Positions 1 through 64,000 of a DNA stretch of 64,000 nt are shown piece by piece. The first letter of the stretch is position 1, and every line of letters begins with the position of its first letter. Source of the DNA: a virus; IMG/VR virus record IMGVR_UViG_3300035670_000111, positions 24,240 through 88,239 of that record; one strand, written 5' to 3'. The notes beneath the pieces are model-generated. The model was not told the origin of the DNA and did no database searches. It saw nothing but the letters and a program-made list of their open reading frames with translations. Made by a program: the position numbers and the translations under genes.

Positions 1-824
1 TCGATTCCTAGCTTTCTAAAAGAATCTAATAAAAAGTTACTAGCCTTTATGCCGGCTGGATCGTTGTCCATAGCAATTACTAGGGTCTCAGCTCTACGCA
101 TGATCTCAATCTGATCTGCGCTAACTATTGCTCCACAGGTAGCCACGCCGCCAGAGATGCCCAAAGATTTTAATTTAACGGCATCTAAGGGGGATTCAAC
201 AACAATCATCTGCCCTGACTCCCAGATATCTAAACCAAATAAAGTTTTTGATTTTGGGATGCCTGGAGGACGGTTAAAAAATCTTCTAGATATGTGGCCC
301 TTCTCCTGCCATCCCAAAAGTTTTTTATGGTCGACTGAGCGTATAGGCAGGACCCAAGTAGAGTCAGACTCTCTCCACCTAACCCCATACAAGTTGCAGG
401 CTTCAACAGTCAGGTCACGATCTTTAGCCGCCCATTCAGGCACATCCTTAAAGATTGCTAACCGAGCCTCGCTCATAGGAACTAGCTTGGGCAGATGAAT
501 GTAGGTTTTTCTAGCCTCATCTAACTGCTTGGATAACAGCTCCCAATCTACTTCTACATTCGATCTAAGCCATTGTTTGGCCTTTTCTAGATCTCCGTAC
601 TCTAGGAGATCAGAAATTAAAGTTAATAGGTTGCCTTTGTAACCGCAAGAAAAACAATGATGGGCACCAGTCTCTGAGTTTATGGACCACGAAGGGTTGG
701 CGTCTTCTTTGCCTACCCTGTACTTGTGCATAGGACAAGCAGCAAACAATTCACTACGTCGTTCGGTACTGTCTATACCTAAACGAAGTAAGGCTTTTTC
801 TATGTCCCCTTCTTTATAAAACAT
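1..824 (-). CDS. dnaG: DNA primase (CHC2 zinc finger + TOPRIM), truncated at window edge
   Basis: Not in ORF track; manual translation from ATG 824: MFYKEGDIEKALLRLG...ACPMH...PSWSIN...HHCFSCGYKGN...IVVESPLDA...IAMDNDPAG (Zn finger, TOPRIM E and DxD). TAATG overlap with upstream stop. Confidence 0.92.
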   Translation of the reverse strand, partial: MFYKEGDIEKALLRLGIDSTERRSELFAACPMHKYRVGKEDANPSWSINSETGAHHCFSCGYKGNLLTLISDLLEYGDLEKAKQWLRSNVEVDWELLSKQLDEARKTYIHLPKLVPMSEARLAIFKDVPEWAAKDRDLTVEACNLYGVRWRESDSTWVLPIRSVDHKKLLGWQEKGHISRRFFNRPPGIPKSKTLFGLDIWESGQMIVVESPLDAVKLKSLGISGGVATCGAIVSADQIEIMRRAETLVIAMDNDPAGIKASNFLLDSFRKLGI

Positions 825-1036
825 TAGTGCCTATCCAAGGGTGTAGGAGCTGTTGCATAGGTTCCACATACAGAGCATTCCATATCTAAAAAGTATGTTG
901 CAATCTCATAGTCATCAAAGCAAGCTTTGACATTCCAGATGTTTGACTCACATACCGGACACTCGTGAAGGATTTCTTTTTCATAATCCATAGACCCCGT
1001 GTAATCCGGCTTGAGTTCACGAATAGACTTTTTCAT
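824..1036 (-). CDS. Small zinc-ribbon protein (CPVC...CSVC), 70 aa
   Basis: 3' part of track ORF 824..1255; ATG at 1036 after GAAGGAAG; two CxxC pairs. Confidence 0.7.
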   Translation of the reverse strand: MKKSIRELKPDYTGSMDYEKEILHECPVCESNIWNVKACFDDYEIATYFLDMECSVCGTYATAPTPLDRH

Positions 1037-1274
1037 ACTTCCTTCTATGGGATCTAAGTCTCTGACGTTCTCTCGGGGTTGTGGCGCCCCATATTCCGTC
1101 CAGATCCGCATTAGATATCGCGTAGTCGAGGCAGTCAGAGATAAGAGGGCACTGATTACAGATAGCTTTAGCAGCGTTAACTTTAGCCCGAGCAGTGTAA
1201 TCTTCCGGAAAAAATAATTCCGGATCTTCTTTTTTACAGAGCTGACGGCCATCATACGGATAATGAAGATCCAT
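1017..1274 (-). CDS. whiB: WhiB-family Fe-S transcription factor
   Basis: C-x4-PELFF...AKAICNQCP...CLDYA...GIWGATTPRER: four Cys plus G[IV]WGG-like motif; ATG 1274 preceded by GAGGA. Confidence 0.95.
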   Translation of the reverse strand: MDLHYPYDGRQLCKKEDPELFFPEDYTARAKVNAAKAICNQCPLISDCLDYAISNADLDGIWGATTPRERQRLRSHRRKYEKVYS

Positions 1275-2484
1275 ATTCCTCAAACCTTCCCTCTTCCCAA
1301 TCCCAGAGTAGCTCTACTTCCGCAGGGCCACAGTTGCGACTTGCAACAATTTTTAACAATCTAGAAGTGTCATCTGTTTCGTCTTGCCGCTGTAATCCAA
1401 ATATAACGTCTGAGTCTTGGAAGAAAGATGATGAGTAACCAATGGAATCTGCAGTTACCTGTCCTCTACGCATCTTGTGAGTCAGCACCTGAGTAGTAAT
1501 AACTATTGGCTTCTCATGCTGTTGTGCGAGGCGCTTCATAGACCTGCTTATATTTGTAAGAGCTAGAGGAGTAGTCATCTCCCCTGTCATCTCATCTACC
1601 ATCAAGTAAACGCCGTCAACAAAAATAATATCGGGCTGAAGCTTTTCTATCTTTAAAGATAAAGTGCTTATGGTCTGAGCTGACACGGACTCGGTTAGGA
1701 AGAAGTTGTGCATGTTCTCCATCTTCTCCAAGGTCCGCTTGTATCGTATTTCTTCTTCAGGCTTAAGTGCCCCACGCATTAAACGACCACTGGAGATGTG
1801 AGCACGCATCGCATCATGACGACGTTGTTGCTCTATGTTGCTCATCTCAAAAGATTGGAACATAGGAACAAACCCGTCTTCGTGTACGTTTACTGCCATT
1901 TGCATAGCCAGAACTGATTTACCAGTCTTGGGTGGAGCAATAATTGTGATGAGCTGTCCTGGCTGTAAACCAGCAGTAGCAAAGTCCATAACCTGAAAAC
2001 CGGTAGCCATTCCAAGTAAACCGTTAGGCCTGGTCTTTACATTAAGGTACTCATCAAATCTTTTTAAAGGATCTCTTGTAAGGTTTATATCAGTTACTTG
2101 AGATACGCCTTCTTCAGTTAACTTTGCAACACCAGCACCCATAAGAGTGAGAGCTTCGTGATGGTCTCCAGAAGAAATAGCGTCTGCAGCTAACTGAACT
2201 ACTTCTATAGTCTTCTGACGTTTTCTATATTCAATTAACTGATCTAGAAGATATAAAGAACTATCTTGTACATCTAAAAGCCTGTATGTTGGGAAGTTAT
2301 CTTTTACTGTTACCGCGGTAGGTACTTCGCTGTACTTCTTCCAATGATCGTGTATGAATCTCCATACAGCTCGGTTATCGTCTACATAAAACCAATCGTC
2401 GCGGATACCGCGCTCTAGCAATGGCGCGATGTCTCTATCACGTATGGCTTTTGATATAAGCCGTACTTCGTTATCCGCTGCCAC
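1252..2484 (-). CDS. dnaB: Replicative DnaB-like helicase
   Basis: GLQPGQLITIIAPPKTGKS (Walker A), SFEMS, IIFVDG, QDSDVI, SRNCG motifs. Confidence 0.93.
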   Translation of the reverse strand: MAADNEVRLISKAIRDRDIAPLLERGIRDDWFYVDDNRAVWRFIHDHWKKYSEVPTAVTVKDNFPTYRLLDVQDSSLYLLDQLIEYRKRQKTIEVVQLAADAISSGDHHEALTLMGAGVAKLTEEGVSQVTDINLTRDPLKRFDEYLNVKTRPNGLLGMATGFQVMDFATAGLQPGQLITIIAPPKTGKSVLAMQMAVNVHEDGFVPMFQSFEMSNIEQQRRHDAMRAHISSGRLMRGALKPEEEIRYKRTLEKMENMHNFFLTESVSAQTISTLSLKIEKLQPDIIFVDGVYLMVDEMTGEMTTPLALTNISRSMKRLAQQHEKPIVITTQVLTHKMRRGQVTADSIGYSSSFFQDSDVIFGLQRQDETDDTSRLLKIVASRNCGPAEVELLWDWEEGRFEEYGSSLSV

Positions 2485-2891
2485 TAAATGCTCCTACCGA
2501 TATCTATAAATCTGCTGCCGTATCTTAGACCCCTGTCAGGCAAATCCACAACTCCCATTAGCTCTGGCCTATAAGGAAGCTCACGAACCAGGTCTGACAC
2601 AGACTGATAACAAACGTAGTAATTAAAAGGGTTGGTGCCTAAATTGTCAAGATCGTCTTGAATCTCTTTCATTTCTTTTTTTGTATATCCAAAACCAACC
2701 AACTCAAGGACGTAGTTGTACCTATTTGCGTATCTCCAAAATAAAGACAGAGCCTGACGGTTGTAAGTAATCTCTTCTTCAAAAACAGGGATACCAAATA
2801 CTCGCTTAACGTTAGGCTTTTTATCTATTATGCAATCTAAAGTAACCGCAACTCTTAGCGGAACTTCGTTTGAGATATCCCCCCCTTTCAA
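2484..2891 (-). CDS. Hypothetical protein
   Basis: 135-aa ORF coupled to neighbours. Confidence 0.75.
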   Translation of the reverse strand: MKGGDISNEVPLRVAVTLDCIIDKKPNVKRVFGIPVFEEEITYNRQALSLFWRYANRYNYVLELVGFGYTKKEMKEIQDDLDNLGTNPFNYYVCYQSVSDLVRELPYRPELMGVVDLPDRGLRYGSRFIDIGRSI

Positions 2892-2893
2892 GA

Positions 2894-3160
2894 TTAAATA
2901 ACCTCTATCTTTCCGTACTTCATAAGTAAATTTCTAAATTCATCATCAGATTCTTTTGCTTTTTTTATTGCAGAATCTGGAGTTGCCTTGTCTACCTGTA
3001 TTGGGAAAACGCCATTAGCTAAACTCGTCTCGCACCAAGTTACGTGTTTGCACTTTTTACGTTGCTTAAAACCCTCACAAGTGCATGAAAGATTTGCCGC
3101 CGTATCAGTTAAAACTTCTTCTACTCCTGTAAGACCTAAAAAGAACTGAATGGTTTTCAT
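2894..3160 (-). CDS. SWIM-type zinc-finger protein
   Basis: SCTCEGF-x5-CKHV (CxC...CxH). Confidence 0.8.
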   Translation of the reverse strand: MKTIQFFLGLTGVEEVLTDTAANLSCTCEGFKQRKKCKHVTWCETSLANGVFPIQVDKATPDSAIKKAKESDDEFRNLLMKYGKIEVI

Positions 3161-3846
3161 AGTTTTCTTCTATCCCCTTCCTTGGAAGTAATAACATATG
3201 GGAAAAAAGCTTCGTGTGCAAAACTTGCCATAGGACTGCCGTATACGTCTGCCCATTGTTGTAACGGAATGTTTGTTGTGATAATGGTAGGTAGTCCAGC
3301 ATTAAACCTAGAACGCAATAGAGCGTCAAAAGTATTCTCAGACCAACCCGATACATTTCGGTATTCCTTGCCGAGATCATCGAGGATCAGAATCTTTACG
3401 TTTAAGTGATCCGGGTTATCCCCGTAAATGCCGTCTACCAGGGTGGCTTCTAGATCGTCTGAGTCTGGCTCCCATTGACGCTTCTGAAGCCTTAGGAACC
3501 TTGGATAGTCTGTAAAGTACGCTGGACGGGCTGGGGACCTTTCAAGAGACCCTAGGACCTCTCTAGGAATGCCCCGTAGAAGCTCCTGGAGGGCCGTAGA
3601 GGCCAGAGTAGTCTTCCCGTGACCTGGATTACCGATCAGAAGCAGACCCATACCGCAGGTGGGCTCCCCAACGGCTTTTATGACCTTGCCGGAATTGACC
3701 AGATCTATCCACTTCTTGACCCCGTCTACAACATTGCCTTCATAAGGCCGGAGGTCAGAAAGCTCCAACCCAACGGTTTTCATTGGGAGACTAGCCTTGT
3801 TGATGTAGGAGCGAATGCTAGGAGCTATAGTATTTAAACTATACAT
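3157..3846 (-). CDS. DnaC/IstB-like AAA+ helicase loader
   Basis: GLLLIGNPGHGKTTLA, LILDDLGKE, LRSRFNAGLPTIITTN; lies between initiator and DnaB. Confidence 0.88.
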   Translation of the reverse strand: MYSLNTIAPSIRSYINKASLPMKTVGLELSDLRPYEGNVVDGVKKWIDLVNSGKVIKAVGEPTCGMGLLLIGNPGHGKTTLASTALQELLRGIPREVLGSLERSPARPAYFTDYPRFLRLQKRQWEPDSDDLEATLVDGIYGDNPDHLNVKILILDDLGKEYRNVSGWSENTFDALLRSRFNAGLPTIITTNIPLQQWADVYGSPMASFAHEAFFPYVITSKEGDRRKL

Positions 3847-4763
3847 CAGTTGCCACCAAGAAGTTTAAGCATCTTTTCTTGATGAGCCGCAAAGTCATCA
3901 TCTACATACTCCTTCACCTCAGGTTGGATTACCTTACCGTGAACCGTAGGGTAGAACTGAAAGAATCTTCTGTAAAGTGGATGGCCAACTCCAGCGTCGC
4001 TGTAAAGTCTAGGATCGCTAAAGAACATCCGCATAGCTTTTAGTATTGCCACACGTGGAGTTCCTTTGCCAACAAGATCATTAATCCAAGTAGCAAGATA
4101 TTTGCCGTTAACCTGACTAGGTACGCCGGGAGCGTGTTCTTTAACCAAATCATAAAACTCGCCAATGAGGTCTTTGGTATCCCAGAGATCTTCCGGCTTT
4201 TCGTATCGGCGCATCACGGCAGGTGTTGACTCAATCGTAGTCTTCTTGTACTTAGCGTTTCGTTTAGCGATCTTGTCTTCGACTTTGCCCACAGATCCTA
4301 CTTCGTAGTCCGTGTCTAGTTCTCGCTTCTTTTTTGGCTGAGGTTCATCTATTGGCCAGGGCATAATCTCCTCTCTTGGCGCGTCAGCGCCTAGATTAGA
4401 AATACGTAGTATTTCTAATCTATTACTGCTATCTAGCTTACTAGTAGTGCCTGGTTCACCGACGGTCGGGATTCCAGGCATCGGTTGATAATTCCAGTTG
4501 AACAGGTCTAAGTAGTGCTGACCCATAGGTGTAAACCGTAGAGTTGTTACCCAACGGCCTCCTGCAACTTGTTCTTTGAATGCTTTGATGTACCCTGTAC
4601 GCTTCAGCTCTGAGGCTGCAGCTCGTATGGCATCTCTGCCTTCGTTCATGTAATTAGATTCAATAACTTCTTCTGTAGACATGGGTCTGCCCACGGTTGC
4701 GTAAACCATCCATAGGGCACGAGCCATACCAGAAAGATATGGGTTTAGATTAGGTGCTTGCAT
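3846..4763 (-). CDS. Putative replication initiator (N-terminal winged HTH)
   Basis: EGRDAIRAAASELKRTGYI HTH-like segment; directly upstream of loader; internal palindrome. Confidence 0.65.
   Translation of the reverse strand: MQAPNLNPYLSGMARALWMVYATVGRPMSTEEVIESNYMNEGRDAIRAAASELKRTGYIKAFKEQVAGGRWVTTLRFTPMGQHYLDLFNWNYQPMPGIPTVGEPGTTSKLDSSNRLEILRISNLGADAPREEIMPWPIDEPQPKKKRELDTDYEVGSVGKVEDKIAKRNAKYKKTTIESTPAVMRRYEKPEDLWDTKDLIGEFYDLVKEHAPGVPSQVNGKYLATWINDLVGKGTPRVAILKAMRMFFSDPRLYSDAGVGHPLYRRFFQFYPTVHGKVIQPEVKEYVDDDFAAHQEKMLKLLGGN
4392..4422. repeat. Perfect 14-bp inverted repeat inside initiator gene (candidate origin element)
   Basis: TAGATTAGAAATAC-gta-GTATTTCTAATCTA. Confidence 0.85.
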
Positions 4764-4783
4764 TTTCCCTCCTTAAGCAGATC

Positions 4784-5059
4784 TTATAGTCGATCGATCC
4801 TATTCGGCAAGCCACGCATTTGTCTTACCGACACTCCGGTAAAAGCTTGCTCTACTGCTAGGGATAATGTCAAACCGACAAACGTTGTGGCTAGAGCGTA
4901 GACAACCAAGGTATAGTCATGAACTCCTAGAATGAAAGGGAAGATCATTCCACCGAGTAAAGCTACTAAGCCTCGCCACTTTCCAATAGGCAAAATTAAG
5001 CCTTCTATGGCGGTAAGAATTGAAGCAGTGGCTAGAGCAGAAAGTACCAGAGTTGTCAT
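4784..5059 (-). CDS. Small membrane protein (about 3 TM)
   Basis: Three hydrophobic segments; follows a consensus promoter. Confidence 0.75.
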   Translation of the reverse strand: MTTLVLSALATASILTAIEGLILPIGKWRGLVALLGGMIFPFILGVHDYTLVVYALATTFVGLTLSLAVEQAFTGVSVRQMRGLPNRIDRL

Positions 5060-5065
5060 GCTTCG

Positions 5066-5094
5066 ACTTTACTCTCTGAAAACTACCCTGTCAA
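5066..5094 (-). promoter_or_regulatory. Sigma-A-type promoter for replication block (likely leaderless mRNA)
   Basis: TTGACA (5094-5089), 17 nt, TAAAGT (5071-5066), ATG at 5059. Confidence 0.7.
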
Positions 5095-8000
5095 CATGGA
5101 AGGTATGCCCCGGCTCTGGAGTGTCTACGTCAGCTGTTATACGAACCTCAGCATAAGATGCGCCAATTGTCTCTGCGTTAGTCGCAAAGGTCGCTATATA
5201 TGCCCAGCGATCATTTCGGCGTAACTCAATAGTTGAGGTCTTAATTAGAATCAGAACATCAAACTCGTCATAGAAGTTTACTGTTATAGTGTAGTCTCCA
5301 AAAGCGTCCACGTTTTCTGGACGTATAGCTGCTGAAGCATAGTAACCTCTTTGGCTTTTAACAGAAATATCACCTGAGGTTATACCAAAAGTAGAGCTTG
5401 CGGTTGCGTTTACCCTACAAAACGCAGTTCCGTGTGTGGAAGTTTCATCAAATAAGGTACCTCGAGGAATAGATCTTGTTAAGTTCGCTGATATTCCCGC
5501 CCAAGATCCTAAATCGTTTTCAAAAGACGCAGAGGGTATTAACGAATCTTCTAGCTCTGGGAATGAAAGAGTACTCTTACCTGGAACAATTGCCCAGGTA
5601 CTTCCATTAGGCATGACTCTAGATAGAGTTGTGTATAGACGGGCGTATTTATCTGCGTATGTTGTCCAGTAAAGACTTTTTCCACCATTTCTACTCTCGT
5701 ACTTCATAGCGTACATGTTTACAGAAGGGTTAAGTAGATTAGGTCTTGTAATGGTTTCTGGAGATGCTGGATCTGTAAACTTGCTAGGTATTCTTCCAAA
5801 CTCAGCCTGTACTCCATCAAAATAAAACACAGCTGCTGCTCCATTACCTGTAGATAAAGATATGGATAGAGTAAACGACGTCTCTCCCGCAGGCAAAATT
5901 CTTTTAGTGTGTATTCTTGTCCATTCGTCTTTATTAGCTTCAGTTACTATGAAATTTCCTGCGGCCTGTCCTGTAGTGCTGATGGAGTAGGTTCCCGCCT
6001 TATTTCTTACATAGGCTGAAACTACTACATCTTCTCCACCTATTGCCGCATATGGCAAATATACGGTAGTAGACACTTCTCCACCGCCAGCTTTACTTAT
6101 CTTGCCCTGTTTATTTCCAAATAAAGCTGGAACTTCAGAAACAGAAGTAAGCGTAGATCCAGAACCTGCTGTCCAACCAGTTGTTGTTTCTAAAGAGGGA
6201 GTAGGTACGTAATTTAAAACACTCTTAGTTTCCCAACGGCAGTCTTCTATGTCAAAAAAAGTCTCTGTTATAGGAGATATAGGTGTAGGAGCACCGTCTC
6301 CGCAGAAAAATGCATCTAGTTCTGAGTTTTGTTGAAATAACGCAGAATCAAAATAAAAGGTGTCGTTTATGTCTGCAGTGTCTATATACACGGACACTTT
6401 TGCAATAGGTTTACCAGAATCTTGAGAGAACACTGGAGATATAGAGCTTACAGATATTCTTTGAGCAATTGAGTCTATTTCTGCAGGCGCAGAGTCTACG
6501 ATATATGGTGTTTGAGCGTAGTATTGCCCGTCTTCATCTGAAAGGATTGTAGTCTGTTCATCAATGCTTTGTGGCACAGAGTACTCAATTCTTGCAATAG
6601 CATTATGGGCAGACCCACTAACGTAAATACTAAATGTATAGCTTTTGCCTGGATCTACGGGGATCCAATCGGATACTAAAGCTACTCTGTCTTGATCAGT
6701 TGTAGCAGTAAGTTTAACTACGCAGTCTCCGTATACTACGGAAGTAGCTGGGGCATTAAAGTCTTGACTTATGGTTGAGTTAAGAGAATACCAACCACCC
6801 AATCCTCCTTCAAAAGTAGGGTTAGGTATTAGGTTTTCAGATTCTCCAGAAACAACTACCTGAACGAGTCTTGCGTCTTGATACTCTAAGCTGTATTGAG
6901 CCTCTGCAAATTGAAGCATATCTAGATAGAACTCTACTTGATTGTCTATAGGAGTTAGCAATATATTTAAAGTTGCGTAAGCAGCATCTTCTGGAGCTAT
7001 TTTTCCATTACGCCCAGCAACAGACCCCGAATTAAATTCTTGCCACGTAGTGCTAACCTGTAACGCAGAGCTGTATGTTTCAGAGGATATTAGCGTTCCA
7101 GACCCATCATGCCAGTTAATTCTTGCCTGTACTGAACCTACTTTGTTAGATACCGCACATCTTGTCCAACCAGTGAATAAATATCTTTTTCCTGGAGTTA
7201 CAGGTATCCCATAAAGCACAGGATTGCTTTCACCTAAACTGAGGGTTTCTGGAGAGTTGTGACCATGAGCTCTAGCAAATGCGTTTCCTCTAGGAGGAAA
7301 TAAAAGATCGTACAGGCCTGGAGATGGGGCCGTTACCGCTACTCCTAGTTCTGATAAAGAGTTTGCAAAAGTGTGTCTATCAAAATCTCCAACGTCAGCT
7401 GTCCACCTACCAGTAGATTCTTCAAAAGAAGAATCGTTATAATCCAGCATCAAGTTGTGCCCAGTTACTACTTCGTTAGTCCAGTGAGTCAAAGCAGTTG
7501 TATAAGATTTTACTCCCGAAGGGGTTCCCTTTAAGCTATTAATAATGTTTCCAGAGCCGTATAAAGCTCTGTGATATAGATCGCCAAGAGCAGGCTCATA
7601 GCTAAAACCAAGGTCTGTTATTTTATTTTTTAATATAGCAGATGGAAGATACTGATAGTTTGAGCTTTTATACAGAAGTTCAGCCTCTGTTCTAAACTTA
7701 TCGTATTCAAATGCATAAGCTGATAGTGTGTTATACAGGTCGGAATCTTCTGGCTCACCGGTAGCATCTCCTGGTTCGTTAAGCCAAGATCTAGGAATCC
7801 ACTTGCTTATCTTATTTAAAGTATCAGTTTGACTTATTAAGACAGCTCTAGCGCTTCCGCAATTAATCCAACGAATTCCGTTAAAGATCCAAAAAGAATA
7901 GGTTACTTCTGACCCCTCACTTATGGTGTCAAAATCAATCTTAGACAGACGATAGTTAGTAATAAGATCGCCGTCTACCAAAACACCGTCGTATGGGTTG

Positions 8001-8437
8001 TTAGGGGCACCTGCGTAGCTCTTAATCAATTTCCAATGAGTGGGGCGACCAACTGTTGCAGAGCCTACCGGATCTATTGTGGTCAGCGGGATATCTGCGT
8101 TTGACTTAGTATATGTAAAAGTAGTGGGTGAGAGGATAGAGCTAATTGTATAGTTTCCGTTTGTAGCCTCTAAAGTTCCGCTTATGTTTACTGGAAGGTT
8201 CTCAATAAAATTGTGAGCAGACGCAGTGGTTACGGTAACAACGTTATCTTCTAACACAATAGAAACAACCTGGGCAATAATGTAGTCAGCAGGGTCGCTG
8301 GTTACAGAACCCCAAACTATAGAAACTGTTTGATAGTCATAGGACCAGGCTCTTAAATTTACGTTGTTATAGACACGGGTGTTTTCTATTTCACCGTATT
8401 TGGGTAAGCCGTATGGAGCAAACGAATACTTAGCCAT
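5069..8437 (-). CDS. Baseplate wedge/tail protein (P2 gpI-like) with repeated carbohydrate-binding-like domains
   Basis: KGTPSGVKSY motif after LG-x-Y segment; repeated NL-x-PNP-x-FE...W jelly-roll modules; follows baseplate J. Confidence 0.75.
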   Translation of the reverse strand: MAKYSFAPYGLPKYGEIENTRVYNNVNLRAWSYDYQTVSIVWGSVTSDPADYIIAQVVSIVLEDNVVTVTTASAHNFIENLPVNISGTLEATNGNYTISSILSPTTFTYTKSNADIPLTTIDPVGSATVGRPTHWKLIKSYAGAPNNPYDGVLVDGDLITNYRLSKIDFDTISEGSEVTYSFWIFNGIRWINCGSARAVLISQTDTLNKISKWIPRSWLNEPGDATGEPEDSDLYNTLSAYAFEYDKFRTEAELLYKSSNYQYLPSAILKNKITDLGFSYEPALGDLYHRALYGSGNIINSLKGTPSGVKSYTTALTHWTNEVVTGHNLMLDYNDSSFEESTGRWTADVGDFDRHTFANSLSELGVAVTAPSPGLYDLLFPPRGNAFARAHGHNSPETLSLGESNPVLYGIPVTPGKRYLFTGWTRCAVSNKVGSVQARINWHDGSGTLISSETYSSALQVSTTWQEFNSGSVAGRNGKIAPEDAAYATLNILLTPIDNQVEFYLDMLQFAEAQYSLEYQDARLVQVVVSGESENLIPNPTFEGGLGGWYSLNSTISQDFNAPATSVVYGDCVVKLTATTDQDRVALVSDWIPVDPGKSYTFSIYVSGSAHNAIARIEYSVPQSIDEQTTILSDEDGQYYAQTPYIVDSAPAEIDSIAQRISVSSISPVFSQDSGKPIAKVSVYIDTADINDTFYFDSALFQQNSELDAFFCGDGAPTPISPITETFFDIEDCRWETKSVLNYVPTPSLETTTGWTAGSGSTLTSVSEVPALFGNKQGKISKAGGGEVSTTVYLPYAAIGGEDVVVSAYVRNKAGTYSISTTGQAAGNFIVTEANKDEWTRIHTKRILPAGETSFTLSISLSTGNGAAAVFYFDGVQAEFGRIPSKFTDPASPETITRPNLLNPSVNMYAMKYESRNGGKSLYWTTYADKYARLYTTLSRVMPNGSTWAIVPGKSTLSFPELEDSLIPSASFENDLGSWAGISANLTRSIPRGTLFDETSTHGTAFCRVNATASSTFGITSGDISVKSQRGYYASAAIRPENVDAFGDYTITVNFYDEFDVLILIKTSTIELRRNDRWAYIATFATNAETIGASYAEVRITADVDTPEPGHTFHVDRVVFRE

Positions 8438-8977
8438 TTACATCCCTGCAAGTAAAAACGGATCAAACCTTACCGCTTCAGCCTGAGCTAGTGCGGTGTT
8501 CGCTGTGTTATTTAGTGTGTTGTATTCAGTACTGCCTACGTATAATACATTTGCCGCGTTCACTTTTGGTATGCCTGCGCTGTTTATATTAAAACCCAAA
8601 GTGTTATCAGAAGCCCTGGCTTCAAAAATATTAGAAGTTCCAGAAATAGTTTTAATGACTAAGCCGACAGTTCCAGCTGTAGGTTGGATAGCGTCGCCGG
8701 CTTTTTTAACGTATGGGCTATTGATACCAGTTCCGCTAACTAATCCAGCTTCAATATTATTGATGCGCTGATCTAAGCTTGTCCACTCAGTAGTGGTAGA
8801 GAACGTGCCGGTATAGGTAGAGGTTAGCGGGTTTCCTCCTAGAGCTGTAGCTCCAAGAACTATTTCTAGAGCACGTACTTCGTCCTGGATGGCGTTTACG
8901 TGGTCGGCAAGTACGGTATCTACAAGGTCAACCTTGTTCGTAAATGTACGAATACTTGAGGGATATGATGCTGGCAT
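8438..8977 (-). CDS. Tail-fibre proximal/attachment protein
   Basis: ADHVNAIQDEVRALE motif typical of phage fibre N-termini; ends FDPFLLAGM. Confidence 0.6.
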   Translation of the reverse strand: MPASYPSSIRTFTNKVDLVDTVLADHVNAIQDEVRALEIVLGATALGGNPLTSTYTGTFSTTTEWTSLDQRINNIEAGLVSGTGINSPYVKKAGDAIQPTAGTVGLVIKTISGTSNIFEARASDNTLGFNINSAGIPKVNAANVLYVGSTEYNTLNNTANTALAQAEAVRFDPFLLAGM

Positions 8978-9010
8978 TTTAGATACCTCTTCCTAGTTTT
9001 TGGTATTTTC

Positions 9011-10558
9011 TCACGATAGTCCACCAGTTGTCGTGATAATCAGGTTGTCCGGTAAAAGAAATGGGATTTGGCTAGCGGTTAGGGAAATATTGCCGGCAGA
9101 GGCACCGTTGTCCGTATTTAACTTTGTTACGGTTACTGACTCTACACCTTCAATTCCAGCAGCTGTAGCTATTACTTTAGAGAAAGCTATAGATCTTGCA
9201 AAGGTGTTTTGTTCAAATGAAAAAAGCTGATTATCGTCTAAGAAAGCTTTGATAAGGTTTAGCTTAACAGTGTTGTTTCTGTAAGACGGGTTTACGGTTA
9301 CTGATAGTGAAACGTATAAAGGCACATATGTAGGCGGTTGAGTAGTAATAGTTGTTCCAACAGGAACCTTGTCCTGCATATACAGACTTACATTAGAAGC
9401 AAGATCTGTCCAAGCTGTTGTTGGGTTTCCACTCTGGATTCCTGGGGTACTAGTGCCGTCATTTTGAGGTTGGATGTAAAGAGTGATGGAGCTATAGACT
9501 GCCCCTACCGCGTTTACTTTTCCAATTTGAGGTACTTGTAGCGCTATGTACTTGTAATCATCTAGGGTTACTGCTCGACGTCTAGCAATAATTGCAGCTT
9601 TAATTTTATTTCTAAGCTGGGTGTTGTCATCTGCGTCTGCTCCACCAAATGCGGCTGCGGAGTTAGTAGCGGTTAAATATGAAATAGCTTCTGGGTCTAT
9701 GTTTCCTGGAATGAACGTTACTTCAGATATAGCATTAGAAACTACGTTTCCTGCTTCTCCTACGCTTGTTTTGTACAGAGCGCTAATTAGCTGTCCCGTA
9801 GCAGGGATAGAACCATTAATTCCATCCCCAAATACAATTGTTAAACTTCCATCTTCATTTTGAGACGTAGTAAATACTAGATCCGTTGGACTAGCGTTAG
9901 ACAAGCTGTCTGTGTATGTCCATGGGGCAAATGCAGCTCCCTGGCCTACATACACTATTAGAGACGCATCTACTACGCCAATATCAGTAATCGTGAACTC
10001 TTGATTAGACTCTCCGCTAGAAGTTCCTAGGCTTGAAGGAAGTGGCTTATTATTGCTAGGATTGATAAGATCTGGGCGATCTGTATTTACTGTTTTACCT
10101 TCTTTTGCAGTCAAGGTTATTTCTTGATTTGGCTGAAGCTGAATTGCAGCTTGAGTAGTTTCAAAATAAACTTCTGTATACGGACCAAATAACAGCGGGG
10201 CCATAACTTGAGTACCAATAGGTATATCTATAGCCGCTGTGCTTATATTTTCAAAAGTTACAGATACTGTGGCTGGGGTAGGACCAGAGGGTTTGTAGCC
10301 ATACAACTCAGCAAAATTTAATAGGGTAGATCTTTGAACAGCGGTGTCAACAGTGGTTTCATTAGCTACTCTGTCCAGGTAATAGGACATTATGTCGCCC
10401 ATATAAGCAAAAGCCTCTACAAGAACTCCACCCAAATCAGATGGATCAGACGCATCCCAGTCAAGCTGAGTACGTGCATTTATAAGATTTATAAGGTCAT
10501 TTTTTAGTGCCGCAAAATCTCTAGAGGTATAGTCTATTTGTATTTCGTTAGCCATCAT
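9011..10558 (-). CDS. Baseplate J / gp6-like wedge protein
   Basis: DYTSRDF...SYYLDR, FGDG, GGADAD, RRAVTLDDY motifs. Confidence 0.92.
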   Translation of the reverse strand: MMANEIQIDYTSRDFAALKNDLINLINARTQLDWDASDPSDLGGVLVEAFAYMGDIMSYYLDRVANETTVDTAVQRSTLLNFAELYGYKPSGPTPATVSVTFENISTAAIDIPIGTQVMAPLLFGPYTEVYFETTQAAIQLQPNQEITLTAKEGKTVNTDRPDLINPSNNKPLPSSLGTSSGESNQEFTITDIGVVDASLIVYVGQGAAFAPWTYTDSLSNASPTDLVFTTSQNEDGSLTIVFGDGINGSIPATGQLISALYKTSVGEAGNVVSNAISEVTFIPGNIDPEAISYLTATNSAAAFGGADADDNTQLRNKIKAAIIARRRAVTLDDYKYIALQVPQIGKVNAVGAVYSSITLYIQPQNDGTSTPGIQSGNPTTAWTDLASNVSLYMQDKVPVGTTITTQPPTYVPLYVSLSVTVNPSYRNNTVKLNLIKAFLDDNQLFSFEQNTFARSIAFSKVIATAAGIEGVESVTVTKLNTDNGASAGNISLTASQIPFLLPDNLIITTTGGLS

Positions 10559-10950
10559 AACTCCGTTGCTGAGATAGTTCCGTCTATATTAAAAATTGCC
10601 GTGCTTACTGAAAGAGTAGTTATAGTGCTATTAGGAAGTTTAACTAGGATCTCAACTTCTGCCGACCCACTTTCATCTGGCAAAGACACGTTTATTTCCT
10701 CTATAGATATTTCTGGTAGCCAAACATTCACGGCGCTTCTTACTGCTTGATTAATGGAAAACTCAAGTTGGTTATCATTTTCGTAAAGGGCTCTAAGAAC
10801 GTCTGTACCATACTCAGGAAGCATGGGCCTTTGCCCCGGACTAGTGGATAACAAAGTTAGCAAACGATCTATGTAGATTTTTACTGGGTTTTCCGTACTA
10901 TCTAAAACACCTAGTGGGCTAAGAGTAAAGGGATAGGATATTGCGCTCAC
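10555..10950 (-). CDS. Baseplate wedge gp25/GpW-like protein
   Basis: LLSTSPGQRPMLPEYGT motif; GTG 10950 overlaps upstream TGA. Confidence 0.9.
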   Translation of the reverse strand: MSAISYPFTLSPLGVLDSTENPVKIYIDRLLTLLSTSPGQRPMLPEYGTDVLRALYENDNQLEFSINQAVRSAVNVWLPEISIEEINVSLPDESGSAEVEILVKLPNSTITTLSVSTAIFNIDGTISATEL

Positions 10951-11600
10951 TGTACTCCAATCCAAACAGGGTATTCGGGATCTCCGGCTATGAACATGAC
11001 CCAGACCATCTGCCCCTTATATGGGATCAAACGATGAGGGGTATGTTCGGCTACTCGAGCTGGGTCAGAAGATCTATTGGTGCCAAAACCAGCAGCTATA
11101 GGGTCTATGTCTAAACCCCCGGCTGTTAGGTTTTGTTCCTGAGAATCATTCCACCGCTGAGTAGTGTTTGCTATTGTATCGTGGGCATGGGTTAATTTAT
11201 AGGTTGTATCTGGAGTCTTTCCGGCATGGTTGTTTGTGTGGGCATCATGAGCAAGGCTTATTACTACAGGGTGAGTATGAGCTGTACCGGCTGATGCGGC
11301 CCCACTTGTTACCGTAGCTGAGTGGGTAGCGTGAGTCGCGTGTGCTTGCAGCAAATTAGCTACTTCAGAAGCTAGGTGAGGCAAATGATCTGGATGATTT
11401 GCATTAGCTATTATTGGGTTGCAAGCTCTTGCCCATCCCGTAACTTCTTGACCAGTTGTTTGAAATACCTTTACCTTAATACGTCCCTTTTTTAGGGGAT
11501 CTTGAATATCTTCGACTTTAGCTTCGTATATGCCAAAAAACCTATTACGACCTACTGGGTCCATGCCATATTCAGAATCGGCTACATGCTTGTATTTCAT
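10947..11600 (-). CDS. Baseplate central spike (gp5/GpV OB-fold) with His-rich insertion
   Basis: GIYEAKVEDIQDPLKKGRIKVKV...TGWA and P-x2-GQMVWVMFIAGDPEYPVWIG flanking a His-rich segment. Confidence 0.85.
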   Translation of the reverse strand: MKYKHVADSEYGMDPVGRNRFFGIYEAKVEDIQDPLKKGRIKVKVFQTTGQEVTGWARACNPIIANANHPDHLPHLASEVANLLQAHATHATHSATVTSGAASAGTAHTHPVVISLAHDAHTNNHAGKTPDTTYKLTHAHDTIANTTQRWNDSQEQNLTAGGLDIDPIAAGFGTNRSSDPARVAEHTPHRLIPYKGQMVWVMFIAGDPEYPVWIGVQ

Positions 11601-12193
11601 ACAGCCTCCCATTTTACAGTTCTTTTAACTCTAGAAAAATTAGGAGGTTTAACAGAATATGGATCTTCTGGTATGACAGTTTCTGGTACAGCTGTTTCTC
11701 TAGGCTTTACCACGGAGGTAGGCTCTGTCTTTCCATAAGTTGGGGTTAAACTAGAACTATTAATTGCAAAAGAATAATCTTTTAAATTAGATTCAGCAGA
11801 CGTTAATGCTTGATTAGATAGCTCTCCCTGTATATCTCTTATAGGAGTAGCATTTCTAGCTGAATCAGTGGTATCACCAATAGTGTCAGTTCCTATATCT
11901 ACTTCCATCATATAGTCAGCGGGACTTCCCCCAAAAATATGTTTTACAGAGAGTACCGTCCAATATCCAGAAAGCCCATTAGGCAACCCGTCTAGATAGA
12001 TGGCCTCATAAGGCTTTACAAGAGAATTGCCTACAAGCACTACTCTCGCCCGGTACTGGTATCGCTTTGCATCAGCTAAGTCGTTGGCAATGTACTTAGA
12101 CTCAGTTAAGCTTGTAGCTACATCATAAACTTGATGCTTTTGAAAAGAAGCTACGTTTTCTTCGGTTCCTTTAGTATATCTAGAGAGTGTCAT
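11597..12193 (-). CDS. Baseplate hub (gpD/gp27-like), C-terminal half
   Basis: VGNSLVKPYEAIYLDGL...SGYWTVLSVKHIF matches C-terminal hub barrel; own RBS GAGGAG. Confidence 0.75.
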   Translation of the reverse strand: MTLSRYTKGTEENVASFQKHQVYDVATSLTESKYIANDLADAKRYQYRARVVLVGNSLVKPYEAIYLDGLPNGLSGYWTVLSVKHIFGGSPADYMMEVDIGTDTIGDTTDSARNATPIRDIQGELSNQALTSAESNLKDYSFAINSSSLTPTYGKTEPTSVVKPRETAVPETVIPEDPYSVKPPNFSRVKRTVKWEAV

Positions 12194-13031
12194 CAAAGAA
12201 CTCCTCGCTAGGTACTACAACACCTTTGTCTTCAAAATTAAAGTCTTTTAGTTTATGCAATGTGGCAATGATGGTTCCAGTACGCTCATTGTAACCGGTG
12301 ATTATGCGATCAACCTTTGCTCCCATTTCTGGAGCGGTATCCGAGATCTCAGGCTTAAAGCTTATTATAGTTCCATAGCTGCGGTTATACTTAACAGATG
12401 TGCCGCCTATCTCTGAATCTATGTATTCAAAATAAGGAGCGCTTTGTTTACTTTTAGTAAAAATTTTATTCTTAGATACAAAATAAATAGTAGTTCCTTC
12501 AGATCTTAAAGCAAAACCCGTCTGCTTTGCTAGACGTCGTAGCAACTGCCAGTCTGTTTGCCCTGCTTGAACTATAGTTTTTCGTACTCTAGGATGGCGT
12601 TGAGTAACCGCTTTCATCCCTGTTTTTTCAGCAATCTTTTTAACTACCTGATCTGCAGTTACGTTTTTATATATTTTTTGATCTGTATTTTTTAATACGT
12701 GAGATGCTGAAATACAGATTATATCTGTATTGTTTGAGTCTAAATCGTCTTTAGGGTCTATAGCATAGACGTAGCCTACAAACTCTTGCTTTATTCTATC
12801 TGTAGTAAAGGTGAACCTAACTGGGTCTTCAGATTTAATAACAGTATCGTCATTGAAGGGTTTGCCCTTAAAGTGAAGCACTAAACGGTCGTGCTGTTCA
12901 GTATCTTGATATAGCTCAGCTCCAATTAACAGCATTTCTAGATCTGGAGTTTTAGGCAACTCTACTTTATAGGTAGAGTAGTTAGCTGTAGACTCGTATA
13001 CATAATTGCGTTGAAAGTTATTAGTTGTCAT
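12180..13031 (-). CDS. Baseplate hub (gpD/gp27-like), N-terminal half
   Basis: QAGQTDWQLLRRLAKQTGF motif. Confidence 0.85.
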   Translation of the reverse strand: MTTNNFQRNYVYESTANYSTYKVELPKTPDLEMLLIGAELYQDTEQHDRLVLHFKGKPFNDDTVIKSEDPVRFTFTTDRIKQEFVGYVYAIDPKDDLDSNNTDIICISASHVLKNTDQKIYKNVTADQVVKKIAEKTGMKAVTQRHPRVRKTIVQAGQTDWQLLRRLAKQTGFALRSEGTTIYFVSKNKIFTKSKQSAPYFEYIDSEIGGTSVKYNRSYGTIISFKPEISDTAPEMGAKVDRIITGYNERTGTIIATLHKLKDFNFEDKGVVVPSEEFFDDTL

Positions 13032-13302
13032 ATGGAATCCTAATAACAGTTCCTGGGGCTATGTTAGTTGGATCAACTATTTCTGGATTTATTTCTAAAA
13101 TTTCCCACCAGTACTTAGAATGACCTATGTACACTTTAGCTAGGGCACCTAAACTATCTCCGTCAATCCAGGTGTATTCCACATATTGGACAGACTTGCT
13201 TTCAGGAAATTTTCTAAAAACTCCAATAGAGTACTGTCCCGTATATTTTTGTTTTATTTGAAACAAAGGCCCGTCGTAATATCGAGAAACTCTTTCTATC
13301 AT
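13021..13302 (-). CDS. LysM/tail-X baseplate protein
   Basis: GDSLGALAKVYIG...WWEILEINP...IAPGTVIRIP. Confidence 0.88.
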   Translation of the reverse strand: MIERVSRYYDGPLFQIKQKYTGQYSIGVFRKFPESKSVQYVEYTWIDGDSLGALAKVYIGHSKYWWEILEINPEIVDPTNIAPGTVIRIPYDN

Positions 13303-15023
13303 GACTTGGCCTCCTCTCCAGTACCAGCAACTTTAGCAGCACGATTTTGAAACTCTTGTTTAATCTTTTTCTTTGAAAGTTCAAGAGATGGGTATCTAAT
13401 AAAGGAGATATTTACTACAGACAGCATTGGAACCATTTCTTGGGTAAACATAACGTGTTTTACGTCTAAGCTTGCCATGGATCCGTAATACTTTAGATTA
13501 TTATGTAGATGGAACCAACAAGGAGTACCCGTTATATAACCAAAGTCTGAAGTCTTTCCGTCGTAGTCTAATAGAGCAGTTTTTCCAGGATCTCCATTTA
13601 AAACTCTGTATAAGAACTCAAGATCGTATTCTGTTCCTCTATAAAGGATCCCTTCAATTTCTTCTTTTCTTAATGCTCTTGGATAACCATTTGTATAGTC
13701 TATTCCATTACTTGTTGTTACCGTTGATTTTAAATTTTTTAGGGCGGTCATGTCAACAATGCGGTTTAAGTAAAGCTCGATGTTTACTGTTGTATTTCCA
13801 CCAAGAAGGTTTGCGGGATCTTTGCTGTTAAGCATCCAATCTACAGACGTGTTTGTAGTAGTACCGTAATTCATAGATTGAGGGTTATAGGTAAATCTAA
13901 AACCCCACAATTTTCTTTCTCCTTTTGTGGGTTTATTTAGAGCTTCAGCACCATCCGTAGACTGGTATATCTTTCCAAGCCGGTTATTTCTATTATTTAA
14001 TGCGGCTACAACTCCCCTAGGATCTATGGTTACATCGTCCCGTTTATTTATAATTTCTCGCGTTCTTTCCCCATGACCTACAGATCTAGTGACAAAATGG
14101 TTTGGTGGGTTGTACTGAATTTTGTCTAAATCAGGAGGGGGCAAAATTTCTCCAAGAGCTGGATTAGGGGTTTCTTCTTCCCCGCATACGGCTCTTACAG
14201 CCTGTAATAAAACTTCTTGAGCTTGTCCAAAATAGGTATTAGGACCAGTAGCATCTACGGCTTCTCTTCCTAGGTACTGTTCACGTATTTTTTGACCATT
14301 TTTACTGTAGTAAACAAGCGTGGTATCAACTTTACCGCCAGCAACGTTTGTAAGATAAAACCCTACCCATTCATTAGTGCATCGATTCCATCGAGCTCTG
14401 TCTGCTCCTACAAGAGTTTTTAAGGCTGGCGGGATCTTTGGTTGAGTAGATGCTTTTGTAAAATTTAAGGTTTTCATCCTAGCATTTGGATATAAACCTA
14501 TTTCAACAGGCTCAGGATTAAGAGGGTTTTCTTGACTTCCAGCTTCAAGGGTTACTTGTATTCTTGGAGTAATAACTCCCTTATCAGTACCGTTTATGAA
14601 AAAGGTAAATACTGTGTTTCCTTTTCCTGAAACAGGAGAGCTCTGTCTAACATAATTTCCAAAACTTTTTGGACAAGTTGCGTAAGAGGCAATGCTGTCT
14701 AACCAGCTTTGTAAAACAACTACCCTAACGCCGTCATCATCTCCCAACAAACCTACTGGATTTGGACCAAGGCCCGGAGAAGTTTCTTTCCAAACACGTA
14801 CTTCAAACTTTAATTGGTGCTTATAGTTTACTTGTTTTCCGTTATCTGGCGATAGCCAGTCTCCAGTTATAATTGGGTCATCATCCCAGCCATATATGCT
14901 TGCCCAACCATCAGAGTCTACAGCGTTAGTTGTTTCGACCCCAGTGTTTCCACTGCCTAAGTTGTCATCTATAAACTCGTAATAGTCAATGGTATAGAAA
15001 TATCCAGACTCATATGTCGGCAT
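13299..15023 (-). CDS. Tail tube initiator-like baseplate protein with N-terminal extension
   Basis: GFRFTYNPQS and late LDVKHVMFTQEMVP motifs; position between tape measure and LysM gene. Confidence 0.65.
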   Translation of the reverse strand: MPTYESGYFYTIDYYEFIDDNLGSGNTGVETTNAVDSDGWASIYGWDDDPIITGDWLSPDNGKQVNYKHQLKFEVRVWKETSPGLGPNPVGLLGDDDGVRVVVLQSWLDSIASYATCPKSFGNYVRQSSPVSGKGNTVFTFFINGTDKGVITPRIQVTLEAGSQENPLNPEPVEIGLYPNARMKTLNFTKASTQPKIPPALKTLVGADRARWNRCTNEWVGFYLTNVAGGKVDTTLVYYSKNGQKIREQYLGREAVDATGPNTYFGQAQEVLLQAVRAVCGEEETPNPALGEILPPPDLDKIQYNPPNHFVTRSVGHGERTREIINKRDDVTIDPRGVVAALNNRNNRLGKIYQSTDGAEALNKPTKGERKLWGFRFTYNPQSMNYGTTTNTSVDWMLNSKDPANLLGGNTTVNIELYLNRIVDMTALKNLKSTVTTSNGIDYTNGYPRALRKEEIEGILYRGTEYDLEFLYRVLNGDPGKTALLDYDGKTSDFGYITGTPCWFHLHNNLKYYGSMASLDVKHVMFTQEMVPMLSVVNISFIRYPSLELSKKKIKQEFQNRAAKVAGTGEEAKS

Positions 15024-18000
15024 TAGTAGATACCTAATCCTTCCCCATACTTAATCTTTGCTTCTAATCTCTTTAGTACATCGTCGGCAAGTTTGTTTGC
15101 TTCTCCAACAGATGCTCTTGCTATATTAACGTTCATGTGTACCTGCACGTCTATTTTAGAGGACGCATTGAAGTTTGCTCCACTACTTCTTTGAACAACT
15201 ACAGAAGAACCTTCAGTAGCCAAACCTCCAGAAGAGGAGTTACCCATTGTTTCTGGGCCCCCACCAATTCCAGATTTTTGAGCTATTCGATTAGCGTCGT
15301 CCATCCAATTAAGGAAAGTACCGTCTTTATAAACAGACCAAGGCTCCCAATTTTTTCCGCCTTTGCTTATTTCAAGCGCTGCTGCAAGATTGTATTTAGG
15401 ATTTTTTAGTCGAGAAGCATCTCTCCATGGATTACTATAGGATTTCCAATTATTTAAAGACCTTATTTGAAACGGCCCATAACTTGGTCCCCACTTACGA
15501 GTTACTAAGCTTTTATCTCCAACAGCATCTACTCTTCCACCAGATTCTGCCATAGCTACTGCAAAAGCAGTTTTTAAGGCGTCTCCTCTAAAACCAGCTT
15601 CATAGAGCATACGCATAAAGCCTGCTCTACTTCCTCCGGCTATGCCTTGTTCTCCGCCCCTACCCTCAGTATGCCCTGGGTCTAATATATCCTTGTATCT
15701 ACTATCCTTTGGATTAATTCCGCTCATAAGCCTGTCGTAGTTAACCGGGCCGTTATTTCCAAACATACTAAGTAATTGCGCTATGGACGGGCTTGTATAT
15801 TTCTTGCTTAATGGGGTGCCGAAGTCCTCAAGATTTCTACTTTCAGCATTTGTTCCTTTGTGGCCCGTAAACGTATTTGCTACTGCGCCTACCATTGATT
15901 TTAGTCCACTAACAATTTTAGTTCCTACGGCTTTTATAAAGGAGAATGCTTTACCAAAGAAACTCTTAGGATTTTCTCTTCCTTGAGCACCGACTCCACC
16001 GTGGTCTCTAACTTCAAAGTGAAGGTGAGGACCTGTAGAACTTCCTGCTCCTCGAGCGCCCTTCTTACCGCCAGACTTTGCAATTACCTGACCTCTTTTT
16101 ACACGTTGACCTTTTTGAACTAAGATCTCGCTTAAGTGGGCATACAGAGTCGATTTAACTTGATGTTTAATAATTATATAGAATCCGTATTGTGCATGAG
16201 TCCCAGTCTCGTAGACTATTCCGTCAGCTGCGGCTTGTACAGGACTTCCTACTGCAACTGCGTAGTCAATACCTCTGTGATTAGAACTAATGCCTGGATT
16301 CTTTCTTGCTGCTTCTGCGCGAGGGCCATAATCAGAACTAATACGTGTACCTGGTTTTACAGGTGGTTGAAAAACTTTACCGTATTGTGCTGGAGCTCCG
16401 CCGCCATCTCCACCAATACCATGTGAGCAACCCATATTTCCGTGGTTGCACCCGCCGCCATCTCCGCCCATACCAGCAAGGGTTTGTCCAACACCTATAG
16501 CTGTACCTATTGCAGCACCTATACCAGTTCCTATTACTGGTATAAAGCTTCCAATAGCTGCGCCAGTAAGGGCCATACCGCCAATATTTGCTGCGGCAAG
16601 GCCGGCTTTTCTTACGCCTGGACTTACTTTTTCTCCAAATAACGCGTCTAATCCTTCAGCACCTAGTACTGCAGCTATTGATCCAAGCGTTAATTTACCT
16701 TTTGAAGATTTAAGTAGTTTTAATAGTGCTGCTCTTTTTGTAAGTGCTGCTGCACCAGTAGCTGTAGCTGCTGTTGCTCCAGCCGCAGCGGCTCCTGCGC
16801 TAACTCCTCCAGCTGCCATCGCACCTGTTCCCATAAAACCAGCTTTGCCTCCAACACCTAACATACGGGCAGTTAAACCTAATTGGAGTGCACTTCCAGC
16901 CGCGCCTGCCATCATGCCGCCTAAACCAGATAAGGTAGCGCCTGTGTTTCCAGCCCCAGGTAAAGTTTGTAAAATTCCTTTTAGAGTCATCAAGCCATCG
17001 TTTACTGGACCTAAGATGTCAGCCATAGTGCTAAACGCATCGTTTACAGACGCGGTTGTTCTTAGGGAGACGTTGTAGCCACCTACTAATCCTTCTTCGG
17101 TAGCTTGAAGTTTTCTTGCCTCAGAGGTGTTGTATCTAAACTGAGCACGGAGCGGGCTTTCTTTTCCAACGCCCATAATGTCTAATGCTCTGTTAGGATC
17201 TGATAAATCTTTTTTAGTTAGGGAAGAGCCTTTACTTGCTCTTGCAATAATTCCCATCTGTAGCTGTTGCAATAGCTCTGGATTTCCTCCAGAGAGTTGC
17301 ATGAGGGTCGCATAGCCTTTAGATCCTGGATTAAGGACCATCATGGCTTGCTCTTTAGTTATCTTACGTCCGCCATATAGGAAGCCATATGCCTGATTAA
17401 CAAGCTGGTTAGGAGCAACGAGGTTTCCTTGGCGATCACGTGCTCGTATACCCGCACGTAAGAAGCTCATCGCATTTATTCCAGCAAATGCGCCAGCTAC
17501 TTGTTCATTAGACGCTCCGGTCAAAGCAGACATACCGCCTACTTGACCCATAATGCGTCGTGAGCTTAAAGTGTTAGCTAAATATCCGCCCTGATAGCCC
17601 AGCGTAGCTGCAGCCGCAGTAGGTCCCATGGCGCTAGTTGCACCGCCACCTACTAGCCTATTAGACTGTGCTATTAGGCCTTGAGCACCCATCCCGCTGA
17701 GTCCAGCAAGAGAATCAGCGTAGATTCTTTGTGTAACGGCGGACATGGTGTTTGGAGCCATGCTGTACGCTGTAGCTCCAGCAGCAAGGCCAATAACGCC
17801 CAAGCCCATGGCTTGCTGTTGACGTCTAGTTCCGCTACTAAAAGCACCTAAACCTAGTGTTTGACCGCCAACACCTTTGTTCCCGGTTGTGGCTTCAAGT
17901 AAAAGATCGCGGTATTCTCTGGCGTTCTTAACTAGCTTTTCAGAATAATCTACAAGTTTTTTCATGCCCGCATCGCTCTTAGAAAATACTTTATCTAAGA

Positions 18001-18073
18001 CTCCGGGCATGGATGTAAAGTTTTCGGAGTCCGAAGCTCCGACCATATTCTGTCCACCGGGTGGAGTTGCCAT
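15023..18073 (-). CDS. Tape measure protein with C-terminal M23 peptidase and lysozyme-like transglycosylase domains
   Basis: Long Gly/Ala-rich helical region; HRGIDY...YAHL...STGPHLHFEV (M23); AVAMAESGG...SYGPFQI...NWEPW. Confidence 0.92.
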   Translation of the reverse strand: MATPPGGQNMVGASDSENFTSMPGVLDKVFSKSDAGMKKLVDYSEKLVKNAREYRDLLLEATTGNKGVGGQTLGLGAFSSGTRRQQQAMGLGVIGLAAGATAYSMAPNTMSAVTQRIYADSLAGLSGMGAQGLIAQSNRLVGGGATSAMGPTAAAATLGYQGGYLANTLSSRRIMGQVGGMSALTGASNEQVAGAFAGINAMSFLRAGIRARDRQGNLVAPNQLVNQAYGFLYGGRKITKEQAMMVLNPGSKGYATLMQLSGGNPELLQQLQMGIIARASKGSSLTKKDLSDPNRALDIMGVGKESPLRAQFRYNTSEARKLQATEEGLVGGYNVSLRTTASVNDAFSTMADILGPVNDGLMTLKGILQTLPGAGNTGATLSGLGGMMAGAAGSALQLGLTARMLGVGGKAGFMGTGAMAAGGVSAGAAAAGATAATATGAAALTKRAALLKLLKSSKGKLTLGSIAAVLGAEGLDALFGEKVSPGVRKAGLAAANIGGMALTGAAIGSFIPVIGTGIGAAIGTAIGVGQTLAGMGGDGGGCNHGNMGCSHGIGGDGGGAPAQYGKVFQPPVKPGTRISSDYGPRAEAARKNPGISSNHRGIDYAVAVGSPVQAAADGIVYETGTHAQYGFYIIIKHQVKSTLYAHLSEILVQKGQRVKRGQVIAKSGGKKGARGAGSSTGPHLHFEVRDHGGVGAQGRENPKSFFGKAFSFIKAVGTKIVSGLKSMVGAVANTFTGHKGTNAESRNLEDFGTPLSKKYTSPSIAQLLSMFGNNGPVNYDRLMSGINPKDSRYKDILDPGHTEGRGGEQGIAGGSRAGFMRMLYEAGFRGDALKTAFAVAMAESGGRVDAVGDKSLVTRKWGPSYGPFQIRSLNNWKSYSNPWRDASRLKNPKYNLAAALEISKGGKNWEPWSVYKDGTFLNWMDDANRIAQKSGIGGGPETMGNSSSGGLATEGSSVVVQRSSGANFNASSKIDVQVHMNVNIARASVGEANKLADDVLKRLEAKIKYGEGLGIY

Positions 18074-18231
18074 TAATTCACCGCCTTAGGTCTGCTCATA
18101 GCTTTGTCTAACCACATCATTCTTTCTCTAAACGACAACGATTTAATATCGCTTAAAGACCATCCTGGATAGAAGTACACTAAATAGTTATAGGCCTCTA
18201 TAACTAATTCGTAACTTGTTTCATTCTCGAA
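18073..18231 (-). CDS. Tail assembly chaperone C-terminal extension (+1 frame, no evident own start)
   Basis: FENETSYELVIEAYNYLVYFYPGWSLSDIKSLSFRERMMWLDKAMSRPKAVN*; TAA overlaps tape-measure ATG. Confidence 0.7.
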   Translation of the reverse strand, partial: FENETSYELVIEAYNYLVYFYPGWSLSDIKSLSFRERMMWLDKAMSRPKAVN

Positions 18232-19036
18232 ACAAGTCTGCCAGGGTTAGTGGCAGTGGTACCTCCGCTTCGCAAGATGTGCACGATTTCTTTATTTCGC
18301 TAAGTTGTGGTCCGGGGTTGCGGTCTGTTATGGCCTTGATTAAATCACGGCGATCTTTAAGACTTAGGTCCTTGATCTGCTGTACGTTGAGTACAGGCAT
18401 GCCGTTTATGGATTCAATACAGCTCTTTAACAAGATGGTGTCTAGTTCAGCTGCATTCTTATTTGTTGCATTTACTAGCGCTTTTTGAGCGCTTCCGGTA
18501 GGAAGTCCTACCGTTACTTTTCCTACTTTGCAATCAAGTGTAAAAACTCGGTCTGACTCATCTAGAGTTTTTGTCTCTACGTCTGTGCTTAGGTCTATCT
18601 CAAAGGTCTGCTCTTCTCCGCAGCTAGTGCAGATAGGCATTACTTTTACCTTAGGTCCAAACGTTGCAACTCGGATTGCAAGAAGCAAGGCTTCTCGATC
18701 TCCGGCTAGAAGAGAATCTAAAGTCTCTTTGTCAGCAGGCTTATCGCCTACTTTTACTGTAGCTCTTTCTAGAATAGTCAATAGAGCTTTTCCAGGGTCT
18801 CCTATGCGAGCAATGATCTCTTCATCGGATCCGGTAAGTTCTCTAATTTCAGCAGTATTTATAGTTCCGTCAAAAGGATCTGTTAATCCTCCTGGAAGAA
18901 CTACTGATGTATCAGGTGGTAGCGACACTTCTACTTTTGGTGTTGGTGTCGCTACCTCCTGAGCAGAAGTAGCTTCTGCTACAAGCTTATTTGCAAGTGC
19001 AGGGTTATTTGATGCGCTGATAGTTTCTGTAGCCAT
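18221..19036 (-). CDS. Tail/baseplate assembly chaperone (gp26-like, two CxxC)
   Basis: IRELTGSDEE, GDREALLLAIR, CTSC twice; lies between tube and tape measure. Confidence 0.8.
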   Translation of the reverse strand: MATETISASNNPALANKLVAEATSAQEVATPTPKVEVSLPPDTSVVLPGGLTDPFDGTINTAEIRELTGSDEEIIARIGDPGKALLTILERATVKVGDKPADKETLDSLLAGDREALLLAIRVATFGPKVKVMPICTSCGEEQTFEIDLSTDVETKTLDESDRVFTLDCKVGKVTVGLPTGSAQKALVNATNKNAAELDTILLKSCIESINGMPVLNVQQIKDLSLKDRRDLIKAITDRNPGPQLSEIKKSCTSCEAEVPLPLTLADLFRE

Positions 19037-19057
19037 TTAGTTTACCTTTTCTTTATT

Positions 19058-28334: not shown

Positions 28335-30469
28335 GAGAACCTTCCCCAAACGCTAATTGTACTAGAGGACATGCTGCTAATAGTGGTAGGTAAATCTGTC
28401 TGAGCGGCCACTGCTCCAGTAAGTCTAGGAGCTAGTGTAGATAGGGTAGCCGGCACAGAACTATACGCAAGTTGTAGGTTTCCAGTTGTAGATGCTAATA
28501 CTATGATTCCAAGGGCGTATCTAGTTCCCGCAGTAAGGGCATAAGTTGAGGGGAAACCTCCCGTAGTATCAAGATTTCGTGTGTAAAGGGTGTTAGTAGT
28601 GCTAAACAAGGTAGTGTCGTTAGCTGTTCTGGCTACTAAAGTTGCAGTATTTCCAGAGACTGTATAGATACCTAGTCTGATTAAAGAAGCTCCGGTAGTT
28701 GCAATAGTAGATGAAGCTACACTTATTGAATCTACTACGGCATCCCAGCTAGGGGTAAACATAGTTAGGTAAACAGTTCCGCTTGTAGGCGTTCCAGTAA
28801 AGTTACCGATTCTTGGGTAAACATCAACAATATCTGAGCTTTGATTTAAAGTACCCGCAGCAGCTATTAGAGGATTATCCCAGACCAATCCCGTAGATTC
28901 TGCAGAGTTTGCTGATAAGAACTTTCCATTTGCTCCAACCGCTAAGTTATCTATAGTTCCACTAGCTGTAGCAGCTAATAGATCTCCCTTTGCCGTAACT
29001 AAGTGGGTACCCAAAAGAGTTGTATTCTCTGCTGGAACCGTAACGGTTACGTCTGCTACAGGATCTGTAAAACTTAAAGTTGTCTCAAAGTCGTTAGCAG
29101 TTCCCTCTACGGTTAAGCTTGAATCAGAAATATATAGACCTGATACTGTTGGGGTTGTTAAAGTTAAATCTGCAACTGAAGTTGTAGTGTCACCTAAAGT
29201 TATAGCTGTAGATCCAAGCGTTATTCCGGAATTTTCAAGCTTATCATTTGTTACGTCACCGTCAACAATTTTTGCTGTGGTAACCGAACCGTCTAGCGGA
29301 GTTCTTTCATCAGATAGACGACTATCATCTCCAAGGACAACCTCTCCCGCTGCGGCATCTCCTGTGGTTGAATAATTTTTACCTGCTGCGGTTCCCGCAT
29401 CAGAAACCTGTGAAAGGGTTATAGATAACAGAGATTGATCAAGACCTAGCACTGCGGCGGTAGATGTTCCAGTATTTGTAACAGGACCCGTTACAGAGAT
29501 AACTCCAGATGGACCGGTTGGGCCTATATCTCCCTGAGGACCTGTTGGGCCGGTGTCTCCCTGTGGTCCAGTAGGACCTTGTGGACCAACAATCTGACCG
29601 GCGCTGTACCAGCCAGAGATATCGCTCCAAACGTAAACATCTCCATCTGAGTCAACAATGTAAGCATCATTTTGGTTTGGAGTTGGAGTTGTTGGTAAAT
29701 CTATAGGAGTAGCAACGCTACCAATAAGGTTGATAGCAACACCTTGTGGACCTGTAGGACCAAGCTCTCCTTGAGGTCCTGTTGGTCCCGTTTCACCTTG
29801 AGGACCGGTTGGTCCAAGGTTTGAAACCGCGATTGCTCCAGCCATTGGTGGGTGGTATTGGCAAACGTAATAAAGTTGCGGTGCGTCAAAAGGAACTTCA
29901 AAAATAATAGTTCCACTTTGAGTACCATTGTTAGTAATTCCTGTGCTGTAAATATTTCCAGAACTATAGGCTCCAGATACTGTTTGAATCCAGAATGGAT
30001 GGCCTACAGCATTAACATTAATTACATATCTGTGACCACGAATGAAAGATAACGTTGGGTTGCTTTCGCCATTAATTACGTAAGCGCCTGATCCAGAGTT
30101 AGTTACATTTAGAACAATACCGCCACTAGGACCAGTTGGTCCAGTTGGTCCTGTTGGACCTGTAGGACCGGTGACACCTTGAGGAATACCAAAGTTGTAT
30201 ACGGCTGCAGTTGCAGTTCCTGTATTAACAACGGTTGCAGAAGATCCTGGGGCTAGGGTAGAAACAACTCCTACAGTTGCTGTAGAACTTGGGCCTGTTG
30301 GACCTGTTGGTCCGGAGGAGTAGGGCAAAGAGTTCCAAGCAGATGAACCATTTCCAATTTTAAACTTACCAGTGTCGTACTCGTAACCAACTTCTCCTTG
30401 GGAAAGGATTGGGTTTGCGGTTGCCCACTCAGATACAGTTCCGCGTCTAAATTGAACTTTAACTGCCAT
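28331..30469 (-). CDS. Tail fibre with Mtd/hyaluronidase-like N-terminus, collagen repeats and cupredoxin-like domain
   Basis: QFRRGT...NPILSQGEVGYEYDTGKFKIGNG; GPT repeats; GHPF...YYVCQYHPPMAG. Confidence 0.85.
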   Translation of the reverse strand: MAVKVQFRRGTVSEWATANPILSQGEVGYEYDTGKFKIGNGSSAWNSLPYSSGPTGPTGPSSTATVGVVSTLAPGSSATVVNTGTATAAVYNFGIPQGVTGPTGPTGPTGPTGPSGGIVLNVTNSGSGAYVINGESNPTLSFIRGHRYVINVNAVGHPFWIQTVSGAYSSGNIYSTGITNNGTQSGTIIFEVPFDAPQLYYVCQYHPPMAGAIAVSNLGPTGPQGETGPTGPQGELGPTGPQGVAINLIGSVATPIDLPTTPTPNQNDAYIVDSDGDVYVWSDISGWYSAGQIVGPQGPTGPQGDTGPTGPQGDIGPTGPSGVISVTGPVTNTGTSTAAVLGLDQSLLSITLSQVSDAGTAAGKNYSTTGDAAAGEVVLGDDSRLSDERTPLDGSVTTAKIVDGDVTNDKLENSGITLGSTAITLGDTTTSVADLTLTTPTVSGLYISDSSLTVEGTANDFETTLSFTDPVADVTVTVPAENTTLLGTHLVTAKGDLLAATASGTIDNLAVGANGKFLSANSAESTGLVWDNPLIAAAGTLNQSSDIVDVYPRIGNFTGTPTSGTVYLTMFTPSWDAVVDSISVASSTIATTGASLIRLGIYTVSGNTATLVARTANDTTLFSTTNTLYTRNLDTTGGFPSTYALTAGTRYALGIIVLASTTGNLQLAYSSVPATLSTLAPRLTGAVAAQTDLPTTISSMSSSTISVWGRFS

Positions 30470-30612
30470 TAGCAATCACACTTCTTTCCTTTTTTCATTT
30501 TCCACCACATCCAAACATGGTGAGCCGCCATTAGTCCCATAAGAGCCCACATAACTTTCATCTCAGTTATTTGAAAAGAAAAGTCTGTTGAGTGATTTGT
30601 ATGATCATGCAT
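30469..30612 (-). CDS. His/Met-rich single-TM microprotein (47 aa)
   Basis: Manual: [47 protein letters not shown]; TAATG overlaps at both ends. Confidence 0.7.
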   Translation of the reverse strand: MHDHTNHSTDFSFQITEMKVMWALMGLMAAHHVWMWWKMKKGKKCDC

Positions 30613-30905
30613 TAGTCGTTAGGCCCTCCGCAATCAATAGGGACAACTCCACCGTACGTAGAAGACGGAGTTCCGCAATCTACGTTTTGAAAGATAGGAC
30701 CAGTCGGTCCAGTTGGACCAGCAGATCCAGTGGGCCCAGTTACAGCAGGACCGGTTGGCCCGGTTGGACCAGCAGGACCTGTAGGTCCGATTGGACCTAA
30801 AGACTCTTTAATGACCCACTTGTAACCGTCCCAAAGCCAAGTAGTTCCTGCAGCACTGAACTCTTCGTTTAGCGCAGGGGAATTAGGAAAGTCAATTGCT
30901 GGCAC
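30612..30905 (-). CDS. Short collagen-like fibre protein
   Basis: [10 protein letters not shown]...WLWDG..W followed by GPT repeats. Confidence 0.8.
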
Positions 30906-30927
30906 ACCTTAGATTTTACCTTAGGGG

Positions 30928-31629
30928 CTAGTCGTAGGACTTCTTAACCCAAACTACTTTTCTGTACCCGTCGTATAGGTATTTAGCGACTTGGAACAGC
31001 TGCTTGTTTAGCCAGTTCTTGTCAGTCTCTTTGACTTCGCTTTGCCAACCTTCTCTTTTAAAAGGGATGATTTGCATTATGGGGGTGCCCGCAGGGATGG
31101 TTCCTTCAAACCCTTCTTTTAAGAAGAAGGGTATCTCCCCACCAAGGGAGAACCCGTCAGAGTCAACAACTCCAGAGGTAGTTGTAAACGGGAGATCAAA
31201 CCTATTTAAAGGGTGGGTGAACACACAGCTATATCCTTGAGGAACAGATACTGCCCAATAGGTGTGCCAAGCGTACAAGTCATGGTCATGACCAGACGGT
31301 CTGGGCAAAGTAGAAGCCATGTCTTTTGGTCTAATTTCTACAATGGATGGGGCTTCGTTCCAGAAAAACCCCACCTCATTGCCTTTACGTTGAACTAGCA
31401 AATCTACTGGCAGTGTCAGCATATAACCAGTAGTTAAAGCGTCTAAAAATGGAACGCATAGCTTTATGTCTTTATTAATTCCACCAGCCTCTCCAAGAAT
31501 TTCCATTTTACCGCTACGAAACCTTTTGGCTTTTTTGTACCAATCTGGAACATAGGACTTAGCGGATTTTGGTGGTTCGAACTTAGACACGTCCTCATTC
31601 ATAGGCATAAAACTAATGCGCTTTGTCAT
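30928..31629 (-). CDS. Conserved beta-rich phage protein (DUF6065-like pattern)
   Basis: KLCVPFLDA...GYSCVFTHPLNR...GVVDSD...IPAGTPIMQIIPFKR. Confidence 0.7.
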   Translation of the reverse strand: MTKRISFMPMNEDVSKFEPPKSAKSYVPDWYKKAKRFRSGKMEILGEAGGINKDIKLCVPFLDALTTGYMLTLPVDLLVQRKGNEVGFFWNEAPSIVEIRPKDMASTLPRPSGHDHDLYAWHTYWAVSVPQGYSCVFTHPLNRFDLPFTTTSGVVDSDGFSLGGEIPFFLKEGFEGTIPAGTPIMQIIPFKREGWQSEVKETDKNWLNKQLFQVAKYLYDGYRKVVWVKKSYD

Positions 31630-31630
31630 T

Positions 31631-32581
31631 TTATAGAATTCCTCCATAGTACAGGGTTATACCCATCAATACGACAGGCACTACAAGCGCAAGGATAGCC
31701 TTATAGTAATCTTTAAGCGGAGTCCTAAAATAACTCTTTCCTACAACTAGGCACTTGTGGGCTGGGGATAGCATGTACCCAGCGTAGTCAACGGCAAAGA
31801 ACAATGGCAAGGTTTCAACGCCAAATACTCCTACAGATAGGACCACAAATCCAGCAAACTTGCTACTGCTTCCTAGGGCAAAGCTGGCTAGAAAACCAGT
31901 AAATGCTACAAGAATAAGTAGGTTGTTTTTATGGGCGGCCTCAATCCATCCGTTAATCGTGTCGATATTAGCCTTAACAATGTTGCTAAGCACGATAACA
32001 ATGGCGGTGAATACTAAGACTCGTGCGTAGTCAATGAGTTGCTTACGATCACGCTTGGAATCTGCCTCTAACTGCCAAGACTCCTTATCCTTCTTCTTTA
32101 GCGGTTTCCCTGGAATAACGATTTCAATATCATTTTCTTTTAGTACCTTAAAGATATAGAACAAAATAACAACTGCTGCGGTAGCAAGTAAGGGCGAAAT
32201 TTTACTCATTAACTCCCAGTAACTAATGCTTAGAGCTGCCATAGGCAATAAAACAGTAGCCTCTAATGGGGACCAGAAGTAAAAATGATGCGTAGATAGG
32301 TAGTCAATAATTCCGTAATTCTTACGCTTTTTGTGATCTTCTGGAGCAATGGTATCTAGAGCACCAGCCGAAATAGCGACGCGACCTGAAATCGGTAGTA
32401 CACCAGAAAATAGGGAGATCAGCGCTACGACTGCTCTCTTTGACTTAACACGTGTAGCAATCCATGCGTAAAACGGCATGAATACTTGTGTCTTTTTTGC
32501 AGCAAAGGAAAGTCCCATTACTGCGGCCAGTAGAATGAGGAATTGCTGATTATCCAGCAACAACGATGATGTAAATTCCAT
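31631..32581 (-). CDS. Multi-pass membrane transporter (DUF401/IT-superfamily-like)
   Basis: About 9 TM segments; GVLPISG and GYMLSPAHKCLV...YF motifs. Confidence 0.75.
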   Translation of the reverse strand: MEFTSSLLLDNQQFLILLAAVMGLSFAAKKTQVFMPFYAWIATRVKSKRAVVALISLFSGVLPISGRVAISAGALDTIAPEDHKKRKNYGIIDYLSTHHFYFWSPLEATVLLPMAALSISYWELMSKISPLLATAAVVILFYIFKVLKENDIEIVIPGKPLKKKDKESWQLEADSKRDRKQLIDYARVLVFTAIVIVLSNIVKANIDTINGWIEAAHKNNLLILVAFTGFLASFALGSSSKFAGFVVLSVGVFGVETLPLFFAVDYAGYMLSPAHKCLVVGKSYFRTPLKDYYKAILALVVPVVLMGITLYYGGIL

Positions 32582-34193
32582 TCCACCACATCCTTTCGTT
32601 TTCGATGCTGTTTAGCATCTTTTTGGAGTATACGGGTGTAAGACCCGCGGCTTTCACCGCATCGTCAGCTGCACGCACCGTATCTGTCCAATTCGCGTCA
32701 TCGAACACAAGGATGGCTTGCTTAGCGAAGCAGTCCCTATAACGGGTCACGGCCTTATAAATATGCTCGTACTCGTGAGGTCCGTCATAGAAAAATAAAT
32801 CCACATCTTTGATGGTGGACACATCAACTTCGTGCATATCCTCATTAATGATGTGCACTTTGTTATCGCCCACATATGGGGCTATATTTTTTTCAAACTC
32901 ATCTTGGTTATTAGGCGGGAGCTCTCCGTGCTCTTCTCTAACCGGCTGTAGGTCTTCTTCCCACATGTCGATAAAGTAGGCGTCCAGATTATTTCCCGCT
33001 AAAGCGGCCGCTCCTGTAGCGCCCAGATAAGCGCCTATTTCTAGGTAAACCTTTGATTGAGAGGCCAACCCATTGAGCAGTTGTTGAATACGTTTGCTGG
33101 TAAGTCCAGGGATATTAATATCCAACTTTCGGTTTACCGAATCAACCAGTTCTCTAGTTACAACCAAGGTGCGAGGCTGTCGCTTGTCTCCATACTTAGC
33201 CGCAACAATTTTGTCGCAGTACCCGCAGTCCCAGCAGTCAAACTTGCAAGTCTTAATCTTTTCACGCCAGATATTAATTGGTCTGTCTACCAAGTTTCCT
33301 TCTTCTACGAAGTCCTTGAAATGGTCAAACAGAATTTCTTTACCAGCAATATAATTGCGGATAATCTGCATAGTCTCTCTGAGCCTAGAGCGAGATTCAC
33401 GACCGTGCATCTTTATGACATCAATACCAAGTTCGTTTAAGAAGTAATCCCAGTCCTCTTTCCATGGTGGAAAGTTGGCTGTTTTTAACGGAACTGCTTG
33501 ATCCTCATAGTCCCACTTCATACAAGAAACACGGCTAATAGAGTCCGCAAAATATTGTGAAGATTCGGACCTAGTGTTGTTAAAGTGGTAATGCTCGTCC
33601 ATCATAGGGCAACCACCCAGGCATCCTTCGTTAGCCAACAGGGATAGTTTTACCCCGTATTGTTCTTTTGCCTTTTTAAATCTTTTTAGTTTTTCATGAT
33701 CTCGCATCAAATCTCGGTCTAGATTTATGTAGTTAAACCCAGCCTTTGCCAAATGAGATATTTCCCGTGGTTCAGATACATTTCTAAGAATAGTGTTCTT
33801 AATAAAGATTCCGGGAAACTCCGCCTGGATTTGACCACTAGCAACCCAGTGAGTGTGTGGGATTGTGATTGATCGAATACCAGCCTCGTATAAAGGCCTA
33901 AAGTTTTCAATAAATAGGTCTAAGTTCTCTTGGGTAGGTGGTACATATATGTTGTTAAACACGGCAGAAGCTGTGATGCCGGTAAAGGTTTGAATATTTA
34001 TAGCAAGTTCGTTTAGATACTTGTGGTCTTCTTCGGGGTTGGAAAAGACATCACCCATCGCATCTTGCATAAAAGGCGGTATACGGCAGGTAAAGTAAAA
34101 GTCATAGATATAGCTTTTGCACTCATCTAAAAATTCTATGAACTCTTCAAGTTCCTCTTGATTCAGCTTGGGATTTAAGGGTACTGTGAACAT
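32550..34193 (-). CDS. U32-family Fe-S enzyme fused to class I SAM methyltransferase
   Basis: INLDRDLMRD, LLANEGCLGGCP, KMHGRE, CKFDCWDCGYC; then YLEIGAYLG, FFYDGPH, LVFDD. Confidence 0.85.
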   Translation of the reverse strand: MFTVPLNPKLNQEELEEFIEFLDECKSYIYDFYFTCRIPPFMQDAMGDVFSNPEEDHKYLNELAINIQTFTGITASAVFNNIYVPPTQENLDLFIENFRPLYEAGIRSITIPHTHWVASGQIQAEFPGIFIKNTILRNVSEPREISHLAKAGFNYINLDRDLMRDHEKLKRFKKAKEQYGVKLSLLANEGCLGGCPMMDEHYHFNNTRSESSQYFADSISRVSCMKWDYEDQAVPLKTANFPPWKEDWDYFLNELGIDVIKMHGRESRSRLRETMQIIRNYIAGKEILFDHFKDFVEEGNLVDRPINIWREKIKTCKFDCWDCGYCDKIVAAKYGDKRQPRTLVVTRELVDSVNRKLDINIPGLTSKRIQQLLNGLASQSKVYLEIGAYLGATGAAALAGNNLDAYFIDMWEEDLQPVREEHGELPPNNQDEFEKNIAPYVGDNKVHIINEDMHEVDVSTIKDVDLFFYDGPHEYEHIYKAVTRYRDCFAKQAILVFDDANWTDTVRAADDAVKAAGLTPVYSKKMLNSIENERMWWNGIYIIVVAG

Positions 34194-34572
34194 GTGGTTT
34201 CATGACTTGCCAAAACGCGTCGGCTTGTCTTTTGTCCTCCTCAGTTAACTCGTATTTGTACCGCATAGGGCAATCAACTAGGTCGCCCATCTTATTACGT
34301 TTTGGGTGTTCCACAAATCGCGTTTTTTGCTCTGGAGTGAACTGATCCATTACATTTGAGTGCGCCCAGACGTGAATGTACCCCCTATTAATATCGTAGT
34401 ATTTGTACCCCATAGCCTCATACTCGCTCATGGGTATATACGGAAGTTCCTCTGGCACGTTCTCTACTTCAGTAAAGTACCAAAACATAAAGGACCCTTT
34501 TATCTTTAGGGCGTCCCATTGATCCGGGCTAAACTTATAGATATCGTCGTGAAATAGTCCGGCGAAGGTCAT
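34147..34572 (-). CDS. Hypothetical protein
   Basis: 141 aa; ATGA-coupled to coiled-coil gene. Confidence 0.7.
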   Translation of the reverse strand: MTFAGLFHDDIYKFSPDQWDALKIKGSFMFWYFTEVENVPEELPYIPMSEYEAMGYKYYDINRGYIHVWAHSNVMDQFTPEQKTRFVEHPKRNKMGDLVDCPMRYKYELTEEDKRQADAFWQVMKPHVHSTLKSQAESRGT

Positions 34573-35342
34573 TCTATTTCTTTAGGCTTATCTATTAACT
34601 CAATTGTAAATTGTTTGTTAGCCAACTCTTTAATCTTGGCTGACTGAATTTGACCTAAAGCATTATCTACACGTGTCGCCCAATCCACAGCAACAGTCAA
34701 AGCTGCTACAGCAGAATCAGTGTCCATCTGAGAGATGGCGTCCATGTTTCCCGTGCCAATTTTTCCCATAGCCATTAGGTCCAAGGCAGCCTGTTTTCCT
34801 AGGCGCTGAACCCAATGGTCTGCCTCAAGCTTGGCTGACAGCTCTTCATTTTGCACAGCATCTTTTAAATCAGTTCCGTCTGGAAGGTACGCCTCACCTG
34901 TCTGGTACATCTCTTCTAACGCAATTATGTAATTTTTACGTTCTACATAACATTGGTTTAGCCTGCGGTGCATTTTTATGAGGTCGTTTTTATTAGTAAT
35001 TAATTCAAACTCTTTTAATTTAACTTTTGCCGGAGATGTGGTTTCTGACATCTCTTCATGAACCACTTCTATCTGAGCCTCTTGTTTTGCAATGTTCATT
35101 AGAAGGTTTTCAATAACCTCTTCACGAGATCTAATTTCTAAAAGAAACTGTTTGTATTTTTGATAAGGTGTAATTTGGGCGTCACCCACAAAGTGCTTAA
35201 TCTTAAAGTAAGGGGTGCTATGGTCTATGTCTAAAGAGAACTTTAGTAGTTCTACTTGCTTATCATTAAGGTCCCCGGTGTCGGTAACCAACTTTTGACG
35301 AGCTGCTTCTAGGCGCTCTTCAAGGCTTGTAATATTATCCAT
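34569..35342 (-). CDS. Coiled-coil protein
   Basis: Heptad-rich; HWVQRLGKQAALDL...GNMDAI; ATG 35342 follows GGAG (35354 is an alternative start). Confidence 0.8.
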   Translation of the reverse strand: MDNITSLEERLEAARQKLVTDTGDLNDKQVELLKFSLDIDHSTPYFKIKHFVGDAQITPYQKYKQFLLEIRSREEVIENLLMNIAKQEAQIEVVHEEMSETTSPAKVKLKEFELITNKNDLIKMHRRLNQCYVERKNYIIALEEMYQTGEAYLPDGTDLKDAVQNEELSAKLEADHWVQRLGKQAALDLMAMGKIGTGNMDAISQMDTDSAVAALTVAVDWATRVDNALGQIQSAKIKELANKQFTIELIDKPKEIE

Positions 35343-35376
35343 GTTGTTCTCCATGTTGTTAGTGTACCAGGTGCTG

Positions 35377-36399
35377 TTAATCTCTCCAGAACCCGTGTCC
35401 TGAGGACCTTCCGTTAATGGCGGCTCCATTTGTATGAGTACCAGTAAGAGAAGTTGATGTTACGCGGAAGCCAGAATCCGTAGCAAAATCAAACTTTCCA
35501 ATATCATTGGTTTGACCTGTCGTGGATGCGTTACCACCTGTGGTATCTGAGTAGTGACCCAGCATAATGCCGTGAGTCTGGCTCATAGAGAAGTTTTCTT
35601 CACCGCAGAACCACACGCTCTTTTGTGGGGTTGCTACTGTGCTCTCTGTAGTGTAATTCCACTTTCGGAAATAACGACCAGACCCATAAGTCCCCTCGTT
35701 ACCTCCATAACCAAATCCGGTTTTAGCCGGAGAACCCTTTTGCTGTCCGTGGAACCCTGGAGAAGATCCAGGAGTAGACTCTGCTTCCGTTGCAAAAACA
35801 AACTTTCTACGATATGTAGAGTCGCCATCTGCGTTGTCTCCCCAAAAATAACCCCAGTTCTCGCTCATGTGAGCCCCTGCGCCGGTACCGGCCTGTCCAA
35901 AACCAGTTCCTGCCGTCGAGGTGTGGACTTCGGTTGTTAAATTAAACTTTTGATATACGGCTGTACCTTGGTTTCCTGTTTGCCATGAGAATGTGTAGTT
36001 TCCTGTAGTGTCTTGGGCAAGAATAGTGGCTGAATCTCCAACAGTTTGAGCGGTGTTCATGGCCGCTTGTTTTGTATACGTTGTATCGTTTCTCATACTA
36101 AATACTGAAGTAGAGGTAAATGCGCCAACACCACCAGTGCCCCAAACAAAACCTATATTTCGGTTATGAGCACCGGACGTATAGTTAGCTGTTTCTGTAA
36201 GGATGTTTCCTAGGTTACTTGCAACGTCTGTAGAAAATGCGTACTTGTTTACATTCTGCCATGGAACGCTGTCTTTGTATCCAGCGGCTACATAACCAGT
36301 TGTTAAAACTTGACGCGTTAGAAAAGGAAGAATTCCACCTCGCTTATAGCGAGCGCTGAAGACACCATTAACAGATCTTTGGGATGCAAAAATAGGCAT
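35377..36399 (-). CDS. Kelch-like beta-propeller protein (paralog B)
   Basis: Repeated GY/GF..G...KF.F.TD/TE blades. Confidence 0.75.
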   Translation of the reverse strand: MPIFASQRSVNGVFSARYKRGGILPFLTRQVLTTGYVAAGYKDSVPWQNVNKYAFSTDVASNLGNILTETANYTSGAHNRNIGFVWGTGGVGAFTSTSVFSMRNDTTYTKQAAMNTAQTVGDSATILAQDTTGNYTFSWQTGNQGTAVYQKFNLTTEVHTSTAGTGFGQAGTGAGAHMSENWGYFWGDNADGDSTYRRKFVFATEAESTPGSSPGFHGQQKGSPAKTGFGYGGNEGTYGSGRYFRKWNYTTESTVATPQKSVWFCGEENFSMSQTHGIMLGHYSDTTGGNASTTGQTNDIGKFDFATDSGFRVTSTSLTGTHTNGAAINGRSSGHGFWRD

Positions 36400-37439
36400 T
36401 AGTCACTCCACATTCCTGCGCCAGATGAGCGCCCTTCAATAGCCGCTCCAGCCGAAGATCCTGTTCCGCTTTGTGTTCCAGTAGGCCATTGTCCTGAAGG
36501 CCATAGCGCTCTAGCACCAGTAGCAAACTCATAGTAACCGGATTCGTTTACTTGAGCTCCATTGTAGTGACCAAGCACATACCCACGGGTCTGCGACTGA
36601 GAATGGTTCTCTTCTCCAGAATTAAGGATTGCTTTTGTATTAGCGCCAAGAGTTGTAATGGTGCTAGTTGCGTAAGTGTACTGTCGGTATGAGTAGCCCG
36701 CATTATAGCCGCCCTCGTTACCGCTCCAACCTTTTCCATCTTTAGAGACAAGACCTTTTTGTTGAGATGCTGGAGATGCTCCGGAAAAAGATTGTCCGGG
36801 GTTTGTCTCCGCTTCTGTAGCATAAGTAAAAGAGCGTTGACCGTCTGCAGCTGTGGTTGCAGTACTATCTGCCCAATAAATAGCGCGAGTCTCATCAAAG
36901 TGAGCTCCGGCTCCAGTACTCGCATTGTTCATGCCAGTTCCTGGTCCTGTAGTCCAAACATCATTGGACATATTAAATTTGTAATAGTTAGCGCTAGAGT
37001 TTCCGCCCATTACATAAGCTATCCAGCCAGTTCCAAGTGTGTCGTAATAAATAGGCGACTCAGCGTCAGCCATAGTTCCTGGGGCTGTTCCAGGTTGAGT
37101 TTGGGTAGTAAAGTTTTTTAAATGAAACTTAGAAGTCTTGTTGTAAGAGCCCATACCTTCATTACCAGTACCGTTAGTACCAAAGACATAACCCATGGTA
37201 CGACTCATAGCGCCACACACGTAACCGCCAGCTTCATTTAAAATGTCACCGCGGTTAGTTGGGGTCTCAGTTGACCATGCGTATGAGTTAACGTTGCGCC
37301 AAGCAACGCTGTTTTTATACCCAGCAGCTACATAGCCTGTAGTGATGACTTGCCTAATCTTAAAAGGCAGAATACCGCCGCGTTTGTATCTAGCGCTAAA
37401 TACGCCGTTAACGGAACGCTGCGAGGCAAATATTGGCAC
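36399..37439 (-). CDS. Kelch-like beta-propeller protein (paralog A)
   Basis: Same blade pattern; first 26 aa identical to paralog B. Confidence 0.75.
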   Translation of the reverse strand: MPIFASQRSVNGVFSARYKRGGILPFKIRQVITTGYVAAGYKNSVAWRNVNSYAWSTETPTNRGDILNEAGGYVCGAMSRTMGYVFGTNGTGNEGMGSYNKTSKFHLKNFTTQTQPGTAPGTMADAESPIYYDTLGTGWIAYVMGGNSSANYYKFNMSNDVWTTGPGTGMNNASTGAGAHFDETRAIYWADSTATTAADGQRSFTYATEAETNPGQSFSGASPASQQKGLVSKDGKGWSGNEGGYNAGYSYRQYTYATSTITTLGANTKAILNSGEENHSQSQTRGYVLGHYNGAQVNESGYYEFATGARALWPSGQWPTGTQSGTGSSAGAAIEGRSSGAGMWSD

Positions 37440-37452
37440 TCTAGCCTCCTAA

Positions 37453-40227
37453 TTAACCGAAGTTTACGCTTGCGTTACCTAACGCTGTCCAAGCACCGCC
37501 ACGTCGTACTAGGGTGAAATTGTACACGTCAATGCGTCCTGAGGTAGATGTTGGAGTTGGCGCTTGTGCTCCGTACCATCTAATTGTTACTGGTGAACCG
37601 GCAACTTGTAGGGTAGCAGGGTAATAACCAGTTCCGCCTTGGGTAACAAAACCGGTAACGGTAAATGTTCTGCCATCTGTTGTAGGAGCGTTAGTGATGT
37701 TCCAGGTCATATTTCCAGAAGGAGTAGATGTAATCCAGAACACTGATCCGGATTGGTAGTTTAGAGTCGCAACGTTTGAGGCAAGCGCTACGTCTACTAC
37801 ATCTTCTACCAGCTCCTGCATACGGAATCCGCCAGTTATTGTTACCTCACCGCTAAATGAAGCGTTTCCAGATACATCCAGAGTTCCGGTAACTGTAGTG
37901 TTTCCTACACGTACTGGAGCAAAACTTACTCCAGCCTCTGCAAAGTTAACAGTTGAGACAGGTCGCTCTACTAAACCTCTAAATAATTTAAACGTTCCAC
38001 CATCGTTTGCATCTCGAGCCACACCAGAGTATTCTCTGCGTGAAGACACAGAAGCAGAACCGGCTGGAGAAACAGCGGCTGATGTTACGTTCGCATTTGT
38101 TTTGTCATAAGTAAACGTTGTAGCGGTTGGTACGTCTTGGATGATGTAAGTTCCATTGAATGTAGCATCTACTCCAGATACAACTACCTGGTCTCCAGCA
38201 CGATACGTGTGAGCAGCCGCAGTTGTTAATGTTGCTACGTTTGAGGTCAATGCTTTGTTTGTCACTGAGGCTAAGATTGGCGATACGGTTACTCCGTAAC
38301 GAAGCACAAGTCCTAGATCTAAAGCATCTGCAGCGTTACCGACACCCGCAAAGATTAGCGGGTCAGAAACTGCCAAGTTGTCTGTGGTAACTGTGGTTCC
38401 ACCACCACCGAAGGTAATAGCACCGGTGATATTTACGTTACCAAGGATGTTCATATCACCCTGGATACCAACTCCACCTACAACGGTAAGAGCACCTGTA
38501 GTTGGGCTGGTTGACGGTGTTGGGATTTCAATGTGGACTGAGACATCTGGGGTAATAACCATCTGTGTGTTGTCAGAGGCAAGACCACCGGCTGCAAAAA
38601 CAATAGCGTTTTCTTGTCCAGTATCGCTTGTTGCAAGGACTAGGTTTCCGTTACCTGGGGTTCCGTATGGAGCGGCCATAAAGATATAGCCATCGTTTAC
38701 TCCAGTAATAGTGAACTCAGGGTCACCAAATGTTGAGGATGTAATGCCCATATCAATGTAGCCAGAGAAGTCATTTCCATTATCTGGGTACGCGATAAAG
38801 TCAGTTGATACGTTAGTTCCAGAAGAGGTGTTGTGGATGATTAACTGTGAGAAGTCCGAGTCTGCATCAGTAGTAAATACGGCGATTGGGTTTGTCCAAC
38901 CTGTTACCGCACTTGCAGTTAATCCTGATCCTATAACTGAGGTTAGGGCTACATCTGCGCCAGCGCTATCGTAAGTGAAGGTGGTAGGTGTAGGGACGTC
39001 GATAATTTCTACTTCTCCGTCAAAATCCACATCGCCAATAGCAACAGTAACGAACTGGAATGGAGAAAACCCGTGAGCAACGGATGTAGTAATAGTTGCT
39101 ACGTTGCTGGCCTTCTCTTTAGCACTTACGGTTTTTACGTTTTCACCAATAGAGTCTGTTAAAGTTCTAGCGTCTGGTCCAACGTAAATAAGCTCTGAAT
39201 CGGCTTCAATCGCACCAGCCGTGTAAACATCTCCTGTGGCTGAGTCGACTGTAAACTTATTGGTGTCTACCTCAATGCCGCCATTGGCCGCTAAAGTGCC
39301 GGTTAAAGTTGTAAGACCTGTTACGTCTAAGTTGCCTTCGGTAGAGATATTTCCAGTAACTGAGGCTGATCCAGCAGGAGAAACTACCCCACCCGCATCA
39401 GTTGCTGTAGAGGTTGAATAACTAAACGTTGTGTCTGTGACCGCGGTAAGTAATGCTCCACCAGCGTTATACCCTGCGCCAACTCCGGTTACGATTACTC
39501 GGTCTCCAACGTCAAAGTAATGTTTTCCGTCAGTAGTTAGAGTTACTACGTTACTAGCAATAACCTTTTGAATAACATCAACTGATCGTGATGTGGTGGC
39601 AACATTTCCTTTTACGTTTGCGTCTCCGTCAACAGTTATGTCGGAAAGAGTTGATAGAGTTGTTACTGTTGGGGTACCTGACCAAGATGTAGCTGATCCA
39701 TCAGTTACTAAAACTGTGTTCTCATTTCCTACTTGATTAGGGAATGCGCCATCTACAAATAACTCCCAATAAGTTGTGTCAGTTGGAGTGTTTCCTGTTG
39801 TGCGTAAAATACAAATATATGCAGAACCACCGTAGGTTACTACGTCGCCAGGTTGGTAAGTTGTTACTCCAGCGTATGCTCCCTCATATTGAATACCATC
39901 AACAATGGTTGCCCAGTAAGTTCCATTAGGTGGACGGTTTCCAGTTGTGTCAGCAATGCAGATGTAACCTTTGGCGCCTTCAGTTACGAGGTCACCAATC
40001 TTGTACGCAGTTGCGTTGTCGTAAGCGCCTTTAAAGTCAAGGCCCTCAAGCATCAAATCCCAGTAGGTTGTGCTTGTTGGGAGATTACCGGTTGACTCTA
40101 GCGCGTTCTTGTATACGTAGAGGTTACCACCATAGCGGACTACGTCATTTAGTTCGTAGGCAGTGGCTCCAGAATAAGTCCCTTTAAATACGAAACGAAG
40201 TTTGCCTAGATCGATAATCTGAGCCAC
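37453..40227 (-). CDS. Long tail fibre
   Basis: GTG 40227 (MAQIIDLGKLRF); N-terminal Y-x2-GD-V...YW repeats; three TxTTxxxHx-Y/F modules. Confidence 0.85.
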   Translation of the reverse strand: MAQIIDLGKLRFVFKGTYSGATAYELNDVVRYGGNLYVYKNALESTGNLPTSTTYWDLMLEGLDFKGAYDNATAYKIGDLVTEGAKGYICIADTTGNRPPNGTYWATIVDGIQYEGAYAGVTTYQPGDVVTYGGSAYICILRTTGNTPTDTTYWELFVDGAFPNQVGNENTVLVTDGSATSWSGTPTVTTLSTLSDITVDGDANVKGNVATTSRSVDVIQKVIASNVVTLTTDGKHYFDVGDRVIVTGVGAGYNAGGALLTAVTDTTFSYSTSTATDAGGVVSPAGSASVTGNISTEGNLDVTGLTTLTGTLAANGGIEVDTNKFTVDSATGDVYTAGAIEADSELIYVGPDARTLTDSIGENVKTVSAKEKASNVATITTSVAHGFSPFQFVTVAIGDVDFDGEVEIIDVPTPTTFTYDSAGADVALTSVIGSGLTASAVTGWTNPIAVFTTDADSDFSQLIIHNTSSGTNVSTDFIAYPDNGNDFSGYIDMGITSSTFGDPEFTITGVNDGYIFMAAPYGTPGNGNLVLATSDTGQENAIVFAAGGLASDNTQMVITPDVSVHIEIPTPSTSPTTGALTVVGGVGIQGDMNILGNVNITGAITFGGGGTTVTTDNLAVSDPLIFAGVGNAADALDLGLVLRYGVTVSPILASVTNKALTSNVATLTTAAAHTYRAGDQVVVSGVDATFNGTYIIQDVPTATTFTYDKTNANVTSAAVSPAGSASVSSRREYSGVARDANDGGTFKLFRGLVERPVSTVNFAEAGVSFAPVRVGNTTVTGTLDVSGNASFSGEVTITGGFRMQELVEDVVDVALASNVATLNYQSGSVFWITSTPSGNMTWNITNAPTTDGRTFTVTGFVTQGGTGYYPATLQVAGSPVTIRWYGAQAPTPTSTSGRIDVYNFTLVRRGGAWTALGNASVNFG

Positions 40228-40547
40228 TAGTTTACCTCCAAGTAGAGATGGTCCGAGGACCAAGAGAACTTAAGCAGGCTGGTGGTCCAAACCCATACCT
40301 TGTAGTCATTATTCCTTAAAATGTTGTCTTTTGGTAGGTCAACCGCGTCTCCATCATTAGATTCAATTTTAGTGATGGTTAATTCTCCGGTAGAAGGGTT
40401 TAGTTTCCATCCGTAGAACGTCTTATCGCCTATTTCCTCAATTGTTGGGTAGCCACCGACAGCGCTTGCTAATGGCAAGGTGTCTCGGGAGTCATACCCT
40501 ATTACGGTCGCCCCAGTTAAGTCACTAGGGTCTGCATATCCTGGCAT
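40227..40547 (-). CDS. Fibre-associated hypothetical protein
   Basis: 106 aa, RBS AGGAG, coupled to fibre gene. Confidence 0.75.
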   Translation of the reverse strand: MPGYADPSDLTGATVIGYDSRDTLPLASAVGGYPTIEEIGDKTFYGWKLNPSTGELTITKIESNDGDAVDLPKDNILRNNDYKVWVWTTSLLKFSWSSDHLYLEVN

Positions 40548-40555
40548 TTCTTCTC

Positions 40556-40894
40556 CTATACCGTAGCTACTTGATCAATGCCCTGTAGGTAAAAAGCAAT
40601 GCCTTCAGAGCCTGCTACTTTAACTACGTCTGTTGGGTTTACCCCAAATCTATATGTTTCATACCCATTGAACCCAGTCACAGGTAATGAGTATGCAATT
40701 ATCCCATATTCAACTTCAGTAGTTGCTCCGTTAGGTATTACGTAAACGTAAATTACTCCGTCGGTAGCTTTTTTGTTAATAGCAATAACTGAAATTAGGT
40801 AGTTGTCATCTGCAGTAAATAGGGTAGTTCCGCTGGATCCAAAATCTACATCTGTAGCAAGATGAACTATTCCTCTGCGTTCAATTGCCGCCAT
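40556..40894 (-). CDS. Small beta-sandwich virion protein
   Basis: Follows collagen fibre; resembles 26814..27155. Confidence 0.7.
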   Translation of the reverse strand: MAAIERRGIVHLATDVDFGSSGTTLFTADDNYLISVIAINKKATDGVIYVYVIPNGATTEVEYGIIAYSLPVTGFNGYETYRFGVNPTDVVKVAGSEGIAFYLQGIDQVATV

Positions 40895-42847
40895 TTAGTA
40901 TCCTAACCACCACGTAGTTGCTAAATCAGCACTGCCAGCAGTGCCTGTTCCCGCTGGTCCTGTTGGACCAATCTCTCCTTGCGGACCAGTTGGTCCAGTA
41001 TCTCCTTGGATACCTTGTGGTCCAGTTGGTCCCGCAGGCGATGCGCCAACTTCAACCCAATAACTGTCATAGTATACAAAAGCTTTACCTGTTTCTGGGT
41101 CAAACCAAGCATCACCAGGATTAGCAGTTACTGGTAATGTTGAATAAGCAAAAGCTCCTAAAGGACCAGTTGGTCCAGTTGGTCCTGTTGGACCAGTTGG
41201 ACCGGTTGGACCTGCAAGTTGCCCAGCGTCATCCCATGTAGAAGTTAACGCATCCCATACCCAAACGTGCCCACCGTCTTCTTCAACAATCCAAGCATCA
41301 CCAGGATTACCGGTTTCAGGAAGATCAGCAATTAAAGTTTTTGTTCCAAGAAGATTAAATGATTCTCCTTGTGGTCCAGTTGGTCCAGTTGGTCCAATAT
41401 CACCTTGTGGTCCCGTCGGACCAGTAATACTTTCTCCTTGCTCACCTTGAGGTCCAGTAGGTCCTGTTTCTCCAATAGGACCAGTTGGTCCCGTTGGACC
41501 TTCTGCACCTTCTAAACCAGCTAGACCTTGTTCACCTTGCGGACCAGTTGGACCTGTTGGTCCTGTTGGTCCTGTTGGTCCTTGAGAGCCGGTAGGTCCT
41601 TGGATACTTCCAACGTTTTCCCAGTCAGAAGTAGTTGCGGACCAAACATATAAACTTCCATTTACTAAATAACTGTCACCAAGATTTCCAGTCGGATGAG
41701 CGGCAACTAAAGCTTCAAAACTCTCATAGGATCCAAGTATTGTTACGCCAGTTCCCTGTGCTCCAGTTGGGCCAATTTCTCCCTGAGGACCAGTAGGACC
41801 AGTAGCTCCAACTTCTCCTGTTGCGCCAGTAGGACCTGTTGCACCAATTTCGCCTTGAGCACCTGTTGGACCGGTTGCACCATCGGTACCAGGTAAACCC
41901 GCTAAACCTTGTTCACCCTGAGGACCTGTTGGACCAGTATCACCTTGTGCACCTGTAGGTCCAGTGACGCCTTGAGCACCTGTTGGACCAGTAGCTCCTG
42001 CTGCACCTGCGGGTCCTGTAGGACCTGTTACATTGCTATCTGCTCCAGTAGGACCAGTTGCTCCGGTAGGTCCGATTTCGCCTTGAGGTCCAGTAGGACC
42101 TGTAACGGTCGATGCCGCACCAGTAGGGCCGGTGGCACCAGTAGGACCTTGAGGACCTGTTGGACCGACAATTTGTCCTACGTTATCCCAAGTATTGCCT
42201 TCCCAAACGTAAAGATCTCCGTCGATGATGTAAGCATCGCCCTTGACCTGTCCAGTTATTGCATACAGTTGAGCGGTATTAGCTAAAGATCCTTGAATAG
42301 ATATTCCGGTTCCCATTGGTCCGGTAGGACCTGTAGGACCAGGGACTGTTGAAGCAGCTCCAGTAGGACCAGTAGGACCAGTTGCACCTTGTGGACCATA
42401 AGGACCTGTAACACCTTGTGCTCCTGTTGCTCCTGTAGGACCAATAGCTCCAGTTGGACCAGTGGCTCCTGTTGGACCAATTGGACCTGTTTCACCACGA
42501 GAACCAGTTGGACCAGTTGCTCCCGCTGTACCAATAGGCCCTGTTGCACCCGTTGGACCAGTGGGTCCAGTTACATTTGATGCAGCACCAGTAGCGCCAG
42601 TCGGACCTGTTGGTCCCTGTGCACCTGTAGGGCCTTGTGCACCAGTAGCACCGGTAGCTCCTGCAGCGCCTGTTGCGCCGGTAGCTCCGGTAGGACCAGT
42701 AATTGATGTGCCAGCAGCGCCTGTTGGTCCGGTTGGACCAGTTGGACCAGCAGGGCCTGTTGGTCCACTGCCGCCAGTTCCAGGCTCAACAATAACTACA
42801 GGAGTTGAATCCTCAGTTATTTCTATAATCTCGATTTCGTCAGACAC
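40895..42847 (-). CDS. Collagen-like fibre (GPT-rich) with interspersed globular knobs
   Basis: Extensive Gly-X-Y repeats; three GD[AS][YW]...[LV][YW]VW...W..[VA]G inserts. Confidence 0.92.
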
Positions 42848-43934
42848 TGAAATTTCCCTGGGTAGTCGTTACTTCTGTGCGAGTAAATACCTTGCCAGTC
42901 AGATACGTCTTAACTCCACCCAAGGAGTCTGTGAGTTGTATATCCCAATATGCAGTTCTAGGCAATGTTGCCGTCACTTCTGGATCAAGGTGAAGAAGCA
43001 GAGTATCTAGAGTTCCGCCAGAAACAGACGCTTCCTTTGTAATGTCAAATGTAGCAAGAATAAGAGGCCCAACTTGATTAACAGGATACTTTGGAAATAG
43101 CCGTATCTGCGAAAGAGGGGTAAGTGTAGCCAAATCCTTGTTGAACTTGAGACGGAGATTGAATTCGTCCCCAGCGTATATAGAAAGATCTCGTGTAGGT
43201 ACTGGACCTTCTGGAGTAATGTCGCCATAGTTTGGCATTGGAAGAAATACTCTTTGTGGCAGGGATCCGTCGTCGATTTCCTGTGGACGATAAACAGGTA
43301 CGTAGCGGTTTGTACGACGGCTGATACGACGTAAAGTAAAGGTTTCGATCTTGTACATTCCAAGACCCAGCATGTTGCAAAGCTCACGGTACTGTTCTTT
43401 ACGTTGCTGTACTAGCTCCATAAGCTGGCGATAGCGCTCAGAACGAGGGATAGAAACACCGTCTGGAGAGATAATATCAATGTCAAATGCGGCGTCTGTA
43501 GCTAGGGTATATAGGGCCATGCTTGAAGCCAAAATTACTAGTGGATACTCATCGATAGAAGGCAGCGTAGTCATAGTTGCCCTTGCGCCATTACTATCTA
43601 CAGTAGTTCTTGCATGCTCGTTAAAGGCAGTCTCTACGTAGTATTGAATTTCAGAGTCTGTAAAGTATTTAAATGTTGTGCCAGAAATAGTAACAGTGGC
43701 ACCGTCTACGGGAGCTGTAGCTAGCTCAATCATTCCAACGACCTCTTCTACAACTGAGGTGCTTGATACGTTGGTACTGCCCACCTTAACAATCAAGGTA
43801 GATGCTTTTACTGGGGCATAAGTTAATTGAAAGCGTTTATTAACGCCGTCACCTTGAAAGGTTTCTACAAAGGATCGGCCAATATCACCGATCTCAGCAC
43901 GAAGTCTGTCAGAAAGCGCTGTAAGCGTGGCCAC
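42840..43934 (-). CDS. Head-tail adaptor/neck protein with extra Ig-like domains
   Basis: LRAEIGD...FTDSEI motif; downstream of capsid genes. Confidence 0.65.
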
Positions 43935-44002
43935 AAGATCCTCCGGCTATCATCAATCTAATCATCCAATTGTTTTGGATATTAATCCTGCTAAACATAA
44001 GA

Positions 44003-44040
44003 AGCCCACTCCAACAGGAGGGCGTTTGTTGGAGCGGGCA
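44003..44040 (-). terminator. Terminator-like hairpin with C-rich loop
   Basis: GCCCGCTCCAACA-loop-TGTTGGAGTGGGC followed by TTCTTATGTTT. Confidence 0.65.
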
Positions 44041-44054
44041 ACTTAATAGACGGC

Positions 44055-44420
44055 TTAGAGCCTGTCGTACAGATAGCCCTTCTCCTGAAGATGCTGAGCC
44101 ACTGCTTTTGATACTTTGTATTTTTTACCAGCTTGGAATGAGTAATGATTACCCACACCAATGGTTACAAAGTCCAAATCTTCCGCTACTCGGATTACTG
44201 TTGATTCATCTGCGGTGGAAACTCCAACGCTTTCGACTTCATCAATTACAGTAGGAACGCCTGGTACTGTTAGATCCACTACCTCTGTTTCTAAACGAGC
44301 TACGTCAACTGCCGTAGCAATTGACATTTCTTCTGCTCGCTTTGCTAGAGCCTCAGCATTTTGCTTAATAAGCTCTTCGCGTTGACGTCCAGTGACGTCA
44401 GTTACTTTTGCTTTTGCCAC
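44055..44420 (-). CDS. Hypothetical capsid-adjacent protein
   Basis: 121 aa, RBS AGGAG. Confidence 0.8.
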   Translation of the reverse strand: MAKAKVTDVTGRQREELIKQNAEALAKRAEEMSIATAVDVARLETEVVDLTVPGVPTVIDEVESVGVSTADESTVIRVAEDLDFVTIGVGNHYSFQAGKKYKVSKAVAQHLQEKGYLYDRL

Positions 44421-44446
44421 GATTATTGTTCTCCTAAAAGTTTAGT

Positions 44447-44478
44447 AGGGGAGCCGGTTTTCAAATATCCGGCTCCCC
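44447..44478 (-). terminator. Hairpin after major capsid gene
   Basis: GGGGAGCCGG...CCGGCTCCCC; weak U-tract. Confidence 0.6.
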
Positions 44479-44487
44479 CAAGATTTA

Positions 44488-45564
44488 CTAGTTGGTTTCT
44501 GCCAACACTACAGACTGGTCAGTAATTAGACCAAGACCGTAGATAGCATACCAAGCAAGCGCATGCTCACGACCGAAGTCAAGAATACCGCCATCGCGGA
44601 GCTCAACTGGTAGAGAGATTGCGTGACCAAATGCATTGTCACCAATAAAGATAGCTGTGTAGCGATCCTTGTTACCGTTACCGGTCTTTGTTACTGGAGT
44701 GGTGTAACCGCCACCAGTTGGGTAGACAATTGAGCCAGGAGCAACAGCGGTATCGGTGGTGTAACCAGAACCTGCACCGTTTGTTACTTTCTGGATTTGG
44801 GTTGTCTCAATGAATACTGTGTCGTACAAACGACCGATTTCACCGAGCATGAAGTTACCTGGAGCAGCGTACTTAGTTACTTCGATGAACTCTGGGAGGT
44901 CACGAAGACGACGGCTCTGGTGTGGGTGAACGAATGCCACATAGGTTTCACCCAACCGTGGAATGTTCTTGGTTGCTAGAGTCTCGACAGCGTCCTTAAC
45001 AGTGTGAGTTGTAAGGTGGAAGTTACCAGTCAAGGAAGCACGTGATGTTCCAACGGTTCCTGAGGTATACCAGTCGTTAACAGCAACGTTAGCAGAACGA
45101 TCATAACCGTAAATAACGGAAGATGCTGCCATGAGTGTGTCACGAGCTTGTCCATCGAGATAGAGGGCCATGTTACGGCCAAGTAGACGTGAGGCTGATG
45201 CCATTACGTCATCGAATGATGCGTTCAATAGAAGCTCAGAAACTGCAATAGCATAACCATGCTCAGCAACAGTAATTGAGAATTGCTGTGCGGTTAGTGC
45301 CTTAGTTTCCATGCGAACACCTTCGACAAGTGCTGATGCAAAGCCGAGGTTGTTGTAACGCATAAAGTTGATCTGAAGACCTGGTGCAACGCCAAGCTCT
45401 GTCTTCTTAACAGCGAACTGTTCGAAGCGAAGAATTGGCATCGACTGGAAAAGAATTTCCTTTGACCAGATCGTCTGGATTGCTTGCGTAAGCTGGCTAT
45501 TTGCGCCAGAGTACGCTGTAGGTGCGGCAGCTAAATTGCCGGTACCTGTGAGGGCTGATGCCAT
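44488..45564 (-). CDS. Major capsid protein (N4-gp56-like HK97 fold)
   Basis: LVEGV, FVHPHQ..L, GEIGRL...FIET; strong codon bias; follows scaffold. Confidence 0.92.
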   Translation of the reverse strand: MASALTGTGNLAAAPTAYSGANSQLTQAIQTIWSKEILFQSMPILRFEQFAVKKTELGVAPGLQINFMRYNNLGFASALVEGVRMETKALTAQQFSITVAEHGYAIAVSELLLNASFDDVMASASRLLGRNMALYLDGQARDTLMAASSVIYGYDRSANVAVNDWYTSGTVGTSRASLTGNFHLTTHTVKDAVETLATKNIPRLGETYVAFVHPHQSRRLRDLPEFIEVTKYAAPGNFMLGEIGRLYDTVFIETTQIQKVTNGAGSGYTTDTAVAPGSIVYPTGGGYTTPVTKTGNGNKDRYTAIFIGDNAFGHAISLPVELRDGGILDFGREHALAWYAIYGLGLITDQSVVLAETN

Positions 45565-45609
45565 GTCGGTCTTACTCCTTAGTGTTTAGTTTAATAAGTT
45601 ATAACTTAA

Positions 45610-46383
45610 CTACCCGAAGATTCCCTTGCCACGATCAGCTGCTACTGTTCCTAGCAACTTCCCGCGGTATTTTGCGTACTCGGTAACCGACATAGCGGCT
45701 ATTTGCTCCGCTGTAAACTGCTGTTGGTCCGAATTTGTGTCCAGGGGTCCGGAAGGTGGCGCGGTTACCCGGCTACCTGTCATTTCACGACGAGCAGACT
45801 GCATAGCCTGCTGTGCTGAGTCAAGGATACGCGATGAGCGCTCCTTTAATCCTGCGATACTTTGCTCTATTTCTTCCTTGGTATTACCAGTGATTAGGTC
45901 GAGCAACTCGGGGATGATGTTTTCACGCTCCTCATTTAGGCGACCTGAGCGATACTCGCTTAATTCAGCGAATTGGCGCTCGCGCTCTAGGAGGGTGAAT
46001 GCTTTTTCCCTCTCGAGTCTTTCTGACTCAAGTTTTTCCGCCCATTCTTTTTCTTTTGTTTCCAAAAGCTGACGGACGTCCATCTCAGCTTCGGCCTTCT
46101 TACGGGCCTCAGCTTCTTGTTCTGCACGAAGCCTCTCAGCTTCTGCGAGACGTTCTTCGCGCTCCTTCTTCAGAACGGCAAGCTCTTCCTTTAGAGAATC
46201 TATTTGTGGGTAGAGCTTAGATTTCTCTTGCTCACGCACTTTCTTTAGATCCTCCTCAGTATAAGACTTGTTAGGAGTCTGCGACTGGACGGGTGCTACG
46301 AGTGTATCTGTCGTTGCCGGAACATCCTGGAAAAACGCTTCCTGGGCTTCAGGCGAATCAACAATATTAGTTGTTTCTGACAT
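45610..46383 (-). CDS. Capsid scaffolding protein
   Basis: Acidic coiled coil ending IAAMSVTEYAKYR; between portal and capsid genes. Confidence 0.85.
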   Translation of the reverse strand: MSETTNIVDSPEAQEAFFQDVPATTDTLVAPVQSQTPNKSYTEEDLKKVREQEKSKLYPQIDSLKEELAVLKKEREERLAEAERLRAEQEAEARKKAEAEMDVRQLLETKEKEWAEKLESERLEREKAFTLLERERQFAELSEYRSGRLNEERENIIPELLDLITGNTKEEIEQSIAGLKERSSRILDSAQQAMQSARREMTGSRVTAPPSGPLDTNSDQQQFTAEQIAAMSVTEYAKYRGKLLGTVAADRGKGIFG

Positions 46384-46490
46384 ATATATTCCTTAGGTTT
46401 TGGAGGTCGTTGTCCGAATTAATGCCACGATGACCTGCGGATTTATTTGGGAATAGGCTTGCAAAGAAATGGTTTTTTGTCAGCCTAAAC

Positions 46491-48203
46491 TTAGTTATCC
46501 CCGTATTTAGAGTCTTCTGGTGAAGTACCTCTACGTTGAGGGATTTTGGTTCCATATGCTTTGGTAACCAACTCTGTGGACATTTGCTCGAGTGTCTGTG
46601 CCTCGAACGGAGTTACGACGCCAGGTTGTCCTGAAGGACCTGGGCCGACACCAGCGCCAACATCATTTCCAGGAGCGGGTTCCATGCCCTGGTTTTCTGG
46701 TAGCAAGCCGGTTAGGGAAGCAATAGCTGAGTTAATTTGGGACCTAATTAGGTTAAGAGCCCCATCTGCCTTGGCATCTTCAATGAGCTCTGTACGAATT
46801 TCGTCGAGCTTCTCGTCTGGGAATTCTTCGCCAAGAGTGCGAAGGGCGCCTTTACGGCTTTCAAGATTCATTCCCATCTTAGTTTGGATCTCGTTCAACA
46901 CAATCAATTTATCAAGAGGCAACGGTTGTGGGAAATGTACGGTTGTCTCGTAAGTTAGAGGGTCATTAATGTCTAGAACTGGACGTTGATCTGGCTTTAT
47001 TGGTCCATTAAATTCTGGATTGTATATAAATAGTTCAGGCTCTTTTACAGCAAGAGTTAGGAGAACTAGTTCATTGATGCGTGTAATTCCTTGGCTGTAC
47101 TGCGTAATCTTTTGATTGTATCTGTTCATCAAAGGCTGGTATTGAATAGCCAATGCAACACCAGAGGTATTTGAGATCGGTTGAACTTCACCCAACGCTG
47201 ACTGAGGAACTCCGATCATTTCGTGCATTGCACGTTTAATAATTTCTAGGTATTGAATTGCTCCCTGCAGACCTTGTCCGCCACCTTCTAGATTAAATAC
47301 TTGGGCATCCTTAGGGAGACCTCCCCAGACCTTTTTAGGTCCCTTCTCAAGGGAAGATGCCTTAGCTCCAGTGATAACTGTTACAGGAGCAGCGTGGTAA
47401 TTAACAATGTCTGCTACGTCTGTAGCAATTTCGTTATAGCTTCTGTTAAGAACAATTATGTCGTGGCAATCAGATAATCCCCATGGAGATCCGGATACTC
47501 GAACATTTGGTATGTGAACAATAGGAACTTTACCTATTGGGTTAGGACGTGAATCAATCAACTCATCGTTGATGTATTCTTCAATTCTGTCGTCAGTAAG
47601 AATTTCTGTATATGTATAAACTTGACGTGTACCTTCTAAAGATGTGCCCCAGAAACGATACTTTAATTTAAATCTAATCAATCGATCACGATCATGCGGG
47701 TGAAACTCTGGAAAACAGAACGAGGAGTTAAGCGGGAGTATTCTTACTCTACCTGGATTGCGTCTTCCTACGCTATCTTCAAATGCTTCTTCATATGCGA
47801 CCTTAACAAAACAATCGCCTGATACCCCGCCTTGCTGACCCATTTCCCACATAACGCCGTGCTTATTGTTATCTACTTCCCATACACGCTGTAGGATGTC
47901 TGGAACTATTGCTTCTGTTGGATAAGGGCTACGGAAGATAGCTCCACGTCCAAAACTAAAATTAATTATGTAATCTGTAAACGCCCTGTAGTAGTTGTAT
48001 ACCATTTGAGATTCGCCGATTTCTCTGCGATATGCCCAATGATGTCCTAGATACATCGCCCAGTTAAGCGAGTAACGATTTAAGCGAGGACCATGTACTT
48101 CAAATTCTTCGTCTGCAAGTTCTACAAGTCCAAGAGGAGAAATTGATATTGTTAAGTCAGAGGAGGCGGCCCTATACGACGGAGGACTAAAATCAATACT
48201 CAT
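46491..48203 (-). CDS. Portal protein (SPP1 gp6-like)
   Basis: PIVHIPN...WGLSD, SGVAL motifs; position after terminase. Confidence 0.9.
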   Translation of the reverse strand: MSIDFSPPSYRAASSDLTISISPLGLVELADEEFEVHGPRLNRYSLNWAMYLGHHWAYRREIGESQMVYNYYRAFTDYIINFSFGRGAIFRSPYPTEAIVPDILQRVWEVDNNKHGVMWEMGQQGGVSGDCFVKVAYEEAFEDSVGRRNPGRVRILPLNSSFCFPEFHPHDRDRLIRFKLKYRFWGTSLEGTRQVYTYTEILTDDRIEEYINDELIDSRPNPIGKVPIVHIPNVRVSGSPWGLSDCHDIIVLNRSYNEIATDVADIVNYHAAPVTVITGAKASSLEKGPKKVWGGLPKDAQVFNLEGGGQGLQGAIQYLEIIKRAMHEMIGVPQSALGEVQPISNTSGVALAIQYQPLMNRYNQKITQYSQGITRINELVLLTLAVKEPELFIYNPEFNGPIKPDQRPVLDINDPLTYETTVHFPQPLPLDKLIVLNEIQTKMGMNLESRKGALRTLGEEFPDEKLDEIRTELIEDAKADGALNLIRSQINSAIASLTGLLPENQGMEPAPGNDVGAGVGPGPSGQPGVVTPFEAQTLEQMSTELVTKAYGTKIPQRRGTSPEDSKYGDN

Positions 48204-48472
48204 TAAAGTTGACCGCTCATTTTCTTAGCTCTTTTCATGCGAGCCACTTTTGCCTTCTTTTTCTTTTCTAATTCTGCTTTAGGGTCCCTTAACTTTGGGT
48301 TTACTTCTTTTAATGAGCCTACCCAAGATCCACCACTTTTTTCGTATTGTTGGCTTGCCCAACGATTTGCAGCAAATGATGTGTGAGCTTGTGGACTTCT
48401 TGGAGGATATTTAGCAAGAGCTTGCTTCATTAAGCTGTTCCACAGCTTTTGATTTGCAGCAACTTTTGCCAC
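48203..48472 (-). CDS. Small basic protein
   Basis: ANRWASQQYEKSGGSW; coupled to portal. Confidence 0.75.
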   Translation of the reverse strand: MAKVAANQKLWNSLMKQALAKYPPRSPQAHTSFAANRWASQQYEKSGGSWVGSLKEVNPKLRDPKAELEKKKKAKVARMKRAKKMSGQL

Positions 48473-48492
48473 GGCTCTCCTAAATCTAAATT

Positions 48493-48534
48493 GAGGTGCC
48501 CGGCTTCAAAGAAGGGAGTATGAAGCCGGGTACC
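48493..48534 (-). terminator. Long hairpin with CU-rich loop
   Basis: AGGTACCCGGCTTCA-TACTCCCTTCTT-TGAAGCCGGGCACCT. Confidence 0.55.
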
Positions 48535-48547
48535 TAGTGTAGCGTAA

Positions 48548-48946
48548 TTAGTCAGTAACTGATGCAGGGTTCATGCGCTGATAGCGAGAACCTGTACGGA
48601 AGACCTCTTCGATCTTCGTTTCTGCATAATCACTAAATGTTCCTTGAGAGAACTCGTTTGTATAGGTAGGTGCTTCTACCCATGCAGCTGAGCCCACATG
48701 AGCACGCTCACGCATTGTCTCTTCTGGGTACTTCTCGAAAACATTCATGTTGTGATTAGGGCGGCCAGCTGGAGTTTCATATCCATGATCTATGCCTGCC
48801 TGAAACTGTGTAGGAACGTCGGTGTCAGTTGCTACGCCCTCTTCGAAACGAAGTGGTCCACGAAGACCTGGGGTAGCTGGAGACATCTTACGCTCATACA
48901 TGTTTCCGGTTTTCTCCGGAAACTGTGGTGTTGGAGCAATTGCCAT
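48548..48946 (-). CDS. Hypothetical protein
   Basis: 132 aa, RBS AAGGAG, capsid-like codon bias. Confidence 0.8.
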   Translation of the reverse strand: MAIAPTPQFPEKTGNMYERKMSPATPGLRGPLRFEEGVATDTDVPTQFQAGIDHGYETPAGRPNHNMNVFEKYPEETMRERAHVGSAAWVEAPTYTNEFSQGTFSDYAETKIEEVFRTGSRYQRMNPASVTD

Positions 48947-49033
48947 TATTTTTTTCTCCTTACGGATAAAGGATCCTTAGTATGAGTTTGGTCCTAATAC
49001 CTTGAATTATCAGCCTAAACATAAATTTTCTTA

Positions 49034-50671
49034 TCAAAAGAAGGGTGACGAGCTGACCTCTACGGTCGGCATAACCATCTCTTGGGTAAGAGAACAAGCC
49101 AAAGCCAATGAATCCACAAAATCATCGTGAGCGTGCGCCTCGTCAGGAGCCGCCACCAAGAAATTAGGACCCTTATATTGTACTTCTGCATCGGTCATTT
49201 GTTGGTAGAAACGCTTCCAAATACGCAATCTCCGGGTTTTGGCATGGGACGGCCAAGAAATCATTTGGCGTTGAATTAAAGCCTGTAAGTGTTTCCAGCG
49301 TTTGGACTGTTCTCCTGGGGTAGAAAGAGAAGATATTACCTCCGCCCTAGGTAGTAAAAGCTTTAGTCTTTGAGCTACAGCGTCTCCAACTCCATTAGAG
49401 TCCACGGCTACGGCTAAAACATCGTAGTTCCCAAGGAAGTTAACTATCTGAAAGTACTGGTCTTCCCAATCATCGCCTTGTAGTTCCATCCAGTTTAGAA
49501 CTCTATGGTCGTAGTATCCGAATTCGTCCGGCCTATCCCAGTCAACCCAGACTACAGTAACGACTGTTGAGTCCATTTTACGAGCGGGATCTATACCCAC
49601 GACGACTGGAGATCTATGCCATGTCTTAACTAGTTCCTGGGAAGTATCCCCAAGATCGTCCATAACGGATGAGGTTACGAACATTCCTCGTTCTAACAAC
49701 CACTTACAGTTATATGAAAGCTGAAATTCGTCCGAATCCTCGCCGATACGAAGCATCTCTTTTCGTATGAACTTTTCATAGTTAGCGTTAAATTTAGACA
49801 CATCTTTCCAGTCCCATTGGAAATGGTTCTGTCTTGCGTTGCGCCCCGAGTTCTGGCGGCGCTTGTTTAGCTGTATAGACCTGTAAAAGTTATTCTTGTG
49901 AGTTGTAGGGGTCCCAGTCTTAACCATAGTTGCGTTGTAGTACGCACCCATAGGAGCAATTGATTTAGAGACTATGAAGTCATCAGCTTCCTGACACTCA
50001 TCTATAACTATCAAATGGAAGGACTTAGACTCAATTTTTGCTCTTGGGTTTGCGGTCATCATCATTAGCTGAGAGCCAGAGTTTTTGAGTTTAATGTTTC
50101 TGGTTACGCCTGGAGTTTTAGAAGGAATATCATCAATCTCAGGGTCGCCAAGAACTTCCATAGCTCTCTCGCTAGTTAGTCTAGATACAGTTCTAGAGAA
50201 CAAAGTTTCTACCTGAGCTTGAATTGGGGCAAACATGCCTACCCAGATTCCATCATGGAATTTGCCTAGTAGCTCTGGGTACATCTTAGCTAGTCTAGGT
50301 AAGAGCACCATAAGAGTGGCTACAGTATTAGCTACAGTTTCCGACTTACCAGACTGACGAGAAGCAAGAGCGGTGATCTCTTCTCCGTCATTTATGATTA
50401 CACTTTCAATGATTCTTTTGGCTAAAGGCTTTTGATATGGGTGGAGTTCGTGACCTGTTAACAGGGTCATAAACTGCATGACTTTATCAATTAACGCAAG
50501 AACAAACTCTTTAGATAGCTCGTCAAGTTCTTCTTCTTCGTGAAGGTCTTCAAAATCTTCATCTTCTTCTTCAACTTGTTCTTCTTGTCCATCGAACTCA
50601 TCATCCTCAAAATCTTCGAAGTCTTCCTCATCATCCGCGTCATAATCCTGAAAATCAAAGTCTTCTTTCAT
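49034..50671 (-). CDS. terL: Terminase large subunit
   Basis: PYQ, ASRQSGKS (Walker A), LIVIDE (Walker B), TGTP, GIDPA, HDDFVDSLALA. Confidence 0.95.
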   Translation of the reverse strand: MKEDFDFQDYDADDEEDFEDFEDDEFDGQEEQVEEEDEDFEDLHEEEELDELSKEFVLALIDKVMQFMTLLTGHELHPYQKPLAKRIIESVIINDGEEITALASRQSGKSETVANTVATLMVLLPRLAKMYPELLGKFHDGIWVGMFAPIQAQVETLFSRTVSRLTSERAMEVLGDPEIDDIPSKTPGVTRNIKLKNSGSQLMMMTANPRAKIESKSFHLIVIDECQEADDFIVSKSIAPMGAYYNATMVKTGTPTTHKNNFYRSIQLNKRRQNSGRNARQNHFQWDWKDVSKFNANYEKFIRKEMLRIGEDSDEFQLSYNCKWLLERGMFVTSSVMDDLGDTSQELVKTWHRSPVVVGIDPARKMDSTVVTVVWVDWDRPDEFGYYDHRVLNWMELQGDDWEDQYFQIVNFLGNYDVLAVAVDSNGVGDAVAQRLKLLLPRAEVISSLSTPGEQSKRWKHLQALIQRQMISWPSHAKTRRLRIWKRFYQQMTDAEVQYKGPNFLVAAPDEAHAHDDFVDSLALACSLTQEMVMPTVEVSSSPFF

Positions 50672-50895
50672 TTAGATCTCTCGCTAAGGGTATTTACTAC
50701 CGCCAACAGCGCCTCAGCGCCTAATTTAGCCTCTTTTAGATAAAACGGATCTTTGCTGGACTGCCAAGAAGAAAGGTTACGACTAACTGAATAAAGAGTA
50801 GTTTCAGACCAACCTACAAGTTCTGAAGTAGGCATCGTCTCAACACGCTTTTCTATCTTAGACTTTTCTTTTTCTGCCTTGCTTTTTTTAAACAT
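50668..50895 (-). CDS. Hypothetical protein
   Basis: 75 aa, coupled to terL. Confidence 0.75.
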   Translation of the reverse strand: MFKKSKAEKEKSKIEKRVETMPTSELVGWSETTLYSVSRNLSSWQSSKDPFYLKEAKLGAEALLAVVNTLSERSK

Positions 50896-51178
50896 CGTCC
50901 ATCTCCATCGACCGTATTTTATCCCAGTTAACTTCGCTCTTTTTTAATCCCCTCCCTTTTATTGCATAGGTTAGGGCCTGGCTTTCAGTATATCCTGTTT
51001 TTTTCCATACTCCTACAACTATAGCTTTACGACTGAAGGGTACACGAAAAGCTATGCCTTTTCCTCTGCGGAAAGGGCTATCAAGCTCCTGTGTATCCGC
51101 TCTTTCAGCTAGACCTCTAGGCTTATACGGGTATGTAAGGGGATGCCAATATAGGTTTCCTACGTCTTTGGTTTGCAT
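50888..51178 (-). CDS. Hypothetical protein
   Basis: 96 aa, coupled. Confidence 0.75.
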   Translation of the reverse strand: MQTKDVGNLYWHPLTYPYKPRGLAERADTQELDSPFRRGKGIAFRVPFSRKAIVVGVWKKTGYTESQALTYAIKGRGLKKSEVNWDKIRSMEMDDV

Positions 51179-51801
51179 TACGTAGTTTTCCTAGGAGAAG
51201 TAGCTTTTTGAATCTGTGCGCCTCTAGCAATTACATACGCTTCAGATCTCATATCAGCAGGCAAATCAGACAAAGATGCTGGTCCTCTTGGCTTTACATC
51301 AAGATAATCTCGTATGTATTGCCATTTGCTGTCTCGATCTCTAAATGCTATCCATTCTTCTAATTCCACATCATAGTAGTTGTAAAGAGTTGAGTCTCTA
51401 AACATAACTGTTAAGACGCCACGTTCTGGGTTGTACGCAGCTGCAACAGTTCGTGGACGATCTGGATTACTGGTTTTTGTAGGAACTTCGTATAAATCTG
51501 GGGAGGTGTATCCAGCTGGAGCATAAGCTCGATCATCTGTTGGATATATGGCACGTAGAGGATCTGTTCGGATCTCTGCGTTCGCTCCACGGATGTCTAT
51601 ATTCTTTTCAATGAATTCTTCGCCAAATTGCTCCAAAGGCTCCATAAGGGACTTTCTGCCCTTTTGGAAAGACCATCTTAGATCTTGAGGGAGTAATGAG
51701 GAAGCAACCTGCTCATCAGTTATGCGGTTTCTACGCATAGCCGCATTAGCTCTGCGACCAGCTTGAATTGAAGGGGATGTCTTTTTTCGTCTTGGTGGCA
51801 C
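51178..51801 (-). CDS. KTSC-domain protein
   Basis: AAYNPERGVLTVMFRDSTLYNYYDV...SKWQYI. Confidence 0.8.
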   Translation of the reverse strand: MPPRRKKTSPSIQAGRRANAAMRRNRITDEQVASSLLPQDLRWSFQKGRKSLMEPLEQFGEEFIEKNIDIRGANAEIRTDPLRAIYPTDDRAYAPAGYTSPDLYEVPTKTSNPDRPRTVAAAYNPERGVLTVMFRDSTLYNYYDVELEEWIAFRDRDSKWQYIRDYLDVKPRGPASLSDLPADMRSEAYVIARGAQIQKATSPRKTT

Positions 51802-51802
51802 G

Positions 51803-52066
51803 TTATGCCTCGCAAATATGGATCTCTATTTGGGTTTCAGCAACTAGCATTTCGCATAGGTTGCACCTAAACCACTTAGTTTCTTGGTAATTGTTTTGAG
51901 CAGTTCCTTCTACAGGCAACTCTTCTCCACCATTGTCTGATTGACGATCATAGTCATAGACGATACGTGGTTCAGCCAATATTTCTGGGGGAAATGGTCC
52001 CCTTGGCCTAGTGACTGTAGGCGGTACGTAATGTACCTGCTTAGTTACTATCTTCTCGATCTTCAT
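51803..52066 (-). CDS. Hypothetical protein with C-terminal CxxC...HxC zinc finger
   Basis: FRCNLC...IHIC. Confidence 0.7.
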   Translation of the reverse strand: MKIEKIVTKQVHYVPPTVTRPRGPFPPEILAEPRIVYDYDRQSDNGGEELPVEGTAQNNYQETKWFRCNLCEMLVAETQIEIHICEA

Positions 52067-52256
52067 CGCTCACCGTTTCTAGAACAACTACTTCTTCCTC
52101 TTTTACTTCTTCCTTCTTGGCTTTTGTAGTTTTCTTTTCTTTTTCTGGGAGCGGAGCTGGTTCCTCTACAACTGGGGCAGGAGTTTCAGCAACAGGTAGT
52201 ACTTCAGGCTCAATGGATATATTGGCATTGAGTAGAGCTTGCTTTTCTTTTTCCAT
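52041..52256 (-). CDS. Low-complexity Glu/Lys/Pro protein
   Basis: ATG 52256 after GAAAGGA. Confidence 0.65.
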   Translation of the reverse strand: MEKEKQALLNANISIEPEVLPVAETPAPVVEEPAPLPEKEKKTTKAKKEEVKEEEVVVLETVSDEDREDSN

Positions 52257-52322
52257 GAAATTCCTTTCAAAGGACATAGTCTACACGTAATTTGTCCGAT
52301 TTATCCTTTTATAGGTTGTGGG

Positions 52323-52352
52323 TTGCATCAGTACTGTAATTACTGCTACGGT
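52323..52352 (+). promoter_or_regulatory. Sigma-A-type promoter for the transglycosylase gene
   Basis: TTGCAT, 18 nt, extended -10 TG-c-TACGGT. Confidence 0.6.
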
Positions 52353-52496
52353 AGACCACGTGGCCGGAGAAATCCGGCCATAAGCACCTCCGTAACAAAA
52401 GGGTTGCATACCGAATTCGGCAGAAAGAGGCCGAATTGCTTAGTGTGGGTGACAGGCACACGAAGTCAGGAATGGCCCTCTAGCCTAGGAGAAAGA

Positions 52497-53039
52497 GTGC
52501 TAAAGGATGAAGCAAAACGCTATATAGCAACTTGGTCGGCCGCCCTGCTTATCGCAGGCATACCTGCGGCTTTAGCAAGTCAAACAGACGGCGCTACAGT
52601 GACAGTAGCTGTCGAAGTAGAAGAAGTGGACCCCCTAGATAAGTACCGTAAAGCAAAAGAGCTTTCTGATACTGAGCTAGTTGAGTTATTGTCTTTAGTA
52701 GGTTTTGAGGGCAGAAGCCTAAAAATAGCTTGGGCAGTAGCTAAAAAGGAGTCTAACGGAAGACCAAAAGCTCACAATGACAACATATCTACAGGAGACG
52801 ATTCCTACGGAGTATTCCAGATAAACATGATCGGATCTCTTGGCGAAGATCGTAGAGAGAAGTTCGGCATAGAAACTAACAAGGAGCTGTTCGATCCAGT
52901 AAAGAACGCTAAAGCGGCCTTTTATATGACCGCTAAGGGAACAAACTGGGGATCTTGGGGCTACGGCCCAGATGCTTATGACGGAACTTCGTCAGAGCCC
53001 AAGATAGAACAATGGTTAGAAAACTACCCTAAGCAATAA
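52497..53039 (+). CDS. Secreted lysozyme-like (Rpf/SLT-like) transglycosylase
   Basis: GTG 52497 after AGGAG; signal peptide ending ALA; AVAKKESNG...DSYGVFQIN...NWGSW. Confidence 0.85.
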   Translation: MLKDEAKRYIATWSAALLIAGIPAALASQTDGATVTVAVEVEEVDPLDKYRKAKELSDTELVELLSLVGFEGRSLKIAWAVAKKESNGRPKAHNDNISTGDDSYGVFQINMIGSLGEDRREKFGIETNKELFDPVKNAKAAFYMTAKGTNWGSWGYGPDAYDGTSSEPKIEQWLENYPKQ

Positions 53040-53073
53040 AAATAAGGGGCCGGGTAACCGGCCCCTTATCTTT
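53038..53073. terminator. Bidirectional terminator between convergent genes
   Basis: ATAAGGGGCCGG-gtaa-CCGGCCCCTTAT with A/T tracts on both sides. Confidence 0.85.
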
Positions 53074-53092
53074 AGATAGGGATCACATCCTT

Positions 53093-53665
53093 TTATTTGG
53101 GACGACCACAACAAGAGCATGTCTCTGCAGCTGAGGCTTCAGGAGACGGAGATGATTTAGCAGCCCCTTTAAACTTTGGGCGACCAAATCCAACGATGGA
53201 GACTTGCACATTCTTTTTATTTTTTCTATATGCACGTAGTTTTTTGCAGACCTCTCCTCCATTACGCTGGCTACCTTTGGAATCTCCAGAGGTATTTCCC
53301 TCTATGCACCATACGGTGCCGTCTTCGTTGTCTTTGATGACAATTCCGACATGGGAAATTCGATCTACCCCATCCGATGGAAAATCAAAATAAGCTATAT
53401 CGCCTGGCTCTGGATCAGCCATATCTCCGTCAATCCAAGCGTTTTTCTTCTTAAACGCTGCTGCACCATTTGGGGTGTAGACAGTATTAGGGACCTTTAC
53501 TCCCGCTTCATTAGCGCACCAATTTACAAAGCTTCCGCACCATGGCTGAAAGTTAGCTTTTGTATAAGCGCCGTACTTTGTTTCGTTGTCTTTAGGGCCT
53601 TCTACAGTGCCGAGCTCAGCTTTTGCAACTTCAATAAGACGAGCTGCTGTTCCTTGTTCCGCCAT
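53093..53665 (-). CDS. CHAP-domain amidase (endolysin)
   Basis: PWCGSFV (Cys), PGDI, SHVGIV (His), IEGNT. Confidence 0.92.
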   Translation of the reverse strand: MAEQGTAARLIEVAKAELGTVEGPKDNETKYGAYTKANFQPWCGSFVNWCANEAGVKVPNTVYTPNGAAAFKKKNAWIDGDMADPEPGDIAYFDFPSDGVDRISHVGIVIKDNEDGTVWCIEGNTSGDSKGSQRNGGEVCKKLRAYRKNKKNVQVSIVGFGRPKFKGAAKSSPSPEASAAETCSCCGRPK

Positions 53666-54075
53666 TAGTCGTTATCCCAATCTTCATCTATTGGTTGTGG
53701 TTCTGGCATAGCACCATCTGGCTTAGCTAATCTACGAGCTTTAGCTTCATCGATCTCTGCTTCAAGCTTCTTGTCAGCTTGAGTATTTTTGGCATCCATC
53801 TCTTTATTTGCAAGTTGTGCTGCCATAACATCTTTAGCGCCTGATTGGCCAATGAGAAGTCCTGCAAGAGTTCCGGTGATGAATGTTGCTACGCTACCAA
53901 GAACGTTAAAAAACATCTTGTCGTTTTCAGACTGAGCCCCAATAGGCTGAGTAACGAATAAAAGGCCATAAAGAATACCTATGGCTGTAAAAAATAAAAT
54001 AGAACCTAGAGTGATACCTAGAATGAACTTTAGGCGAGCATCTAGTTCTTGGGGCGTAAGTCTTTCTTTAGCCAT
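53665..54075 (-). CDS. 2-TM holin-like membrane protein
   Basis: Two TMs and a charged tail; TAATG-coupled to endolysin. Confidence 0.6.
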   Translation of the reverse strand: MAKERLTPQELDARLKFILGITLGSILFFTAIGILYGLLFVTQPIGAQSENDKMFFNVLGSVATFITGTLAGLLIGQSGAKDVMAAQLANKEMDAKNTQADKKLEAEIDEAKARRLAKPDGAMPEPQPIDEDWDND

Positions 54076-54097
54076 TTTGTGTTCCTTCTTGTTCTTG

Positions 54098-54277
54098 TTA
54101 TGGTTTTACTAAGTCTTCTGGACAAGAACCATTTGACGTGCAAATAGGTGGCTTGCATTCCGCTGTTTCCCAGTTTGCGGGATCTTGACATGGATACCTA
54201 AAGTGTCCGTCATACCCACAACCTGTCAGGAATACTAAAGATATTCCTGCTAGGAATAGTTTACTCTTATTCTTCAT
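54098..54277 (-). CDS. Small Cys-rich lipoprotein (59 aa)
   Basis: Manual: [59 protein letters not shown]; lipobox LTGC. Confidence 0.8.
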   Translation of the reverse strand: MKNKSKLFLAGISLVFLTGCGYDGHFRYPCQDPANWETAECKPPICTSNGSCPEDLVKP

Positions 54278-54440
54278 CCTTTGGGTTCCTCAGGGGGTAA
54301 GTTACTGCCCAAGCAATAAATGTTCCAACAATTGCCCATCCTACAACAGTCTTAGCTGACCCGTCTAGGACAACCCAAGCAATAAACATACCTAGAACAG
54401 TCCAAAGCTGCTCTGCCATGTCTTTTAATAGCTTTACCAT
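54267..54440 (-). CDS. Small 2-TM membrane protein (57 aa)
   Basis: Manual: [57 protein letters not shown]. Confidence 0.8.
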
Positions 54441-56791
54441 TTTCCTCGTCTCCTAACGATTTTGTCTCCGCCCTTTGCGGTTCCACCTGAAGGGGCCCCA
54501 CCACCGGTATTGGTAGTGGTAGCCGCCGCTGCCATAGTTGCCGCATTTACGGCAGCTTGACCAGCGATGACGGCAGCAACGATTATTTTTTCGGATTCTT
54601 CACGTTCTTCAGGTGACATATCGGCACCTATGCTTCCTAGAGCCATTAGTACCTGTCCAGGATCTTCAAATAGTGCGCCAAGTAATTCTGTGGGGTTCTC
54701 AAGAAGAACCAGAGCCGCAGCTACTTCTGCGGTAATTATGACAGCATTGCCTTCCTCATCAGTTCTAATCTCAACCGGTGTTTGTGGCGGCAAGTCTTCA
54801 TAGCTGACGCCGGCCTCTACAAGCTGCTCTACAGTTATAGGCTCGTCTTGTTCTAATAACTCTTCTATAGGTGTATTATTAGAGGATGATTCTATGGACT
54901 GATTTTCTTGCTCTATCTCTTGTGACGGCTGTTGTGGTTCTGGTTCCTCAACTACGGTCTCTTCCTCCGTCTGCTCCTGCTGTTCTTCGGATTCCGATGA
55001 AGGCTCTTCCGTATCTACTGTTTCTTCTGTGGGTGTCTGCGGTTCTTCTGTGGAAGGCTCAGTAGATGAATCAGTCTCAGTTGGTATATTCTCAGTATCA
55101 TTATCACCATCATCAGGCGTATCAATATCTTCTTCGAGTTCAGGTTCATCTACAGGCTGCTCAGGCTGGGGCTCTTCTGGAGTTTGAGGAGATTCCTGAG
55201 TGGCTTCTTCGTTTTCGGAAGGAGCTTCAGGTTGCTCTGGAGACGGTTCCGGAGTTGGTTCTGGCAGAGGTTCGACCGGAGGTTCAACAGGCTGTTCAGG
55301 AGTTATTGGAGGATCCTCAGACTCAGGTTCTGATGGAGCGTCTGGCTGAGGCGGAATTACAGGATCCTGGGGTTGCTGAGGCTCGGGAGAGGTTGGCTCA
55401 GGCTGAGGCTCAGGTTGAGGTGTTGGAGCCGTGGGCTCAGGAACGGGAGTAGGTTCAGGTGAAGGTTCGGGTGTGGGCTCTGGCTGCGGTTGCGGCTCTG
55501 GCTGCGGCTGTGGCTCTGGTTCAGGCTCTGGTGCGGGAGTTGGCTCAGGTTCTGGAGTCGGAGTGGGATTGGGCTGAGAATCAGGAGAAGGAGTAGGTTC
55601 AGGTGAAGGAGTTGGTTCTGGCTGTGGGGTTGGCTCAGGCTCTGGGGTGGGCTCAGGAGTTGGTTCTGGCTCAGGCTCCGGTGTTGGCTCTGGCTCAGGT
55701 GTCGGCTCTGGTGTCGGCTCTGGTGTTGGTTCTGGCTGGGGCTCTGGCTCGGGCTCTACTGGGGTAGGAGCAAGCTCAACTGCTTCTTCTATTTGCGTAA
55801 CACCAGCTTCTTCTAAAGTAACAACAGTTCCATCTTGTAATCTAGCGCCAGTGCGCTCGCCGCCATATAGCGGTCCATCTACTGTGTAGGTATAAGCAAC
55901 AGTCCCGTCAGTTTGAATCTGACCAGTGATAACAATCTGTGTAGTTTCTCCGGCCATCTGTCCAAACGGACGATAGACGCCATCTACTTGGAACCCACCT
56001 TCGCTTGTACGAATGATGAAATGAGTGTCTGGCATCTGTTGCGGAAGAACCCACCAGTCACGAGACTCAACAGAGATAGATGGAGTATTTGGATAAGTCC
56101 AATAAGTTCCGTCTGCTTGACCAAAGGTAATTACTGAGTTGGTTGTAGCATATACGTTCTCGTATGTAACTCCGTTAAAGACTACAGATGTCTCTAGAGG
56201 AATGCGATAAGATGTGTCATCTCCGCCAGGAGTTACTGTTTCAGTTACTACTGGCTCTGGTTCTGTAGGAGGAGTTGTAGATGCTTGACTTTCAGGGCTC
56301 GTGGATACCGTGGGCGTGGACTCTGTATTGTTTGTTGACTGGGATGATTCTGGGGAAGTTGTGGACGTCGGCTCCACTAAAGCGTCAGATTGAGTTTCTT
56401 CAGTCGTCTGGGATGGAGCGGGTTCTTCTGTTTGAAGATTTGTATCGGAAGGAGCAGGAGAAGGTTCAGTGGCTTCAGGCGAAGGTGAAGGCTCAGGAGT
56501 CGGACTTGGATCGGATGAATCAGAAGTTGGTTCAGGGCTCGGGGATGGAGGCTCCGCAGTGGAATATGTCGTACTGGAAGTTTGAGGGTCCGAAGTTGCA
56601 GAAGAGGGTTCTGGAGTTGGAACAGGAGTTGGAGTCGCTTCGGTCGAAGACTCTGTGGAAGGACTAGGCGTAGGAGTTGATTCTCCTTCTGCGCGAGCAG
56701 GAGCTATCGTTAACAGTACATATATTGTTATAAATCCAAGAACGAAATAAAGTTTTCCGGTTAGTGCTGCGAATAGACGCAGTAATTTCAT
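54434..56791 (-). CDS. Large exported Pro/Glu/Thr-rich surface protein
   Basis: Signal peptide ending ARA, S/T/P linker, one globular domain, PEPT repeats, hydrophobic C-terminus with basic tail. Confidence 0.85.
56281..56667 (+). CDS. Candidate antisense overlapping gene: N-terminal TM plus coiled coil
   Basis: AGGAGGAG 6 nt before ATG; 128 stop-free codons; protein-like composition. Confidence 0.5.
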
Positions 56792-56820
56792 CTCTTAATT
56801 ACTTTATCATAGTAAAATAC

Positions 56821-56848
56821 AAATGGCTGGCCTTACGGCCAGCCATTT
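56821..56848 (-). terminator. Rho-independent terminator
   Basis: AAATGGCTGGCC-gtaa-GGCCAGCCATTT then GTATTTT. Confidence 0.75.
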
Positions 56849-56865
56849 CGTTATTAAGTTGTTGT

Positions 56866-57411
56866 TTACGGTGCGGTGTAAGCGTATTTGACAAGTGCTA
56901 CTGCATCGCCAAGGTTCTTGACAGATGCTGCTGCAGGAGTCTGTGTCTTTACAAGACCGTCGTTTTCTGATGTTGCACCAGCAGCATTATCTGCAGTAGT
57001 TACAGCGCCCTTTACAAAGCCAGCTGCAATAAGAGCAGATTCAGCAGCTGCCTCGGTTAGACCAACTACGTTAGGTACTGCTGCCTGATCAGTTGTATCC
57101 AAGTATGGAGCTTCTGGTGTGTAGTCTGGATAACCGTTCCAGTTATTTGTAACTACGCTGTGGTTGTTTCCAACAACTGAGCTTAGCCCTGGGCTAAGGT
57201 TAACGGTAATAGCTGTCTTTGTTAGAGCTGGGCTCTGCTTTACAGAGTAACCGCTCCAATCTACGTTCTGTGCAGCGTCGGCAGCAACTACTACTGTTGC
57301 GTTTCCGTCGCCTGTGCGATCGTCGTCCGGCTGCATAGGGAAATTACCCCATACAAAGTCAACGGCGATGTTTCCGGCAGTGTTATTTGGATAACCGGTG
57401 TCTCGTGCCAT
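56866..57411 (-). CDS. PASTA-domain protein
   Basis: VPNVVGLTEAAAESALIAAGF...GLVKTQTPAA. Confidence 0.8.
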   Translation of the reverse strand: MARDTGYPNNTAGNIAVDFVWGNFPMQPDDDRTGDGNATVVVAADAAQNVDWSGYSVKQSPALTKTAITVNLSPGLSSVVGNNHSVVTNNWNGYPDYTPEAPYLDTTDQAAVPNVVGLTEAAAESALIAAGFVKGAVTTADNAAGATSENDGLVKTQTPAAASVKNLGDAVALVKYAYTAP

Positions 57412-57435
57412 TAAAGTTCCTATTCTCTAGAGAGT

Positions 57436-57708
57436 TTAACAATCCCATGCGCGAAGGGATTTGTTAATTCTACTATTTGGGTCTCGGGCAGTCTTGCTAG
57501 ACGTGTTCTTTTTCTTCATACCCTCCATACGGGCGCAGAAGGACTTACGACGTGCTGCAGACTTCTTTGACTTACTGGCTTCAGCCTTCTTTACAGGAGG
57601 CTTTAAATTACCCCCGGTTTCACGGTTATAGGAGGCACGGCCTTTGGCGTTTAACCCACCCTTTGGGTTCTTGCCCTCAGATCTTTGCCAAGCAGCGGAT
57701 TTAGCCAC
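57436..57708 (-). CDS. Small basic conserved phage protein (DUF6321-like)
   Basis: WQRSEGKNPKGGLNAKGRAS...RRKSFCARM...LRAWDC. Confidence 0.8.
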   Translation of the reverse strand: MAKSAAWQRSEGKNPKGGLNAKGRASYNRETGGNLKPPVKKAEASKSKKSAARRKSFCARMEGMKKKNTSSKTARDPNSRINKSLRAWDC

Positions 57709-57991
57709 GTTTCTTAGCCACCTTCTTTGTTAGAGTCGCCTTCTTCTTTGTAGGCTTCTTTTTAGCAGACTTCTTTGCAGCCTTTTTCTTTGCAGGAGCT
57801 TTCTTAGCTGTCTTTTTCTTAGCTGCGGCTTTCTTTTTGGCTTTTGACTTAAATTCAATTTCATCAAGTGTTTTAAGAGCGTCTGAGATGAAGAACTCCA
57901 TCATTTCGTCTTCTTGACGCTTCTTATCATTTATGATGGCCCAAGTACCAATACCTACAGCCATAGCTCCTAAAATTATCCATAGTTCCAT
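57701..57991 (-). CDS. TM-anchored protein with histone-H1-like Lys/Ala tail
   Basis: MELWIILGAMAVGIGTWAII followed by AKKKAAAKKK repeats. Confidence 0.75.
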   Translation of the reverse strand: MELWIILGAMAVGIGTWAIINDKKRQEDEMMEFFISDALKTLDEIEFKSKAKKKAAAKKKTAKKAPAKKKAAKKSAKKKPTKKKATLTKKVAKKRG

Positions 57992-57992
57992 G

Positions 57993-58292
57993 TTACTTAC
58001 CGTCTTTCTTTCCTGCTCGCCGTTTATTTTCTTTGCCCACATTTTTACTGTGGGATATTGCTCTAAGGTTACCCTTAGAGTCATTGTTCTTGTTGTTATC
58101 TTTGTGATCTACGTCTGTATCTTTAGATAACTTCCCATTTTTCTTCTCGTACTTATGACGAGCAGCGTTTTTAGATGTAGTTCTCCATTTACCAGACGAG
58201 TCCTTGTAGTGTATGACGACGATCTTACGGCCGCCGTTCTGCTTAGAGCCTTTATACTCCTTGCCTTCACCTACTACTTTTTGTTTAGCCAT
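57993..58292 (-). CDS. HNH-motif small basic protein
   Basis: DVDHKDNNKNNDSKGNLRAISHSKN. Confidence 0.75.
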   Translation of the reverse strand: MAKQKVVGEGKEYKGSKQNGGRKIVVIHYKDSSGKWRTTSKNAARHKYEKKNGKLSKDTDVDHKDNNKNNDSKGNLRAISHSKNVGKENKRRAGKKDGK

Positions 58293-58473
58293 TTTTTCTG
58301 TGCCACACTTTCGTAGCTCTTACACCCTGAGCAACAGTTTTAGCACCAGCTTTTTTAGTTAGGTTAATCTTGTCGTACTTGCCTTTCTTACCGGCATGGT
58401 CGACAATAACGTCACCTTTCTTGTTTTTCTTGACTGTATGCTTTTCTCCGTCAGCTTTAAATGTCTTAGCCAT
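58285..58473 (-). CDS. Small basic protein
   Basis: 62 aa, coupled. Confidence 0.75.
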   Translation of the reverse strand: MAKTFKADGEKHTVKKNKKGDVIVDHAGKKGKYDKINLTKKAGAKTVAQGVRATKVWHRKNG

Positions 58474-58603
58474 TCTTTTTCACCCTTGGATACGGTTCTA
58501 GCTTAGCTTTTATAGTTCCATCTTTGCGAAGACGTACGATCCAACCGTCTTTTATCTGTGTTTTGTTAAAACCATGGTGTGGTTTAAACTTTCCGCTACT
58601 CAA
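58466..58603 (-). CDS. Small basic protein
   Basis: TTG 58603 overlaps upstream TGA. Confidence 0.65.
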   Translation of the reverse strand: MSSGKFKPHHGFNKTQIKDGWIVRLRKDGTIKAKLEPYPRVKKNG

Positions 58604-58758
58604 ATGGACCACCATCCTTCGTATTTTGCGTTCGGGTTGGCTTTTTTCCACTCCCTAGCAAGCTGATTTTGAAGAGCCCAGTCTACCTCATGGGTATCTT
58701 TGCCACATTTGGGGCATATTTTTGTCCCAAAATTTTTATAAACGTGCTCGCAGTACAT
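58600..58758 (-). CDS. Small zinc-finger-like protein (52 aa)
   Basis: Manual: MYCEHVYKNFGTKICPKCGKDTHEVDW...EGWWSI*; TAATG-coupled. Confidence 0.7.
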   Translation of the reverse strand: MYCEHVYKNFGTKICPKCGKDTHEVDWALQNQLAREWKKANPNAKYEGWWSI

Positions 58759-59009
58759 TAGCAGCCACACTTTGTCTTAAATTGACCACAAGGACGGCAA
58801 GTAAGACGGTCTTTTGACTCTAAAATGCCTTTATCTTCGATGGTGTTCTCGAATTCGTGCACTTTTTTGTAACTTCCAAAGCCTCGCCTGCCCATTCCAT
58901 GATAAGAATTAGCAGCTACAACTTCTGGATCGTTCCACGGACGCGCTGATTTAGCAGTTCTGTCGTGGATCGCTCCAGAAGTAGTGGCTTTGTTACGTCT
59001 TTTTGCCAT
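58758..59009 (-). CDS. Small basic protein with C-terminal CxxC...CxC
   Basis: TCRPCGQFKTKCGC. Confidence 0.75.
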   Translation of the reverse strand: MAKRRNKATTSGAIHDRTAKSARPWNDPEVVAANSYHGMGRRGFGSYKKVHEFENTIEDKGILESKDRLTCRPCGQFKTKCGC

Positions 59010-59018
59010 AAACGTGTC

Positions 59019-60686
59019 TTAATCTAAGCTAAGACGCTTCTTAGGCTTCTTAACTTCAACAAACTTAGGACGCTTACGAGGTACACGCTCAGAAGTTGTC
59101 CCTCCACCTTCAACAGGCTTGGTGCTGATGTACGCACCGCCAGTGCCTAGAGGTGGACGCTCTGTCTTAGGAGCAGCTTCTCCGCCACTCATAGCAGCAG
59201 TAAGAGCAGATGTAGCTCTATCCTGACGACGTTGACGATTGGCCTCACGAGTATCTTGCGCCTCCATAGCTTTACGTTCTTTGTGCGCGTGAATCTGAGC
59301 GTTTAAATACTCAGTATGGGTCAAAGAACCCTTAGGAGCTCTAAACTTTTTATATACTTTTATATTTCTGCCCTGTTCATCACGGGTCTTTGTTTGATGC
59401 CAACCCTCATAGCTACGAGACTCTTTGTACTCTCCACTAGAAGGGTCGATACTCCAACGGGTTATCTTTCCGGCAGAACGAGTCATTTTGCTACCTGGAG
59501 GGCCAACTTTTGTTTTTTTAGTACTAGCCGAGTGTGCTTCAGTAACATGCCTATGGAAAGATGGCATATCTGAACCGCTATGTTTTACATAATCCATAAT
59601 CTCTGTAGCGCTGTGATCCGGGAAATGTACACGAGCAAGTTCTTGAGCCATAGCTTCATGTGAGTAGGTATATTCGCTCATGCTTGGTACTGATACAGTA
59701 GCTTTAGGATTTTTTGCTTGAGCAGTTTCTCTATCAAGAGTTTGAGCAGCAAGAGCTGACTCACCAATCTTTGATGGAAGTTTTATTTTTCCTGATGCAA
59801 TGCGTTTAGCAAGCTTTGCCGCAGCACGTTTGCGCTTGCGCTCGCCACTTGTAGAGCGACCAGCAATATCCATAGGACGGTACTCAGTAGTCTTTAATCC
59901 GCCAGGAAGTCTGCGCTTTGCTTTGCGTCTAGTTTCTTTAATGCTTCCTGCACTACGCATTTCGCGTGTTTCTGAATTAGTTGCTTCAATTTTTGGTGCG
60001 GAGGTAAGTACTTCTCTGGTCATAGGTACACCAGCAGCAGTAGTTACTGGAACATCTTTTTTCTTCTTTTTTACTGTAATTGGTTCTTTTTTTACACCTA
60101 CTTTAGACCCAGCATAACCTCCGGAGAGTGCATCTGGAGCGCCGGCACCTTTACCAACGACCATAGCTCCGCCGAATTCAGCGCCACGATCTGGTTTTGC
60201 AGGTGGAGTTCCTGGGGCAGTTCCGCGTCCTGGAACAATGGCTGGGCCAGCTGCCTTATCTGCAGCAACGGCACGCATTGGTTTTCTCTTTGGACGTGGG
60301 CTAGAAGGCATTGGTGTTTCAGAGATTGAAGCTTCAAGCTCTGCTTTTCTGCTTGCAAACTTATCTTTCTTATATGCAGGTAGATCAGATAGGTTTTGTG
60401 CACCTAATTCTCTGTCTGCAGCTTTTCGTTCTCTTACTTCAGCAGCTTCTTTTAGGCGAACACCTTCGTTTTCTGCCCTAACTTCGTCAGCACTCTTATA
60501 ACTACGGAAGTCGCTTTGTTTTCCTTCACGAGGATCAACAATACCTCTACGACTTGCTGGTTTATCAGCACTTGTTTTTTCTTTCTTTATGCCGCCAGTT
60601 TTTCCGCGAAGCTTGCTCTTAACAGGAGCTTTCTCGTCAGGAACATAGGTGTAGGTAGCCTTAGGGCTTGGTTTGCGCTTAGCCAT
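59019..60686 (-). CDS. Large basic, likely disordered protein
   Basis: 555 aa, Lys/Arg/Ala/Pro-rich. Confidence 0.8.
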   Translation of the reverse strand: MAKRKPSPKATYTYVPDEKAPVKSKLRGKTGGIKKEKTSADKPASRRGIVDPREGKQSDFRSYKSADEVRAENEGVRLKEAAEVRERKAADRELGAQNLSDLPAYKKDKFASRKAELEASISETPMPSSPRPKRKPMRAVAADKAAGPAIVPGRGTAPGTPPAKPDRGAEFGGAMVVGKGAGAPDALSGGYAGSKVGVKKEPITVKKKKKDVPVTTAAGVPMTREVLTSAPKIEATNSETREMRSAGSIKETRRKAKRRLPGGLKTTEYRPMDIAGRSTSGERKRKRAAAKLAKRIASGKIKLPSKIGESALAAQTLDRETAQAKNPKATVSVPSMSEYTYSHEAMAQELARVHFPDHSATEIMDYVKHSGSDMPSFHRHVTEAHSASTKKTKVGPPGSKMTRSAGKITRWSIDPSSGEYKESRSYEGWHQTKTRDEQGRNIKVYKKFRAPKGSLTHTEYLNAQIHAHKERKAMEAQDTREANRQRRQDRATSALTAAMSGGEAAPKTERPPLGTGGAYISTKPVEGGGTTSERVPRKRPKFVEVKKPKKRLSLD

Positions 60687-61381
60687 TACATGCCGCCCTT
60701 CTTGTTACCATTAGAACTAGAAATATTTCCATTTGCCTTTGGTTTAGGAAGTGAAGGTTTCTTTGACTTTGTTGTCTTTTTAGTTTTAGGAGTAGTATCC
60801 ATTTTTCCAGCACTATCTTCACGTTTTGCAACCATAGAATCATAAGCCTTATTAAGGCCAAGACCTTCGGCTTCCTTAATCTTTCCGCTAGTAACAGCCT
60901 CAGAAACTTCTTTTTTGGTTACATATGGTTTTCTACCGCTAGGGGTTTTTCCCGACTTCTTACCGGTATCTTTCATATCTGATGTAGAAGTATCTGGAGT
61001 AGATTCTGGGGTGTTAGTGGTAGTACCTTTTGTTTCAGGTTTAGCTCCGCTCTTGCCCTTAGTTCCTTTTTTATCTGAACCAGGCTTAGGAGTTGGAGGC
61101 GTATATGTTGGTTGAAACTCCATACCTTGACGCCCAAACCTCTTTACATTTTGGTCTTTAAGAGTAGGGATTAATTTCATCATCTCATCACGACCAATGC
61201 GATCAGCTGCAAGATTCATACTTGCTTCATTTGCGCGATCGTATTGCTTTAAAAGCATATTTCTTTTTCCGCTAATCGAATCGATTGCGAATTTACCGAG
61301 GCCAGCTAGAAGATTACCTGTTCTGCTGCCACCTGTAGCATCTGGGCCGAATCCACCTGAACGGAAGGGCTGTTTTGCCAT
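60686..61381 (-). CDS. Basic Lys/Thr/Gly-rich protein
   Basis: 231 aa, RBS GAAGGA. Confidence 0.8.
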   Translation of the reverse strand: MAKQPFRSGGFGPDATGGSRTGNLLAGLGKFAIDSISGKRNMLLKQYDRANEASMNLAADRIGRDEMMKLIPTLKDQNVKRFGRQGMEFQPTYTPPTPKPGSDKKGTKGKSGAKPETKGTTTNTPESTPDTSTSDMKDTGKKSGKTPSGRKPYVTKKEVSEAVTSGKIKEAEGLGLNKAYDSMVAKREDSAGKMDTTPKTKKTTKSKKPSLPKPKANGNISSSNGNKKGGM

Positions 61382-61393
61382 TTATTCCTTCTT

Positions 61394-61576
61394 TCAAAAT
61401 AACGGGGTAGCTTTTGCTCCCTTTTGTTTTAACGCCGTAGCATGTTTATTGTAATGGTGCATACAGAAGAATAAAGTCCCAAACGGCATAGAACAGCGAA
61501 TCAGCGCCTTAGCGCTGCAGGAATCGCAGGTTTCAGGAAGCCGAGCCTCCGCCGTCTCCTCCTGCAGAAGATCCAT
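61394..61576 (-). CDS. Small CxxC...CxHH zinc-binding protein
   Basis: ETCDSCSAKA...LFFCMHHYNKH; start uncertain (track start 61678). Confidence 0.7.
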   Translation of the reverse strand: MDLLQEETAEARLPETCDSCSAKALIRCSMPFGTLFFCMHHYNKHATALKQKGAKATPLF

Positions 61577-61775
61577 CTGTGCCTGTGCCACTAGTGGAAT
61601 CCTTTCCAAAATCGTTTTGAGCGGTTTCATTTGCTCCTCCGGGACCACCGTAGGGAGCCATAAAATTAGTTCCACCATACCAAAGATAGTAATATGGCAA
61701 AGCAGGAAGGGAAACGCCCGCAGTTACATATTTTCTTTTCTTGGGCGATTTAAATTGATGGTTCTTTTTATGCAC
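61533..61775 (-). CDS. Hypothetical protein
   Basis: Follows TATACT -10 box; Gly-rich tail overlaps next gene. Confidence 0.5.
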   Translation of the reverse strand: MHKKNHQFKSPKKRKYVTAGVSLPALPYYYLWYGGTNFMAPYGGPGGANETAQNDFGKDSTSGTGTDGSSAGGDGGGSAS

Positions 61776-61790
61776 AGATGGAGTATAGAG

Positions 61791-62357
61791 CTATCGTCTT
61801 TGTATGAAAGTGCGAACAGTCCCACCTGAATATACATCGTGCTTCTTAGCAATCTCGATAGACTTCCTAACCACTTTTTCGGCGGACTTAGGGTCAGTAC
61901 ATTTGTTGTAGTTTAAAGCCTCAAGTGCACCTAGAGCGTAATCTCCTCCAGAGCCGGCTACATAAAAGCCTCTAGCATCTCTATCCCAGGAGTAGTCTTC
62001 AAAGACGATGTACATAACACCGTGTACAGCAATGATGAATTCTGAGTCGTGAGAGGCGAACTCGCCTTCTTCTTTCATGTCATAGCCTGCATCCATGAAT
62101 GTAAGACGCATTTGCGGGATGAATTGAACGCTCATCCATTCATCTAAGTTTTGATTAACGCGGGGTTTTGCTGGCTTCCAACCATAATGCATTAAGTTAG
62201 ATCCGCGTCCTGCACCAGCACCAGCAATAAGAATGCCGTTGTTCTCAACAATTTTTGGGGTAGCGGTATCTAATAGTCGTCCGCTATCAAGTGATGCTCT
62301 GGATTCAGATCCGAGAACACACCATCCGTCGCCTTGCACACCTACTAACGTCGTCAT
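61791..62357 (-). CDS. HslV/proteasome-beta-like Ntn threonine protease
   Basis: N-terminal (M)TT nucleophile, KI, AGAG, AGSGGDYALGAL, DVYSGG. Confidence 0.85.
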   Translation of the reverse strand: MTTLVGVQGDGWCVLGSESRASLDSGRLLDTATPKIVENNGILIAGAGAGRGSNLMHYGWKPAKPRVNQNLDEWMSVQFIPQMRLTFMDAGYDMKEEGEFASHDSEFIIAVHGVMYIVFEDYSWDRDARGFYVAGSGGDYALGALEALNYNKCTDPKSAEKVVRKSIEIAKKHDVYSGGTVRTFIQRR

Positions 62358-62518
62358 CTACAGCCCTTTCGTCTTTGGCTATTATAGATGCCCGTCGCGT
62401 ATGTTGACCCAAGAGACGAAAGCAGAAAGGACTTAATCACCATACCACGGGCTGTCGGCCCAACCGATAACCGACCTTAGCAGAAGTATATACCAAAACG
62501 GCGGGGAAAGGGGTGTAG

Positions 62519-62968
62519 CTACGCTATTTCGATAACCTTAGGCTTATGTTCCTCAGGGATGCGGCGCTCCAGGTCAATGAAGAGGATGCCGTCGACGAAG
62601 GAGGCTTTAGCGACCTCCACATAGTCAGCCAGGACGAATTCGCTCTTGAAGTCTCTCATGCCGATCCCGCGATGGACGAACTCGTCATCACGCTTCTCAG
62701 CCTTAGATCCCTCAATGGTTAGGACGTTATCCTTTAGCTGGATAGCGATCTCCTTCTTAGTGAAGCCGGCCACAGCCATCTCCACCGTATAGGTGTCCTC
62801 ACCGTGCTTAACGATGTTGTATGGAGGATATGAAGACCCCCGACCCATAGATTCGCTCATACGAGCTAGGGTGTCGATTTGTCTCTCAAAGCCGACCATC
62901 CATGGCCAAGCAGTGAATGGTACGCAAGAATTTGCAGATTTGAATGAAGTGTTGAATGTAGGTATCAC
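62519..62968 (-). CDS. hsp20: Small heat shock protein (Hsp20/IbpA-like)
   Basis: SYPPYNI...EMAVAGF...HRGI..R.F...DGIL.I...IPEE.KP..IEI. Confidence 0.95.
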   Translation of the reverse strand: MIPTFNTSFKSANSCVPFTAWPWMVGFERQIDTLARMSESMGRGSSYPPYNIVKHGEDTYTVEMAVAGFTKKEIAIQLKDNVLTIEGSKAEKRDDEFVHRGIGMRDFKSEFVLADYVEVAKASFVDGILFIDLERRIPEEHKPKVIEIA

Positions 62969-62970
62969 TT

Positions 62971-62990
62971 TAACTCCTTAAAGCAAGTTA
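62971..62990 (-). promoter_or_regulatory. ROSE-like RNA thermometer hairpin over hsp20 RBS
   Basis: UAACUUGCU-UUA-AGGAGUUA: U(U/C)GCU motif pairs with SD leaving a bulged G. Confidence 0.65.
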
Positions 62991-63442
62991 GTTTAGGCAT
63001 CCCCAAACGGCAGATGCGTACCCAGTATAAGGCCACTGCCCCCCGTTTTATTCCCCTGAAAATTTTTGAATTGTGTCTCAGATCACGAAATTTTACCTTT
63101 TGGGACCCCATAACCCCCCAATTTAAATTTTAGGGCCACTGCCTACTATTTAAATAGCTGCTAGTGGATCTCTCCTGGCTAGAAAATCGGACATTTCGGA
63201 CTAAAGGTGCGGGGGGGACAAAACGGACATTTCAGACATTGACAGGTCGCTAGTAAAATAAGCGCGTCATTATGGCTCGGCTAGTAAGGTAGAGCCCGAC
63301 ACTAGGGCGGTAGCATGTCTATGCTACCGCATTTCTTGTTGCTTCCAATGTGATGGGTCGGTAGGGGGTGCGACTCCCCCTGCCGACACGCATTGGCAAA
63401 TCGCCATGCCCGCAGTAATGCGGTATCACTAAGGAGATACCT

Positions 63443-63970
63443 ATGTCATTCATTGACCTAGTTATTGAGAAAGCCAGCGAGCGGGGCACTAAGGGCACGG
63501 AGCGTGTCCTATTGTCCCTAACTGAACTCGCTGGGCAGGAGGGTCATAAGTGCCCTAACCCTGCCGACATCGTTGCTCTGCTACCACGCACGAGCAAGGA
63601 CGAGCCAGAGGTTGAGCCTCTGGTGTTTGCCTACGCCCTCTACCTCATGGTGGAGTATGCGTTTGAGGTGGGAGAAGCCCGCCGATACGCCAACAACTTC
63701 CGTCAGGAGTTGGACAACCTCATGGTTGAGGGTAATGTATTGGTCACCAAGACCAACATCACTAAGGCAGACATTGAGCGTAAGACCTCGCTCAAAGATA
63801 CAGCCATCGAGCGTAAGATCGAGGCGCTAACCAATAGCGTCAAGTCTTTCCGTAAGATGGTCGCTGATGGTCGCACTCTATCCGATGAGGACGAGTTGGC
63901 TATCGCAAACTTGGTGTCTGACCTACAGACACTAGTCACCCATACATCACGGGTGGAAGCACTAGTCTAA
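63443..63970 (+). CDS. Hypothetical protein (first gene of opposite-strand, higher-GC block)
   Basis: 175 aa, RBS TAAGGAG. Confidence 0.85.
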   Translation: MSFIDLVIEKASERGTKGTERVLLSLTELAGQEGHKCPNPADIVALLPRTSKDEPEVEPLVFAYALYLMVEYAFEVGEARRYANNFRQELDNLMVEGNVLVTKTNITKADIERKTSLKDTAIERKIEALTNSVKSFRKMVADGRTLSDEDELAIANLVSDLQTLVTHTSRVEALV

Positions 63971-64000
63971 TAGTTCTAGGCCACTACATCGTTAGCCGTG

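Follow-up and report, generated by a model that had tools for sequence, protein, structure and literature searches.

A cassette of seven genes, set among the tail-fibre genes of a myovirus, represents an accessory module, conserved and mobile, that phages carry in their tail-fibre regions. Its obligate core comprises g3 and the U32-like enzyme g5; Kelch proteins are nearly always present as well. The best explanation for the whole, to which we assign a probability of roughly 40%, is a co-inherited fibre-region module in which g5 would hydroxylate and then O-methylate a fibre-linked target.

The ORF listing places the cassette at positions 30928-37439 of the window (the 64,000-nucleotide stretch of DNA analysed), as seven co-directional minus-strand ORFs, g1 through g7. 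The successive junctions measure -1, -53, -4, -47, -32, and -17 nt, so all seven genes abut or overlap, as an earlier note on this DNA had described. That note's placement of the genes within a fibre block also is borne out by the neighbors. Immediately upstream, 13 nt from g1, lies a minus-strand gene for a 936-aa tail-fibre protein (37453-40263), which matches PHROG tail-fibre families 9851 and 5073 and, weakly, CBM_5_12. Downstream (27139-30905, minus strand) are collagen-like ORFs and a GT2-TPR glycosyltransferase, a region with Collagen and Mtd_N matches. The collagen-like ORFs include one of 97 aa (30612-30905, minus) and a (GPT)n fibre of 714 aa (28331-30475, minus). The glycosyltransferase matches phrog_13126, 'beta-1,4-glycosyltransferase', at 9e-117; its Glycos_transf_2 and TPR matches are weak.

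The cassette recurs well beyond this virus. Searches with g3 and with g5 each hit 126 phage records, which break down by organism in the same way, and Kelch hits 121. Co-occurrence across phages, for which the earlier note had suggested a survey, extends to metagenomic sequences: all 67 IMG/VR loci whose flanks are long enough contain Kelch and g3. These loci come from the closest 80 of 567, a set that includes near-duplicates. The carriers are marine cyanomyoviruses, freshwater and subsurface myoviruses, and Ralstonia jumbo phages. One of these last, the unrelated phage RP31, has the same order: a collagen-like gene, a 292-aa ORF, g3, the U32-like gene, and a DUF401-like gene. A sign of mobility is that P-HM2 carries the block as T4-GC351-354 and its co-isolated sister P-HM1 is without it (PMC3037559 Table S5). 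Phage fibre regions are hot-spots that gather unrelated accessory genes (PMC3037559). Distant members of the enzyme family reside in the DNA-replication module, between regA and gp43 of T4-like phages, in one instance as two tandem copies. Neither Kelch nor g3 was found with these regA-gp43 members, so the enzyme chemistry is not intrinsically fibre-directed.

The g3 gene (34569-35429, minus; 286 aa) encodes an acidic helical or coiled-coil protein that matches phrog_1409 at 1.8e-33. A search for a known fold or family found none. Its invariant residues are F80, Q94, E98, R102, W206, R209, Q213, G222, G227, N228, and A247. The gene adjoins that for the enzyme in RP31, S-CAM4, and P-SSM4. The earlier note had treated g3 as peripheral; it is, rather, the enzyme's never-absent partner.

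The g1 (36399-37439, minus; 346 aa) and g2 (35377-36399, minus; 340 aa) products match phrog_1417 at 1.3e-32 and 1.5e-27, respectively. They are paralogs, 45% identical overall, and are predicted to fold as six-bladed Kelch beta-propellers, in keeping with the 'twin propellers' of the earlier note. The g1 AF2 model (pLDDT 85.8) superposes on the KLHL17 Kelch domain with Z 29.2 and rmsd 2.7 over 276 residues (VIA-align). Although the fold is that of KLHL and Keap1 Kelch domains, the phage propellers fall under the Pfam Kelch cut-off (Kelch_6 gives 15.1 bits for g1), are without BTB and BACK domains, and add two elements: a conserved C-terminal G-x-SSG-x-x-W tail; and a phage-specific N-terminal peptide. 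In g1 this peptide of about 26 aa is disordered, with residues 1-21 below pLDDT 50. The N-terminal 26 aa of g2 are identical to those of g1 despite many synonymous codon differences; other phages also have a peptide common to their paralogs, but it varies from phage to phage. Viral proteins that match in fold include jumbo-phage proteins, Kelch-like and annotated as 'virion structural proteins'. Some relatives bear fibre-type N-terminal motifs, and in two cases (L116 and L121) Kelch is the C-terminal domain of ORFs longer than 1100 aa. The g1 protein is thus a probable fibre-head or adhesin module, and g1 and g2 together probably act as binding heads at the distal end of the fibre apparatus. 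Such heads would dock through the phage-specific peptide or, in some relatives, would form the terminal part of a long tail-type fusion protein.

The g5 protein (32550-34193, minus; 547 aa) has two domains. Fold and profile comparison indicate that the N-terminal domain (residues 1-345; 33159-34193, minus) is related, very divergently, to the U32 superfamily: a TIM barrel and a putative Fe-S redox enzyme or hydroxylase. In the AF2 model (pLDDT 92.8), the closest solved structure is the U32 'peptidase' domain of Mk0906 (5d88), which aligns over model residues 1-271 with Z 17.0 and rmsd 3.1 for 223 of 247 residues (VIA-align) at 9% identity. It is the sole TIM barrel among the top 50 structural matches. 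To this fold the phage domain adds a C-terminal helical region (residues ~272-345) that bears a run of four cysteines. In hhalign comparisons, significance is reached for TrhP (P 2.6e-6) and RlhA (1.8e-4) and not for UbiU or UbiV (P 0.11); reversed or unrelated controls give P 0.07-0.75. Pfam and NCBIfam searches yielded no U32 model match to the domain, and a PF01136 search of the genome was negative at a threshold as loose as E<=10. The U32 label of the earlier note therefore stands as kinship of fold and profile; it has no curated model behind it, and the cysteine pattern differs.

The motifs quoted for this domain in the earlier note are exact translations, all within 33216-33632: NEGCLGGCP (33606-33632), SC (33522-33527), KMHGRE (33396-33413), and CKFDCWDCGYC (33216-33248). 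Seven cysteines are invariant over 77 relatives, down to 21% identity: C191, C195, C224, C316, C320, C323, and C326. They are arranged three plus four (C-x3-C...C and C-x3-C-x2-C-x2-C), whereas the U32 pattern is CX6CX15CX3/4C, with four cysteines kept in most U32 subfamilies (PMC6747719). A low-confidence global alignment places KMHGRE, a K-x-x-G-R motif, on the U32 'KIEGR', and C191 and C195 on the U32 C-x3-C pair.

The C-terminal domain (residues 346-547; 32550-33158, minus) is modelled as a class I SAM-dependent O-methyltransferase with the cation-dependent fold of catechol, sugar, and ho5U enzymes. Its Methyltransf_24 match (3e-9; 38.1 bits against a Pfam cut-off of 26.3; residues 384-499) upholds the fusion that the earlier note reported. 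The domain resembles TomG, MeT1, Rv0187, COMT/CCoAOMT, TrmR, SpnH, and MycF at Z 15-17 (VIA-align). Because these matches score about equally, they do not point to any one substrate class. Identity to cation-dependent O-methyltransferases is ~10-18%, and g5 differs from them in its position behind a putative Fe-S barrel. The ExGxxxG, YDGxH, and DDAN motifs, for SAM and the acidic residues, recur in 12 of the 14 U32-like proteins with a C-terminal extension that were compared, those of S-CAM4 and P-SSM4 among them. Most of the phages, this one included, have the fusion; the domain is nonetheless a dispensable part of the module, absent from RP31 and from many stand-alone forms of the enzyme.

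U32 kinship, the seven invariant cysteines, and fusion to an O-methyltransferase-type domain together make a hydroxylate-then-methylate reading of g5 reasonable. TrhP with TrmR is one precedent for the sequence of reactions. UbiU/UbiV with UbiG is the other (PMC6747719). In the proposed scheme, helical g3 and cytoplasmic g5 would form a two-protein unit. The invariant cysteines may hold one or two Fe-S clusters; the barrel would hydroxylate a C-H position independently of O2, in U32 style; and the methyltransferase presumably would then O-methylate the new hydroxyl to a methoxy group. For enzymes that lack the methyltransferase, the hydroxyl would be the end product. UbiU and UbiV, which with UbiT and UbiG serve O2-independent ubiquinone hydroxylation, belong to the same superfamily, share the logic of an enzyme with an obligate partner and of hydroxylation before O-methylation, and make a membrane link possible (PMC6747719). 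Their profile match to g5 is nonsignificant, however; the g3 partner is neither U32 nor SCP2; and the phage hosts include cyanobacteria. Gene linkage by itself does not name the substrate. Nevertheless, g3, the enzyme, and Kelch are co-inherited beside fibre genes, so the target most likely is one of these proteins or something linked to them; the candidates are g3, the Kelch propellers, the fibre proteins, and any glycan or ligand borne by them.

Against a fibre-linked target, the best profile similarity is to the RNA-modifying enzymes TrhP (YegQ) and RlhA (YdcP), U32 Fe-S hydroxylases of RNA pyrimidines. The module might instead modify nucleic acid as a phage counterpart of RlhA (ho5C) or of the TrhP/TrmR pathway, which leads from U through ho5U to mo5U, with host or phage tRNA, rRNA, or phage DNA pyrimidines as substrates and the fibre placement a hot-spot accident. 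The coupling of barrel to TrmR-like fold echoes this logic: TrmR (YrrM) is among the near-tied best methyltransferase matches (Z 15.5-16.0), although TomG, MeT1, Rv0187, and COMT score at least as high. JGI labels some homologues 'O-methyltransferase YrrM', and in B. subtilis the U32 genes yrrN and yrrO adjoin yrrM. The distant relatives beside the DNA polymerase gene also fit. Yet g5 diverges from TrhP and RlhA in identity (~9-18%), in the lack of a U32_C or other RNA-binding domain by Pfam search, and in its acidity (pI 5.1 overall; 5.5 for the N-terminal domain, 4.7 for the methyltransferase). A search for tRNA genes in the window found none. Strict co-inheritance of g3 and near-strict co-inheritance of Kelch would go unexplained. 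On balance, nucleic-acid modification seems unlikely.

The g6 gene (31631-32581, minus; 316 aa) bears on another alternative, in which g5 hydroxylates a lipid or metabolite (quinone-like or aromatic), the methyltransferase caps it, and g6 imports, exports, or presents it: an auxiliary metabolic gene set. The product is a DUF401-like polytopic membrane protein. The Pfam match (3.6e-8; 33.6 bits against a cut-off of 24) confirms the label given in the earlier note, with the best stretch confined to the C-terminal 62 residues; the RP31 homologue, which weakly matches CitMHS, spans DUF401 positions 67-384 of 393. Invariant residues include D93, H98, H99, E107, H275, K276, and C277, a polar or metal-type set (HH, HKC, D, E) that could suit a transporter. 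The first 32 nt of g6 overlap the end of g5; of 63 metagenomic loci (among the closest 80 of 567), 61 have a DUF401-like gene and 46 have it next to the enzyme gene, as does RP31. In S-CAM4 it sits beside transaldolase among metabolic genes. The methyltransferase fold lies nearest to catechol, sugar, and small-molecule enzymes, and the UbiU/UbiV-UbiG precedent also favors metabolism (PMC6747719). Several observations point the other way. DUF401-like genes occur in 12 phage isolate records versus 126 for the enzyme; that of S-CAM4 is ~56 kb from the enzyme gene; and a search of P-SSM4 found none. Cellular homologues with the same motifs adjoin unrelated housekeeping genes rather than U32 genes, the UbiU and UbiV profile matches are nonsignificant, and it is g3 and Kelch, rather than a membrane protein, that are the obligate partners. 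We therefore consider a metabolic role less likely still. The 'own permease' of the earlier note becomes a facultative member, not an obligate subunit; for the preferred fibre-linked reading, g6 would be an optional membrane helper, possibly for metal or small-molecule uptake.

Family U32 originally was defined by collagenases, collagen-like genes flank the module both here and in RP31, this branch of the enzyme has no known catalytic activity, and the CxxxCxxCxxC run, whose best PDB sequence match is a zinc finger (nonsignificant), could equally bind zinc. A zinc-binding structural or assembly factor, a collagen-fibre protease, or mere co-location is nonetheless improbable: characterised U32 proteins are Fe-S hydroxylases (PMC6747719), the repeated joining of the barrel to a methyltransferase whose SAM motifs are intact speaks for small-group chemistry, and the genes occur together too consistently in cyanophages, freshwater phages, and Ralstonia jumbo phages to be put down to chance.

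The remaining two genes are variable. The g4 ORF (34147-34572, minus; 141 aa) has no family match in Pfam, PHROG, and further family searches, and tblastn finds homologues in a few close relatives only. The slot that this small ORF fills, flanked by g3 and g5, is variable: cyanophages and RP31 leave it empty, their g3 being directly contiguous with the enzyme gene. The block is closed by g7 (30928-31647, minus; 239 aa), a variable accessory gene present in a subset of loci (tblastn). Its DUF6065-like product matches phrog_7084 at 4.3e-42, and in its nearest protein-atlas clusters (TM 0.95), 12-23% of the members have PF19541.

Seven minus-strand ORFs occupy positions 30928 to 37439 of the window, with junctions of -1, -53, -4, -47, -32, and -17 nt: two Kelch propellers (g1 and g2), a helical protein (g3), a small ORF (g4), a two-domain enzyme (g5), a DUF401-like membrane protein (g6), and a DUF6065-like protein (g7). 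The ORF junctions and the translation bear out the earlier note, which had described a seven-gene abutting or overlapping block and quoted its motifs. A 936-aa tail fibre gene lies 13 nt upstream of the block; on the downstream side follow a collagen-like ORF, the (GPT)n fibre of 714 aa, and a glycosyltransferase of the GT2-TPR type. Scanned in a simple way for promoters and terminators, the block gave no sign of being split into separate units: counts were not above shuffled controls, and a convincing internal terminator was absent. The IMG/VR record spans 88 kb (CheckV completeness estimate, about 90%), and the genome encodes a contractile tail sheath along with several collagen-like or CBM-bearing fibre proteins. 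A near-DNA search of the phage record collection returned no near-identical record for the window. The sequencing runs that match the stretch are DNA runs from a subsurface-metagenome study, which may have supplied the sample it came from; no RNA run is listed.

We conclude that the N-terminal domain (residues 1–345) of the 547-aa g5 is a real, very distant branch of the U32 superfamily, outside the family as Pfam defines it. This conclusion combines a fold match, a profile similarity to TrhP and RlhA, and the absence of a Pfam match. The AlphaFold model is confident (pLDDT 92.8), and VIA-align places its residues 1–271 on the U32-type TIM barrel of Mk0906 (5d88; Z 17.0, rmsd 3.1, 223/247 residues), the sole TIM barrel in the top 50 rows; the others are methyltransferases. 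Foldseek agrees (E 9.8e-7, TMt 0.65). Against thin templates of four E. coli sequences, hhalign gave P 2.6e-6 for TrhP (probability 89%), 1.8e-4 for RlhA, and 0.11 each for UbiU and UbiV; controls with unrelated alignments and reversed sequences gave 0.07–0.75. PF01136 has no match in g5 at E≤0.1 (Pfam cut-off, 22.4 bits), nor across the whole 88-kb genome at E≤10, where control genomes did give matches. NCBIfam finds no U32 model in g5, curated libraries recognise only the C-terminal Methyltransf_24, and PDB sequence searches with the single g5 sequence or the A1 profile return only non-significant TIM-barrel or zinc-finger rows. Ten distant relatives of 400–450 aa match neither PF01136 nor any other Pfam family.

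An exhaustive search with residues 1–345 recovered 380 cluster representatives (E≤1e-3), among them many stand-alone proteins of about 340 aa and a more distant group of 400–450 aa. Annotated throughout as "hypothetical", this viral branch also covers 126 isolate genomes and 567 loci in IMG/VR. Seven cysteines are invariant in 77 sequences down to 21% identity, arranged as C191-x3-C195-x28-C224 and C316-x3-C320-x2-C323-x2-C326; E189, E200, H201, D258, K261, G264, and R265 are near-invariant. We infer that the seven cysteines hold Fe-S clusters. Their 3+4 arrangement differs from CX6CX15CX3/4C (PMC6747719), the four-cysteine pattern with which U32 proteins bind a [4Fe-4S] cluster. A low-confidence global alignment places the phage KMHGRE on the U32 "KIEGR" and C191/C195 on the U32 C-x3-C pair, which, judging from sequence, may be the only g5 cysteines that correspond to the U32 pattern. 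The U32 domain named in the earlier note stands on its fold and its profile scores against TrhP and RlhA, but neither on PF01136 nor on the cysteine pattern. In two cyanophage loci, S-CAM4 (L001, 7001–7139) and P-SSM4 (L002, 7001–7127), tblastn alignments to g5 begin about 46 codons before the annotated starts, in frame and overlapping the preceding gene. Since the N-terminus is kept across the family from M1 onward, the deposited starts of the cyanophage homologs are probably too short.

The C-terminal domain of g5 is a class I SAM-dependent methyltransferase (PF13578, 38.1 bits; cut-off 26.3). Its fold is that of the cation-dependent O-methyltransferases: TomG, MeT1, Rv0187, COMT, TrmR, SpnH, and MycF all score Z 15–17, and because these VIA-align rows are effectively tied, the fold does not specify a substrate class. 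The comparison covered fourteen proteins that extend C-terminally beyond the U32-like domain. Twelve, cyanophage homologs included, keep the SAM glycine motif ExGxxxG, the acidic YDGxH, and DDAN; in the remaining two the C-terminal domain is of another kind.

The propellers g1 and g2 are 45% identical, and both belong to phrog_1417. The g1 model (pLDDT 85.8) is a six-bladed Kelch propeller, with VIA-align scores of Z 29.2 to KLHL17 (276 residues aligned), 28.7 to KLHL12, and 28.4 to Keap1 (273–276 residues across the three); by sequence, the Kelch_6 match reaches only 15.1 bits against a Pfam cut-off of 25.3. Viral fold matches of g1 include cyanophage "sericin 1-like" proteins, a protein of Ralstonia phage RP12, and Kelch-like "virion structural proteins" of jumbo phages. 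The two proteins share their first 26 residues exactly, a stretch disordered in the g1 model, yet encode many of them with different codons; this suggests that the peptide is under selection and was not recently copied by gene conversion. Where other phages carry two paralogs, these likewise have a common N-terminus, one that varies from phage to phage, and more distant relatives begin with motifs typical of fibre N-termini. At two loci (L116 and L121) Kelch is the C-terminal domain of an ORF exceeding 1100 aa, one of them with a weak minor-tail match; the domain can thus form the tip of a long tail-type protein. We infer that the Kelch proteins are exchangeable distal heads of the fibre apparatus. 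The C-termini of g1 (36399–37439) and g2 (35377–36399) share a conserved tail, G-R-S-S-G-x-G-x-W-[SR]-D, whose S338 and S339 are invariant in 52 family members; the last strand closes the propeller. The SSG in this tail could be a functional or modified site.

Between propellers and enzyme lies g3 (phrog_1409), which is 286 aa long, acidic, and helical. The W-x-x-R-L-G-K-Q-A-A-x-D motif noted at first reading is among its conserved polar residues. It has no solved relative in the PDB and no atlas neighbour. No longer fused forms of g3 were found (weak evidence), nor does its domain occur inside the longer U32-like proteins examined. g4 is a variable filler between g3 and g5, and g7 is present at some loci only.

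Of the 50,697 phage records searched, 126 match g5 and 126 match g3, and both sets divide in the same way: 77 Synechococcus, 38 "Cyanophage", 8 Prochlorococcus, and 3 Ralstonia. g3 is an obligate partner of the U32-like enzyme. The Kelch family matches 121 records in this collection, the DUF401-like protein only 12. Profile searches of the closest 80 of the 567 IMG/VR loci, a sample biased to close relatives, found Kelch and g3 in all 67 loci with at least 4 kb of upstream sequence, as one copy of Kelch in 41, two in 20, and three in 6. In this sample, the gene-neighbourhood survey that the earlier note had proposed finds the U32-like protein, the coiled coil, and the propellers together. Sequence reaches far enough downstream at 63 of its loci; 61 of these have the DUF401-like gene, 46 of them immediately next to the enzyme.

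Gene order in S-CAM4 and P-SSM4 is Kelch, g3, enzyme. In the Ralstonia jumbo phage RP31 the genes run in the order collagen-like ORF, 292-aa ORF, g3 homolog, U32-like protein lacking the methyltransferase, and DUF401-like gene; the 292-aa ORF is probably Kelch-like, since it matches in length the 292-aa RP12 protein found among the viral fold matches. T4-GC351-354 are listed among the genes that tell P-HM2 from its co-isolated sister P-HM1 (Sullivan et al., PMC3037559, Table S5), and the block is absent from the syntenic site in S-SM1 and Syn9. T4-GC351-354 are not listed in the three virion proteomes of Table S8 (Sullivan et al. 2010), but this is uninformative: two of the proteomes are from S-SM1 and Syn9, which lack the cassette at the syntenic site, and the third is from S-PM2. 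The co-occurrence counts, the RP31 arrangement, and the difference between P-HM2 and P-HM1 establish a mobile, dispensable module built around g3 and the enzyme, with Kelch almost always present and with the membrane protein and methyltransferase as optional parts.

The best-supported reading, to which we give a probability of about 0.4, is a two-step modification. The g5 barrel would first hydroxylate its target by Fe-S, oxygen-independent, U32-type chemistry; the fused methyltransferase would then O-methylate the product; and the target would be linked to g3 and to Kelch or fibre proteins. A more specific version, in which g3 and the U32-like protein form a new oxygen-independent Fe-S hydroxylase/methoxylase that post-translationally modifies receptor-binding proteins of the phage, be they Kelch heads, g3 itself, or collagen-like fibres, or else their glycans, is unlikely as it stands. 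Literature searches combining either U32 or Kelch with either cyanophage or tail fibre, and further ones on DUF401, found no description of the module.

The strongest rival is nucleic-acid modification after the manner of RlhA or of the TrhP/TrmR pathway, which turns ho5U into mo5U at U34 of tRNA. The profile similarity to TrhP and RlhA speaks for it, as does the location of a distant clade within the replication module. In L092–L114, marine IMG/VR contigs, U32-like proteins of about 450 aa (for example L102, 8001–9344), some 30% identical and keeping the seven cysteines, are encoded between regA and the family-B DNA polymerase gene of T4-like phages. Neither Kelch nor g3 occurs at these loci. 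However, the g5 protein is acidic and has no RNA-binding domain, and nucleic-acid modification leaves the linkage to g3 and Kelch unexplained. Unlike the TrhP/TrmR pathway, g5 lacks a U32_C domain, and its fold match to TrmR (Z 15.5–16.0) is equalled or exceeded by other O-methyltransferases. The window contains no tRNA gene. The ORF downstream of the distant relatives was considered as a g3 homolog and rejected (hhalign P 0.32). One contig, L107, carries two tandem U32-like copies (4385–5716 and 5652–7034), reminiscent of U32 heterodimers.

A metabolic role with g6 as the transporter is weakened, because g6 is facultative. The earlier note had given the enzyme its own permease, but the S-CAM4 DUF401-like gene lies about 56 kb from the cassette, by transaldolase, and P-SSM4 has none; few phage records hold one at all. 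g6 (316 aa) scores 33.6 bits against PF04165 (DUF401; cut-off 24), its best stretch, towards the C-terminus, covering only profile positions 326–387, and 40.5 bits against TIGR00529 (cut-off 378). The RP31 ortholog, 36% identical, covers DUF401 positions 67–384 of 393 at 40.4 bits and has a weak CitMHS match. D93, H98, H99, E107, H275, K276, and C277 are invariant in the family. Cellular homologs with the same motifs have housekeeping neighbours (SerRS, RuvB, PGM, MFS) and, in one case, a radical-SAM/SPASM gene; no partner gene recurs at the cellular loci. The S-CAM4 gene (L127, 159565–160605) sits apart from the cassette in an island of auxiliary metabolic genes, flanked by a Phd-like antitoxin gene and by small ORFs and next to the genes for transaldolase and tRNAs. 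Least likely of all is a non-catalytic or protease role for the barrel.

The few characterised U32 members hydroxylate without oxygen and are tied to quinone and RNA modification, a range that the viral branch would widen. This branch is distinctive: it has its own cysteine pattern, an obligate partner in g3, and a fused O-methyltransferase. The module is cassette-mobile, Kelch-linked, and situated where abundant marine cyanophages encode host recognition. Its product could affect adsorption, host range, or virion stability. If receptor-binding proteins or their glycans are modified, virion maturation would include a previously unrecognised chemistry, one by which adsorption or host range is tuned, and g5 would be the first member of the U32 superfamily to act on a protein or glycan. 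If the target is nucleic acid, the product could be a new base modification. P-HM2 and P-HM1 offer a natural comparison, and the Ralstonia phages RP12 and RP31 are tractable systems.

Three further minus-strand genes of the window merit mention. The 714-aa (GPT)n collagen-like fibre (28331–30475) contains, between collagen runs, the stretch "...GHPFWIQT...YYVCQYHPPMAG...", in which the translation reads His, Cys, His, and Met in cupredoxin-like order. The GT2-TPR protein (27139–28212) matches phrog_13126, "beta-1,4-glycosyltransferase", at 9e-117, and Glycos_transf_2 and the prolyl 4-hydroxylase peptide-binding TPR match it weakly; adjoining the (GPT)n fibres, it is a candidate fibre glycosylation enzyme. 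By tblastn, only some of the related loci have its gene within 10 kb of the cassette. A 1016-aa protein with Peptidase_M23 and lysozyme-like SLT_3 domains (15023–18073) is probably a tail-associated cell-wall degrader.

Finally, L121, a Leptospirales MAG (5262300–5275322), and L116 share an arrangement of a long ORF ending in Kelch, followed by g3, U32-like, and DUF401-like genes. The L121 module lies inside a 6.4-Mb bacterial contig and is therefore probably carried by a prophage, which could name a host for one branch of the module.
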